This document shows positions 1 to 64,000 of a stretch of 64,000 nt of DNA, piece by piece (positions within the stretch are counted from its first letter, which is position 1; every line of letters starts with the position of its first letter). The DNA is from Phaeosaccion multiseriatum. Its lineage: Eukaryota > Protista > Ochrophyta, other classes. The position numbers and the translations under genes are program-made. The stretch lies in assembly GCA_965112735.1 (NCBI GenBank), contig OZ218953.1:1612001-1676000 (forward strand). Reading direction: 5' to 3'. The notes below the pieces were generated by a model. The model was not told the origin of the DNA and did not search any database. It worked only from the letters and a program-made list of their open reading frames with translations.

Positions 1-714
1 GGCTGCGGCTGGGGCTGTGGGAGATCCTTCAGTGCGCGAGGCCCTTCGCAGAGCTCATCCGCTTCTACATGCGGAGGGAGCGTCAGAGCATCCGTCTGAA
101 GAACAACACGTTGAGGTCGGGTTAGAGGGTTTCGCGCGCAACTCGGCCTCGGTGAGAGGCAGCGGGACAAAAAGCGCGTTCTTAGCTGGGCTCGGATCAT
201 ATAGGGAGGATGTGTGAGAAAATCCAGGCTCCTGAGGGGGGCGTGGCAGAAGAACCCCGCAACCCCCCACAGATCAGACGGAGTAGAATGAGAAGGGGAG
301 GTCTGTATGAGAGAGAGAGAGAGGTGAGAGAGAGAGAGAGAGAGAGAGAGATCTCACAGCTTCCCTCAGGCATACCTCGTCGAATCCCTCTGCCATGTCT
401 GCTTTGGTCCTCTTTATGTCCAGCTCTGCATCGTTCACGCTGAAGCCTGTGTCCCCGCTCGGAGCCTCGGCAATGGACATGGTACGAGACTCCTTTTTCT
501 CAATCCTCCCTTCTCCTGCGACTGCGACTGTGGCTGGCGCAGTCGCAGCTCCCCCCCCCCCCTCTACCTCCTCTGCCTTCCCCAAAGCACAGACGTAGCG
601 CAGCAGGGTACCGAACCAGGAAAGCCGACAGCGACGACAAGAAGAAGTTCGGGTGAATTTCAGTTTCATGGCCGGGTGTAACGTCGCATTCCCCCTACTT
701 AGAGAGAGGGCTAG

Positions 715-3700
715 ATGGATAAGACGGAAGCGTGGCTCGTCATTGTGGGAATCTTTCTAACGCTGGTTTTGTGTAGCGTGCTGCGGGTGAGGCCTCGGCG
801 GGCGAGGATGTACACGCCTGCAGAGATCGACGAACTCCGCATCAGAAGGGAAGCTGAGCGAGAAGTAAGGTGTACGGTGGGGTTGTTCGTGGACAAAGAT
901 CCGCGCTTTCCTCCTCACCCTCATCCGCCCCACGTTCTTCTCCCACCGCTTCTGTATGCCACCCAGGCCATCATTGACGAGCGCATCGCCAAGCTGCAAA
1001 GCAGGAAGCGTCTCCACGCTCACAACCGCTTCCTCCTGTCGGCGAGGAAGGATACATCGCTGCTATTGGAGGCCGGAGAAGACGAGTGGGACGCACGAGG
1101 GCGGCAGCTTGTGAGTAGTAGAGTGACGGCCCTCCAGGTGACTGCTTCTGCTGTCCTTCTCCCGTCCTTCCTAACTTGTCTCTCCCCCTCTACCCCTTTG
1201 TTGGACGTACATCAATGCCTTTTGGGTTCCTCCCTCGCCCCACCCTCTCTCGCCGCCGCCCAGTATGGAAACGTGTGGGACGAGGCCGAAGACGGCAACG
1301 TGCCCCTGAAGGAAATCTTCCAGCTGCCAGAGGATGAGCTCCGCTACATTCAAATAGAAGCCGCCAATCGCATCCACCTGGAGACCGAAAGGCGGCGCAA
1401 GCAGGAGCTCTTGGAGAGGGAAGAAGACGAGGACGACGAAAGCAGAGCGCTTCTACACCCGTCGTCTGCGGTCTTGGTACAAGCCCCTGGCCTGTCCCAT
1501 CCGAAGCCCCCCCCCCTTCCCCGGCCGCCCTCTCTGGCTCTTGGGGCGCCAGGCTCAGGCTCAGCGCTTCCGCCTGGACCGCTGGGGACGGCGAGGGCGG
1601 ATCGGGAGGGACGTAGCAAGCCAGCCATCGACGCTCCATTCGACGACCCACGCTTCGTACGGGCCAGGGGGAAGAAGGTGGGAAGCGTTTACGCGGGCTG
1701 GTCTGGTATTTGGGAGACCGTCGGCTTGACACAATCGGTGCTTTGCGTTTTATTCCTTCCGCGTAGGAGACAAGGTTGGAGAGGAGGAGGAGGACCGTCC
1801 TCCTGGCCGCAGGCGACGCTCCCTCCGATCCCCGCTTCTATTCTCAGCTGCCGCAGCAGCAGCGGCCTACCGACAGAGGGACGGGGGCGGGGGGCGACGG
1901 AGCAGAAGCCCACCTGCCGACAGGCGATGAGGGTGTGAACAGTGACCACAGGGGGACGGAGGGAAGCTCCTCAGACGGGGAGTACTGGGTCTGAGCGTCT
2001 TCGGGCACTTGGTGCGTGGGCCGACTGTGCCAACGAAGAAGTGAGCGAGATGCAATGGTCGCGCTCGGTGGTGGGTCATCGGGCAGTCCTTGAGCTGGTA
2101 AGTAAGTCATGATGCACGGGTGGAGGAGAACCTTGCTCTCGGTCTCCTTCACATGAAATACGTAGCGTAATGCTTTGGCGGGGTGTTGACCAGCTCACTG
2201 CCCCCCCCCCCTGATGTGCCGTCCCTCGCGGAGCTCCGGCAGGGCGTATCACCGTCTCTCTACAAGTCCGTCTACCCCCCATCCCCCTCTCTTGCCTTCG
2301 ACACTGTCATTGATGCTTTTATCTCTCGAACTGTCGCCCCTGTCACCAGGCCTTTCCGCCCCTCTTCCATCCTATAGCTCAGGATGCTCTACCCACCGCC
2401 CCACCCCGGCCACGCCCCGCACGCGCAACCCCTCTCTCTCCACCCCCCCGGCCCCTCACCCCGCCCCGCCCCGCCTCCCCCCCACTGCACTCGACTCGCC
2501 CCCGTCTCTCCCCTCTGCAGACGACCGTGAGCCGCTCCGTGTCGCTCCTTGAGGTTCAGCTCGGAGCCAATCTGCGGCTCTCACGCGAGCTCTACCCACT
2601 GCAGATGGACAACGTACGGATCGGCCTGCAATGGCTCCTAGACCACAGACACCGCCTGTTGACGGAGAAGAAACTCATGGAGACAACGTTCGAGGAGGAG
2701 CACAGAAGGCAGCTCACGGTCAGCGCCAAGGTGCCCACAGCGCGTCTCACCAAGTTCCAGGAGGAGTGACGCAGGGAGGTGGCGCAGCTTATGGAGGATG
2801 AGTGGGCGGAAACCGAGCACTTTTTGAGCGAGTGTAAGGCCCGCCTCAATCGAAGAGCGCTCGTTGCTCCTCGCCGCGAGGTTCCAGGGGGGTGGTGGTG
2901 GTGGAGAAGGAGGATCAGGAAGAGGAGACGGCGCGCAAGAGAGCGAGGCAACTGCCTCCGAGCAGCAGCAGAAGAGCGGGGCGGCAGCAGCGGCGGGGTC
3001 GGAGGGGACACCCCCGACGACGCAGCGAAAGAAGAGGTTCAGCACTCAGATGCAGCCCGTCGGAGGTGCTGCTCGCAGGCTCAGCTCGCAGATCATGAGC
3101 GAGGTGTCGGGTGCCATCGGAGCCGTCGGAGGGGCCCTCAATGCCACCAAGGCGGGCATAACGGTGGCTCTGCAGACGGCCACAGGGCACAAGAAGGCCC
3201 TCACTGTGGAGCAGGCCCGAGCGGCGGCCACCAAATCGCTTCTCACGGACTTTGCCGACGACAAGCTGCCCAAGGTGCTGGACCGCTGGCATGCGAGGAC
3301 CGCAGACGGGCTCAACGACATGGAGACGAGCTCGCAGAGGCAGGCAGCAGCCTTCATCGCGGACTTCCGCGCAACACACAAGGCGCTGCGGGAGGTGTGT
3401 GGATGGCAGTGCATGGCAGCGGGGTTCGGGACTCTTGCATTGGTCGATGTGTGTGTGTGTGTGTGTGTTTGCATACATTTCGCTCACACCTAGACGCGGC
3501 TCTAACTTCTGGCCCTGACCATCTTCCTCTTTCTCTCGCTCCTTGCATCTTTCTTTCCTCACTCTCTCCCCTATTCTCTCGCTCTCCCCTCCTCTTTCTC
3601 GCGCACTCGCTCATCGGAGCAGGCGGAAGAGGATCGCTTCAATACGGAAGCTCGAACCGCGGAAGCCGAAACCGACGCGCGGCCGCTGCTCACACTCCTG

Positions 3701-4280
3701 GAGGACGCGAGGAAGCGCGAGGAGCAAGAACAAACCCCCTGTGCGCCATCATCCGCGGCTTCTACTGCCAGTTCTACAGAGACTCCTACTGAGACTGCTA
3801 CTGCTATTACTACCTCCACCATAGCTACTACGGCTACTGCTGCTAGTGCAAGCGCCATCACTACAGCCACTGGCAGCGATGAAGATGGATGGGATGTCGT
3901 GCGGGGCGCTGCCGAGGAGCGTCTGCGCGTGTGCCAGGCCCGACAGGAGGACACGTGGAGTGCTCTGCGGGAAGGCATGACTCGAGGCAAGAAGCAGCTC
4001 AGGGACGCCAGCAAGGAGCAAGAGAAGAAGGTGAGAGAGATCTAAGAGAGAGCAGGCAAAGAACCAAAGCACAGCTCAACATGGCAACCAAGCGCTTCGT
4101 TCGCAGGAATGTGGATGGAAAAAGGTGCATAATGGCGTGACCTTCCTTTTCTCCACATCGGCCCGTCTGTGCATGGCTTGGAGCTCTCGTCCTCTTCCTC
4201 TCACCTCACCTCTAAGGCCCCTGTCCTCTCGCGTTGCATGCCCTCTTTGCTTGCCTCGCCCGCTTCTCTACCGCTCCTGC

Positions 4281-4313
<33 letters not shown>

Positions 4314-4857
4314 GCTGCTGCTGCCGTGTGTATGATGGGTCCCGCCTGCCAGCTGATGGATCACTTGAAGGCCCTGGTAGCACCCGTGCGATTGGAGGCG
4401 GAGAAGGAGCAGAGAGACATTCTCGACGCCGCCAGCTCCGCACGTGAGTACATGCGCAGCAACTACAGCAGTTGGTGATACAGCGCTTCTGCCAAACTTG
4501 GTCGAAGTGAACCCCCTTCGTCACACGACCTCTCGGGCCGTTGTCGCGCTTCCCTACCGTAGGACTTGGCAACCGACACGCCCGCATGCTTGCCGACCAT
4601 CGCAGGAGCTTGCTTCAACTGTTCTAGTCCTCCCTCACTCACTCACTCACTAATGATACGCGCTCCCCGCCACACCTCCACACCCCTGCCCTGCCTTGCC
4701 TTACCGTACAGGCGAGACTCTGGCGGGCCGCCTCTCAGCGACGATGGACTCCATCCGTGCGGACCTCCTTGCCATCCGTGAGCTCCAGAAGGAGAAGCGA
4801 GGCAGCACGGCAGCCGATGCGGCCGAGGAGAACACGCTCAGCGTGGTGGACGGCTAA
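715..4857 (+). CDS. Multi-exon hypothetical coiled-coil protein, apparently disrupted (in-frame TGA at 2767-2769 and a frame change near 2890); possibly a pseudogene or assembly errors
   Basis: GT-AG intron 1111-1263 keeps the frame. Later helical E/R/A-rich exons (about 2520-3395, 3623-4030, 4353-4443, 4712-4857) join at canonical splice sites and end ...ENTLSVVDG-TAA. No family motif recognised, and the linkage of the 5' exons to the 3' exons is uncertain. Confidence 0.4.
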
Positions 4858-5105
4858 GGGAGGGGGGGGGAGGGCGCAAACTCATTCATGTGCCCTCCCC
4901 TTTCTCTAGGAAGCAAAACGTGTGAAGTGCTCCAACACTTCGTCTCTTCCATTAATAAAAGAATAGCATTGTATGAGGGAAAGGGGTGGTTTCTTTATAG
5001 GATTAACTTAAGAATGCACAAGTTTCGCCAATATGGAATACAATTCAATGGGGCCATTGGCTCGACCGTCAAGGAAAGGTTTGTGGGCTTCAAGGTGAGC
5101 CCGCT

Positions 5106-5579
5106 TCAGTTACTCCCGCTGCCGCTGCCGCTGCCGCTGCCGCTGCCGCTGTCGCTCGAGGACGAGTACTTCTTGGGGGGAATAACTGGGTCGGAGTAGA
5201 CAGGCTGCCGAGAGAGAAGGACGAGGAGGAGGCGGGTTGGTGTGAGGACAGTGACGAGGAGAATGGAGGCAGGACAAATAACGGGGACAAGGGAGGTCCG
5301 ACTTCACTCCCTTTCCCTCTTACCTTGTGATGGATCACCACGGGATACGGCTAAGTAGAAGGAGCGAGAGGGAGCAAGTGCCAAGAGAGTGGGGTGAGTG
5401 TGTGAAGCAAGAGAATAGATGTGACAAGAGAGCACTTAAGGGTAGAAGCTCACCTTGTAGCGTGTGAACTCGGGGTAATGTCCACCCTTGGTCTTCTTGT
5501 ACTTCGAGGCCCCGTAATAGCCCTTGCCGTATCCGCCCCAGCCACCATAGCCTCTTCCAGATCCGAATCCGCTGCCTGA

Positions 5580-5617
<38 letters not shown>

Positions 5618-6426
5618 TGGACTTTCCTCCGTACCACTTGTGGTGATAGACTGGGTAGTGGACTGTCTTGAGGAAGTAGGGGGCATGCTGGTGAACTACG
5701 CCCGGCCCCTTCCCGCCAAGCTGTCGGCGCCCGGAGCCGCTGCCGCTCGAGGAGGAGTACTTCTTGGGGGGGATGACAGGGTCGGAGTAGACAGGCTGAC
5801 GAGAGAGAGTGGACGAGGCGGGTGCGAGTTGATGTGAGTGCGAGGAGAGTGATGAGGGACAATGGAGGCAGGACAATAACGAGGGCAATGGAGGTCCGAC
5901 GTCACTCCCTCTCCCTCTCTTACCTTGTGATGGATCACCACGGGATACGGCTAAGCAGAAGAAGCGTTGAGCGAGAGGGATCACGGAAGCAAGTGACACA
6001 GAGAGTGAGGCGAGTGAGTGACGTAAGAGAACAGAGGAGCATTATAGGGTAGAAGCTCACCTTGTAGCGTGTGAACTCGGGGTAATGTCCACCCTTGGTC
6101 TTCTTGTACTTCGAGGCCCCGTAGTAGCCCCTGCCGTATCCGCCCCAGCCACCATAGCCTCCGCGGCTCCCAGATCCGGATCCGCTGCCTGACGCAGAGC
6201 CAGAGCCAGAGCCAGAGCCAGAGCTGGACTTGCCTCCGTACCACTTATGGTGATAGACAGGGTAGTGGACTGTCTTGAGGAAGTAGGGGGCGTGCTGGTG
6301 AACGACGCCCGGCCCGCCGTATTTGCCGCCCAGCTTACGGGGGACGAGCTTCTGCTCCTCCTGCGCCTCCCCGGCGCAGAGGCCCACGAGGGCCAGGATG
6401 GTGGTGGTGAAGGCAGCGAGCTTCAT
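5106..6426 (-). CDS. Secreted Gly/Ser/Tyr/His/Lys-rich RXL polyprotein, gene A copy 1 (silaffin/cingulin-like architecture), 286 aa, 5 exons
   Basis: Exons 6426-6061, 5950-5924, 5795-5454, 5350-5324 and 5204-5106, all joined by phase-0 GT-AG introns. Signal peptide MKLAAFTTTILALVGLCAG, acidic EAQEEQ, then two repeats starting after RKL and RRQL: GGK..VVHQHAPYFLKTVHYPVYHHKWYGGK(SG)n..GGYGGWGGYG.GYYGASKYKKTKGGHYPEFTRYK-PYPVVIHHK-PVYSDPVIPPKKYSSSS. Confidence 0.85.
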
Positions 6427-8194
6427 GGCTAGATGAAAGTTGTGAGCGTGGGCTCTCCCTCCCAGGCGTGTCATAGAACCATGCCCTTGACATGCAAAAA
6501 TGAGCTCCTGGAAATGAAGCCCGTTTTGATCACTATTCAACACTCTCCCTTCTTATACTTCGTTGAAGGCGAGAGAACACTTTGGCCTTTCCCCACGTCA
6601 TTGGCCCTTTTCTTCGTTGGAGCAGGAGCCGCCACAGTCCCCACCCCTCTTCACCGGCTCACTTGCTGAAGTAGCGTCTGCAGTGGACGACGAAAATCCA
6701 AACGAGCTCAGGCCTTGTAGCGAGAAAGTACAAGCATGCCTGCCACTAGGTTGGAGGTCATCACTCGAACAGGAGCGGCACCGAGGCTGAGCGAGAGCCA
6801 AGGGGATCGTCAAGAAGCGCTTGGGGCGGGCGGGCTGGGTAGACGCATGGTACCACGAGAGGAGGAGTTCGGCAGACGGCATGGCCTACCAATCGAGCTT
6901 TCTGTTGGCACGAGGGACGTAGAGCAGCCGAGTGGGAAATGCGGAGAGCGGTGCCATCTCTCTATATACGGCTTAATGGCGTTCTTCCACTTGTGGTAAA
7001 ATGTCAATGCAAGACCGACCAAGACATCGCGACGCGAGCTGCTCCTCCTGTGTCCTGCTCTTTCGTCAGACATGCCGCCGCCTGAGGCGGACTTTCCAGC
7101 CCTACCGGGGGCGATCAACGGCAGTCTCGGCTTCAATACTTGTATACTCGCGCGAAGTGCCAGTTTTGGGTCTGTGCATTGGTGCTCTCCCCCATCCCCT
7201 CAAAACAGCAGGCTACTATTCCTGCTGCACAGATGGCGAAGTTGAGGAAGAAGGTCCCCCGTCCCGACCCTTGTGCGTGCGTCTGACGGAAGGTCGAGTC
7301 TCTGCTGCTGATGCAGACTGTTGCAGACTCTTGCAGGTCCAAGCGCCCCAACGCGAGTCAGCGCCTTGCCCACACACACCTTGCCCACACACGCCCTGCC
7401 CACAGCAGCTTGTGCCTCGCATCCCCGCGACAGCGCTATGCCGGTGATCCCTTAGAGCAGGAGATGCAACACATGTCCAAGCCCGCCTTTCCCAGCAAGG
7501 GGCAGAGCGACTCGACAGAGGGTCATGCCGATATGCCTCTGCGCCTGCTCACGAAGACCTGCCGCATGTGCCTTCTGTGTGGCCCCAAAGAGGCGATCTC
7601 TCTTCCGAAACCATACTGGAAGTGGCTTCTGCAGTGCGCGAAGCCACCTTCGAGGCGAAGTGTGCGATAGACGACTCGCACTAAGAAGCGAGCGAGTGTT
7701 GCGTGCAGTCAAGGTGCCGGCAAAAGCTCGAGAGCGAACGTCCAAAACGTCCAACAGCTCTTATCGGGAAACAATGAAGTACCTTCGTTGCTGCAAGGAA
7801 TTGCTCGCCCCACTCTCGTCCTGCGCAAAGATCCTCCTCTCCATGGGGGATGTTCGCCATAGTGCACACTTTCCCCCCTGCAGTGGCACGCCCGCGGTTG
7901 ACAAGCTTCCTCCGCTTCCTAAGCTGCTACTGCAGCCTGTGGTATGGATGTTCTCTCTATTGCCATTGTAATGACGAAGGGGAGGTGCGCAAGGAGAGCG
8001 ATGCTCGCGGAGAGAGCAGATACCGGGAGGGAAAGTGGGCGTGGAAGAGGCCCAATCTGGAGCAGCAAAAAGGGTTCCTTGGAAATGTGCTCTGGTAAAT
8101 GGCGCTTGACACCTCGCCACACAAGCCCCCTCTCTCTGCTCACAAACACTCTTCCCCTGCAAGCAGCCACACCCAAAACCAACCCACACTCAAG

Positions 8195-8949
8195 ATGAAG
8201 GTTCTCCAAGTGCTCATGGCCCTCGCAGCCGCCCTCGCTCTTGCCACCAGCGCCAGCGTGCCCATTACGGACGCCGCCACTGCGGAAGAGACCAACCAAC
8301 GCGAGCTGTAAGTAGTCCTCAAGGCGCGTCGTTTCCCCTTTTTTGCGTCGCTTAGAACCGTGCCGCTCCTCCTTTCATTGCTGTTGGCCTCGATTCTCAC
8401 GTTGAGTGCGTCCCTCGCCTTTCGTCCCGTGTCTCATGCTGCACTCGTAGTCACTATGGACGCAGCTCATCGGGCTCCAAGTCTTACGGCAGGGGCTGGG
8501 GCCGCGGCTACGGCAGGGGCTGGGGCCACGGCTACGGCAGGGGCTGGGGTTCCTCGCTCTCCTCCTCGGGCTCCAAGTCTTCCTTGGGTGGACGCTTCTA
8601 TGGCAGGGGCTGGGGCCACGGCTACGGCAGGGGCTGGGGCTCCTCGCTCTCCGCCTCGGGATCCAAGTCTTCTTCAGGATCCAAGTCCTCGGGTAGTGGA
8701 CACTTCTACGGCAGGGGCTGGGGCTACTCGGGTTCCTCGCTCTCCTCCTCGGGCTCCAAGTCTTCCTCGGGTAGCTCGGGCTCCTCCTCCTCCAAGTCTT
8801 CATCCTCCAAGTCTTCCTCGGGATCCTCCTCCTCCAAGTCTTCCTCGGGTAGCTCAGGCTCCTCCTCGGGCTCCAAATCTTCCTCGGGTAGCTCATCCTC
8901 CAAGTCTTCCTCGGGTAGCTCGGGTTCCTCCTCCAAGGGTGCATGGTAA
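8195..8949 (+). CDS. Secreted Ser/Gly/Lys-rich protein with YGRGWG repeats, gene B copy 1 (silaffin/cingulin-like architecture), 198 aa, 2 exons
   Basis: Exon 1 8195-8307 (MKVLQVLMALAAALALATSASVPITDAATAEETNQRE-L), phase-2 GTAAGT...CAG intron 8308-8465, exon 2 8466-8949 (SSGSKSYGRGWGRGYGRGWGHG...SSSSKSSSGSSGSSSKGAW). No acidic residue follows the REL motif. Confidence 0.85.
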
Positions 8950-9416
8950 AGAAACCAGGACAGGACTACGAGTAAGCGAACAGCACATGCACCTCGCGTA
9001 ACAATTTAATGAAACGATTCAAGCCACGCTTCTTCTGCCCCCCTTCGCAGCCTTGTCATAAAAACTCTGCGATGCACTCTGCGATGCACCTCCGTCCTTT
9101 CGCGTCGTTTGCGATGCTCTCGCAGTTTGAGATGCACCTTCTCGCTTGCTTCGCGTCAAGCAGCAGCGGTTACTCTCCCTACGTACGCCCCCGCTCTCCA
9201 TTCTCTTAGCAACCAAACCCTTGAGCTTCTCAGGAAGTCATGGAGTCCTAGACCTTGACGGAAGCAGTTGAGCACGTGTGCATGGAGACTTCGTGGTGTG
9301 TCAAAACTGATTGATTAACTTAAAATGCACAAGTTTCGCCAATATGGAATACAATTCAATGGGGCCATTGGCTCGACCGTCAAGGAAAGGTTTGTGGGCT
9401 TCAAGGTGAGCCGGCT

Positions 9417-10484
9417 TCAGTTACTCCCGCTGCCGCTGCCGCTCGAGGACGAGTACTTCTTGGGGGGAATAACTGGGTCGGAGTAGACAGGCTGCCGAGA
9501 GAGGAGGACGAGGAGGAGGCGGGTTGGTGTGAGGACAGTGACGAGGAGAATGGAGGCAGGACATAACGATTGACTTCACCCCCTCTCCCTCTTACCTTGT
9601 GATGGATCACCACGGGATATGGCTAAGTAGAAGAAGCGTTGAGCGAGAGGGATCACGGGAGCAAGTGACAAGAGAGTGGGGTGAGTGTGTGAAGCAAGAG
9701 AATAGATGTGACAAGAGAGCACTTAAGGGTAGAAGCTCACCTTGTAGCGTGTGAACTCGGGGTAATGTCCACCCTTGGTCTTCTTGTACTTCGAGGCCCC
9801 GTAATAGCCCTTGCCGTATCCGCCCCAGCCACCATAGCCTCTTCCAGATCCGAATCCGCTGCCTGACGCAGAGCCAGAGCCAGAGCCAGAGCCAGAACTG
9901 GACTTTCCTCCGTACCACTTGTGGTGATAGACAGGGTAGTGGACTGTCTTGAGGAAGTAGGGGGCATGCTGGTGAACTACGCCCGGCCCCTTCCCGCCAA
10001 GCTGTCGGCGCCCGGAGCCGCTGCCGCTCGAGGAGGAGTACTTCTTGGGGGGGATGACAGGGTCGGAGTAGACAGGCTGACGAGAGAGAGTGGACGAGGC
10101 GGGTGCGAGTTGATGTGAGTGCGGGGAGGAAAGAGACGAGTGACAATGGAGGCAGGACAATAACGAGGGCAATGGAGGTCCGACGTCACTCCCTCTCCCT
10201 CTCTTACCTTGTGATGGATCACCACGGGATACGGCTAAGCAGAAGAAGCGTTGAGCGAGAGGGATCACGGAAGCAAATGACAAGAGAGTGAGGCGAGTGA
10301 GTGAAGTAAGAGAACAGAGGAGCATTATAGGGTAGAAGCTCACACCTTGTAGCGTGTGAACTCGGGGTAATGTCCACCCTTGGTCTTCTTGTACTTCGAG
10401 GCCCCGTAGTAGCCCCTGCCGTATCCGCCCCAGCCACCATAGCCTCCGCGGCTCCCAGATCCGGATCCGCTGCCTGACGCAGAG

Positions 10485-10527
<43 letters not shown>

Positions 10528-10741
10528 TGGACTTGCCTCCGTACCACTTATGGTGATAGACAGGGTAGTGGACTGTCTTGAGGAAGTAGGGGGCGTGCTG
10601 GTGAACGACGCCCGGCCCGCCGTACTTGCCGCCGTACTTGCCACCCAGCTTACGGGGGACGAGCTTCTGCTCCTCCTGCGCCTCCCCGGCGCAGAGGCCC
10701 ACGAGGGCCAGGATGGTGGTGGCGAAGGCGATGACCTTCAT
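9417..10741 (-). CDS. Secreted Gly/Ser/Tyr/His/Lys-rich RXL polyprotein, gene A copy 2, 286 aa, 5 exons
   Basis: Exons 10741-10346, 10234-10208, 10076-9741, 9622-9596 and 9491-9417. Same layout as 5106-6426, with an extra KYGG and different (SG)n lengths. First donor reads GTGTGAGC. Confidence 0.82.
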
Positions 10742-12442
10742 GGTTAGATGATGGTTAGTGGAGAGGTGTGGTGGTTGTAAGGGGGGGGTGGTCTCTCTCT
10801 TGAGGCCGTGTCATAGAAGCGTGCCCTTGACATGCAAAAAATGAGCTCCTGGAAAGGAACCCTTTTTTATCACTTTTATCACCTTATTTTTGTTCGTTGA
10901 AGGCGAGAGAACTCGTTTGTGCCTTTGCCCGGAGTCGCCCAATGGCCCTTTCTGCGTTGGAGCAGGAGGTCCGTCTGGTAGCTGCTGGATAAGCCGCCGC
11001 CACAGTCCCCACACCTCTTCACCGGCTCACTTGCTGTAGTAGCGTCAGCAGTCGACGACGAAGCCTCGTAGCGAGAAAGCACAAGCATACCTGCTCGCTT
11101 GGATAGGAGCTGAAAAGAGAGAACTTGACGCAGCGACAGCACCGAGGCTGAGCGAGAGCCAAGGGGATCGTCAAGAAGCGCTTGGGGCGGGCGGGCTGGG
11201 TAGACGAATGGTACCACAAGAGGAGGAGTTCGGCAGACGGCATGTCCTGCCAATCGAGCTTTCTGTTGGCACGAGGGACGTAGAGCACACGAGTGGGAAA
11301 TGCGGAGGGCGGTGCCATCTCTCTATACGGCTTAATGGCGCTCTTCCACTTGTGGTAAAATGTCAATGCAAGACCGACCAAGACATCGCGACGCGAGCTG
11401 CTCCTCCTGTGTCATGCTCTTTCGTCAGACATGCCGCCGCCTGAGGTGGACATTCCAGCCCTACGGGGGGCGATCAACTGCAGTCTCGGCTTCAATACAC
11501 TCGCGCAAAGTGCCACTGTGCATTGTTGCTCTCCTCCTCCCCCTCAAAACAGCAGGCTTCTATTCCTGCTGCACAGATGGCGAAGTTGAGGAAGAAGGTC
11601 CCCCGTCCCGACCCTTGTGCGCCTGACGGAAGGTCGAGCCTCTGCTGCTGATGCAGACTCTTGCAGACTCTTGCAGGTCCAAGCGCCCCAACGCGAGTCA
11701 GCGCCTGGCCCACACACACCTTGCCCACACACGCCCTGCCCATAGCAGCTTGTGCCTCGCATCCCCGCGACAGTGCTATGCCGGTGATCCCTCAGAGCAG
11801 GAGGTGCAGGACACATGTCCATGCCCGCCTTTCGCAGCAAGGGGCAGAGCGACTCGACAGAGGGTCATGCCGATATGCCTCTGCGCCTGCTCATGAAGAC
11901 CTGCCGCATGTGCCTTCTGTGTGGCCCCAAAGAGGCGATCTCTCTTCCGAAACCATACTGGAAGTGCTCACTTCTGCAGTGCGCGAAGCCGCCTTCGAGG
12001 CGAAGTGTGCGAAAGACGACGCACACTGAGACAGGCAAGCGACCGAGTCGAGTGTCGCGTGCAGTCAAGGTGCCGGCAAAACCTCGAGAGCGAAAGCCCA
12101 ACAACTCTTGTCGGGAAACTGTGGAGTGACTTGTTTGCTGCAAGGAATTGCTCGCCCCACTCTCGTCCTGCGCAAAGATCCTCCTCTCCATGGGGGATGT
12201 TCGCCATAGTGCACACTTTCCCCCCTGCAGTGGCACTTCCGCGATGGACAAGTTTCCTCTGCTTCCTAAGCTATACTGCTGCATCCTGAATGTTCTCTCT
12301 ATTGCCATTGTACCATGACGAAGATAGGTGCGCAAGGAGAGCGAGGCTCGTGGAGAGAACAGGCTCAGGATACCGGGAGGGGAAGTGGGCGTGGAGGAGG
12401 CCAGCAGCAGCAAAAACGGTTCCCTGGAATGTGCTCGGTAAT

Positions 12443-12698
12443 GGTGTGGAGGAGCTGGGAAGGGCTCAATTACGTAATTATTATGTAGGCAGTGTACCAT
12501 AAGTCAACGGGTGACGGATCTACAGGGGCCGCTGGCCCCCTTCCTCATCCTGAACCCGTAAAAGACCAAGTGGAAAAAGCTTCCATAAACACAAGGAAGC
12601 TTCCTAGTTAGTATCACTTTTACCTTTGACGGGAACTTAGTGCTCAGCTTGGGGGTTATCTTCATACTCTCCAGGCAGAGGTAGGTAGCGTCCCCACC
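12443..12698. mobile_element. ~256-bp insertion specific to copy 2, possibly a MITE-like element
   Basis: Absent from the equivalent site in copy 1 (ggtaaATggcgcttgac, about 8094-8110). Ends are GGTGTGGA...TCCCCACC (7/8 inverted match), flanked by AT on both sides. Confidence 0.4.
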
Positions 12699-12792
12699 AT
12701 GGCGCTTGACACCTCGCCACACAAGCCCCCTCTCTGCTCACAATCACTCTTCCCCTGCAAGCAGCCACCCCCAAAACCAACCCACACTCAAG

Positions 12793-13339
12793 ATGCAGGT
12801 TCTCCAAGTGCTCATAGCCCTCGCAGCCGCCCTCGCTCTTGCCACCGGCGTCAGTGTGCCCATTACGGACGCCGCCGTCACCACTGCTGAAGAGACCAAC
12901 CAACGCGAGCTGTAAGTGGTCCTCAAGGCGCCTCGCTTCCCCTTTTTTGCGTCTCTTGGAACCATGCCGCTCATCACTTCTTTGCCGTTTGCCCCGATTC
13001 TAACGCTGTTGGTCCCGTGTCTCATGTTACACTGGACGCAGCTCATCGGGCTTCAAGTCTTACGGCAGGGGCTGGGGCCGCGGCTACGGCAGGGGCTGCG
13101 GTTCCTCGCTCTCCGCCTCGGGCTCCAAGTCTTCCTCGGGTGGACGCTTCTATGGCAAGGGCTGGGGCTCCTCGCTTTCCTCGGGTAGCTCAGGCTCCAA
13201 GTCTTCCTCCGGTAGCTCATTCTCCAAGTCCTCCTTGGGTAGCTGGGGCTCCTGCTGGGGCTCCAAATCTTCCTCGGGTAGCTCATCCTCCAAGTCTTCT
13301 TTTCCCCACCCACCAACGGCTCAGAGCTGCTGCGTTTAA
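12793..13339 (+). CDS. Secreted Ser/Gly/Lys-rich YGRGWG protein, gene B copy 2, shortened (138 aa) with a new C-terminus from the duplication breakpoint
   Basis: Exon 1 12793-12911 (MQVLQVLIALAAALALATGVSVPITDAAVTTAEETNQRE-L), intron 12912-13041, exon 2 13042-13339 ending ...SSKSSFPHPPTAQSCCV-TAA. Confidence 0.75.
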
Positions 13340-13456
13340 AAGACTCGATTGCGCCATCCGAACCACCGACGTGGAGGGTTCTAGAGTATGTACATTTCGC
13401 GTTACGGTACAGAGAAGCTTGCGGGAAGCAGAGAAGCCCTCCTTGCCCAACCTCAA

Positions 13457-14230
13457 TCAATACATGGTCTTGAGCGCTGCAAGTCTGCTTCTCCGCTTGG
13501 CCCCCGTGATGATCTTGCCCTTGTACTTCTCCTCATACGCGGCGCCCTTGGCTTTGCAGGCAGTGCGCCGCCGCTTTTGCTTCCACGAGCCTTTCCCCTT
13601 CATTGCTGCCATCGTCCTCAAATGCCTCTCGTTCATGCCCTCCTCCTCTGCGTCTTGCTGCCCCATCTCTACAGCCCTGCTCATTTGGCCCGTCAGTGGG
13701 GCGCGTCGCTTCTTCCCCTTGCCTGCCCCTCCTCCTGCCGAGGCGAGGGGGCTGCTCATCTCTTCTTCCAGCGCTGCTGCGGCTCGCTTTCGCGCTCGCT
13801 TCTCTTGTAGCAAGATGGCGGAAGCTGAGGGTGTTCCCATTCCCTTCGCCTCTGCTGTTGCTCCTGCTGCTGCTCCTGCTTCCATCATCCCCGCCCCTCC
13901 TCCTTTCCCCCCTCCCACGCTCGGCACGGCCTCCTTGAGGGCAGAAGACAAGGCCATGCCGTTGAAAATACTCAGCATGTTGTGCTGCGGCTGCTTCTTC
14001 TTATGCTGCTCGCCCGGTGCACTCCCAGAAGCCTCCTGCCGCGACGCGCCGAAGGTGAAGGGGGACTTGGGGACAGGGTCTGCGCCTCCTGCTGACGACG
14101 CACTGAATCGGGCGAGAGCGCTGCGCCTGGCTTCTTCCGGGTCCAGCGTGAACGCATTCAGAGCCGTGCGAAGGTCCATGGGAGGCTGCTGCTGCCTGCT
14201 GCGGTCCATCCCCGCATTCGTCCCAGACAT
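13457..14230 (-). CDS. Hypothetical protein with a basic C-terminus (possibly nucleolar / ribosome biogenesis)
   Basis: Single 257-aa ATG ORF with a K/R-rich C-terminus (KQKRRRTACKAKGAAYEEKYKGKIITGAKRRSRLAALKTMY). The functional assignment is a guess. Confidence 0.55.
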   Translation of the reverse strand: MSGTNAGMDRSRQQQPPMDLRTALNAFTLDPEEARRSALARFSASSAGGADPVPKSPFTFGASRQEASGSAPGEQHKKKQPQHNMLSIFNGMALSSALKEAVPSVGGGKGGGAGMMEAGAAAGATAEAKGMGTPSASAILLQEKRARKRAAAALEEEMSSPLASAGGGAGKGKKRRAPLTGQMSRAVEMGQQDAEEEGMNERHLRTMAAMKGKGSWKQKRRRTACKAKGAAYEEKYKGKIITGAKRRSRLAALKTMY

Positions 14231-15021
14231 GGTGCCGCCCTCTAAAAAAAAAAATTTCGAAGGTAGATTTTCCTTCTTCTGGGGCCCGAGGGTTGTCCTT
14301 CTTCTTCTGGGGGGCCGTCCGCCGCAGTCAGAAAGGCAGCCCGCTCAAATCAAGAGACGAGTTGGTCCCGGTCTTCTCCAATCCTTTTCTTTGGGTTGTC
14401 CTTCATTCACCATGCCCACCCGATCGATCCATCCGGGCTGCCAGCCAAAGTTTATCGAGGTCATCGATTTTGTTTTTCCTAATGGCTTGTAGAGAACATT
14501 GCCGGAAAAGAGAGAAGAAAAGCAGCGAGCAGTGTTGAAATAGCTGGGTTAGGTGTGTGCAGGAAGAATTCTCCTTGGGTGCCCTAGGCAAGCCCCTCGC
14601 TGCGGCAGCAGGATAAGGAAGGGGAAGGCGAGAAGAGCACGAAGTGTTGCCAGTTTCGGGCGGGCTGGGTCGGTGAGCTCTTCTTCCTCGCAGTGCTCCC
14701 AGCCGTTTGCGGGGGGTGGTCCGGCCTTCAGAGGGTGACTTCTGCTTCTCGTGAGGTAAGGCAGGGAGCCTCTTGATAGTGAAGGAAGGGGGGCGGGGGG
14801 CAATCGCAACCGATGGATGGGCCGGCCAGGAAACTGGGGAGTTCAGCCCCCCCCCTCTTCCGTACTCACGAGGTACCTCGGCAAGCGTCGCTTCCTTTGT
14901 CATCCACTCCCCACACTTCAACTCACGCTTATATTGTGGTGTCATTCCCTTGCTTCTCGTGCCGCTTTCCGCTTGAAAGGAGTGTCAGGAACGTGAGCAA
15001 GGGAGGCAGCGGTAGGCAACG

Positions 15022-16747
15022 ATGGCGGCGTCAGGTACAGCAGATATGGAGTCGAACGACATTTGGGGTGAGGAGCAGGATCAGCTGGACGAGGAGGTCC
15101 TTCGCATGAGCTCGGAGGAGCTGAAGCAGCGAATCAGGTCAGTCCAAGTCAGATGGTTCCTTCGTTCACCTCTGTCGAGATGGCGTCTGCCAAACGGGAG
15201 TCGGCATTAAGTGCACTCTCTCGTTGGTTTGAAAGGGAAATGAGTGCTGACAGATGATTTGCTGGTTCTTGTGTGCACCCCAAGAGATGTAATATGTTGT
15301 TCTCTGTCTGTATCTCTCTCTCTGCCACTGTTCTCTCTCCCACAGATTGTTAGACAACGAGATCAGGATCATGAGGTCCGACAAAGACCGCATCCGCCAC
15401 GAGTCGCAGGCGCAGCGAGACAAGATCAAGGAGAACCTCGAAAAGATCAAGCTCAACAAGCAGCTGCCCTACCTCGTGGGAAACGTCGTGGAGCTTCTAG
15501 AGCTCAAGGACGAGGAGGAGGAGGGTGAGTGTGACTCAACGACGTTTTTGGAAGCCTGCAAGCTTCGTTAAAACGGCGCTCAAAAAGATATACACTCATG
15601 CATTTTTGGCTGACTCCCGTTGGCGTTGACGCTCGCTTTGTCTTGTTGCCCTTCCACACCCACCCACCACCCGCGCACTCCACCACCCCACCTCCCCAAC
15701 GAGCAGAGGAGGACGGAGGGGCCCAGGACGTCGATGCCGGGCGTGACGGAAAGAGTGCGGTGGTCAAAACGTCAACGAGACAGGTGAGGGAGGGAGAGCA
15801 GGGTAGAAGGGCAGTTAGGGCGAACATGTACATGTGTATGAGGTGTCTAATGGAGTATGCTGATACCTCAGTTTGGCTTTGCCACGCGTTGCCCTTTGCC
15901 CCTCCTCTTTTGAAGTGGTGTTTGACTTGTCAGTATCGCTCGTGTCCTTCTCATCCTCTTCCATCCTCTTCCTCCTCCTCCCCCCACAGACTATCTACCT
16001 TCCCGTGCCCGGTTTGGTGCCTGTGGAAGAGCTGCAGCCCGGAGACCTCGTGGGGACTAACAAAGACTCGTACCTCATTCTGGAGAAGCTTCCCAATGAG
16101 TACGACAACAGGTTGGTTCGTCCTCAAGCCTGCCAGCCAGGCAGGCAGGCAGCACAGGCAGGCCTTGAGATGAAACGAGTCGGTCAGCCAGAGGATTAGT
16201 TAGTCGGAATCTCCAATTGAAGAACTAAGGGTCGCTCTAACTTCTTCGCTCTCTTTGCCTGCCTCTCTGTCTGCCTCTCTGTGGTGTTTGTTTGTCAGGG
16301 TGAAGGCCATGGAGGTTGACGAGAAGCCAACGGAGGAGTACTCCGACATTGGGGGCTGCGACAAGCAGGTGCGTGCGTGTGTGCGTGTGTGCGTGCGTCG
16401 TAAGTCAGTCTCTCGTGCCCCCCCCCGCTACTCTACTCTTGGTTAGCAGGATGTGCCCCTGCCCTACTCTTGATTAGCAACAAGTTGTGGGGAGGGGGGA
16501 TGCAATAGACAAAACGAAACGCAACGCAACGCAATGCAACGCAACGCAACGCACCACAACGTAAACGCAACACGCCTTTCTACGGCTGTTACGCCCGCCC
16601 GTAGGGCACGAGCGACATGGCTTGGATATATCATTTGGTCTGCTCACTTGAACCCTCCACCCCCGTCCTCCTCTTCCCTTCCTTTTGTTTTAACACATGC
16701 TCTCGCGACACGACACGACACGAACACACACGCACACATACGCGCGC

Positions 16748-16781
<34 letters not shown>

Positions 16782-18169
16782 GTGCACGCGCGCGCACAGA
16801 TCCAAGAACTCATCGAGGCCGTCGTGCTGCCCATGACACACAAGGACATGTTCATCAACTTGGGCATCCGACCCCCCAAGGGCATCCTCCTGCACGGACC
16901 CCCAGGCACAGGCAAGACTCTCCTGGCCCGCGCCTGCGCCAACCAAACCGACGCCATCTTCCTCAAGCTAGCGGGGCCGCAGCTGGTGCAAATGTTTATC
17001 GGAGACGGGGCCAAGCTGGTGAGGGATGCGTTCGAGCTGGCCAAGGAGAAGTGCAAGGATCAGTCCAAGGGAGGCGCCATCATCTTTATCGATGAGCTGG
17101 ACGCCATTGGCACCAAGCGTTTTGGGGGGGAGCAGAGCGGGGACAGGGAGGTGCAGCGAACCATGCTCGAGCTGCTCAATCAGCTAGGTGAGTCAGAACA
17201 AACGGCAAAAGAAGGAAGAGAACTCGAATGTCACTTCTACGGTCACCAGCAGGATCTCTTTCCTTCTCGAGGAAGCGCCTTTCCCCCCCTCCCCCACCCC
17301 AGCGCCCTGTCCTCTCGGTAGATCACCTCACCCCCTCTCCCTCCCACCCTGCCTCCCATGTCTCCCCTCTCCCTCTTCCTTCTTTCTTTCCTCTCTTCAT
17401 CAATCACTCCCTCTCCTTCACAGATGGCTTCAGCTCGAACGACCAAATCAAGGTCATCGCCGCCACCAACCGCCCGGACGTGCTGGACCCTGCCCTGCTT
17501 CGATCGGGCCGATTAGACCGCAAGATCGAGCTGCCTCACCCGACTGAGGACGCGCGGGCTCGCATCATGCAGATCCACAGCAGGAAGATGAACGTGGACA
17601 AGGACGACGTTAACTTTGAGGTGAGCCATCGGTGGGAGGCATGTGTGTGGACACGTGCGTGTACATGTGTGTATATCTGGGTCTCTTCTCTCTCTCTCTG
17701 TGTGTGTGTGTATTGGCGCTCTTTCTTTCTTTCTGTCTGTCTCTCTGCGATGTTGCCATCTCCCCCCCCCCCCCCCCCCCCCCCCCCTTTTTTTTGTGAG
17801 GATGAAGAGTCGACGCAGCTCTACCCCCGAGTGCTCCACCAAAGCACCCGCCTTAACTTTTCCTCCCCGCATAAGGCGGCGTCAAGAAATCGTTTCTCCC
17901 TTGTTACCTCTCACGACACGCCTTCTTCATTGTGTGCGCCATCCACCCACCCGCCCCTCCCCTTCCCTCTCCTCCTCCCTTCCTCACAACAACAGGAGCT
18001 GGCAAGGAGCTGTGACGACTTCAACGGTGCGCAGCTCAAGGCCGTGTGCGTGGAGGCGGGCATGCTGGCATTGCGCAGGGAGGCATCGGAGATTAAGCAC
18101 GAGGACTTTATGGAGGGCATTAACGTGGTGCAGGCCAAGAAGAAGGGCAGCCTGGACTACTACGCATAA
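15022..18169 (+). CDS. RPT5: 26S proteasome AAA-ATPase regulatory subunit 6A (RPT5/PSMC3), multi-exon
   Basis: [52 protein letters not shown], Walker A GPPGTGKT, Walker [24 protein letters not shown], and C-terminal HbYX ...SLDYYA. Canonical introns. Confidence 0.97.
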
Positions 18170-18964
18170 GTCATTGGGCGGGGGGGGGGGGGGGGGGCAG
18201 CAGGGCAGCAGGGAGGGGGAAAGGTGGTCGTCTATGCTGTACGCAGCAGAAGGGTGCTTGGAGGGGGGTGGAAGAGAGAGTCAAGTCAAGTCGAGAGAGT
18301 CAAGTCAAGTCGTCCCAGCAACCCATGGTACTTAGCAAGCAGGCCAGGCCATCCCCAGGTTCTCTGGAGGGAGAGAGAGATTGGGTTCCATGTCGATGTG
18401 TGTGTTCGCGCGTCTGTCTCTCTACCTGCCTACCTGTCCCTTTCTCTCTCGGCGCATGGGCAGAGGCCCATGTCCGGCGGAAGAGGGGCCAGGACGGAGA
18501 GGCTGACTGGAGGAAGGCAGGACGGCAGCAGCGGCTAATGTGGAGGGAGAGAGGGGTAGAGGGAGGAAGGTTCCACTGCTTTGAGTGAAGCGAACTCGTT
18601 TGGAAAATGATCAAATGAGTGGGCCATGGAGACTTGCTTTTCCTCTGTTCAGGACCATGGCAGAAGCAGCTCCAGCCAGGAGAGGGGAGGGGAGGAGGAA
18701 GAGGGCTTGGAACAAAGAAAATGAAACTGAAACCTTCCTCCCTTGTGAGATACGGGTCGTGGTAGACCGGGGGTACAAATAATTAGGTGATTTCGCTCCA
18801 TCCGGTGCCATCTTTCTCACTTCCTTCATCCTCTTTTTGATTTTTTGCACGCTTGTTGTTACCGCTGCTGCTGCTTCAGCTGATCTGTGCATACACTTAT
18901 CCTTGAAGGGAAGGGTATGGCGGTCACTACTAGAAGGGATGGAACTCCCCAGCTGCCACCACGG

Positions 18965-21790
18965 ATGTTTTGCATCCTCCTTCTCCTCGCGCCGATGCTG
19001 CTGCTCCAGGACGTTGTCGGGCAAGGCTCTGGCGCCGCGTCCTCCAGCGCCAGCTACAGCGAGGTGTGCGTCAGCTCTGAGGAGTGCATCTCGGCTGCAG
19101 GAGACGACCTGCTGGAAGATTTGAAGGTGCAAGGGATGGGAATGGTGTGCGATCCCTTCAGCTGTGGCAGACGGAGCGAAGAGTGAGTCATGGGGCGTCT
19201 CTTTTGGCGTGCAATCAATCATTCGGCGTTAAGACTTGCAGTAGCGAATTTCTTTTCTTGTCATGAGTAGTTCTGCCCCGGCACCACCAGCCTCTTTCAA
19301 GCGATTGCCGAATGGCAATAGCCCCCTCCCCGATGTGACTTGCGGCGTGCCGATCATCTCTTATCCCTTTTTCTCTTCCCTTCCCCTATGTTGCCCCCTA
19401 CCCTTCCAGGAGAGAGCTCTGCCACACCCTGCAAGTGAGCCCCGCTGCTCAAGCCGCTGCACCCTCCGGTGTAGGCGCCTTGTTCGGCTGCCGTAGTTGC
19501 TACCATGAAGACGCGGAGGGCCTACTGGGCGTGCCTGCCGAGGAAGTGAGGCTCGATCTCTGCTGGGGCCGCCAAGGACGAGGCTTCCACTGGCCCGGGG
19601 GGAGGAGCGCTGGCCAACAAGAGCAAACACAGAAGGGTGAGGAGGAGGAGGAGGAGCAGCAGCAGCAGCAGCAGCATGAAGAGGAGGAGGAGGAGGAGGA
19701 GGAGGAGGAGGAGGAGGAGGAGGAGGAGGAGGAGAAGCAAGAGGAGGAAGAAGAGGAGAGGAAGGTGCCGCACCTCGTACGGCAGAGTCGGCGCTATCTG
19801 TGGGGGGACGCGCCCAGCAACCCCAAGAAGAAGAAGAAAAACGTCATCTTTATTATTTGCGATGACATGCGACCCGAGCTTAGCATCTACGGTCGTGAAC
19901 ACGCCCTAACCCCCAACTTCGAGCGTTTGAGCGCGAGGGGGGTGACGATGGACAAGATGTACAACTCGGTGGCCGTGTGCCAGCCTTCCAGAGAGGCTCT
20001 CTTCTCCGGTCGGCGGCCTGACAAGATCAAGGTATGTGTCTGTGTAGCTTCTGGCTCCGGCATCTTGCTTGCTCGCTCTCTCCCTCTCTGGTGTGAGTCT
20101 CACTTTCTCCCCCCTTTCCCCTCTCCCTCCCTCCCTCCCTCCCACTCTCTCTTTTCTTCTCTCCCGCCCCTCTACATGCCTTTCTCTTCACGGGCACCTC
20201 AACACGAAGCCCCTCCCCCTTCCCCCCTCCCCTACCCTTCCCTCCCCTCCCCTCCCCCCTCCCCTACCTTCCCCTCCCCTCCCCTCCCCCCTCCCCTACC
20301 TTCCCCTCCCCGCCCCTCCCCCGCTCCGGCCCCCCTCCTTTCTCAATTGTTTTGGGACACTCGCACACTGGATGCTCACACCGCCCCCTCCCCCACACCC
20401 CCTGCAACCCCAAAAGGTGTGGGGCTTTGAAGCCCTCTGGAGCGGCGCGAACATGGTCAAATACCTTAGCGACGATGCGCACGGCTATCAGTCATGGAAC
20501 TCAGGCAAGACGTTTCACTTCACGGGCCACAACAACGGGTGGAAGGCTCCCCATGTCGACCCCCACCTGCCCATGTGGCTGGGAGGCTCTCGCTATCAGG
20601 TAACGTGTATAGACCGAGTACTTAAACCTCCATGCCGGACACCCCAACACCTTACACCTATGGCTGCCTCACGGCTAACGTCGGTCGTCGCATCCTCCAC
20701 CTTCTCCAAGTTGGTTTCCGTGTGCATACGAGGGCATAACATGTCTGTGTCTCTCTCTCTACATAACCCGCCCCCACCCCCACCCCCACCCCACCTCCTT
20801 CCTCTCTCTTACCTCCTCCACTGCGATACGAATACAACACGAAACAACACACACACGCACGCAACACTCGCACGCACACACTCACACTCGCACGTATACA
20901 CACATACATACACACAGGACCCCAAGCTTCCTAACAAGTGGTACTCGTATCAAGGCAAGGAATATGGCTACTTCTTCCGTCCCAACGAACCCAACATCGT
21001 CAAGTTCGAGGCTGGGGCGGGCCCGCACCTCAACCCGGAGAAGCACGAACAGGACTTTGCCGAGGATGACTTTGCTGACTACGTGCTTACCGACCAGGCC
21101 CTCAAGGCCCTCGCCCTGCTCACCAATGTCCAGCCCCACCACGACAGCGAGGAGCAGCAGCCCTTCCTTCTTGGGGTGGGCTTTAAGAACCCGCATTACA
21201 TGCACCACATACCGAAGAGGTCTGTGTGTGTGTTGTGTGTGTATCGTGTGACGGGTGTATTGGCCATCCAGACAGGAGAGGGGGCTGGGGCTGGCTTTGA
21301 TCTGTATGTGTGTGTGCGTGTATGTGTGTGTGTGTATGTGTGTGTGTGTGTGTAAGTGCGTGTGTGTGTGTGCGTGTATGTGTGTGTATGTGTGTGTGTA
21401 TATGTGTGTGTGTGCCTGCCCGTGTGTTGTGTCCTAACGATTCAGCCTCTGCGTCTCCCGTCGTCGCTTCTGCTTGCTGCGCGATTGGGACGAACGTTAT
21501 TTATGTGCGTGTGCGCGTGTGCGGCGCGTGCGTGTGCGTGTGCGTGTGCGTGTGCGTGCGTGGTTATCACAGGATCTGGGACAAGTACGAAAACCTCGAT
21601 GTCGCCAAACTCCTGGAGGGGGTTTCTCTGCAGTGGCCACAGAGCATCAACCGCTTCGAGAGACAGTTCCAGACAGACCTCATGGAAGGCACCGTGCAGC
21701 TCGTGGACGGGCGGTGAGTACGACTGAGTAAGGGGACCGGGGGGGGGGGGGAGGAGCACATGTGTGTTGATGCCCCGCGTGCACGCACGC

Positions 21791-21824
<34 letters not shown>

Positions 21825-21913
21825 CTCGCCCGCCGCCCTCTGTGTCCCTGGCATTCTGCCTCCCTCTGTCTCTGTCTCTGTCTCTGACACCCTCAACCCT
21901 TTACACATACCCC

Positions 21914-21956
<43 letters not shown>

Positions 21957-22606
21957 GCACCGTCCCCTTCTTGGAGGCGGACGGCAGCCTGAACAAGGAA
22001 GTGTACAGAGACGAGATCCGCGGTTACCTTTCGGCCATTAGCTTCGTGGACGAGCAGCTGGGTCGGATCATGGATTACATGGATGGGCACGATCTGTGGA
22101 AGGACACCACCCTTGTCTTTACGTCGGACCACGGCATGACTTTCGAGAAGTCCCTGGCTATGAAGGTGAGGGGAGGGAGGGAGGGAGGGAGGGAGGGAGG
22201 GAGGAGGGAGGGAGGGAGGGAGGGAGGGAGGGAGGGAGGGAGGGAGGGAGGGAGGGAGGGAGGGAGGGAGGGAGGGAGGGAGGGAGGGATGGATGGATGG
22301 ATGGATGGATGGATGGATGGATGGAGGGAGTGAGGTAAGGGGGGAGAGGAGGGGAGAGGAGGGGGGCAGGTAGCGAGGTAGTAAGACAGTGCGCAGTGGG
22401 GGATGGAGTGAAATGGATTTGCTACTGCGAGCCTGTCTGCCTGCCTGCCTGCCTGCCTGCTTACTCGCTACTGGATCTGCCTGCCTACTGACGTGAATCC
22501 TACGTAGATACCCATCTGCCCTCACCACCTTACCTTCCCCCACCCCGGTGTGCCCACCCCACCCTTGACATAAACCATCTGCTGTCGTCCTTTCCCGTGT
22601 GTGTGC

Positions 22607-22656
<50 letters not shown>

Positions 22657-23468
22657 GCGTGCATGGCTCTTGCTTCTTCCGGCGGTGCGCACAGTGGAAT
22701 CTCTTTGAGTCGTCCACGCGAATCCCCTGCGTCATCGCCGACCCCGATATGATGGGGACTCCTGCGCAAGGCTCACACTACCCTCACATCACTGAGCACA
22801 TTGACCTCTTTCCCACCATTGCCCACCTCACGGCCAATGCCGGAGATGGGTCGGATGAGGAAAGCAGCTTTCAGGAGCGGATGCAGCTGGATGGTCGGGA
22901 TCTGTCGGGACTCTTGCTCGGAGGGCCAGCCGTGTGGGGAGAAGGAGGGGCAGGAGCAGGAGCAGGAGCAGCAGGAGGAGGGGCCGGACGAAGAGTGGAG
23001 CGAAGGGGGGAGGTGGTGGGGACCGGGGAGGATGGCTTTGCGATTACGCAGTGGGGGCGGTGTATACGGGAGGCAGGATTCCCAGCGACGTGGCGAGACG
23101 AAGTGTGTAAGGCCAGCTACTTTCGCTTGCCGCAGGAGGAGAGGACGGAGGAGGACCAGAAGAACAATGTGTTTGTGTTGATGGGGTATTCCCTGCGGGT
23201 CAAGGACTGGCGGTACACCGCGTGGCTGTTTTGGGACAGTAAAACGATTCAGGCAGATCTGAGCCGACCGCCGTTTCAGGAAGACCTGTTTAGTCATGTG
23301 GGGGAGACGGGCGCGGACTTTGACCGAGTGGAGGACGTGAACCTCATTGGAAAGACCGAGGCAGAGCATCCGGGCATCGAGGCGGTGCGCGAGGCTCTTC
23401 GGTTGCAGCTCAGGAACTTCATTTTGGAGTACCAGTCGCAGCTAAGGGCGGAAATGCTTACTAACTAG
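18965..23468 (+). CDS. Secreted formylglycine-dependent sulfatase, iduronate-2-sulfatase-like, multi-exon
   Basis: Signal peptide MFCILLLLAPMLLL (alternative ATG at 18917). Motifs NVIFIICDDMRP, catalytic CQPSR, GKTFH, GFKNPH, FTSDHG, TRIPCVI, EHIDLFPT and MGYSLRVKDWRYT. Confidence 0.9.
22167..22330. repeat. (GGGA)n/(GGAT)n intronic microsatellite
   Basis: Directly visible tetranucleotide runs just after a sulfatase donor site. Confidence 0.9.
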
Positions 23469-24255
23469 AGAGGAAGCTTAGATGAATTAGAGTGAGTCGG
23501 CCCAGGGGCGAGGTTTGTAATATAAAACCATAGATGGCACTTCAGGGTGTAATATAAATGCTTCTCAGGCTGGGAGAAAAAACAAACAAACTTGGGGGGG
23601 TCGGGAGGGGGTGGCTCGCTTCTGTCCTGCTTCATCTTGCTGGCTTCTGAAGCCGCAGGCCCAGCCCCTGGCTTCTTGCTTTCGGCCGCATTTCAAGCCT
23701 TTGGGTACTGTTTACTCACGCACCCACACCCAAAACCTTACGTAATCTCATTACGTGAGGGCTGCGCGCCACAAGGATCCCACAAACATTGGGAAAAAGA
23801 GAGACAGGCTATACAACAGCTTAGAAGGGCTGCATTATAAGCTGCTTCATCGAGTTGAAGAACGGTAAGGGTGCTGGAGCAAGGGAACTGTGAGAAGGGG
23901 TTGCTGGTAAGGAAGAGGGCAAAAAGCAAAAAATTGCTTCTGCCAATTTCTGTGCTTCCTCATGTCTGTCCCCCCATTGCCCCCTCTTACTCGGGCTGGT
24001 GCTTTCCCTCTCCTTCGGGCTCGTTGGAGAGCTCTCCGCCTTTGCCCACTCTCTCTTGTTCGTCCAATCCATTCCCTCCATCTTTTTGCGCTTTTCTTTC
24101 ATTGTTCCCTTGGCCCCAGCTAACGGTGGCGTCTCTTCCTCCCCCTTCCCCCCACCCACCTGTGAGCTTGACTAGAGCGCTAGTGCGTGCTCATCTTACG
24201 CTCTTTGCTTCTTTCTCTTCGACCCTCCCTCCGTCAGGCAAAGAGCAAGCTCGTC

Positions 24256-25055
24256 ATGAGTGGCTTTCCCCCCCAGAACGGCTCAGGTGGTGCCTCCGCT
24301 GCTTCTGCCGCGGCCAAGAAGAAGAAGAAGAGGCGTAGAAAGGCCGCTTCTTCAGCTTCGTTAGAGGAGGAGCTGTCCCAACCTCTTGTCATAGACTGGC
24401 AGGCGTTGTCGGATGGGGAGATTCTCCAACGCGCCAAGCTCAACCCGGAATCCAGAGGTGGGTGGAAGGATAGATCCTATGCTTGGTGACAACGTGCTAT
24501 AGTGTGGGTGCAGCAGCACCGGCAGCCAGGGGCTGCAAAGAGGGGAAGAAGGAGGGCTTTTATCTGCTATGTGGACCAACCTTCTTGCCTTGGCCTTTCA
24601 TTTGTACTAATTTGCGGGTCCTCCTGTCGTGTTCTCTGCCCCGCCTCTGCCTACACCCGCTCCCCTCCAGACGCTATCAACAAAGTGGTCATTGGGGTTG
24701 TGCGCACGGGCTCCTTCGCACCAGAGGACGTCATTCAAGTCATTGAGAGGTGAGTAAGTAAGTGAGTAAGTGGGGGAGTGAGTGAGTGAGGGCGAGAGTG
24801 GTACAGGGGGGAAGGAGGGAGGATGAATGGCGTACACGAGGTACGAATGGGGTGCAAGGAGGGAGTGCTGCATGTTCTGGTATGAGAGGTAGTTGTACGA
24901 CCACGCTCCTCGCCTCTCTCTCCAAAGGAGAGGCGCGTTTGCCTCCAGTCTCTGCACCCCCCTTTTCCTCATCCTCTTTTCTCTTTCTCCACCCCCTCTT
25001 TCGCCCACCCAACCTCTCGCGTCTGCTCCTACGAACTCCCTGTGCTGCCGCTCGT

Positions 25056-25094
<39 letters not shown>

Positions 25095-27732
25095 CTACCC
25101 ATGGGCTGACTCTCTCAGCATGTTCGACAGCCATATGGACAACTACGACTCTGTGGAGCACGTGCTGGCTCAAATGCTGGCCCAAGGCGACGACGACCAT
25201 GACCATGTGGCTGCGAGCAGCAGCAGCAAGAGTGGAGGGGGGGGGCAGACGGTGCCGTCGCAGTATGGCTCTGTGGAGAGCAAAGGCTTGGGCTTCATGC
25301 AAGAAACCCCTCCTCCGCACGCAGATGGACATAGCCATGACTCTGCTGCTGCAGAGAGAGGCAGTAATGGCAACGGCTGGAGCAAGGCTGGTGCTGGTGA
25401 TGAAGGTGCTGGTGCGGCTCCTGCTTCTCGTGGGCATGGCAGGGGAAATGGCCATGACTCGACGTCAACGGCCGCCGCTGCTGCTCCTGCTGCTGCAGCC
25501 CCGTCCACAGAGGAGGTGCTCGTGAAGGTGGCCGAGAATCACAACACTGCGGATGCCATGGAGGCAATCAGCGGATGGGTTAAGCACGCAGGTACGATAG
25601 GCACAACACACACTTCCTCACTTCCTCGGGGTCGGCCAGGTGTGGGGCGCTGCTCTGAAGGACTAAACTTGCTCTAGATTGCCTTGTTTTGTCTTCCATC
25701 TCTGCTATTTTGTTTTTTAATGTCTTTTTTATCCCCCCGGCGAAGGTTTTCTCTGTTTTGTCTTTGACTTCTAACCCCCCCCCCCCCCCCCCTCCCCCTC
25801 TCTCTCTACTCTTACCTCTCCAAGTGAACGACTTGAGTCCTCTGCTCTCCTCCCAGGCCCTTGAGACGCTCTTCTCCAACGTGCTTAAGGAGCCCGATAT
25901 GCCTCGCTATGAGGGCATGCGCACCCACCTGCGCGACATCCTTCACTCCGTTGTGCACGGGGCCGGGGGGGCAGCCGATGTGGTCCTGGGTCACATTGAC
26001 GGGCTTGTGGAGGGCGTGGCAGACATTACTCGCTCGGGAGACGTTAACGGCCCGGCCCTGTCCCATGCAAGCCTCTCAGCCCTCTCCTCGACGATGGCTC
26101 AGTTGGTGCGGCAGGCCCATGTCGCAGCATCAAACAGCGGAAGTCAGGGTCAGGGTCAGGGTCAGGGTAGTCCGCAGCGCAGAGGTAGAGACGCGGCGAG
26201 CATCAACGAACAGATCGAGGCGCTTCGGGGCGCTTCGAGCCTGAAGGACCTGCTCACCCTGCGGGAGCTGCATATGGACAAGACACGGGCGCTGGAGAGG
26301 GCTTGTCGGAAGGCGCTCGGCTGCGGCAAAGGGGTGGCGGCAGCGGCAGCAGCGGCGACGGCGTCGACCAAGACGGGGAGTAGTAGCGCTACCAACACGA
26401 ATGGAGACATTGGCGAAAGCGGGAGTGGGAAGGCTGAGATTTTCAAGGGGCTCGTGGCGAGCAACTCGTACGGAATTGATGCAGAGACGCTCCACGCACA
26501 GAGGGGTAAGGTGGAGGATATCAAGCAGCGGATCCAGCAGCTAAGGGTGGAGGAGGAGAAGGAGCTGTTCCCATTGGAATCGGAGTTGAGACAGTGCACC
26601 AGTCAGCAGGCCGAGCTTCTTCGCGTTAGAGACGAGCTCGCGGGGCAGCTGCGAGAGGTGGAAGGGAAGCTTCAGGCGGTGGAGGGGCGCCGCATTACCC
26701 TGTCAGGCAACATTCGGGAGGTCAAGGGGGCGTTGAAGCGCAAAACGGATGCGTTTGACCAGGAGAACAAGGGCCTGGCGGGGGCGGTGAGCCACATTGA
26801 TAAGTGCGAGAAGCTCATGGGCATCATCAAGGGCTTTGAGGTTTCTGTGGCGGGCATGCTTCAGGGGGTGGGTGCTGTAGGTCCAGATGGCGAGGGAAGT
26901 GGTGGTGGTGGTGGTGGTGGTGGTGGTGGTGGTGGAGGAGGAGGAGGCGATGCTTCTTCCACCAGCGACGACCACGACCACGGCGTGGCGAGCTACCTCT
27001 ACAGCCTTGGCGACTACTTTGAAGCGGATGTCAAGTGCGTCCAGGCCCTGCAGGGGCGTGCGGCGGAGCAAGCCACCCTCCTGGCCCGGCTGCAAGAGGA
27101 GGCGAAGCAATTCATTGCGTTGGGGCTACAGAGCACGGCTGCAGAGACTGTGACTCAAGTGGGCAAGGTGGAGAGAGAGTTGGCGGAGGATCTAGACACA
27201 GTGGAGCAGCTCTGCGGGATGATCCGCATTCATTTCGGGTCCATGCAGGAGCTACTGGGCAGGTACCTGGACTGGGGGGCACACAGCGGGGCGTTGCTGC
27301 ACATCAAGAACGTGTTGGGTCCTTTGGTACCCAAGCTGGAGGAGGTGCAGCAGTGGGATTTGGTCGGCCACGGGGTGGACATGTCTGCCCCTTCGCCGGC
27401 GGCACGAGGGAGGGGTGGGAGTGGTGGTGGTGGTGGTGGTGGTGGTGGTGGTGGCAGCGAGAGGATGGCAGAGAACGGCTACGGCGGGGTCGGGGTCGGG
27501 GTTGGTGGTACGGGGGCCAGTCTCGGGGGAGGAGGAGGGGCCGACAATAGGGTGGGTGGGGGAGGAGGTGGTGGCGGTGGTGCTACGGCCTCCATGGGGG
27601 GGTTGCGGAAGCAGGCAAATTCGTGTACGATGCTCCGGACCTACTCTCTCCCGCTGTGTCTCCCAACGTGTCTTCTCACTTTGGAACGGGTTTGTCTCGA
27701 CGGCAGATTGGAGGGGGGAGTTTGCCTCAACA

Positions 27733-27767
<35 letters not shown>

Positions 27768-28573
27768 CATATGGGCAGCAGCAGCGATATGACTCACGGG
27801 CACCGTCGCCCAGTCCAAGTGGCAAGGCCAGCAGCCAACAGCAGCCACCGCAGCAGCAGCAACAGCAGGCCCCGCAGCGACGCGTTCGAGGCGGCATTCT
27901 CGTGCCAACTGTTATCGATGCTCCCAGTGGAGCCTTGCCGAAGATGACTTGGGCTTCCGGTGGAGGTTGGGGGAGTGGTGGTGGTGGAAGCGGCAGCGGC
28001 GGCGGGGGCGAGGCGGGCGGTAAGAAGAAGAGCCTGACTGAGATTCAGGCAGAGGAGGCGGAACAGGACCGCTTGATAGAGGAGCGGAAGAGGGAAGCCG
28101 CCGCGAAGGGCAAGAAGGAGAAGGAGGAGGAGGTACAAGGGGGAGGTGAAGCCGGGGAGGGTGAGGGGAAGGGTGACGTGGAGCTAGAGGCCGGCGTGGA
28201 GGAGCAGAAGGAGGCTGCCGCTGGCTCGGTGGGTGCGGGCGAGGAGGAAGCGGGGGAGGAGGAGGAGGAGGAGGAGGAGGAGGAGGAGGAGAAGGAGGAG
28301 GAGGAGGAGGAGCAGGAGGAGGGGGGGGAGAGCGGCACGATACCTGGGGATGCGGAAGAAGACAGCGAGAAGACGGGACTCGACAATGACGCCACTACTA
28401 CGGATGGGCCGGGTGAGGACAGAGCAGACGAAGGCGGGGAGGAAGAAGCAGAGGAAAAGGAGGAGGAGGAGGAGGAGGAGGAGGAGCTTGGGGTTGGAGA
28501 GGAAGCCGAGGGGGCGGAGGAGGAGGAGGAGGAGGAGGAGGAGGAGGAGGAGGAGGAGGAGGAGGAGGAGTAG
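24256..28573 (+). CDS. Large hypothetical coiled-coil protein with NLS-like N-terminus and poly-Glu tail, multi-exon
   Basis: MSGFPPQNG...KKKKKRRRK start, GT-AG introns, long heptad-rich exon (about 25824-27550), Q-rich and E-rich C-terminus. A frame change is needed in the G-rich stretch at about 27551-27602. Confidence 0.65.
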
Positions 28574-28820
28574 CATCTCAAACTTGAAGAGATGCCGAAA
28601 AGGACGCGGGGTAGGAGAAAGAACCGTCGGGGGGGGGGAGCGGAGGGGAGCAGAGGGAAACAAGGGGCCCCCAAGACACTTGCTTTATAAGTAGCGTGTC
28701 TCTTCACTCGCTTCACCCAATCAGTGTGCCGCTTATTATAAAATGGAAGCAAGGCTCTTTTTTCCCCCGTCCTAAGCGGTGCTGCAGCTTGTGGTATGGA
28801 TCCTTGCGATTGTACGATAA

Positions 28821-31440
28821 TTACGTAAAGAGGCGCGACGATGCTCTATGAGTGTGGGCATGGAGGAGACCCAACCTGCATAGCTCTGGTAGCCCACTGC
28901 GGAGAGCACCAACGGATATAATACCTGGGAACCCTTCCGGGAGGCCGGAAGGCCGCTCGCTCACCCCATCGATGAACGGCTTCGTCAAGTCTCTGTGGTA
29001 CGCCCGTTGCAGCTGCTCCACACCATTGCCTCGCACCTGTTTCATAGACAGATACACTGCGCTGCGCTGCATGACCTGATAGTGCTCTTCACTCACTCGC
29101 CCGTGCTGAGCACAGTAGGCCCCCAGTGATGGCCAAGGCAAGACTGTATAAGGACCATCCCACGAATGCTGCAGAGCCTTGAGTTGCGCTGACGGAGGCC
29201 CTTCGAGTTCTTCCCCTTCTTGCTGGGCGGCGGCACCAGGGCGATACAACATCACCTTGGTCCCTGGCCGCAGGGGCGTCGGCCAACGGCGTGAGGCATT
29301 CTTCAGCTGCAACCTCCCATGGTAGTCGCAGCGCCTCCCATTGACCACCGCCGCAGCCGCAGCCAGACGTGCCCGCAGCTCATGGACCCATGCCGAGGCG
29401 GACGAAAACCACCCGTCCTCCACCAGAGCCGGAAACATCGCCTGCAGAGGCACGGGGGGGTGCCGGTCGAACAAGGCGTAGAACGGCGCCATCCCCGTGC
29501 TCTCCTGCGATCGGCAGTTGTACGCATAGGTGAGCCCGGCGACGTAATCTGGCCACTGCTGCATCTGTGACTCCACGGTCGTCGCCAACATGTCCTTGAT
29601 CGTGGCCATGAAGCACTCCACCTGCCCATTGGCCTGTTGATGCATCGGCGTCGTGAACACTTGCGACGCCGATAGGACCCGCATCACGTCGCCCATGAGC
29701 GCACTGGTGAACTGCGAGCCTTGATCGCTCACCAGCACTCGGGGCACACCCAGGGTGGTGATGACATGCCGCACGAAGGCCCGAGCAATGCCTTCCGCCG
29801 TACACCCACTGTCCATCAAGGCTGTATAGGCGCTCGTCTCCACGGCGTCAGCTGCGCTGGCATCCCGTGGAGCCGTAGCGGCTAAGCAATGCCGAGCGTC
29901 ACTGACCTTCACTGGCGAGCGCACCGTAATCTCGATCGTGTGACCCCGCCCTGCTTGGACTGCCGTACGACCCGTGGCAGCCACCGCTTCGGCAATCTCG
30001 GCTCTCCGCACTGCTGTCTGCAAGGCGGCCACCCCCCCCGGAGCGTCCTCCAGCCGCACACGGTAGAGGGCCAAGGCAGCGCGTTGCACACACCCCTATG
30101 ACACAGATCACACTCACTGTCCACAGCCGACGCACAGGCACAAGCTCCCGGACTGGGGGGCTCCTTGAGCAGAGCAACTCCCGCGCCAGGTTCCAAGGCT
30201 ACTGCATGACAAGCACGCACAAACGGATTAATGGCAAGAATGTGCAGCCCCGCCTCCTCCGTCAACACAGCCGTGAAAGCAGCCTCCTGCTGATGCTGCT
30301 GGGCTGGCTGCTGCTGTCGCACGAGCATGCTGCCTCCGCTGCTTCCTCCGTACCCGCCGTCGAAGAGCCACTGCGCGCCTCCCTGCATCCTGCAGCTCCT
30401 GTGCCGCCTGCTCGTCACCCTTGCGCAGCGCTGCCTTCGCCTGCTGGGCACGCCGTCTCAACCACTTTGCTGCCACCCTCTGCTCAGTCCTGCTCGGCCC
30501 CTTCGCCGGAGGCACCGCTGGAGAAGTCAGCGGCAGGGTCCAGAGGCTCTTCTCCCGCTGCTGAAGCTGAACCTGCCACGCCCACTGTTCATGTTCCCCC
30601 GTGGAAGTGAATGGCGGAAGAGGTACAGCCCCGAGAGGCAAGGCCCGAACGAACCCATGGCCTTGGCCTGCAGAGGCGTCACCAGGGGACACAGCTGCTG
30701 AAGATGAAGCTCGTCGCTTGGCGGTGGAATGAGCTCTGAAACCTGGACAACTGCCTCGACAGCATGACCCTGCTACTGCTCCATGTGCTCCTGTGGCCCT
30801 TCCTGCTGCTGCTGCTGCTGCGGCTGCTGCGGCGGCTCCTCTGTCACCAGCGGCCGGACGGCAGTCTCGTCGTGCAGCTGCTGCTGCCGCGCCGGTGCCA
30901 CACCCAGCCCCTGCTGCCGCTCCTTCGCCACCCTCTCGGCACACTGCCATGGGTGCAGTGCGCTCTGGTCCTGGATCGCACACGCACGCACCCGCTCCAA
31001 ACCCCTTTTTGCATCCATCCAGACAGATTCGTGTCGCGAAAGGGCTGCCTCCTCGCACGCAACCTCCCCAACTGACGACTGCGGCGCCTGCTGGTGCGCC
31101 GCCGTCATCTCCGTGTGCTCAACATCAACGACTGCATCCTCTGGCGCAGAGGCAGCGGCAGCTCTGCATGCTGCTGCTGCTGCGGCGGCTGCTGTGGCTG
31201 CTGCTGCCTTACTGGTGCGTCAGTTACGTCAGTTCCGCTCGACAGCTCGACCGCAGCGCCGGGCTGCGGTGCTTCTGCTGCTGCTTCTCCGGCGGCGGCA
31301 GCTGCTCGACCGCGGAAGGCGCTGGCGCAGCCTCCTTGTGCGCACCCTCCACGACTACCTCTACTGCACGGCACTGCTGCTGTGCCTGCTGCTGCACCGC
31401 CGTCATCTCCGTGTGGTACTTTAGTTCTCTCTCATCGTAA
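28821..31440 (-). mobile_element. Degenerate, internally deleted Ty3/Gypsy-type LTR retrotransposon (gag-like remnants, protease fragment fused to integrase core)
   Basis: Integrase core GVPRVLVSDQGSQFTS...TTPMHQQANGQVE...YAYN..SQESTGMAPF and GPY/F module WDGPYTV. Protease-like ALMDSGC directly upstream. Upstream region frameshifted. No RT, RNase H or LTRs seen. Confidence 0.85.
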
Positions 31441-31488
31441 AGCCCGGCAGACGAGAGCTTTAGCGTCCGTGAACTTGATGTCTCGCCA

Positions 31489-34400
31489 CTAACCCGCTGT
31501 GCTGCCGCTCCTGTCCTCCTCCTCCTCCTCCTCCTCCTCCTCCTCCTCCTCCTCCTCCTCCTCCTCCTCCTCCTCCTCCTCCTCTTCATCCTCCTCCTCC
31601 GGCCGCCCGTGGATACCGTACGGTCGAAAGCCGTCGTAGGCCAAACTATCGTCCACATTATAGTGAAGGCGGTGGTAGCAGTGCTCACAAAAGGCCATGG
31701 GATGCGCATCGGCCAGTACGTCGCCGTAGCAGTTCACTCTTGCCGCGTGGAAGTTGCACACCTCACAACGAGAGACTGTCTCCTTGGCTTGGAAGGACGT
31801 GTGGGGTGCCTGTATCCAGGGGGAGGAGCCTTGTTCGTCCACTTCCTCTGCAGGAGTAGGACCAGTAGCAGCAGTGGCGGTGGCGCTGGTGGCCGTGGTT
31901 GCACTCGTGTTGCCATCCTCGCTACCGTCACCGTCACCAGCACCACTTCCCGAAGCGGCACCACCGGCACCACCGCTACCACCATCAACGCCGGCGACAG
32001 AGGACGGAAGCACCGTCTCATCGCCACTCCAGGTACTGTCCGCAAGAGAGGGTGGGGAGGATGGAGCCTTCCTCTTCCTCCACATTGCACTCTCTCGGCT
32101 CCTCAAACAGTACATGTCCGTGAACATGAGGCGGTGCCAGCAAGTGCCGCGGTGGCACAGCATGTACTGGCGACCGATGACTACCCTCAGGCTCGAAAAA
32201 GTGGTGCGGTTCATGCTCAGTATCGGCGGTTGCCACGCCTTCTCTCCTGCCCTCTGGCCCTCCTCCTTCTCCTCCTCCTTCTCCTCCTCCGGCTGCTGCT
32301 GCTGCTGCTGCTGCTGTTGCCGCCCTGTCTTTCTCTGTTGATGCTTCTCTTGCATTTTTGAAATGAGAGGGGCACAGCAAAGCTCTCGGCGTTCCTCGTC
32401 CACCCGATCGTCGACATAGAAGGCGCCCTCGATGAGGAAGAAGGAAGGATCGCTGCACGGGGGCTCCGGCTTGCCTGCCTCGCCTGCCGACCCCCCCCTC
32501 CCTTCCCTTCCGGCGGCGGTGTGCAGCTGGTCAGACAGGCACGGAATGTAGTCACGGAGGACACTCAGCGGGTGACTACCGAGCACCTGTTGCGTGTTTG
32601 TGCGTGTGGGTGTGCGTGTGGGTGTGCACGGAGTGGATGAGGAGGGAAGGAAGGAAGGAAGGAAGGAAGGAAGGAAGGAAGGAAGGAAGGCAGCGGGGGG
32701 GAGGGGGGGCGAATGAGATACGGAGGTGCCGTGAATTAAGGAGCCACGTGGGAGAGCCAAGCTACCTCCCCATGCTTCACTCACACAAGCCTCTTCCGCT
32801 TCCGAAGGGAGAGAGACGTCCAAGCCTATACATCATTTCCTTTCGTGCTTCCCTCTCGTGAAGAAAGCCTTTGAGTACTGCACCTGAAATTCATGCGTCC
32901 GGCGGTCGCTTCGGGCGTCGTAGAAGGCAACCGTAACGACGACGTCGTCTGTTAGAGTGTTTCCACGTGCCCTCTCCCCCCCGCCACTGGCGCTCGAGCT
33001 GGCACGTCCCCTGCGTTCATCGGCCCTGCTGGAGCGACGAGGCCCCTGCTCCTGCTCCTGCTCCTGCTCCTGCGCCTCCTCCTCCTTCTCCTTCTCCTCC
33101 TCCTCCTCCTCCTCCTCCTCCTCCTCCTCCTCCTCCTTCTCCTCCTTCTCCTCCTCCTCCTCCTCCTCCTCCTCCTCCTCCTCCTCCTCCTCCAGCTGCT
33201 GCTCGCTCGGGGGCGGTGGCCGCGAGAGAGGCAAGGAGAGGTCCACAAGGCCTCCTTGAGAGGCACTCGCGACAACAGGGTGGAGCTGGACAGGTGGCGC
33301 GGCGCAATTCACTTCTTCCGCAAAGTGCCGCTCTATTCTCCAGGGGGGCAGCCCGAGTGAGTGAGTGTGTGAGAGAGTCAGGGAGGGAGGGAGAGAGAGA
33401 GGGAGGGAGGGAGTGAGCGAGTCAGGGAGGGAGGGAGAGAGAGCCGATCCCACGCCCGCCCGCCCGGGTTGTCAGTCCGCCGATCAACCCCAACCTTTGC
33501 ATCTCCTGTCCCGTCCTGTCCCCTCCTCTCACTGTCATCTTGTGCTGCTCTTCGAGGGTCTATCTCTCGACCCACCCTGTTCTGCCCTACCGTGTATCCG
33601 CCCTGCCTTGCCCTGCCCTACCCCTGTCCATGTACCTCTACCCTGCTCTCACTGTGCCCCTACATCTCACCTCCGGGGCGCAGCGAAGCATGGCCTCCCA
33701 GAAGCCGACACGCCCTCTCCGTGTACAGCCCCGAGCACAGCCGCTCATCCAGCCACTGCAAATTGGGCACCGCTTTGAAGATCTGGCGCAGCCTCCACGT
33801 GTATTCGTCGTCTTCCGTGCTGGGCTGGACTGGAGAGTTCGCTTGATCCTGCTCTCTGGCATCCATCCGTGCCTCTCCGGCGGCAGCAGCAGCACCTTTT
33901 TCTCCTCCTCCTCCTCCTCCTCCTCCTCCTCCTCCTCCTCCTCCTCCTCCTCCTCCTCCTCCTCCTCCTCCTCCCCCTCCTCCCCTCTCTGTTACTTCTT
34001 CTGCTACTGCTTCATCCCCTTTCTCTTGTTCTACCCCTCCATCACACAAATTTCCCGTTTCCACGGATTCAGTTCTTGCTGCCTCGTCCCTTGGCGCGGT
34101 ATTCGTCTCCTCCCCGCCTTCTTGTAGCCCTTCACCCTCGCCCTCCTGCACAATGTCACCGCCATCTTTCCCATCCTCCTCCTCCTCGACTCCTCCCCGT
34201 CCTCCCTCCCCCCCCCCCTCCTCCTGCTCCTTCTCCTCCGCGTCTTCTCCCTTAGTATCTTCTCGCATGTCAATGCGCAGCCCTACTGGCAGGTGCACGT
34301 GGGCCAAGGACTCCCCGAGAAAGCACTGCTTCGTGCTTTGACCCCTCTTCCTCCTCGTGCGACTAGTCGGCCGCCCGTCTCTCCACCGCGAAAAATGCTC

Positions 34401-35073
34401 ATCGTCATCAAGGCGGGCCTGCATCCTCCGCTCTTCCTTGCGCAGCGCGGCACTTCTCTCCCTGCGCCGTACTTTATCTAGCTATCGACAGCAGCAGCAG
34501 CAGCAGCAGTGACGGTGTGCCCATACAATACACATACAGAAGAGAGAGGGGGAGGGGAGGGAGAAAGAGAGAGAGAGGAGAGAGGGGGGCGTGAGTGTTG
34601 AAGAGCATTGCTGGGGAGTCTCGCGCGCCTCCGATACTTTGTCTCACCTCCTCCCATTTCTTCCTGGCCTGCACGATGCAGTCGTGTACATGCTCCATGG
34701 GGTGGGGGACGAGAATGTCCGCCACCCTATCGGGAAAGAGGAAGGGAGGAGAGGGGTGAGGGAAGAGACGTAGAGAGGGCAGAGGTAAGATACGAGTAGA
34801 GTGCATGGTGGACCAAGAATACGGGTGAGAGGGTGAAGGAGGAGAGGGCCTGGTGAGGTGTACAAAGGGGAAGTCATCAGGAGGAAGGGTCGCGGCTTAC
34901 GCTTCGAGCCACGCCACAACCTTGTTTCTTTTGTCCCCACCTAACCTGAAGAGTGTCGCATTGTCGGGATGGTGCTCCAGCTCCGCGAGGGTTTCTATAT
35001 CGTCCTCAGCTCCCTCCACCAGACCTTCCCACAGTGACTGGAGGCCTTTTGCTGTATCCTGTATGGGTAGCAT
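31489..35073 (-). CDS. SNAPC3: snRNA-activating protein complex subunit 3 (SNAP50/SNAPC3), multi-exon
   Basis: EFQV-LGSHPLSVLRDYIPC, FFLIEGAFYVDDR, TTFSSLRVVIGRQYMLCHRGTCWH, and zinc finger CEVC...FCEHCYHRLHY. The 5' exon structure is less certain. Confidence 0.88.
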
Positions 35074-35296
35074 GGGCGAGCGGTAGCCCGTACGGATTCG
35101 CACGGGGCAGCAGCAAGGAGGAACAGTTGGTCCTCCAAGTCACAAGTCACAGCTGGCTTGGCGGGCGGCCCTCTCCCCCATCCCCTTCTTCCCCTCCTTC
35201 TTCCTTTGCTGCTTAACACTCCAGCGCTTCCTCTCTCTCTCGCTCTCCTCCGAATCCTACTCCTCAGCTCCTCCTAGTCTACCCTCCCCGAGGGCC

Positions 35297-36193
35297 ATGA
35301 GAAGTTGTTTTCATCCCGCTCTTCTGTCCTTAATCTGCTTTATGCTCTCAAGCTATTGCTGCTCGGCATTCGTGCCGGGACCAAGCTTTATCGGCAGCAT
35401 GACATCTCCTCGTGATGGTAGCAAGATGTGTGTAAGGAGCGGGCAAATAAGCAGGAGCAGCTTCAGCGGATGTCGACCATCTTTGTCACAAATGGGGGCT
35501 GGGAATGGAGACGAGGAGGAGGAGCCGAAGAGATATCCTCCCGGAAGTGGCATGGAGGGAAGGAGAAGGCCAAACGAGAGTGGAATCGAGCAGAGGGACT
35601 TCGACTGGTTTGAGCTGCAGGCCCAGCGAGAAGCAAATGGAGAGGTACGAGCACGGGAGGAGGTCATTGTCGCAGCACGGTGCCTTCAATATTTACTCCT
35701 GTGGGCTTGTTTCTGCACTTCAGCCCCACCCCTTTGCCGATGTATCACCACCCTGCTGCTGCCCCTGTCTCCTTGTCCATCCATATGTGCTGACCTACCC
35801 ATCGTTTTCTCTTTCCTCTGCTCGGCTTTATGCCGGACTCTCGATTGCACGCAGCTCAATGCCCTGGAAAGTAAGTACACAGACCTTTGGGAGACGAGTT
35901 GACACAAGTGACGAGGGGATTAGACATGGAGTAGACCTGTATGTGTGTTCATGTGGGTGGGGGGGGGGGGGGGAGAGTCAAGAGAGGGCACGTTTCCCAC
36001 ACATCCCTGTACTTCTGTATCGCCACTGTGCACTCACCCCCTCTTGCCCTCTTTACCTCTCTACCTCTCTGCACGCCCGACACATACAGATCCCGCCTTC
36101 TACATAGCCTGCTTCTGCCTCGCTCCCGTGGTGGTTGGCATCTGGGGCATACTTTCTTGCAACATCCCGGTGCTGCCGGCCGTCTGCTACTGA
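35297..36193 (+). CDS. Small plastid-targeted membrane protein of unknown function, 3 exons
   Basis: Signal peptide ending CSA-FVP (ASAFAP-like) followed by an S/R-rich transit peptide. Exons 35297-35644, 35855-35870 (16 nt) and about 36090-36193 give ...NGELNALENPAFYIACFCLAPVVVGIWGILSCNIP. Confidence 0.7.
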
Positions 36194-36494
36194 TCCGCCA
36201 GCCATCCATGAGCACCGAGGTAGAGGCGAAATAGAGGGGTGTATAAACTGTTTTACTTGCCCGTGACACGGCTCAAAGTCTGGCCACTTCGAACAACCTT
36301 TTCTTCACCCATCTCTCTCTCCTAGAATTCTGTGGAGAGTTGTCTGATTGGTATTTATCCAATGGAAGAAGGCCAGGGCACGAGGAGGAGATGGGGTTTC
36401 CTGAGGCCGCAAGGTCACATTTCGTTATAACACAATAGACATTTAATTTATTATGAAGTACAAGAGAGGAGGCCATGAGGCTTGGATGGATGAC

Positions 36495-38724
36495 TCAGCA
36501 GTCCCACATTCCCAGCGGTACAGTCCACGCTGACACCACCACCGCCACCGCTACACTCAGGAGGAGAGGCAGCACCACCGCTCGCCTGTTGCTGGTGAAA
36601 GGAAGGCTCCTCCTCGCAGCACCGGAGGTGGAGCTCGCTCCGTCAATCTCGCAGAATGTTCCTGAAGCGGTCTCGGGACACACGCACTTGAAGCCCGTGC
36701 ACTCCCCGACACCTGCGCACATGACGCCCTCATAGGAGCACAAGAGCTCGGGTGTGGAGCGGAAGACCTGGTAGGACAGAGAGCCTTCGTCTACTGTATC
36801 TCCCCCAAGCACGTAGAGGGCGGGCACCAATGTCCCCGCCGCGTTGGGCCCCTCCATCTCCGTGAGCTCTCGCTGCCAGGCCACCATTTCGTGACCCCAC
36901 TTGCCAATGTAGATGGGAACGTCGTCCACCGCCGTGAGGAACCACTCCATGGAGGAGTACTGGTTGGCCCCCTCCCCCTCCTGGTAGTTCACCTGCACCC
37001 AATTGGCGCCGTCGTAGGAGTACCACATATCCACCCGCCCAATCGTGTCGTAGACAATCTTACCCGTGCTCTGGTCTTCTCCCTTGTATGCACCCCCCGC
37101 TAGCCATATTCTCGGGCTCGAGCCGCCCCCCACGGAACCATTCACTCCACCAACATCTTCGTATGGGCTGTCCACCGAAGCCCACGTGACCAGGCTGTGC
37201 CAGGCGCGCGGCTCCCAGGGGGGGCTGTCGGTGACCAGCGTCCAATTCACAGCGTTTTGCGACGCGTACACATCGGCGCGAGATCGAAACCCGTCGTAGC
37301 GGGAGCTGTCGGAGGGCCACCCCCCAAAGCCCCCCGTGAGAAACATGGTGCTGTTTCCCTCCAAGGTGGAGGGGACCATGGTCAACCCCATGCCGCAGCG
37401 AGGCGACCACGCCACACTCTCCCCGGCCTCTAGCACTTGCCTCCACTCCATGTCCCAGCCCCCACCGTCTCGGCCGTGCACGTAGGTCACATCCGTGCCC
37501 ACCCAAACGTCGTTGGTTAGCGGTGAGCCCCCAAAGATGTACAAGCCCTCGTCGAGCACCGCAGTGGCGTGCCAGGCACGGGCCGTCCAGTTGGCGTACT
37601 GCACTATGTCCCATCGGCTGCCATCGAGACTCACCCATACGTCATTGTTTGGGTTCGGGGTGAATCCTCCCGTCAGCAGCATGGCCTTTGTGTCCGTTCC
37701 GTTGACCACGCAATTGAGCACGTCTACTTTGTGTCCGTATCTAGCGTACCAGGGGGCAAGCTCGCCCGGGTTCACTGCGTCGAAGTTTTGTGCCCAAAAA
37801 TCTCCGGTGAGGGTAAAGAACTTGACCCAATTCACGCCATAATCCTCGCTGTACCACACGTCGGCCAAGCGAGACGTGTACTCCAGGTTGTAGGCCTGCA
37901 ACGGCGACGACGGTGTGAATGGTGCGTGCATGCATGGTGCAGTAATGTGATTTGATGAAGGGGGGTGACATACATTGAGGAGGAGCATCTATTTTTTCCC
38001 AAAGTCGCGAGGGGGATGGACCAACGCCGCCCCTCCTCTAACCTTGTTTGGCCTCTCTCTCTCTCTCTTTTATTATGCTTTCTGAATTTCTGTCAGCGTG
38101 TTGTAGGTAGCAGCCCCTCTCTCGCCTCCTCCGCCCCTCTCCACCAAGCCTACATTGAACGCTTCTCCCTCCCTTGGGCACAGCCCCACACACCTGATAT
38201 AAGTCACTTCGTCCTCCTATGACCCAGAGCTTGTCGTCAAACACAGTCGCTGCATGACCCATCCTGGCTGTAAACGCACTCGAGTCATCTCTAGTCGTCT
38301 CCACCCAACTTGCAGCCGGGAAGTCGTACGCCGACACGGCAGTAACACGTAGAGCAGCAGCCATAAAGCAGCCAATGCCTACTGCGGCAAGTCGGAAGGT
38401 CTTCGCTCTTGCCTCTTTTCGTCTCCCCCCTCGTACCGCTAGTCCTGCTGCAGCAGCTGGGGCGACCGAGTATGGTAGTGGGCAAGAGGGCGACGATAAA
38501 ACCCATGATGACCATCCTCCCTTGGCCATGGCCAGGTTTCTCAATTCGGCCCATCCTGGCCAGGAGCCTGGGCAGCAGGGATCAGCCGACGGTACTGGCT
38601 CTCTTGCTCTCCTTCTCTTCTTGGCCTTGAATGAGCTGCTGATGTAGAAGGAGCGGTGGCTCGCTCTCCTTTTTCCTGCAAGCCCTCCAGAGCCTTCAGG
38701 CCCGTCCTTCCCGGTACTCTTCAT
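36495..38724 (-). CDS. Extracellular Kelch-like beta-propeller protein with EGF-like domain and C-terminal membrane/GPI anchor, 2 exons
   Basis: Repeats ARMGHAATVFDDKLWVIGG, ARYGH, ARAWHATAV..LYIFGG, PRAWHS, each followed by D-V-W/Y-x-S. EGF-like CAGVGECTGFKCVCPETASGTFCE, hydrophobic tail. Intron about 37896-38193. Start codon uncertain. Confidence 0.8.
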
Positions 38725-39007
38725 TTTTTTGGGTTGGTGCGTCCTAAGATCTTGTGGAGGGATGTGGAAGCCACCCCAGAGGAGTGAAAGCGGGCACAAT
38801 GTTTTCGGTTTTTCCTTCTGCTATATGCGAACAGTGTATCGCGGGGCGGGCGCGGGGCGGGATGCCAATTATTGCGGCGCTCAACGGGCGCCTCACAGGG
38901 GCGAACGTGGAGAACCAAGACATGTACTTCAGGTGCCTCGCTCGACCAAATCCAAAGCCAAAACAGCAACAAAGAGGAGAAGCGTCATCGAACCGACCTC
39001 GTGCGAG

Positions 39008-40492
39008 ATGATAGAGCTCCTGTCGAAATCGGCTTCCGCGTCGTTGGTACTCCTCTCCTCTTTAACGTACTGTTCCTGCTACCTCACGCCCTCCACCACC
39101 TCGGCTTTTCGGACGGGGCCGGCGGCAGTAGCAGCAACGGGAACAGTAGGACAGTCAGTTCTGCGAGGAGGCATTGTTGGCGCGGGAAACCTACCGCTAT
39201 GGTGCTCATCGGGGAGAAGACATGCCCAGAGATCCGATCGCTCCGGAGATGACAGATGTAGAAACCTCTGGTCTCGGCGAAGACACAGTGGCAGTCGTCT
39301 CGGTAGTTCGTCAGCAGCCGTAGAAGTAGCTGTAGAGCAAGAAGAAGAAGAAGAAGGAGAGGAAGAAGGAGCAGGAGGAATAGCAACAACAGAGGCTACA
39401 GTACCAGAAGGAGACATAGCGAGAGCAGGAGCAACAGCTGGGGTCGAGCTGCAAGCAGCGGAGCATCGCGATGACCACTTCATGGGCTTGGCTCTCCGCC
39501 ACGCTGCCCAGGCGTATACACAGGGGGAAGTCCCCATAGGGGCTGTCCTGGTCGACTCTGAAGGTGAGCCTGATGGGACGTTTGTTGTGAGGGTTGGTGC
39601 TGCCGCTTGTCTCTCGGGCCAATAGAGCACATCTTGCCCGTTATGCCGTATTCCGGGGGAGAATTCATATCCAATTCCCCAAGTCCTTCGTCTCTTTCCA
39701 TTCAGTACTTGAGCGAAACATCACCATTCATTTCTATCTTCTTTTCTTTTCTCCGCGCCCTTTTTGTTTTGGCCCCAAATGGCAGGCTCCGTATTGACTG
39801 CAGCAGGCAACGCAGTGGAGGCCCTCCAGGATGCCACCGCGCACGCGGAGATGCTGACGATGCGTAAGGCCGCCTCTCTACAGGACAACTGGCGCCTCAC
39901 AGGCACCACTCTCTACACCACGCTCGAGCCCTGCGTCATGTGCCTGGCCGCCGCGCAGGTGAGAGCAGGAAGGCAGTGGACGGCTTCAGCTGTGGTCCTG
40001 AGGGGGGGGGGGGGGGGGGATGTCATCGGGGGCAGGAACTGTGTGGGGTAGAAGGTTGGGGGGGCGCAAGGGCTCACGTCCGACTGTCTGACCCACGCCT
40101 TCCGTCACCACAAAATACACACACACACACACACACATACATGCATACATACATACACATACACTCACACGCGTACTGCCCCCCCACACACACCTCCCTC
40201 CATGCCATACACTGAACAGCAATTCCGTGTAAAAAAGGTTGTTTTTGCCGCGCCGGACTTGCGTATGGGGGCTGCGGGCAGCTTTGTGAATCTGCTGGAC
40301 CACGAGCACCCCTTCCACGAAATCTCGGTGCGGGGGGGCGTGATGGAGACGCAGAGCGCTTCCATGATGAGGCGATTCTTTCGAAGCAGACGCAAGGTGA
40401 GAGAGAGGGGGGAGGAAGCAAGCATCGAGAAGATCACCTCAGCTCACCTCCCGCTTGTCAGTCGACTGGCCAGTATCTTTCTTTCTTTCTGA
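39008..40492 (+). CDS. tadA: tRNA(Arg) adenosine-34 deaminase TadA, probably plastid-targeted, 3 exons
   Basis: FMGLAL..A..GEVPIGAVLV, DATAHAE, NWRLTGTTLYTTLEPCVMC, GAAGS..NLL...HPFH, RRFFRSRR. N-terminal hydrophobic stretch plus TSA-FRT motif. Confidence 0.92.
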
Positions 40493-41688
40493 CACTCTCT
40501 CTGAGTCGGTGTAGGTTTGTTTGAGGGGGGGCTTTCGGCACGACACGTTGTTTGCATCACACCACAGGCCGCAGGGGGGGGTGGACCCGGAAGCGGAGAA
40601 GGAAAAGCTGCCGCAGGAGGCCTGTTTTTTCAATTGGCTGTCTTTTGCTTTCCCTTTCCCCCTGTTTTGGTCTTTCCAATTTCCTCAAACTGCCTTGCTT
40701 TATTTGCGTCATGGAAAATGCTTGCTTTTTCGCTTTCCACTTCGGTAGGGCCTCATATCGGAGAAGTATAAGAGGAAGGAGGTCAATCCCACAGCAGAAG
40801 GCTCTGGAGTAGAGGAGGGGGAGGAAGTGGATGAGGATTGCTCTCGGGAGAGGGACGGAGGACGCCTTCCCACACATACGGAGGTGGAAATATCTGAACA
40901 GGAACGGGAGTTACCCGACTACATGGCACCGGGTCTCTGTACACGTGTGCCCCTTTGAACCCCATCGCCAGTCCCCTCCTCCCTCTCGGACTCCTTGAAG
41001 CGCTGTTAGTCTCCCGCCAGTCATCGTGTGGCCTCCCATGAGCGAATGAGACAGGGACTGCCAATGAAACGGCAAGGCGGCCCAGGCCTCCCTAGTGCTG
41101 GTGAGTAGCGGTGGGGAGGCAGGGAAGGAAGGCAGACTGGCTCTGCTGGCGACGGCTCTTGAGTGTGGAGTGTCGAACCGTTTGTCGGGTGACAAGTGTC
41201 GGTCGAGGCAGCGTGACATGGGGTGGGGGGAGGGGCGGCATCGAGAGAGCTGAGATACTGCTAGTAGGTGCAAGTGCTGCGCTGAGATGGAACGGAAGGA
41301 AGCGAGGCAAGTCGAGCGCGGCGCACCGCGCCTCCCACTGGCGGAGGTGTGGGCCTTTCGGAGCTTTGCTTGCGGCTATGCTATGGGTATGTGCGCTACA
41401 ACCTCCGGGCCTTTCTCCACTTCATGCCACGGCAGGATCAGGCATGGCAAGGGGCGAGACGCTTCAGGTCTCAGTTTGGGCCATCGCCGACGAGGAGCTG
41501 CTTACATGTCACCAACTGTTGCTACAGTACCGGCGGTGGCGGGGGATGTCGGCCACTGACAAATGGCAACCCTCACCCTCAAACAAGACAATAGGAAAAG
41601 AGAGAACACCGCCGCCATCGCGAGGGCATTCGCCTAATTCGAGTGAGTCACTCCCTCACAGACAGAGCCCACCAAGAGCTTGGCCAAC

Positions 41689-41694
<6 letters not shown>

Positions 41695-41727
<33 letters not shown>
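41695..41727. repeat. (TA)n microsatellite
   Basis: Visible run. Confidence 0.9.
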
Positions 41728-41731
<4 letters not shown>

Positions 41732-42054
41732 CGTACGCTCTCTGTATTTAAAAGCTAATTATTAGGGCAAAACCTATGTGGATGGATCGTGCCAGCCCTG
41801 ACCACGGCTTGCAGCCAACAGGCAGAGCTGTTCAGAAACCACTGTGGCTCTCCCTTGTCGCTCCTGTTTTTGCTTGTCGTTCAGCAAGGCTCAGGAGCTC
41901 AAAGAGAATCTGCACGCCAGTGAAGAGTAAAAATGCCCAGAGAGGTGTAGCACCACCAAAGTAGAGCATCACGGTAGTGCATGCAACAACCCACCCACCC
42001 CAAACCCCTACCCCCCCCCCCCCCCGCCCTCTGAGCCAATCCAATCAAATCAAA

Positions 42055-44537
42055 TCACCTCGACGCCTTGTCAATGTTCCAGCCATTCTCCTTGCTGAGC
42101 GCCTTGATGATGGCCCTGACCCTCGCCTCCTCCTGTAACTTGGACTCCTGCACCTTTGCGGAGTAGTCGTCCTGCACCTGCTTGCTCCCCTCCTCAAACG
42201 CTGTCTCAATCCCCTTCAAGCGCTCCCCCACGTCGTCGTAAATGTCACATAACTCGTCAATCTTCTTCTTGACAGCCTTTTTGAACACACGCCCCTCCTC
42301 CAACTGAATGTCCTTCTCCTTCGACATGTCTGTAACTGCCATTTTGGCCTCGTTCTTGAGGTGCATTTTCCGCTCTGCGAGGCGGCTTCGAGCCCCGTTG
42401 CGAAGTGTCCTTTCCACCGAGCGGAGGTGCGTTTTGAGCTCCAAGCGGTAGCTATTCCTGCTTTGATTTTCTGGCTGAAAGAGGCAAAAGGGAAAGGAAA
42501 AGGGAAACGCAGGCGGACGGACAAGCAAAGGATGTGAGAGGTGAACGGAACAGACATTACTACTACTGACCACAACCCACCAAAGAAAGACGACGAGAAG
42601 AACAACAGGGTAACCCGAGACCCAACCCCCCCAGAGCCATCTCTTCGTCCAGCATGCCCCCTTCATCACTGCTATACTCGCTACTAACTGACCTTCTGCA
42701 ACGGATGTCCGGCCTCTTGGCGGGCACACTTTAGTGCTTCTCGTGCGAAGCGGAGCAGGTCCTCATCCACGTCGATGCCCGTCGCGTCGAGTGTGGAAGA
42801 GGTGAATCCCACAGCCGCTTCGGCTTCGTTGGGGGCCGTGGGGGGTGATGTTGACATGCTTTCTCTGCTGGCCTTGCTCGTCAAGTTACGGGCCGTAAGC
42901 TTGTCTGCCTCTCCCGTAGGGCGTCCCTCATCCTGAGGCGATCGCCCCCCCTCCTCCGAGGCCCTTCCATTCAGCTGCGCTGCCTCCTCCGCACCACCCC
43001 CCCCACCCGCCGCAGTATCCTGTTCAGACGCTGAAGGGAACGCAGCGCGACCGTCTCGGGTTGCCTCACCTCCAGTCTGTACATTCTGCTCCCGCTCCTG
43101 CTCCTCCTCCTGCTGCTGCTGCGGAGGCGGCGGCGGCTGCTGCTGCTGCTGCTGCTGTTGTTGTTGCTGCCGCTGCTGCTCCTCCAGCTCTTGCTGGTCC
43201 AGCTCTTCCCCATCGCTCAGACCCTCTAGAATACTGGGACTCCTGGATCCGTCGAAAAACCCACCAATACCGCCCCCCACCGACCCGTCCGTGCCATCGT
43301 CATTGAACTGCACCTTGATCCGATTGATCATGGATCGGATCTGCTTCCTGCTGAACCCATCGTCCGCCGACTCCTCCTTGGCGTCGTCTCCCTCGTCCTC
43401 CTCTCCTCCGCCCCCCCCTTGCCCTTGGGAGGCCGACATAAGCCCCTCCAAATCTGATGGGAAAGGCATGCGGTAAGGCGCGTCTAGCTCCGAGGCGTCT
43501 TCGGACTCTGCTCCTGCCTCTGCCGCCGCCGCCGCCGCTGCTGCTCGCTGCTCTCCACTCATACCCGTGTTATACGAGCCCCTGCTGCTCAGCTTTTGTG
43601 CCTCCACCCGGACCCGCTGCTGCTCCTTCTCCCGCTCTGCCCCCGCTTGCATGGCCCGCTGCTCCTCTCTGAGCTCCTGCGATTTACGCTGTAGCGTGGC
43701 GAGGCTGCTATACTGTTGCTGTGGGTGCCGCCGCTCTTCCGCCTCCTCCGCCTGCTCCTCCTGCTCCTCCTGTAGCCGCCGCCGCTCCATCACTTGCAGT
43801 CGCATCACCTGCTGCTGATAAGGGAAATTCATCACCGCTTGAGGGTTCGACCGATCCTCGCCGTGGTAGGGCGCCCTGATGGCGGCCGCAGCGGGTCTCT
43901 GGTAGGGCGTCCTGGTGGCACCCACAGCGCCCTCGACCCGCCCAGAGCGCCGGTTCTCCCCCATGGGAGGCTCCAAGACTTCCTTCTTGACGGAAGGTCC
44001 CCCAAGGCCATTGGGCAGCTGATCTTGGGGCGTCTTAAATTTGTCCGAGTCCACATTGTCCATCTCCTCATGCACGTACTGGTCGAGCTCCAGCTCAGCA
44101 GTGGGGGTTTGGAGCGAGGGGGGGGGCGGCGCCTGCGCCAATGGAGAATGTGGTCTAGGTTCTCTAATGTCCTCCGAGTACTCCGTGGTATATCCAGTGT
44201 CGGACGGAGCAGGCGCCTGCTGACTCATTAGTGATGATCGTTCTCCTTCCCCCCCCAGCACCCGCCCTCCCGCTGAGCTTCCGCCTGCTGCTGAACCGCC
44301 CGCTGCGCCCCCCCCTTCCGCCACCGTCCTGCCGTTCACCTCGAGCGGCCGCATTCCACCCGAGGAAGAGCCGTTCTGCTTCCCACTGCCCCCTTGCTGC
44401 TGCTGCTGCTGCTGCTGCTGTAGCAGGAGCTGCTGATCCATGGAAGAGGGCCAGGTGATGCCCAGCTCCTCAATCACGCCGCCCACAGACCGATCCTTCT
44501 TGTCTTTGGAGCCCCATGTCTTCACAAAGGACCTCAT
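42055..44537 (-). CDS. Hypothetical protein: long disordered N-terminus plus C-terminal coiled coil, 2 exons
   Basis: 617-aa ORF to donor LQK|GTCAGT (about 42692), acceptor about 42475, then a helical K/E-rich exon ending ...NIDKASR-TGA. Confidence 0.7.
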
Positions 44538-46824
44538 TCTAGAGGCGTGAGCCCGCGCCGCTCTTGCAGTTCAAGTGCTGGGGCCCGGGCTGCTCTGCAG
44601 TTGAGCTCGTTCCGAGGAGGCCGAAACTTGGACCAGTTCCGAGTCGATGGAGAGGGCCACACGGAGGTAGACTCCCGCTCCAAAGCGTCCCCGGCGCTCC
44701 CCACTGCAGGCGAGTCGCAGGGCGTCCACGCTTTAGAGCAGTGGCACAATCGGTCACTCGGATCGTGTGAAGGGGCGGGAGAAGCTAGGAGGCCCCAGCC
44801 CTCGGAAGAAAAAAGCAAAGCTCCTTTCAGCGCGCGCGTCAATTTCAAAGCACACAGGGATACCGCCCGCGTCTCTCGTACTCCCAGCTGTATATACTCT
44901 GACCTCACTCCTTGTTCTGGCTAATGCTCGATCCCTACAGCCTTTGGAAAAATTGAGTAGATTTGATAATAAATAAGCACTTACGTATATGCCTAAAAGT
45001 ACAAGAAGAGCGTGATGCCGGCCGCCTCTCTCTCTCTCTGGACACCCCGCTCGAGGAGCGCAGGAGGAGAGGGAGGGAGATGCTCTACGCTAGTAGGGGC
45101 CTCGAGTGGGCCGATAAGGTGTCTCGGCGCTCTTGAGACCTTCAAAGGAGGGAACCAGGCACATTTCCTTACCGGCGTCAACTTGCCGCCCACTCTGCCT
45201 AGACTGTATCGAGGGCGGCTTCCTTCCTTCTTCTTCCTCTTCCACGCAGTACCTGGTAGTAGAGAAGAAGCACCAGACAGAGGCAGAAACGAGGACACTA
45301 CCGGAACGGTTAGGTAACTACAGCCCGGCTAGAAACAAAAGACGATGCACAACACCAAGGAAGAGCCGCGGAGATATTGGTGTCTTTGCGCCCTGCGGAG
45401 ACACAGGCAAGAAGGAGAAACAGACAAGCAGGGTATCTCCTTTTCCTTCTCCTATGGTTAATTTGACTGGTCTGCTCTGTGTGTATCACTCGTGTGCCTG
45501 TCTCCTCGCCTTCAGGTTTGGAGCGACGAAGCGTGACACATGTGAGCACACTTAACACCCCCCCGTCTCTCAGTGGACTTAACTCGTCGAAGCTCGCATT
45601 GCCGAGCTCTGAGAAGGCGCCCCGCTCATTTTCAAGATGAATTTCGGGTCTACAGAGTACGCTCAAGGTCCCAAAGAATGGCGGAGGGTCGGCCCCGGAC
45701 AAACTCCTGAGTTATCGCTATCGCCAGCCTCTGCCGGCCCGCCACCACTTATTGCCCGCCACCAGCAAAGGTATATGGGCAATGTAATGAAAGGCATATG
45801 GGCAGGGTAGGGCAGGGCCAGCGCCGGCCGGCGCGCGTGTATCAGCGAGCCGACGTGTGCAAGGCACGCTACCTGCCAGTGACGTGTGCCAATGGCATAG
45901 CCGTCGAGAAAATGCGATAGCGCGTCAGGGGCCGAGGAGGAAAGCACGTGGAACGGAAGGAGGAGGAGGAGGAGGAGGAGGAGGAGGAGGAGGAGGAGGA
46001 GGAGGAGGAGGAGGAGGAGGAGGTGTAAATACCTACCTGCTACCACTGGCGCGTTAGCAAGTGTCAACCGGCATTCCTATTGCCGCTGTCATCCGAAGCG
46101 ATTCGGGCCAGCTACCTGCTACCGGCTCAGCAGGCCGGTACTAGTAAAGTACCGAAGAAAAGGTCGGTAGCATGTCAGAATTCGAGCAGCAGCCTACCCA
46201 GCAACAAGAGTAGGCATAGCGGACCCTGGAGTATCGTCTGTACATGTACGCGGCTCGGGGGGGTACCAACGAAGCGGGAAGAGGAACAGTTTCAACCGTT
46301 GCAAGGTCCAGGTTTACAGTCGAGGTCAAGGCAACATCAACCGGCCGTGTCGCGGGCGGCAATCAGTCAAAACAAGAGTAAAGGGCGCTGGGAAGGGGGC
46401 AGGGCATGCCCGGTGATAGCAATAGCACGCTGGCGCTGACGGAAGGCTGGCAGCAGGAATAGAAATGGTTGGCGCGCCGGGCTGGGGCTCGGAATCGGCG
46501 GGGAGCAGAAGCTGGACAGCCGGGTTCGACGCACACGAGCGTAGGCGCGAAGGGCGAACGACCCCCGCGAGCTTTGACAGAACAGAGCAGAGTAGAGTGC
46601 TGGACCATTGCTTGCAGGGGAGAGACGTGTACGTGGAAAGTGTTTGCGTTTCCTGAAATGTTGTAAACTTGGATCACTCGAAAGTGTTGCCTCAGCTCCT
46701 TCGTCCCTTTAGTGTGATGAAAAATGTTTATTTCCGCGCCGTGGTGCGGCATCCTCCTCTCTCCTACTCGTATGTATTTACACGGAAATTGTCTTTCGTC
46801 TTTCACCACCTCTATAAAACGGGT

Positions 46825-46838
46825 GGTGTTGAGACGCC
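46825..46838 (-). terminator. Degenerate histone 3' stem-loop of H1-A
   Basis: Minus strand GGCGTCTCAACACC-ACCC: 2 nt shorter and mismatched compared with the other three copies. Confidence 0.55.
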
Positions 46839-46882
46839 AAACCGAATGAAAGGACTTTTGTGTGCATGTGCATCTTGCTCTC

Positions 46883-47608
46883 CTACTTGGCCTTGGTAGC
46901 CTTGGCCTTGGTGGTCTTCTTGGTCACGGTCTTCTTCTTGGCTGCGACGGGCTTCTTGGCTGGCTTCTTCTTGGTGGGAGTCTTGGCCTTGGGCTTCTTG
47001 GTGGGGGTCTTGGCCTTGGGCTTCTTGGTAGGGGTCTTCTTGACAGCGGCCTTCTTCTTGGCAGGGGCAGCCTTCTTTGCTGGCGCCTTCTTGGCAGGAG
47101 CTGCCTTCTTGGCGACTGCGGTCTTCCTCACGGGCTTCTTCTCGTCAGGGCTCAGCTTGTAGGAAGCCCTGCGGAAAGGAGGGGGGGAGTTGGGGAGTTG
47201 AGGCGGAGAGGAAGGCAAGCCGTTAGACAAGAGAAGCAAGGCCAACGACAAGAATCGTAGGGAGGGACGGCCCAAGAGTACGAGGGCAAAGGCGAGAGAG
47301 AAGGCAGAGGGGCGGGGGGAAGTACAACGGTAGACGAGAAATGGAGCACGCGCCACAAGCAAGGGACGGAAGTCAAGGGCGAAGACGGGAGGGTGATGAA
47401 AGCCGGCGAGTGTGGGGAGAATGACTCACTTAATCTTGATGAGCTTGCCCATCTCCTCCCCCTTCTTGAGGGCGGCCTTGAGCTGGTGGGGCTGGAAGTT
47501 GACGTCCGCGTGGTTGGCTTGGATGTACTTCTTAATGGCGGGCAGGGAGCTGCCGTTCCTCTCTTTGAGGGACAGGAGGCACTCCTTGATCATGGCGTAG
47601 TAGGTCAT
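46883..47608 (-). CDS. H1: Histone H1 (copy A), 2 exons
   Basis: Globular domain [29 protein letters not shown]...LIKIK-ASYKL, intron 47429-47169, then a K/A/P/T-rich tail with TPxK motifs. Confidence 0.95.
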
Positions 47609-50166
47609 TGTTGGTGGCTGTTGTTGGTAGCTCTTGTTCGTGGCTGTGAGCGGAAAGCGGGGGAAGTCGGAAGCGAAAAAGAAGGGCAACGTCAAGCAGC
47701 GCACAACAAAGGCGGCAGTGCGAACCGAAGCAAAAGGCAGATGTCAGAGTGGTAGTAGAGAAGGGGCTGAGGACGGGCCTTGAGATTAGACCTCGAGAGA
47801 CCCCGACCAAGTTGAGAGCTCCGCACTCGGGGCAGGTCAAAAAGAGTCGTTGAACAACAGCAAGAGATGACGCTCGATGGCGTCGCGACGCCGCAGCTTC
47901 GCCCAGGTGCCATGGGCCACAGCCCGGAGCCCCTTCGTTTCGCCACGCCCCACCCCGTTGCTTCGCTCAGCTCTTTGCCCTCTGTTTGGCTCCGTGCTAC
48001 CTGGCTCCCCCCAAAACCCGTCTCTTCACTTTCCAACCGCCGCTCGCCCTGCTGCTCCTCGTTCTGCGTTTCGACTGCACTCGGTAACACGCCAAGTATT
48101 TTCTCCCCCTCTCCCCTCTGCTGGTCCCTGTCCCGCCTCTTCGCTTCCAGCGCACGTACCTTGGCAAAGAGTCGAAGTCGAAATGAGAGAGGGCTTGAAA
48201 ATCAGCAAAATCTGCTCAAAACGGCATCCAAAATCGGTGCAGCGAAATCGAAATCGAGGAACCGAAACCGATGAGGTGCCTAAGAGTAACAAAGTCTCAT
48301 CTTCTATGTATCGTTGTCCCTCCCCTCCTCCCTTTGCATTATGCCGCTGCCCTGCGTAGGGATTAGGAGAGCATTTGGAGGAGGTGGAGCGAGGAGCAAG
48401 GGTTAGTACGGGAGACCTATAGCTTCCTCACGTCACATCACAAATACGCTCGATCTCTGCCCCATCCGAGGTTCCTTCCTCGTCGTCCACTACTCACCCC
48501 CCCCCCAGGCACACAGACCCTTCAACCCCACATCACAGCACCTCTCCTCCCTCTGACACAGCCTCGTCTTGACTTGGCACGTACTACCGATTCTCCTTCT
48601 CCCCTCTCTCTGTGTCTCTCTCGCTCCAGCACTCTTTCCTTTTGTCTTGGCCCGTACTGCCTATTCTCTTTCTCCCTTTTACGCTCTTTCGTCTTGTCTT
48701 GGCGCGTGCGGTCTACCCTCTCCGTCTCTGTTCCTCTCCCTCTGTGTGCCTCTCTCTGTCTCTTCCTCTCTCCAGCTTTCGCTCTTTCGTGAGAGCAGCT
48801 CGACCTGGCGCGCCAGCTGGCCACGGGTGTTGAGGAACCTCAGAAAGATGCCAACAAAGACAGCAGCAGCAGCTGTAGCAGTAGCAGCAGCAGTAGCTGT
48901 GGCAGCAGCAGTAGCATCAGCAGTGGAGCTGCCACCGGAATGGGTTGGTCGACCCTCGCAGCTACGGTACCTACGGCCCGGCCGGTAGGTGCGATGCGAC
49001 CCCAAGCAGAGCCGCGGAGACGTTGTCGGGGGGCAAGGTTAGTTTGGGTACGGTGGGGAAGCAGGCAAGCAGGGAAATTCCTCCTCCTCCTCTTCCCCTT
49101 TTATCTCATTAACTTGACTGCTCTGCTTGCTTCTGTTCGTATCACTCCTCTTTCTATCTCCCTGTGCCCGTCAGATCTGAGGAGTGGTGGTGGAGCATAT
49201 GCCCTCACCACCACCTGTCTGCGTGGACCCAACTCGTCGAAGCTCTTAGTGCCAAGTTGGGATCTCGGAGAGGAGGGGCAGCGTTTTTCCAGCGGGCCCT
49301 TCGGCCCCCGACAAGCTTCTAGAATCTCAAACCGGACTTCGCCAGCCGGAGGCTGACATGTATATGCCGATTTCCCTCATATTGAGATCGAGTTTGTCCG
49401 CGCAGCTGGAAGCTGGAAGCCGGCTGGCCCTGGAAACTTGGCGAGGCCCGCTTCCATGGTGACTATTGGAGGCCCTATAGATTTGTCGGCCCCTGACAAG
49501 GTTCTGAGGCGACCCAGGCCAGAACCTGGAACCTGGCCGGTAGCCTGGAACCTGGGTCGCTCAAAACCTTGTCAGGCAGGGGCCGAGATTTGAGCGAGGT
49601 AGATGTCTCGAACGACGAGAAAGCGTTGAAAGGAGGGAGGTCGCGGCAGCAGCAGTCTGCCAGCAAACACAGTACAAACGGCGGACCCTGGCGTGTGCCG
49701 TCTGAGCATGTACGCGGCTCGGAGTACCAACGAAGCGAGAAGAGGAGCAGTTCGGGGGTCGAGGTTGACACCCAAAGTCGAGTTCAACCGTGCATGGGCC
49801 CAGCGGTGGCAATCACAAGGACAAGAGCTATAGGGGCGATGGCATAGCACGCTGGCGCTGATGCTGGTAGCAGAAGTAGTAGATGGCTTGGGCTGACTCG
49901 CGGTAGGTAAGATGAATGGAATGGACAAGAGGTTGAGCCCTTCCGCTGAAAACGCCAGCGGAGAGGCAAGCGCTGACAGTACGTAGGACTCGTCTTCCTC
50001 AAAGGATAATAATCGACACTCGAGCATGTTAACTTCTTGCGGTGTGTGCACAAAGGAGGAAGGCAAGGAGAAGCATGAAATGAACTTGTCGAAGTACCAG
50101 GACAAACCAAACTGGCAGTGGTGAGAGAGAAGAGAGCGGGAGGGACGTCGTCTCTTTCGAAAGGGT

Positions 50167-50182
50167 GGTGTTGAGAAACACC
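50167..50182 (-). terminator. Histone 3' stem-loop of H1-B
   Basis: GGTGTT-TCTC-AACACC followed by ACCC; GAAAGAGAC downstream (50158-50150). Confidence 0.85.
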
Positions 50183-50236
50183 AGTTTTGGGTGAATTCAC
50201 TCTGTGTGTGAGTCTGACTGTAGGTTCGTGGCTGCT

Positions 50237-50935
50237 TTATTTCTTCGCCTTGGTGGGTGTCTTCTTCTTCACGACCTTCTTCTTGGTCACGGTCTTCTTC
50301 TTGGCTGCGACGGGCTTCTTGGCTGGCTTCTTCTTGGTGGGAGTCTTGGCCTTGGGCTTCTTGGTGGGGGTCTTGGCCTTGGGCTTCTTGGTAGGGGTCT
50401 TCTTGACAGTGGCCTTCTTCTTGGCAGGGGCAGCCTTCTTTGCTGGCGCCTTCTTGGCAGGAGCTGCCTTCTTGGCGACTGCGGTCTTCCTCACGGGCTT
50501 CTTCTCGTCAGGGCTCAGCTTGTAGGAAGCCCTGCGGAAAGGAGTTGGGGCGGAAGAGGAAGGTCAGTCGTTAGAGAAGCAAGGCGTACAACAAGCATCG
50601 GGGGGAGGGGGGACACCACAACCAAGGGAGAAAGAGCACGAACTTGACCTTGATGGGGGGGGGGGGGGGCAAGAAACACTAGACGAGAAATAGCAAATGG
50701 CGCAACGGGGGGGGGGGGGGGCAAGCGCAATCGTCCCGGCGTATGTGGAAACTCACTTGATCTTGATGAGCTTTCCGAGCTCGACTCCCTTCTTGAGGGC
50801 GGCTTTGAGCTGGTGGGGCTGGAAGTTGACATCCGAGTGGTTGGTCTCGATGTACTTCTTAATGGCGGGGAGGGAGCTTCCGTTCCTCTCCTTGAGGGAT
50901 AGGAGGCTCTCCTTGATCATGGCGTAGTAAGTCAT
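50237..50935 (-). CDS. H1: Histone H1 (copy B), 2 exons
   Basis: Same globular domain and intron position as copy A; tail ends [13 protein letters not shown]. Confidence 0.95.
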
Positions 50936-52100
50936 TGCTGGGCTGTTGGTGGCTGTGTGCGGAGGACGTCGATGGAAGAGAAACGGAACGAGAACCGCCG
51001 CGGAGAGAAGGACAGCAGCGCGAAGGGCACAGACAGGAACAGGTGAGAGCTGCGGCACACAAAAGTCTCAGCTGAGGAGATCCCTTCAGCTGAGGAGGTC
51101 CCTCAGCCAGAGCGAGAGAGCAGCCCGATACACATCACAACTCCGCACTCGGGGCAGTCAAAATTGGCGTTGAACGAACGTGAGAGCGCCGTCGACGGCC
51201 GCGACCTGCAGCTCAAGTTGCCGCAGGTTGCAGCAGCAGAGGCCCTTCGTCCTCCCCCTTCCCTTCAGTTGCTCGCTCCGCTGTTTGCACTCTCCCTGCC
51301 TGCCCCCCTCCGCTCCGCTCCGCGCATATCTCTCCCCCCCCAAACCGCGCTCGACTCTTCACTTTCCAACCGCCGCTCGCCCTGCTGCTCCTCGATCAGC
51401 GTTTCGACTGCACTCGGCAACACGGCACTCGCCTTATCCTCCCCTCCGCCGTGTTGGTACCTGCCCCCCCCCCGCTTCCCCGCGCACGTACCTTGGCAAA
51501 GAGCAGGGTGGTTGTGAGGGGGGGCGATTTGGAAAAGCTCGGCAAAATCTGCGGAAAACGGCATTCAAAATCGGTGCAGCGAAATTGGAGAACCGAAATT
51601 GGGAGTGCCGAAATCGCCGGCGTGTGTGACCTGCTAGCGGCCGACCAACCATCAGCTGCCACCGCCGGTGTGAGCTGCTACCTGCTGCTATGTGCCACCA
51701 AGACTTGCTCGGTAGCACGTCAGGGGTCGACAGGAAATAGCCGAGAGGCCTCCGAAGGTTACGTGCACACACACATAGAGACAAACATACGCACAAGCTC
51801 TGCCCTCCCCGCAGTACCAACATTCTATAAAAGTTAAGGGGCCGGAGCAGTCTCCACGCCGTGCTCACTCGCCACTCCGACGCCCAAAGCAGTCACATGA
51901 GCAGAGGAAGGGGAGGGAGGGTAAGCGAGAAAGAAAAGGGCGAGGGAGGGAGGAAGAGGAAGGGATGAGGGAAGGAGGGATAGAAAGAAGAAGGGAGGGA
52001 CGTGGAGGGAGGGAGGAAGAGAATGAGTAAGGGATTGAAGAAGGAAGAGGAAGAGATGGTGGAGGGAAGGAAGGAGGGACATCGTCTCTTTCGGAAGGGT

Positions 52101-52116
52101 GGTGTTGAAAAACACC
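52101..52116 (-). terminator. Histone 3' stem-loop of H1-C
   Basis: GGTGTT-TTTC-AACACC followed by ACCC; GAAAGAGAC downstream (52092-52084). Confidence 0.85.
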
Positions 52117-52160
52117 AGTTTGGGGTGAATTCACTCGATGTGAATCGGAAGTGAGGGGCT

Positions 52161-52940
52161 CTATTTCTTGGCCTTGGTGGGTGTCTTCTTCTTCACGACC
52201 TTCTTCTTGGTCACGGTCTTCTTCTTGGCTGCGACGGGCTTCTTGGCTGGCTTCTTCTTGGTGGGAGTCTTGGCCTTGGGCTTCTTGGTGGGGGTCTTGG
52301 CCTTGGGCTTCTTGGTAGGGGTCTTCTTGACAGCGGCCTTCTTCTTGGCAGGGGCAGCCTTCTTTGCTGGCGCCTTCTTAGCAGGAGCTGCCTTCTTGGC
52401 AGGAGCTGCCTTCTTGGCGACAGCGGTCTTCCTCACGGGCTTCTTCTCGTCAGGGCTCAGCTTGTAGGAAGCCCTGCGGAACGGAGTTGTTGAGGGGTGG
52501 GGCGGAAGAGGCAAGTTGTCAAACGACAGGAAAGCATAGTGAGGAGAGACGAGAAAGAGCACAAACTCTATCTCCATGTAAAAGGGGGAGGAGATAAGTC
52601 GAGCCGTAAAGAGAGTCAAGCATTGTGAGAGAAAGAGCAAGAACGTACTCTCTGTGTGCAAAGAAGTGCAAGGGTGGGGAGGGGCAGGTAAATGGTACGC
52701 CAGAAGAAGGAAAGAGGATCACATTCAGAAAGACAATGAGCATGTGTAAAAGGTTACGCACTTGATCTTGATGAGCTTTCCGACCTCGACTCCCTTCTTG
52801 AGGGCAGCCTTGAGCTGGTGGGGCTGGAAGTTGACATCCGAGTGGTTGGTCTCGATGTACTTCTTAATGGCGGGCAGGGAGCTGCCGTTCCTGTCCTTGA
52901 GGGACAGGAGGCTCTCCTTGATCATGGCGTAGTAAGTCAT
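52161..52940 (-). CDS. H1: Histone H1 (copy C), 2 exons
   Basis: Same globular domain and intron position (donor GTGCGT); one extra KKAAPA unit. Confidence 0.95.
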
Positions 52941-53680
52941 GGTGGTTGTGGCTATGTGCGGAAAGCGTGCAGGCCGGCAGGGAACGGGTGGAGGGAGCAC
53001 AGAGGAGAGAAGGAATGACAGTAGTGCAAAGGGAACAGACAGGAAGAGAGGAAGAGGTCAGAAGAGTTGCAGTAGACACGGGCCCGCCACAGGGAGGGTC
53101 CTCAGACGAGACAGCATCATGAGAGGGGGAGATGGATTTCGAAGCTCTGCACTCCAGGCGCCGCGTCAAAACCTCGTTGAAAAAGGCCCCCACGAAGCGC
53201 GACGGGCGCCAACGCCAGCCCAGAGCCCCCCCTCCCATCCCCTGTCCCTCGCCTCTGCGTCTCTCGACCTCCTCCGCACGGGCATATCTCTCCCCCTCCC
53301 CTTCTTCTCTTTCCATCTGCCTCTCTCTGCCATCTCTCTCCCCCTCCCCTCTTCTCTTTCCAACCGCCACAAATCACATCAAATCAAATCACGCAAATCC
53401 TCGTCTAGCATTCGTCTACAGTCTGGATCGAGCAAATCCTCTCCTTCCCCTTTCCTCCTCTCCTCTCCTTCTCTCTTCTCTTACATTCGGCAAGGCGTAA
53501 GGCTGAAGCAGTGTGTGCACAAAAATTTTAGAAACGGCGATATCAAAAGATCCGACAAAAGCACTTCCGGGTCGGAATACGCGCGGCTCGCGGGGACGTC
53601 CCCAAAATGATTTTTTTGCGCTCTCCTCCCCGCTGCCGTCTTCGCTTACCTTTGCTTCGGTTAAGCAAGACTACAGCACC

Positions 53681-53765
53681 ATGTCTGGAAAGGGAAAGGG
53701 AGGCCGAGGAGATGGCAAGAAGTCTACGAGCTAGGCTGGGCCTTCTCCCCCAGGCGCCCGGATTA
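53681..53765 (+). pseudogene. H2A: Histone H2A 5' fragment (pseudogene)
   Basis: ATG start in good context encoding MSGKGKGGRGDGKKSTS, then TAG-GCT-GGG where K-A-G of the H2A 'KAGLQFPVGRI' motif is expected. The sequence decays afterwards. Confidence 0.65.
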
Positions 53766-54140
53766 TCTCTTGATCTTCTTTACAGTGGCGGGGATTTGCT
53801 GACTTAGTCGAAATATGCCACTGTACAGTGTTCTCTCGTCCTTTACAACCCCTGCTTTCTCTTCCTTCACGTAAGATGCGCGCTGCGCCAAGAGGAGGAG
53901 GGAGGAAGGACACATGGACATGCTTGTCTGTCTGTGGTTTCTCCTCTCTGTGCATTTATGCTTGCTTCTCCTCTAAACGTCCTTGTCCTTTTCAAACGAC
54001 CGCCCACTTGGATCGATCTTGCACACCCCCATGACTTGTCGTGCATCCCGACAAGCGTCTCACCTTCTCTCCTTGCCTCCTCTTGCCTCTCTCTCTCGTG
54101 TGTGTGTGTGTGTCGCTCTCGCTCTCCTCCTCACCACTAG

Positions 54141-54467
<327 letters not shown>

Positions 54468-54498
54468 ACTCGCCATTTTACCCAACCCAACCAACACT

Positions 54499-54514
54499 GG
54501 TGTTTCTCAACACC
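54499..54514 (+). terminator. Histone 3' stem-loop of H4
   Basis: GGTGTT-TCTC-AACACC about 30 nt after the stop, preceded by an AC-rich flank and followed by ACCC; GAGAC at 54528-54532. Confidence 0.88.
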
Positions 54515-54785
54515 ACCCTTGATCACTGAGACAAGTGCCTACACCACATGACCTGGCCCTCTCTCTCTACAGACATCATCTCTTACACACACACAAACAC
54601 ATACGCAGCTAGCATCATCCTTTGGGGTGGTCTGAGAGGAGGGCACACCGGACGCGCCCTTGTCGCAAAAACATCTCTGTACTCATTGTCACTCCCCTGA
54701 GTCCGATGTGTCTTCCGTCGCAAGTGTAGCTACTCCTCGTCACTCCCGTCTCCTCTCCATCTCACACACACACACACACACACAT

Positions 54786-55488
54786 TCAGCCCCGTCTTGG
54801 GGTGGGCGAGTCGGAGTCCGACGCCCCCTCGTCGCTACTGTACTCCTCGTCGTCCGCTCCGTAGCCGCCCTCCCCGCCTAGCCCGCCCGCCTCGTCCTCC
54901 TCCTCATCCTCCGAGAAATCCGACATGTCTTCGTCGTACTCAAAGCCCAGTCGGCCGAACGCCGCCTTCATCTTCTCGGTATCGTCGTCGTCGCCAGCCA
55001 GCCCTCCTATACCACCAACCCCCCCAGCGGCAGCAGAAGCAGCGATGTTCTCTCCCCCATCAAGGGAAAGGTTGGGCCACATGGCACCCCACTTGCTCTT
55101 CCGGGCGGCAATATAGTAGCCCGGCACCTTCTTGTGCTTGCCCTTGGTGACTACAACCCTCCGAAGCCCCCCCTCCGGCGTGCAAACGTCGAGGGCCACG
55201 TGCTTGCGGTGCTTGCGTGGAGAGCGGATAATGCGTGCCCAGTCTTGCCGATAAAAGGCACTCGCGTCTACCCCGACTCGCTCCAGTCCCATCATCGCGT
55301 CTTGAAACTGGGCGTCGGCCTCCTCTTGCTCCTCCTCGCTTTGGCAGTGCAGTTTGCGTTCCAAAAACACCTTCAAGAGGTCTACAGAGGAGTAAGGGGT
55401 AGGGGGGGATAACATGGTCGTCTGGTCGGCGCCGCCGTCGTCTGCGAACCCGAATTGCCCACCATCTGCTCCAAATCCCCCTCCTCCT

Positions 55489-55522
<34 letters not shown>

Positions 55523-57512
55523 TCTCGTGCTGGAACTGCTGCTGCTGCAGGGAAAAGTCAATGTGCGAGGAGTGCTCCACGTCGCAGGGCTCCTGCCCCA
55601 GCATGGCCTGCCGTGTGCGCTTCTTCATCACCACGTAGGAAAACACATCCACCATCGGCCTCGACTTGTCCAGCCCGTCCCTACGGAAGTGCACGTTCGG
55701 CACCATTTGGAAGAAGTTACACACCCCGCCCGGCCCCTGCTTCTTCCCCTTCTTGCCTTGGTACATCTTCTGGTCCTGCTCCCGCTCGGGATCGAGGGGG
55801 CAAGGTCCGTCGTGAGGGCACGGCCCAATCACGGCCGCCTGCCCAGGGCTGCCTTCCTCCAGGAGCAGCTTGCGGGCCGAGCGAATCACGTGGGACCCCA
55901 TGGACCCGCCGATATCCGTCATGATGAGCAGGCCCCCGGGGGCCACACACGCCCACATGAGTTCCACTGCCGCCGCCCGGGCCTCATGCGTGGGCAGTTC
56001 GGAAAGGGTGTGGCTGCAGAGCACGAGGTCAAACAGGCTCCTTTCGCTGCCATCCCGCTGGCACGCGGCCTCCTCGGCAACCAAGCTGCGGCCAAGGTGG
56101 ACTCGAGTGCCCTCCTCCACCAAGTCTTTGGTGGTCACTTTGCAGCAGTCCAGCATGGACTGGGAGCAGTCCACCAGGTGCGCGCGCGAAAAGGGAAGGC
56201 GCTCAATGTCCAGGAAACCCGCCGTGGCTCCTCCGCCCTCCTTGCTTCCTGCTTCTGCTCCCTCTCTTTCATCATCATCACTTTCCTCCACTTCCTCTTC
56301 CTCTTCCTCTTCCTCTCGCTCCTCTCGAGGTCCCCAAACGCTCCTCGCGGCCAGAGTGGCAGTCCCCGGACCGCAGCCAAAGTCCAGCACAGAGCGCGGC
56401 TGAAAGCGTGGAAGTCTCGCCCGTGCGTCTCTCATGACTCGCTGCGCCACCAAGAATCTTGCCAGCATGCGGTGCGATACCATACCCAGCGTCTCGTCTG
56501 GGCCGTACGTCATCGTGCGATGTCTGGGGTCGGGGGGGGGGGGGGGGAGGGTGGAAAAGAGGATGCAGCAAATCGACTTAATGAAAAGAGAAGGCAGGCG
56601 CGCAAATGAATTAAATTGGGCGCAAAGACGGGGGGGAGGGAAGCAAGGAAATCAAAGCAATGCATCAGGGAAGGAAGGCCTTTTCAAACCGATTCGGTAG
56701 GGTTCGCACCTGCGTTGCGTCTGTCCCGTTCGCAGGGGCCCCCTGCTGGTTGGCGTGGGCAGGTCATACCCCAATGGCATTTGACTGTATTCCACCCCGT
56801 TCCGAGCCCTGTTTTCAGCCTTAACCAGCCGCTTGTAGCTACCCGTGAGCTGCTTGTGGGTGCGATCCTTGAGCAGCTCCCCCCGTCGGCGCAGCACCGA
56901 GCGAGGAATATCCCTCTCCTTCAAGAACGGCCGCAAGCCCGAGCGAGAGGCCAGGAAGATGCGACCAAGGTGGGGCACAGATTCGCTCGCGCCTTCCCCA
57001 GGAGCCCTACGTCCTCCTCCTGGGGCTTCGTCGTCACTAAACCCGTCGGCATTGTCGTGGTCGTAGAACATGGCCTCCTCGCCGCCGTAGTCTTGTGTGA
57101 GCAGATCTTCCATGTCCCGAGGCAGATCAGAGCCGTCCAGACTGACAGGATCCCAGTCCGTCATTTTTGTATCCTTGCTGCTGAGATGGAAGGCCGGGTC
57201 AAGCTTCTCTGGGGAGCCACTCACACCCTCGACGATATTGCTGATACCCTTGGTAGCGAAGCCTCTCCTCTGCTGCCGCCTCCTCTGCTCCTGTGCTACT
57301 GTTGCTTCTGCTTCTGGTGATGATCGTCGTGCAGGTGGTGGCGGCCTCCATCTCATAGCCGAGGAAGACGACGCCAGCTCCCTCTTCGCAGTGTCGATGA
57401 TGGCGGCAGGCCTCCCGCACCCACACCTTTGCTCGCTGGCGCAAACCAGCCAGCAGCCACGAGCCCTTCGGCACAGCCGCTTTGTCGAGCTCCTCGCTAC
57501 ATGCTGCATCAT
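54786..57512 (-). CDS. RSM22: Mitochondrial small ribosomal subunit assembly factor RSM22/METTL17, 2 exons
   Basis: Mitochondrial-type presequence MMQHVARSSTKRLCRR, intron 56769-56524, SAM motif VLDFGCGPGT, GPCPHDGPCPL...CNFFQ, WARIIRSPRKHRKHVALDVC, ARKSKWG. Confidence 0.93.
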
Positions 57513-57912
57513 CAGTTGCGGCCTCAGCAGCAGCAGCAGCAGTAGTAGCAGCAGCAGCCGCACCAGAGTGAGCGCCGTCTGGTGCCATTTCAATTTCAGT
57601 GTCCTAGACCTAGACCATAACGCGGTTTCAAACCGATCAGCGCCAGTAGGGGGTGAAGAGGTCTTCCTTAGCCAATCCCACCCCATCCCCGCGGGGTATT
57701 AGATTCCTCTCCACGCGTCAGTGCATCTCTGAGAGATTCCTGCTCTCTCGTTTTCTGGGTCGAGCGTCCCGCTGTTGCCCACCTGAAACCCCTGTGCTCC
57801 TTGCTGCCTGCTTGAGTCGGGATTTGGGGGGGGGGAGAGGGAAGGGAGGGTGCTCGGAGGACTACAGCCGCCGTAGTAGGGACCACAGCACCAAGCCCAG
57901 GCTACGGCCCTC

Positions 57913-58680
57913 ATGGCTCAGATGATGCAGCCCCGAATGACTGCGAGCTCGGTGGAGCAGCAAACGATCAATCGCAGACTGGACGAGGCGAGGGTGGAGG
58001 AGCTTAGGAAGTTCAATCAAGACAACTCCATGCTGGCGCATGCAGCCAGCAACGACCGCAGGTGCGAACCACCAGGCGGCAGGGGAACTGCCCAAGGGGC
58101 GGCTCTTCCCAAAGTGCTGACTCCGCCTCGTCATTGCTGTGACCCTGCCTGAAAGCATGTGCCCTGCGATGGGCCTGCAAGCATTACTGGGGCAGGGGGG
58201 AGGCAGGGAAGCTGGGGGTGGACTTTGACGCCATTGCCGCTGTACGGACAGAGTACATGTGCTCTTGTCGGAGTAGCGCACCGTTCTTTGTCCGTATCTC
58301 TCATCTGGCTCTAGACATCCTCTCTTCGGCCACTCACCTCCCTACGCCGCTTGGTCTTTTTATCCTGTCCTTCGCCTCTGCTTCAACGTGTGGTGATGAG
58401 GACCTTCCAACCGCTAACGAACGTTGCCCACCCTTCTTCCCCTTGCCCTTCTTCTATACAGGCATGCGTTCCAGCGTCGGGCCAACGACCAGGCATACAT
58501 GCAGCAGGAGATTGCCACTCGCGACCGCATTGCTTACACGGAGGCCCTGGAGCGCAAGAAAGCCCTCGCCGGGGCTCAAAACGAGCAGCTTGCAGCGGAG
58601 CTCTCCAAGCGGCGAGCATCGACCATCCGACAGGTGCGCCTGAGTCATCCTCTCATGCTTGCTGTCTCTCTCTCTGTCTC

Positions 58681-58715
<35 letters not shown>

Positions 58716-60259
58716 ATTTGGCTTACATTAGATCCAGCATCTCTCTCCCCTTCCTTCCACACCCTATCCCGGGAAGAGGGGAAAAGCAAGCACCTACCCC
58801 AGTCGTCACAAGTGCCAAAGCTTCCATCGCAATAATCCTTTTTCTCCCCAATCATTCCCCCATCACACTAAACTGACACGCGCAGGAGATTGAGGTGCAG
58901 CGCATGTGTGCCGAGAGCGAGGAGCTCAAGTCGCTGGAGCAGAGTCTGAAGCTTGCCTACCTCAACAAGGAGAGGGCAGCGCAGTTCCAGGAGCAGCGCC
59001 TCATCCGACAGATGGAGGAAGACATGGATCAGGTAGGTAGGACAGGGAGGGGGGCGGAGGAGTATACGGTGAAGCATCGGTGAAGCACTTTCTGTGTTCA
59101 GTTTATTATATTTTTAGGCTTGACCAGCATCGGAGGTTAGGGGGAGGGGGTTCTGGAATGTATTTGTTGTTCTCCCCGTCGCACACTGACACACAGACAC
59201 CAAATACCACACTCGCGCCCATCCTTCCCCCCCTTTTTTCTTTCCACCCCCAAAAAGGCAATCTCCGACAAGATGGAAGCGGAGAGGCAGGCCTCCCTTC
59301 GCAAGGAGTCAGAGAAGGCGGGGGTGCTGCGGGAGAGGATGGAGAGTCAGCGAGCCGCTCTCGACGAGCAGATGCGCGAGAGGGAGGAGATTGCGAGGGA
59401 GGCCGCCCAGGAGGCTGACAGAGACAGAGATATGGTAGCAAACATTGTAGACAAGATTGAAAGGGAGGAGCGGGAGGAGATGCAAACGTATGCAGCCAAG
59501 AGGGAGGAGACGAGACGGATGGTGCAGCTGGGTGAGCAGCAGCGGGCGGCGGAGATGGAGAACCGGAGGAGGCAGGAGGAGGCCGAGGAGAAGGAGATTG
59601 CCTCGCACATGGCAGCGATGGAGAGGAGGGCGCAAAAGGCAGAGGATGAGGCGAAGCGGAAGAAGGCCATTGCGGATGCCAAGTTCCGCGCCGTGTGCAA
59701 ACAAACGGAGCTGCAGAGGGACCAAGAGGAGGAGCTGCGGCAGCTGAGGGACATGCTTTGGGATGAGGAGATGCAGGCCAAGAGGAAGGAGGAGGACCGC
59801 AAGCGACACCAGGCCATCGAGGAGGGCAAGCGCAGCATGATGGTGGCCAACGAGGCGCAGCTCAAGCAGCGGGCAGAGGCAAAGGCCCTCGCCGCGCACG
59901 AAGAGGAGGAGCAGATACAAGTCATGATGGCCAAGTTCAAGATCGACGAGGAGAAGGAGCGCGAGGCGGCGCTGCTGCGCGCTCAGCAAAAGGAGGAGTA
60001 CAAGAAGGGCATTCTAGAGCAGAAGGAGGTGCGCGTGGCCATGTACGAGGAGGAAAGGGCGGAGGAGGAGGCCGAAGCTGCGCTGCTGCGCGAGAGGGAG
60101 GCGTACAGACAGAGGGTCGTGGACGAGGCTCGCAGGAGGCTGTTGGAGCAGCACGCGGCCGTGCTGGAGGGCTACCTGCCCAAGGGGGCTCTCCAGTCCA
60201 AGGAGGAGTTGGAGTTTGTGCGGCAGTTGGCGAGGCAACATCGCGGGGAGGAGATGTAA
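57913..60259 (+). CDS. MNS1: Meiosis-specific nuclear structural protein 1 (axonemal microtubule inner protein, TPH coiled coil), 4 exons
   Basis: ESEELKSLEQSLKLAYLNKERAAQ and C-terminal RRRLLEQHAAVLEGYLPKG match the conserved MNS1 blocks. Long E/R coiled coil. Confidence 0.88.
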
Positions 60260-60775
60260 GGAGGAGGAGGAGGAGGAGGAGGAGGAGGAGGAGGAGGAGG
60301 ACGAGGAGGACGAGTGGTCCAGGGGATGGTGTGACGTGTCGGAATGATGTTAGCTATGACGCTGTGGCGCGCGCGCTCGCTCTTGCTGTTTGTCCTCCTG
60401 CGCGGGTCAGTCACTGGGGCAGGGCTATAATAAGCAAAACATAGTGTTGCTGAGAAGAGGGAGAAAGACAGGGACAGGCATATGGGCAGGGGTAGGGCAA
60501 TGACAATACAATGACCCCTTCACATTCTGAACCACTCTCATCACCTCGTCGGCATTAAGATATTCGATATTCCGTTATTCATTGACTTCAGGAAAATTGA
60601 ACGTGGCTTGGGCCCCCCTTGTTGAAAAATTGCCCCATGCGGTAGTAGCAAGCTCCCTCTCTTGTGAAAGAGTGGTACAGGCCTGATGCAAGCGGAGTAG
60701 CTTTACAATAGGCACCCCAACCCCCATCGTATCTTTTCATTTGCTCTCCCTTCTGGCTCTCTCTCCTCTCTTTAT

Positions 60776-60777
<2 letters not shown>

Positions 60778-60823
<46 letters not shown>

Positions 60824-60910
60824 TCTCTCTCTCTCTCTCTTCTCTCTCTCACTCTCTCACTCTCTCTATCTCTCTCTCTCTCACTCTCTCTCTCTCTCTC
60901 TCTCTCCTCT
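60778..60910. repeat. (CT)n microsatellite
   Basis: Visible run upstream of the metalloprotease gene. Confidence 0.9.
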
Positions 60911-61003
60911 CTGCCGGACCATCTAGTTTTGAGTGCGAAGATGCGAAAGCGTCCGAGGGGACCAGTGGCGACCAGCGCACTTGTGTCCAACCGCTCTTCG
61001 GGG

Positions 61004-61719
61004 ATGGCCCAAGTGCTGCCGCTACTGCTGGTCCTTCAGATGCTATTCACGATGCATGGTCCCACTGCAGTAGCAGCTGAGGTGGTGGGCCGTGGAGCTA
61101 AAGTTAATGCTAGTTTGGGACTGGACCACCGAGAAGGCGAGGCCACCTCTGTGCAAAGCGTTGAGGTTGCCCACCTGCGTGACGGAGGGAGGGCACTAGA
61201 ACCACTGGTTTCGAGGAGGCTCGCGCACAATTGCGACTACACAGCAGTTTTTAATGTCAGCTTCGCCCCCAGCCCCGCCCCGACCGCGCAACTGGCCGAT
61301 GCCAAGGCAGCTACGGAGGAGGCGCTTTGCATTTGGGCAGACGTGATTGAGCCGTCACCCACGTTTGGCAAGATCTCTCTGTTAATTAATCCAGTAGCTA
61401 CCTTCGAGGCCGGCCAAGAAGACACGATCGCGCAGTCCGAGGCGGAGTATCTTCAAATCCGCAGAAACGATAGCGACGGAAACGTGGCCTACACATCCTA
61501 TGCAGCTGCTCAGCTTCGGTGAGTGCGTGCGTGCGTGTGGTGGCCTTTGAGTGTGTGTAGGGGGGAGAGAAAGTGCAGGAATACAGCCTTTCAGGTTCTC
61601 GTCCCCCACCCCCTCCCGTCCGCTCCGCTGATGCGTGCGTTGGGCGAAGGGTCTCTTCCTCATTCTGTGGTCTCTGCCTAACCTGCGCACCGCCCCTTGT
61701 CTTCCACACCGCTCAACTG

Positions 61720-61763
<44 letters not shown>

Positions 61764-62931
61764 CTCTCCCCCTCCCCTCCCACCCCCCCCATCACAAAGG
61801 TATGGCATCTTCGGACAAGAAATCGCAAGGAGCCTGCCTTCCTGGGGAGTTGACTACGATGGAGAGATATCATTCAACAGGGACTTTGAGTTCAGCTATG
61901 CACTAGACGCATCTGAAATCGACAGCTCGCATGTGGATTTTGTCAGCACCGCCGCCCATGAAATTGGGCATGCCCTCGGCTTCACCTCCACCCTGCAAGC
62001 CTTCAGAACAGGCCCAGACTCCCAACTGGCCGGGCCGTTCTGGGTGCAAGACCGAGATGTGGGTCTCGTGGGAAGCAGCCTGATGGAGCTAATGACGGAG
62101 GGCCTTGGGGGACTCGCCTGCAACCCTGAGAACTTCCCCACTTCTCGGATGGAGCCCTTGTCCTCTCACCCAATCTTCACTTCGGGAGCCCTCTGCATCG
62201 AGGATGGCGAGGGTAAGTGTGTGGTGATAGGTGGTAACGTTGATGCTGCATGCGGTGTTGGCTACGTGGATGCGTGCGCGTGCGTTTGTAATCTCGAACG
62301 GTCCTTACGCTTCCAGATCGAAAAAAAAAGAAAAAAAAAAACGGTTTAGTAATCCCACTCCACCTCCCTGTCGCTCGGTGGCTGGCCGCCACCCCGGCTC
62401 TTCGCCTTCTCCAACTTTGCTTTGCCATCCTGCCCCTCCCAGGCTCCTGCACCCCGATGCACACTCCCGATCCTTACGAAGCAGGGTCGTCTGTGAGCCA
62501 CTGGAGCGAGGAGTACTTCCGTCCCGGTGATATCGAGAGCCTTCTCACGCCTCTGATGGCGAAAGCTGAAGTTGTCCGGTGTGTCGGCCCCATCACGAAG
62601 AGAGGTGAGGACAAAGGCATGATGGGCACTCACGCATGCACACATGCACGCACGCACTCACACACGCACTCACTTCTCCACTTACTCCTCCCCTCCAGTC
62701 TTTCGTCAGCTCGGCTACTCAATCTCCACCGACTGCGAGAGTACCTGCTCCAACTTGATGACGGGAGAGCACTCGATTGGTGAGGACTGCGCCGATACCG
62801 TGGCCAACCCTGTGCGCCAGGTGGACTCCAACGGGGGCAGCAAGACGAGTAGAACAAGTAGTGCAAGTGTGACCTTGGCCGCGACAGCCCTGGCCGTACT
62901 CCTGTCTGCGCTCTACACTCTTGCAGCTTAG
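61004..62931 (+). CDS. Secreted/GPI-anchored zinc metalloprotease (HExxH, leishmanolysin-like ligand arrangement), 4 exons
   Basis: Signal peptide, pro-region ending SRRL, AAHEIGHALGF, distal GSSVSHW...LLTP, hydrophobic C-terminal tail. Confidence 0.82.
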
Positions 62932-64000
62932 ATCGGTATTTGTTTGTTTCGTTTTTTCTCTTCGTCGTATCTAATACTTACATCTTCGCGTGAGGCTCGT
63001 AATAGCGTCTCACGTAAGGAAGGAGGGGGGGATGCTGGCACTCATCGCTGGCGACAGAAAGGATGTGCTATCGGCAGCAGCACTGCAGCAGAGCATAAAA
63101 GAAAGGGCGTGCTAGAATAGACTTCAAGCCTGCAAGCAGCACCACTGCAGCAGAGCACCATAGAACTGAAGTTAGTTAAGAGTAAAATGAAATCGTTGTC
63201 GAGTTCAACACACCCCTGGTAATTGGTAATTTATATTATGTTCACATGAGCTGTTGGGTGCGATTGTTCCCCTCTTCTCTCGAAGGGGAAGGTCCTACAA
63301 GAAGGACCTAACCTAGAAGAAGCAAGCCGATGAAGCTAATAGGAGTGCAAGGCGAGAGCCTGACGTTGCCCGCAGGAGGGAGGGACTGGAGGCCCCAAGC
63401 TTCGGGGGGGGGGGTTGGGCAGTCGAGCCCTCTGGCAATCAATCGATTGGGCTTCCTTCGCCCCCCCCCCCCCAATACATACAGGACTTTGGGACAAGGC
63501 CCCTCTCCCACGAGCAGCACAGGGGCTGGCCCTGTCCAGTCCTGTCCAGTGCCGCCACATGTGCACTACCGCCCGCCTGCCTCTCGCACTACGCTTCACT
63601 ATTCACTAGTCACAACGTCTCGAGGTATCTTCATCTCTTACAACCTGTCGAGGTATCTTCATCTCTTGCTCCCTTATCCTTTAGAGCAAGCAGCAAGCAT
63701 GTGGACAGACCCTCCAAATGGGAGGAGTGCGAAAGGCACGCACGCACGCACGCACGCACACACACACGCACGCGGTAGTGCACAAGCTTCGACACGGGGC
63801 TGAAGGCCAGGATCATGGCCAGGTACCAGTGATTGGGTAGGTCGCAGCACAAGCTACCGTGCTTGCCTCGGAATTATATCCTATCGCTTTCCTAGCTCTG
63901 AGTTACCGCCTCAGCCTGCAGAAGATCAGGCTCTCCTCCTGCTCCTCCTCCCACTCCTGCTGCCGCATCTTTCTCCAGCTGCCAGGGCCGCACAGCCATT

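Follow-up and report, generated by a model that had tools for sequence, protein, structure and literature searches.

The locus analysed here raises the question of what two adjacent genes for very basic, low-complexity proteins do in Phaeosaccion multiseriatum: template silica, build a wall or an adhesive, defend the cell, or nothing at all. The two genes, A and B, lie in a window of 64,000 nt, which is the whole stretch of DNA that was analysed. An earlier note on this DNA described two spliced genes placed back to back, A on the minus strand and B on the plus strand, and the gene models and their coordinates bear this out (Table 1). The locus runs from the stop codon of A1, which ends at 5106, to the stop of B2 at 13339. 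We consider it a lineage-specific, recently duplicated pair of genes for putatively secreted, disordered and strongly cationic low-complexity proteins. Our best reading, at a probability of roughly 0.45, is that A and B form a self-assembling, cross-linkable extracellular wall or adhesive material.

Table 1. Features of the A/B locus, in positions of the window.
Feature	Position	Strand	Description
Gene A1, 286 aa	6426-6061, 5950-5924, 5795-5454, 5350-5324, 5204-5106	-	5 exons; open frame; exons more conserved than introns
Gene A2, 286 aa	10741-10346, 10234-10208, 10076-9741, 9622-9596, 9491-9417	-	5 exons
Gene B1, 203 aa	8195-8307, 8451-8949	+	2 exons; 143-nt intron
Gene B2, 138 aa	12793-12911, 13042-13339	+	2 exons; truncated, diverged copy of B
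Duplication unit, copy 1	5001..9312	.	A1, spacer, B1 and B1 3′ flank; repeat families about 4.3 kb apart
Duplication unit, copy 2	9313..13299	.	A2, spacer and truncated B2; repeat spacing and alignment to copy 1
A1-B1 divergent spacer, 1,768 bp	6427..8194	.	No ORF kept between the two copies
Insertion upstream of B2, 258 bp	12445..12702	.	Alignment gap; absent from copy 1

The tandem duplication of the pair, claimed in the earlier note, is real, with a period of approximately 4,312 bp and copies that are mostly 91–100% identical. Global alignment of the two copies showed that homology begins at 5001/9313 and ends at approximately 13299 (8909 in copy 1), inside exon 2 of B2, which is an incomplete copy. 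A and B are divergently transcribed in both copies. The spacer between them, given as about 1.8 kb in the note, is indeed of this size in copy 1 and measures 2,051 bp in copy 2. A gene inside the spacer was ruled out because no ORF is present in both copies, and an Rfam search for non-coding RNA in the region gave no match. The A1-B1 spacer is probably two separate promoter/5′UTR regions. The upstream regions of the four genes have no word of at least 9 nt in common, and a single 10-mer is common to those of A1 and B1 alone, so the suggestion of a co-regulated two-component system is unsupported. The A-B pair was carried along passively in a single segmental duplication. A search of the 64-kb window for other A or B paralogues gave only low-complexity Ser-rich look-alikes (at approximately 28.2–28.6, 31.5 and 33.0–34.0 kb). 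An RPT5-like ATPase and an ORF with a sulfatase domain, approximately 6–8 kb off, are the closest neighbours that are informative, and no cross-linking enzyme, kinase or wall-synthesis gene was found among the genes adjoining the locus.

Every splice junction of the four genes is GT..AG, and the introns of A are in phase 0 throughout. The long microsatellite introns described earlier were not found in A and B, whose introns are short (103–143 nt) and free of microsatellites; the hexamer microsatellites are exonic and encode the (SG)n runs of A. The A1 protein comprises a signal peptide, the pro-piece EAQEEQKLVPRKL, a first unit ending in RRQL, and a second unit, and its gene includes two 27-nt microexons. 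A is a polyprotein of two units joined at RRQL, and the R-x-L recurs exactly at the start of unit 2 (RKL/GGKYGGPGVVHQH vs RRQL/GGKGPGVVHQH). A2 differs from A1 by four substitutions and by in-frame length changes in GGKY and (SG)n. Mature A contains 24% G, 17% S, 11–12% Y, 10% K, 8% P and 6% H, with a pI of 10, a net charge of +28 to +30 and no Cys.

Exon 1 of B1 encodes the signal peptide and the pro-piece up to RE plus two bases of the next Leu, so that the intron splits the Leu codon of REL. Exon 2 may start at 8466 if a second in-frame acceptor is used. Mature B1 consists of an aromatic/Arg block, in which YGRGWG occurs six times, followed by a Ser/Lys/Gly tail (75 residues of Ser/Lys). 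Its composition is 46% S and 25% G with 20 Lys+Arg and a pI of 11.2, and it holds no Asp or Glu, as the earlier note had stated. B2 has internal deletions, a new 12-aa C-terminal tail and four new Cys. The insertion upstream of B2 has ATGG at both ends, lies 91 bp before the B2 ATG and is unique within the window. The pN/pS of B1 vs B2 was 0.74; truncation and promoter insertion make decay the simpler explanation of this raised value, and B2 is probably decaying. An antisense ORF opposite B1 exon 2 (8375-8944) was rejected as a mirror artefact, being without a signal peptide and interrupted by a stop in B2.

A and B look like real, constrained genes, because their exons are conserved above their introns and exonic indels between copies are all multiples of 3 (6, 12, 18, 24, 30, 111). 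Intron indels include 1, 2 and 16. When the internal modules of A were compared, exons were 92–100% identical vs 82–86% for introns. Of the reading frames in A, just the modelled one is open, and its GC3 exceeds that of the others (0.79 in A1). The pN/pS of A is approximately 0.3 (A1 vs A2, 0.32); the two copies are being conserved in sequence and are not diversifying. The codon use of A and B resembles that of histone H4 and Rsm22 of the same window. The Rsm22 ORF itself matched no database record exactly, and its best relative, in a search restricted by low-complexity words, shares 34% identity with it.

These data bear on the possibility that A and B are young, possibly non-functional ORFs, which arose by micro- or minisatellite expansion beside a chance signal-peptide-like start and are unexpressed or inconsequential. 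The (SG)n runs of A are pure hexamer microsatellites, B is built of tandem repeats (90 nt and 27–66 nt), B1 exon 2 is open in an antisense frame as well, and B2 is visibly degenerating. The absence of relatives from all databases searched points the same way, and no cross-species conservation backs a function. Neither exons 1 and 3 of A nor exons 1 and 2 of B matched a Pfam family at E ≤ 1. A full phmmer search of 1.84 billion protein representatives with exon 1 of A found no match. A word-seeded search of A exon 1 against 5.8 billion proteins gave 200 candidates, none significant, with a length window (67–213 aa) that would miss a 286-aa protein. Repeated with exon 2 of B, this search scored 8,000 candidates and found none significant; that blank says little, because low-complexity words had decided which candidates were scored. 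Metagenomes scanned with exon 3 of A and exon 2 of B returned pattern matches only, none of them confirmed; the PDB matched nothing but synthetic Gly-Ser linkers, and the peptide strings of A and B retrieved nothing relevant from the literature. However, the exons of the older internal A modules are conserved above the introns, all exonic indels preserve the frame, the splice sites of the 27-nt microexons are intact in 4/4 instances (identical or one base apart), and A evolves at a low pN/pS in its only open frame. We consider non-functional ORFs very unlikely.

Both proteins showed the signal-peptide-like N-terminus, the short acidic pro-piece ending in R-x-L and the very basic chain (pI 10–11) that the earlier note had described, and every motif it listed is present (EAQEEQ..RKL, RRQL, DAATAEET..REL, (SG)n, GGYGGWGGY, KYKKTK, YGRGWG and SSKSSSGS). 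The signal peptides are predictions, called by a simple hydrophobicity rule (Kyte-Doolittle heuristic). Their hydrophobic cores reached a mean of 2.54–2.91 over the best 10 residues; acidic residues are absent before and within the core, a Lys stands near the start in A1, A2 and B1, and small residues occupy −3/−1 (CAG/E; SAS/V). The R-x-L sites (RKL and RRQL in A, REL in B) are kept in both copies, and the first is located 13–17 residues past the signal peptide. On its own an R-x-L says little, because 13 of 46 signal-peptide-like ATG starts in the window carry one by chance in this GC-rich sequence.

R-x-L cleavage is documented in diatoms (PMC4557024, PMC5525289). In oomycete RXLR effectors, the R-x-L is cleaved after Leu at up to approximately 40 residues from the signal peptide, and cleavage soon past the signal peptide is known from Plasmodium PEXEL proteins as well (PMC11754927). 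A and B resemble both groups in having the R-x-L in a disordered stretch within this distance; in the two known groups it is cut after Leu before secretion (PMC11754927). Unlike in RXLR, Arg is missing from the fourth position (RKLG, RELH or RELS, RQLG) and EER is absent; unlike in PEXEL (R-x-L-x-E/D/Q), G, Y (or S) and G stand at position five. The mature parts of A and B also differ from RXLR effectors in being low-complexity with no folded effector domain, and A has an internal site far downstream. That another stramenopile and an alveolate both cleave at R-x-L suggests that this processing step is old and general. The caution in the earlier note that R-x-L is widespread is well founded (PMC11754927), and the leader does not point to silica, since oomycete effectors have cleaved R-x-L leaders too.

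The silica question was approached with published silaffin-like and cingulin criteria (PMC5501833, PMC9650480). According to such a reading, A and B would be functional counterparts of silaffins and cingulins; after cleavage at R-x-L and modification of their Lys and Ser, they would pattern silica scales, cysts, plates or another biomineral. In the diatom pattern, a signal peptide is followed by a short acidic pro-piece with R-x-L at its end and then by a basic chain of Ser, Gly, Lys and aromatic residues (PMC4557024, PMC5525289), and the precursor layout of A and B matches this pattern. Sil1p of Cylindrotheca fusiformis has this layout with a repetitive Ser/Gly/Lys chain, and its repeat units end in RRIL/RRNL, which the RRQL at the end of the A unit recalls (PMC4557024, PMC5501833). 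Silaffin-like proteins are, as A and B are, low-complexity and species-restricted (PMC4557024, PMC5501833). The Tyr-rich A and the Trp-bearing B loosely recall CinY and CinW of Thalassiosira pseudonana, which are secreted, repetitive proteins with Tyr- or Trp-rich regions among Ser/Gly/Lys regions and with R-x-L sites (PMC9650480, PMC4557024).

The lysine motifs tell otherwise. The silaffin-like screen looks for a signal peptide, repeated K-X-X-K (X = S or G) 1–6 residues apart, and R-x-L site(s) (PMC5501833). A and B have the signal peptide (by the heuristic) and the R-x-L (as presence of the motif), but K[SG][SG]K is absent from all four proteins, A1, A2, B1 and B2. Pentalysine clusters are defined as five non-consecutive Lys within 12–14 residues (PMC5501833). 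Five Lys in a 14-residue window occur only in unit 2 of A1 and A2 (GKGYYGASKYKKTK), a single window that would favour silica but includes a consecutive KK; unit 1 of A has a maximum of four, and B at most two. Cingulin Lys lie almost all in K(S/G)2-4K and are clustered in lysine-enriched regions, whereas A and B together have one K(S/G)4K, in B1, and no lysine-enriched region of the cingulin type, though aromatic-rich regions are present. In B, Arg and not Lys pairs with the aromatics, unlike in cingulins, and the large Tyr/His/Pro blocks of A are foreign to silaffins. No sequence relationship to known cingulins or silaffins was detected (Pfam, phmmer of A exon 1, and word-seeded searches for both A and B), nor homology to anything else. 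R-x-L leaders also occur on non-silica proteins such as frustulins and oomycete effectors (PMC4557024, PMC11754927). Nothing ties A and B to silica, and we regard silica templating as quite unlikely. Of the silaffin/cingulin likeness seen in the earlier note, the precursor layout stands, and the lysine motifs and homologues are missing.

The mature chains of A and B are predicted to be disordered. AlphaFold2, run on single sequences, gave no secondary structure, with pLDDT of 57 and 39 and pTM of 0.13–0.14.

Such cationic chains could also be secreted defence peptides, R-x-L-processed, rich in Gly and aromatics, and tandemly amplified. Nematode NLP and caenacin (CNC) antimicrobial peptides are secreted, basic and free of Cys, are rich in Gly and aromatics with YGGWG/YGGYG motifs, and come from clusters of genes that were duplicated recently (PMC6780910, PMC2453101). 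A has one YGGWG per unit, within GGYGGWGGYG, and B has the variant YGRGWG. The high net charge, the absence of Cys, the polyprotein layout, the recent duplication and the raised pN/pS of B1 vs B2 would suit this role. However, that pN/pS is more simply decay, and A1 and A2 are not diversifying. Mature chains of approximately 125–165 residues are large for this peptide type and much longer than NLP/CNC peptides, and the Ser/Lys tail of B, the Pro/His/Tyr blocks of A and the R-x-L leader are atypical. Homology to the nematode families is absent. A role in defence is unlikely.

A structural role, silica templating and antimicrobial activity cannot be told apart by composition alone. The wall-matrix or adhesive option of the earlier note is still the best guess, while its silica option is disfavoured by the absent Lys motifs. 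Two known kinds of material resemble A and B in composition. Sandcastle-worm cement consists of basic Gly/Tyr/Lys/His proteins (Pc-1/Pc-2) and the poly-phosphoserine Pc-3, which condense by charge and are cross-linked by DOPA (PMC4275877). A and B are likewise a repetitive, limited-alphabet, putatively secreted set, with basic Tyr/Gly/Lys/His chains beside a Ser-dominated chain. Unlike the cement proteins, which are of animal origin and unrelated in sequence, B has its Ser block, which retains Lys, fused to a cationic block. Gly-Tyr runs or repeats of the Pro-Val-Tyr-Lys type mark the GRP and PRP of plant walls, which are secreted structural proteins (PMC4020777). A joins the GGYGGWGGYG run with KPVY, PPKKY and PYPVV segments, but it has no tandem PPVYK/PPVEK array, contains far more His and Ser, and carries an R-x-L pro-piece. 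The likeness of A to plant wall proteins is one of composition only, because the lineages are unrelated.

Building on the observed gene structures, duplication, constraint and composition, the predicted disorder and the absent relatives, we infer the following course for a wall or adhesive material. The signal peptide would take the pre-pro-proteins into the ER, and an endoprotease of the secretory pathway, like the diatom or oomycete one, would probably remove the acidic pro-piece by cutting behind the Leu of R-x-L. The A precursor would give two modules (approximately 125 and 129 residues) in which Gly, Ser, Tyr, His, Lys and Pro abound, and the B precursor a diblock chain, with the YGRGWG repeats as an aromatic/Arg sticker block and the Ser/Lys/Gly part as a tail. 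Outside the cell, the chains would most likely be the bulk of a wall, cyst coat, sheath or adhesive, in which cation-pi and aromatic contacts would condense them before oxidative Tyr cross-linking and His-metal coordination hardened them. The Ser-rich stretches would carry phosphate or sugar. The tandem amplification fits a product needed in bulk.

We speculate, with considerable doubt, that the locus belongs to a large, undescribed repertoire in an ochrophyte alga that is not a diatom. Its members would be polycationic, aromatic, disordered proteins processed at R-x-L, which together would form coacervate-type wall, adhesive or mineral-template material. The precursor layout would be an older stramenopile scheme that diatoms later turned to silica, with a cleavage step common to oomycete RXLR effectors. 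If A and B are expressed and processed as proposed, a silaffin/cingulin-style layout (signal peptide, acidic pro-piece, R-x-L, basic low-complexity chain, R-R-x-L between units) exists outside diatoms, without the silica-linked Lys motifs. This would bear on the origin of diatom biosilica proteins and on the question whether wall proteins, silica proteins and oomycete effectors are all processed by a single old R-x-L protease of stramenopiles. As compact natural designs, the two-module Tyr/His/Lys chain of A and the sticker plus Ser/Lys diblock of B are also candidates for underwater adhesion or coacervation.

Direct-repeat analysis and global alignment showed a tandem repeat (period approximately 4,312 bp), which agrees with the claim of the earlier note that the pair formed by gene A and gene B is duplicated. 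The gene models were built by direct reading of the region and by locating the exon peptides and their flanking bases. They also uphold the description of two spliced genes on opposite strands facing away from each other across about 1.8 kb, as the A–B spacer measures 1,768 bp in the first copy and 2,051 bp in the second. The introns of gene A are 103–131 nt long and all in phase 0, and all junctions in both copies are GT..AG. Within gene A, a three-exon module is present twice through internal duplication; it combines a large exon with a 27-nt microexon and a tail exon. The identity between copy 1 and copy 2 was 97–100% across most of gene A with its introns, 83–98% in the spacer, and about 67–75% immediately upstream of the A start codon.

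Coordinates of the duplicated A/B locus and of other features of the window
Feature	Position	Strand	Description
Duplication copy 1	5001–9312		direct-repeat analysis and global alignment
Duplication copy 2	9313 to ~13299		same methods; homology stops within B exon 2
Gene A1	6426–6061, 5950–5924, 5795–5454, 5350–5324, 5204–5106	minus	five exons, 286 residues
Gene A2	10741–10346, 10234–10208, 10076–9741, 9622–9596, 9491–9417	minus	five exons, 286 residues
Gene B1	8195–8307, 8451–8949	plus	two exons, 203 residues
Gene B2	12793–12911, 13042–13339	plus	two exons, 138 residues
Antisense ORF	8375–8944	minus	189 aa, Arg/Pro/Trp/Lys-rich, opposite B1 exon 2; rejected as a mirror of repetitive coding sequence
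AAA ORF pieces	16617–18169	plus	two pieces encoding AAA ATPase and AAA-lid domains; RPT5 in the earlier note, domains alone checked
Sulfatase-domain ORF	19435–20430	plus	N-terminus of a sulfatase domain (E 8e-10)
Ser-rich stretches	28117–28695, 31508–31654, 33011–33352, 33855–33983		low complexity
SNAPC3-domain ORF	31489–32823	minus
Linker-histone-like genes	50753–51058, 52161–53000	minus	near-identical globular-domain exons; Lys/Ala/Pro-rich tails
Histone H4	54156–54467	plus	intronless
Rsm22/METTL17-type mitochondrial methyltransferase	54786–56513	minus	single ORF; long Glu, Gln, and Gly runs; best database relative only 34% identical

The B intron interrupts the Leu codon within REL, the R-x-L motif of B. 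Two in-frame acceptor AGs lie 15 nt apart in B1, so that exon 2 could start at 8451 or 8466; in B2 only the second is retained, the first having been lost. Depending on the acceptor, mature B would begin with HYGRSSSGSK or SSGSK. Further upstream, an ATG at 8099 (8099–8194) is in the B1 frame and would put 32 extra residues before the signal peptide. Its counterpart in B2 (12699–12792) is out of frame through a 2-nt difference, and the stretch upstream of B1 is probably a 5′UTR or uORF.

Several independent signs argue that gene A is real. The two older modules within A1 show exon identities of 95.3%, 100%, and 92.2%, with exonic indels of 6, 6, and 6 nt. In their two introns the identity is 81.9% and 86.4%, and the indels include 1 and 2 nt. 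The exonic indels between A1 and A2 were 12, 18, 6, and 24 nt, and the intron indels were 2, 1, 3, 15, and 15 nt. In A exon 1, only the proposed frame is stop-free, with a GC3 of 0.79 versus 0.55–0.58 in the other sense frames. The codon choice (AAG, TAC, and GGC; GC3 0.73–0.77) agrees with that of the histone H4 and Rsm22 ORFs in the window. The pN/pS was 0.32 for the A1–A2 pair and 0.26 for the internal A modules, both from small counts with a synonymous term inflated by the (SG)n alignment.

The case for B as a real gene is weaker, because its repetitive sequence leaves several frames open, one of them antisense, and GC3 does not tell them apart. Three observations underlie the choice of the B frame: in both copies the signal-peptide exon is joined in frame through canonical splice sites, all exonic indels are multiples of 3, and the antisense frame is interrupted in B2. 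B2 has lost its original 3′ end, and its frame runs into the flanking DNA, which adds a new tail of 12 residues. Compared with B1, B2 lacks 111, 18, 18, 30, and 24 nt through in-frame deletions and has gained four Cys. The pN/pS between B1 and B2 (0.74) is consistent with relaxed constraint on this damaged copy. An insertion of 258 bp (12445–12702) with ATGG at both ends is located 91 bp upstream of the B2 ATG. It is present in copy 2 only, has a lower GC content, and is unique within the window; it could be the footprint of a small mobile element.

No relatives of A or B were found in Pfam, in two metagenome scans, or in a word-seeded search of 5.8 billion proteins, in which the negative result for B is weak because the candidates were picked by low-complexity words. 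An exhaustive phmmer search of 1.84 billion cluster representatives found no relatives of A exon 1, and the sole matches in the PDB were engineered Gly-Ser linkers. No further paralogues of A or B were found within the window; four Ser-rich stretches (see table) resemble the B tail in composition alone. We consider it quite unlikely that A and B are young ORFs with no function.

Both proteins start with a signal-peptide-like segment, called by a simple rule rather than a trained predictor, followed by an acidic pro-piece. The pro-piece of A has 13 residues (EAQEEQKLVPRKL), and that of B1 has about 17 residues and ends in NQREL. The A chain past R-x-L has 254 residues (G 24%, S 17%, Y 11–12%, K 10%, P 8%, H 6%), a pI of 10, a net charge of about +28 to +30, four or five acidic residues, and no Cys. 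The corresponding B1 chain has 165 residues (S 46%, G 25%) with 20 Lys+Arg, 17 aromatic residues, and a pI of 11.2. The composition and N-termini agree with the order of signal peptide, acidic pro-piece, R-x-L, and basic chain described in the earlier note, and the mature B1 chain contains no Asp or Glu, as had been noted for B. A consists of two near-identical units. Unit 1 closes with RRQL, and unit 2 opens with GGK..GPGVVHQH, the same sequence as after the first RKL, so each unit begins at an R-x-L. B has a diblock structure, with 30-residue repeats carrying YGRGWG in the first block and a Ser/Lys/Gly tail made of 27–66-nt repeats in the second. AlphaFold2 run on single sequences, with no alignment, predicted no secondary structure (pLDDT 57 for an A unit and 39 for B; pTM 0.13–0.14).

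In diatom precursors, the signal peptide precedes a short stretch ending in R-x-L, which is cut off by an unknown protease. The repeat units of the silaffin precursor Sil1p end in R-R-x-L, and frustulins, cingulins, and silacidins are likewise reported to have R-x-L sites (PMC4557024, PMC5525289). A and B agree with this layout in the signal peptide and the short R-x-L-ending piece, and RRQL at the unit end of A corresponds to R-R-x-L in Sil1p. The working criteria for silaffins and cingulins are repeated K-X-X-K (X = S or G), pentalysine clusters, and lysine-enriched regions of K(S/G)2-4K (PMC5501833, PMC9650480). These were applied by script to A1, A2, B1, and B2. K-(S/G)2-K was found in none of the A or B proteins, K-(S/G)4-K occurred once, in B1, and a five-lysine window, including a KK pair, was found only in A unit 2. 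Silaffin/cingulin membership of A and B is thus not supported by their sequences. Of the likeness proposed in the earlier note, the precursor layout stands but the repeated K-X-X-K motif is absent; a mode of action resembling these proteins would still be compatible with the chains. Templating of silica or another mineral by A and B is quite unlikely.

The control set comprised every ATG start of the window whose N-terminus resembles a signal peptide (n = 46). R-x-L was present at residues 21–51 in 13 of them, most of which are clearly spurious ORFs, so a bare R-x-L is weak evidence. Its position in A and B adds weight, through the switch from acidic to basic sequence, the recurrence at the A unit boundary, and the conservation in both copies. 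The PEXEL motif of Plasmodium is cleaved at R-x-L soon after the signal peptide, as in oomycete RXLR effectors (PMC11754927). In view of these parallels, the best reading of the leader is a general signal for secretory processing in this part of the eukaryote tree rather than a mark of silica proteins.

A co-regulated two-component system had been proposed and found no backing here. Upstream of the A and B genes, no word of at least 9 nt is common to all four copies, and A1 and B1 alone have a single 10-mer in common. The spacer contained no conserved ORF and no known RNA. Since A and B were copied as one block, the repetition of the pair is uninformative on functional coupling. Both are polycations and would not neutralise each other unless their Ser-rich parts are phosphorylated, which is possible.

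A defence-peptide role is suggested by the YGGWG-type motifs, which recall the nematode NLP/caenacin peptides, likewise found in duplicated clusters (PMC6780910, PMC2453101); we consider this role unlikely. We tentatively favour A and B as bulk extracellular material, with a probability of roughly 0.45. Five features fit such a material better than they fit a role in catalysis or signalling: polycationic chains that are large, disordered, and free of Cys; aromatic and Arg/Lys residues that may act as regularly spaced stickers; His/Tyr/Pro blocks; long Ser-rich stretches; and recent gene amplification. Sandcastle-worm cement offers a parallel, combining basic Gly/Tyr/Lys/His proteins with a poly-phosphoserine protein and DOPA cross-links (PMC4275877), as do the glycine-rich and proline-rich proteins of plant walls (PMC4020777). 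The sulfatase-domain ORF about 6 kb past the duplicated locus may be relevant to extracellular matrix chemistry.
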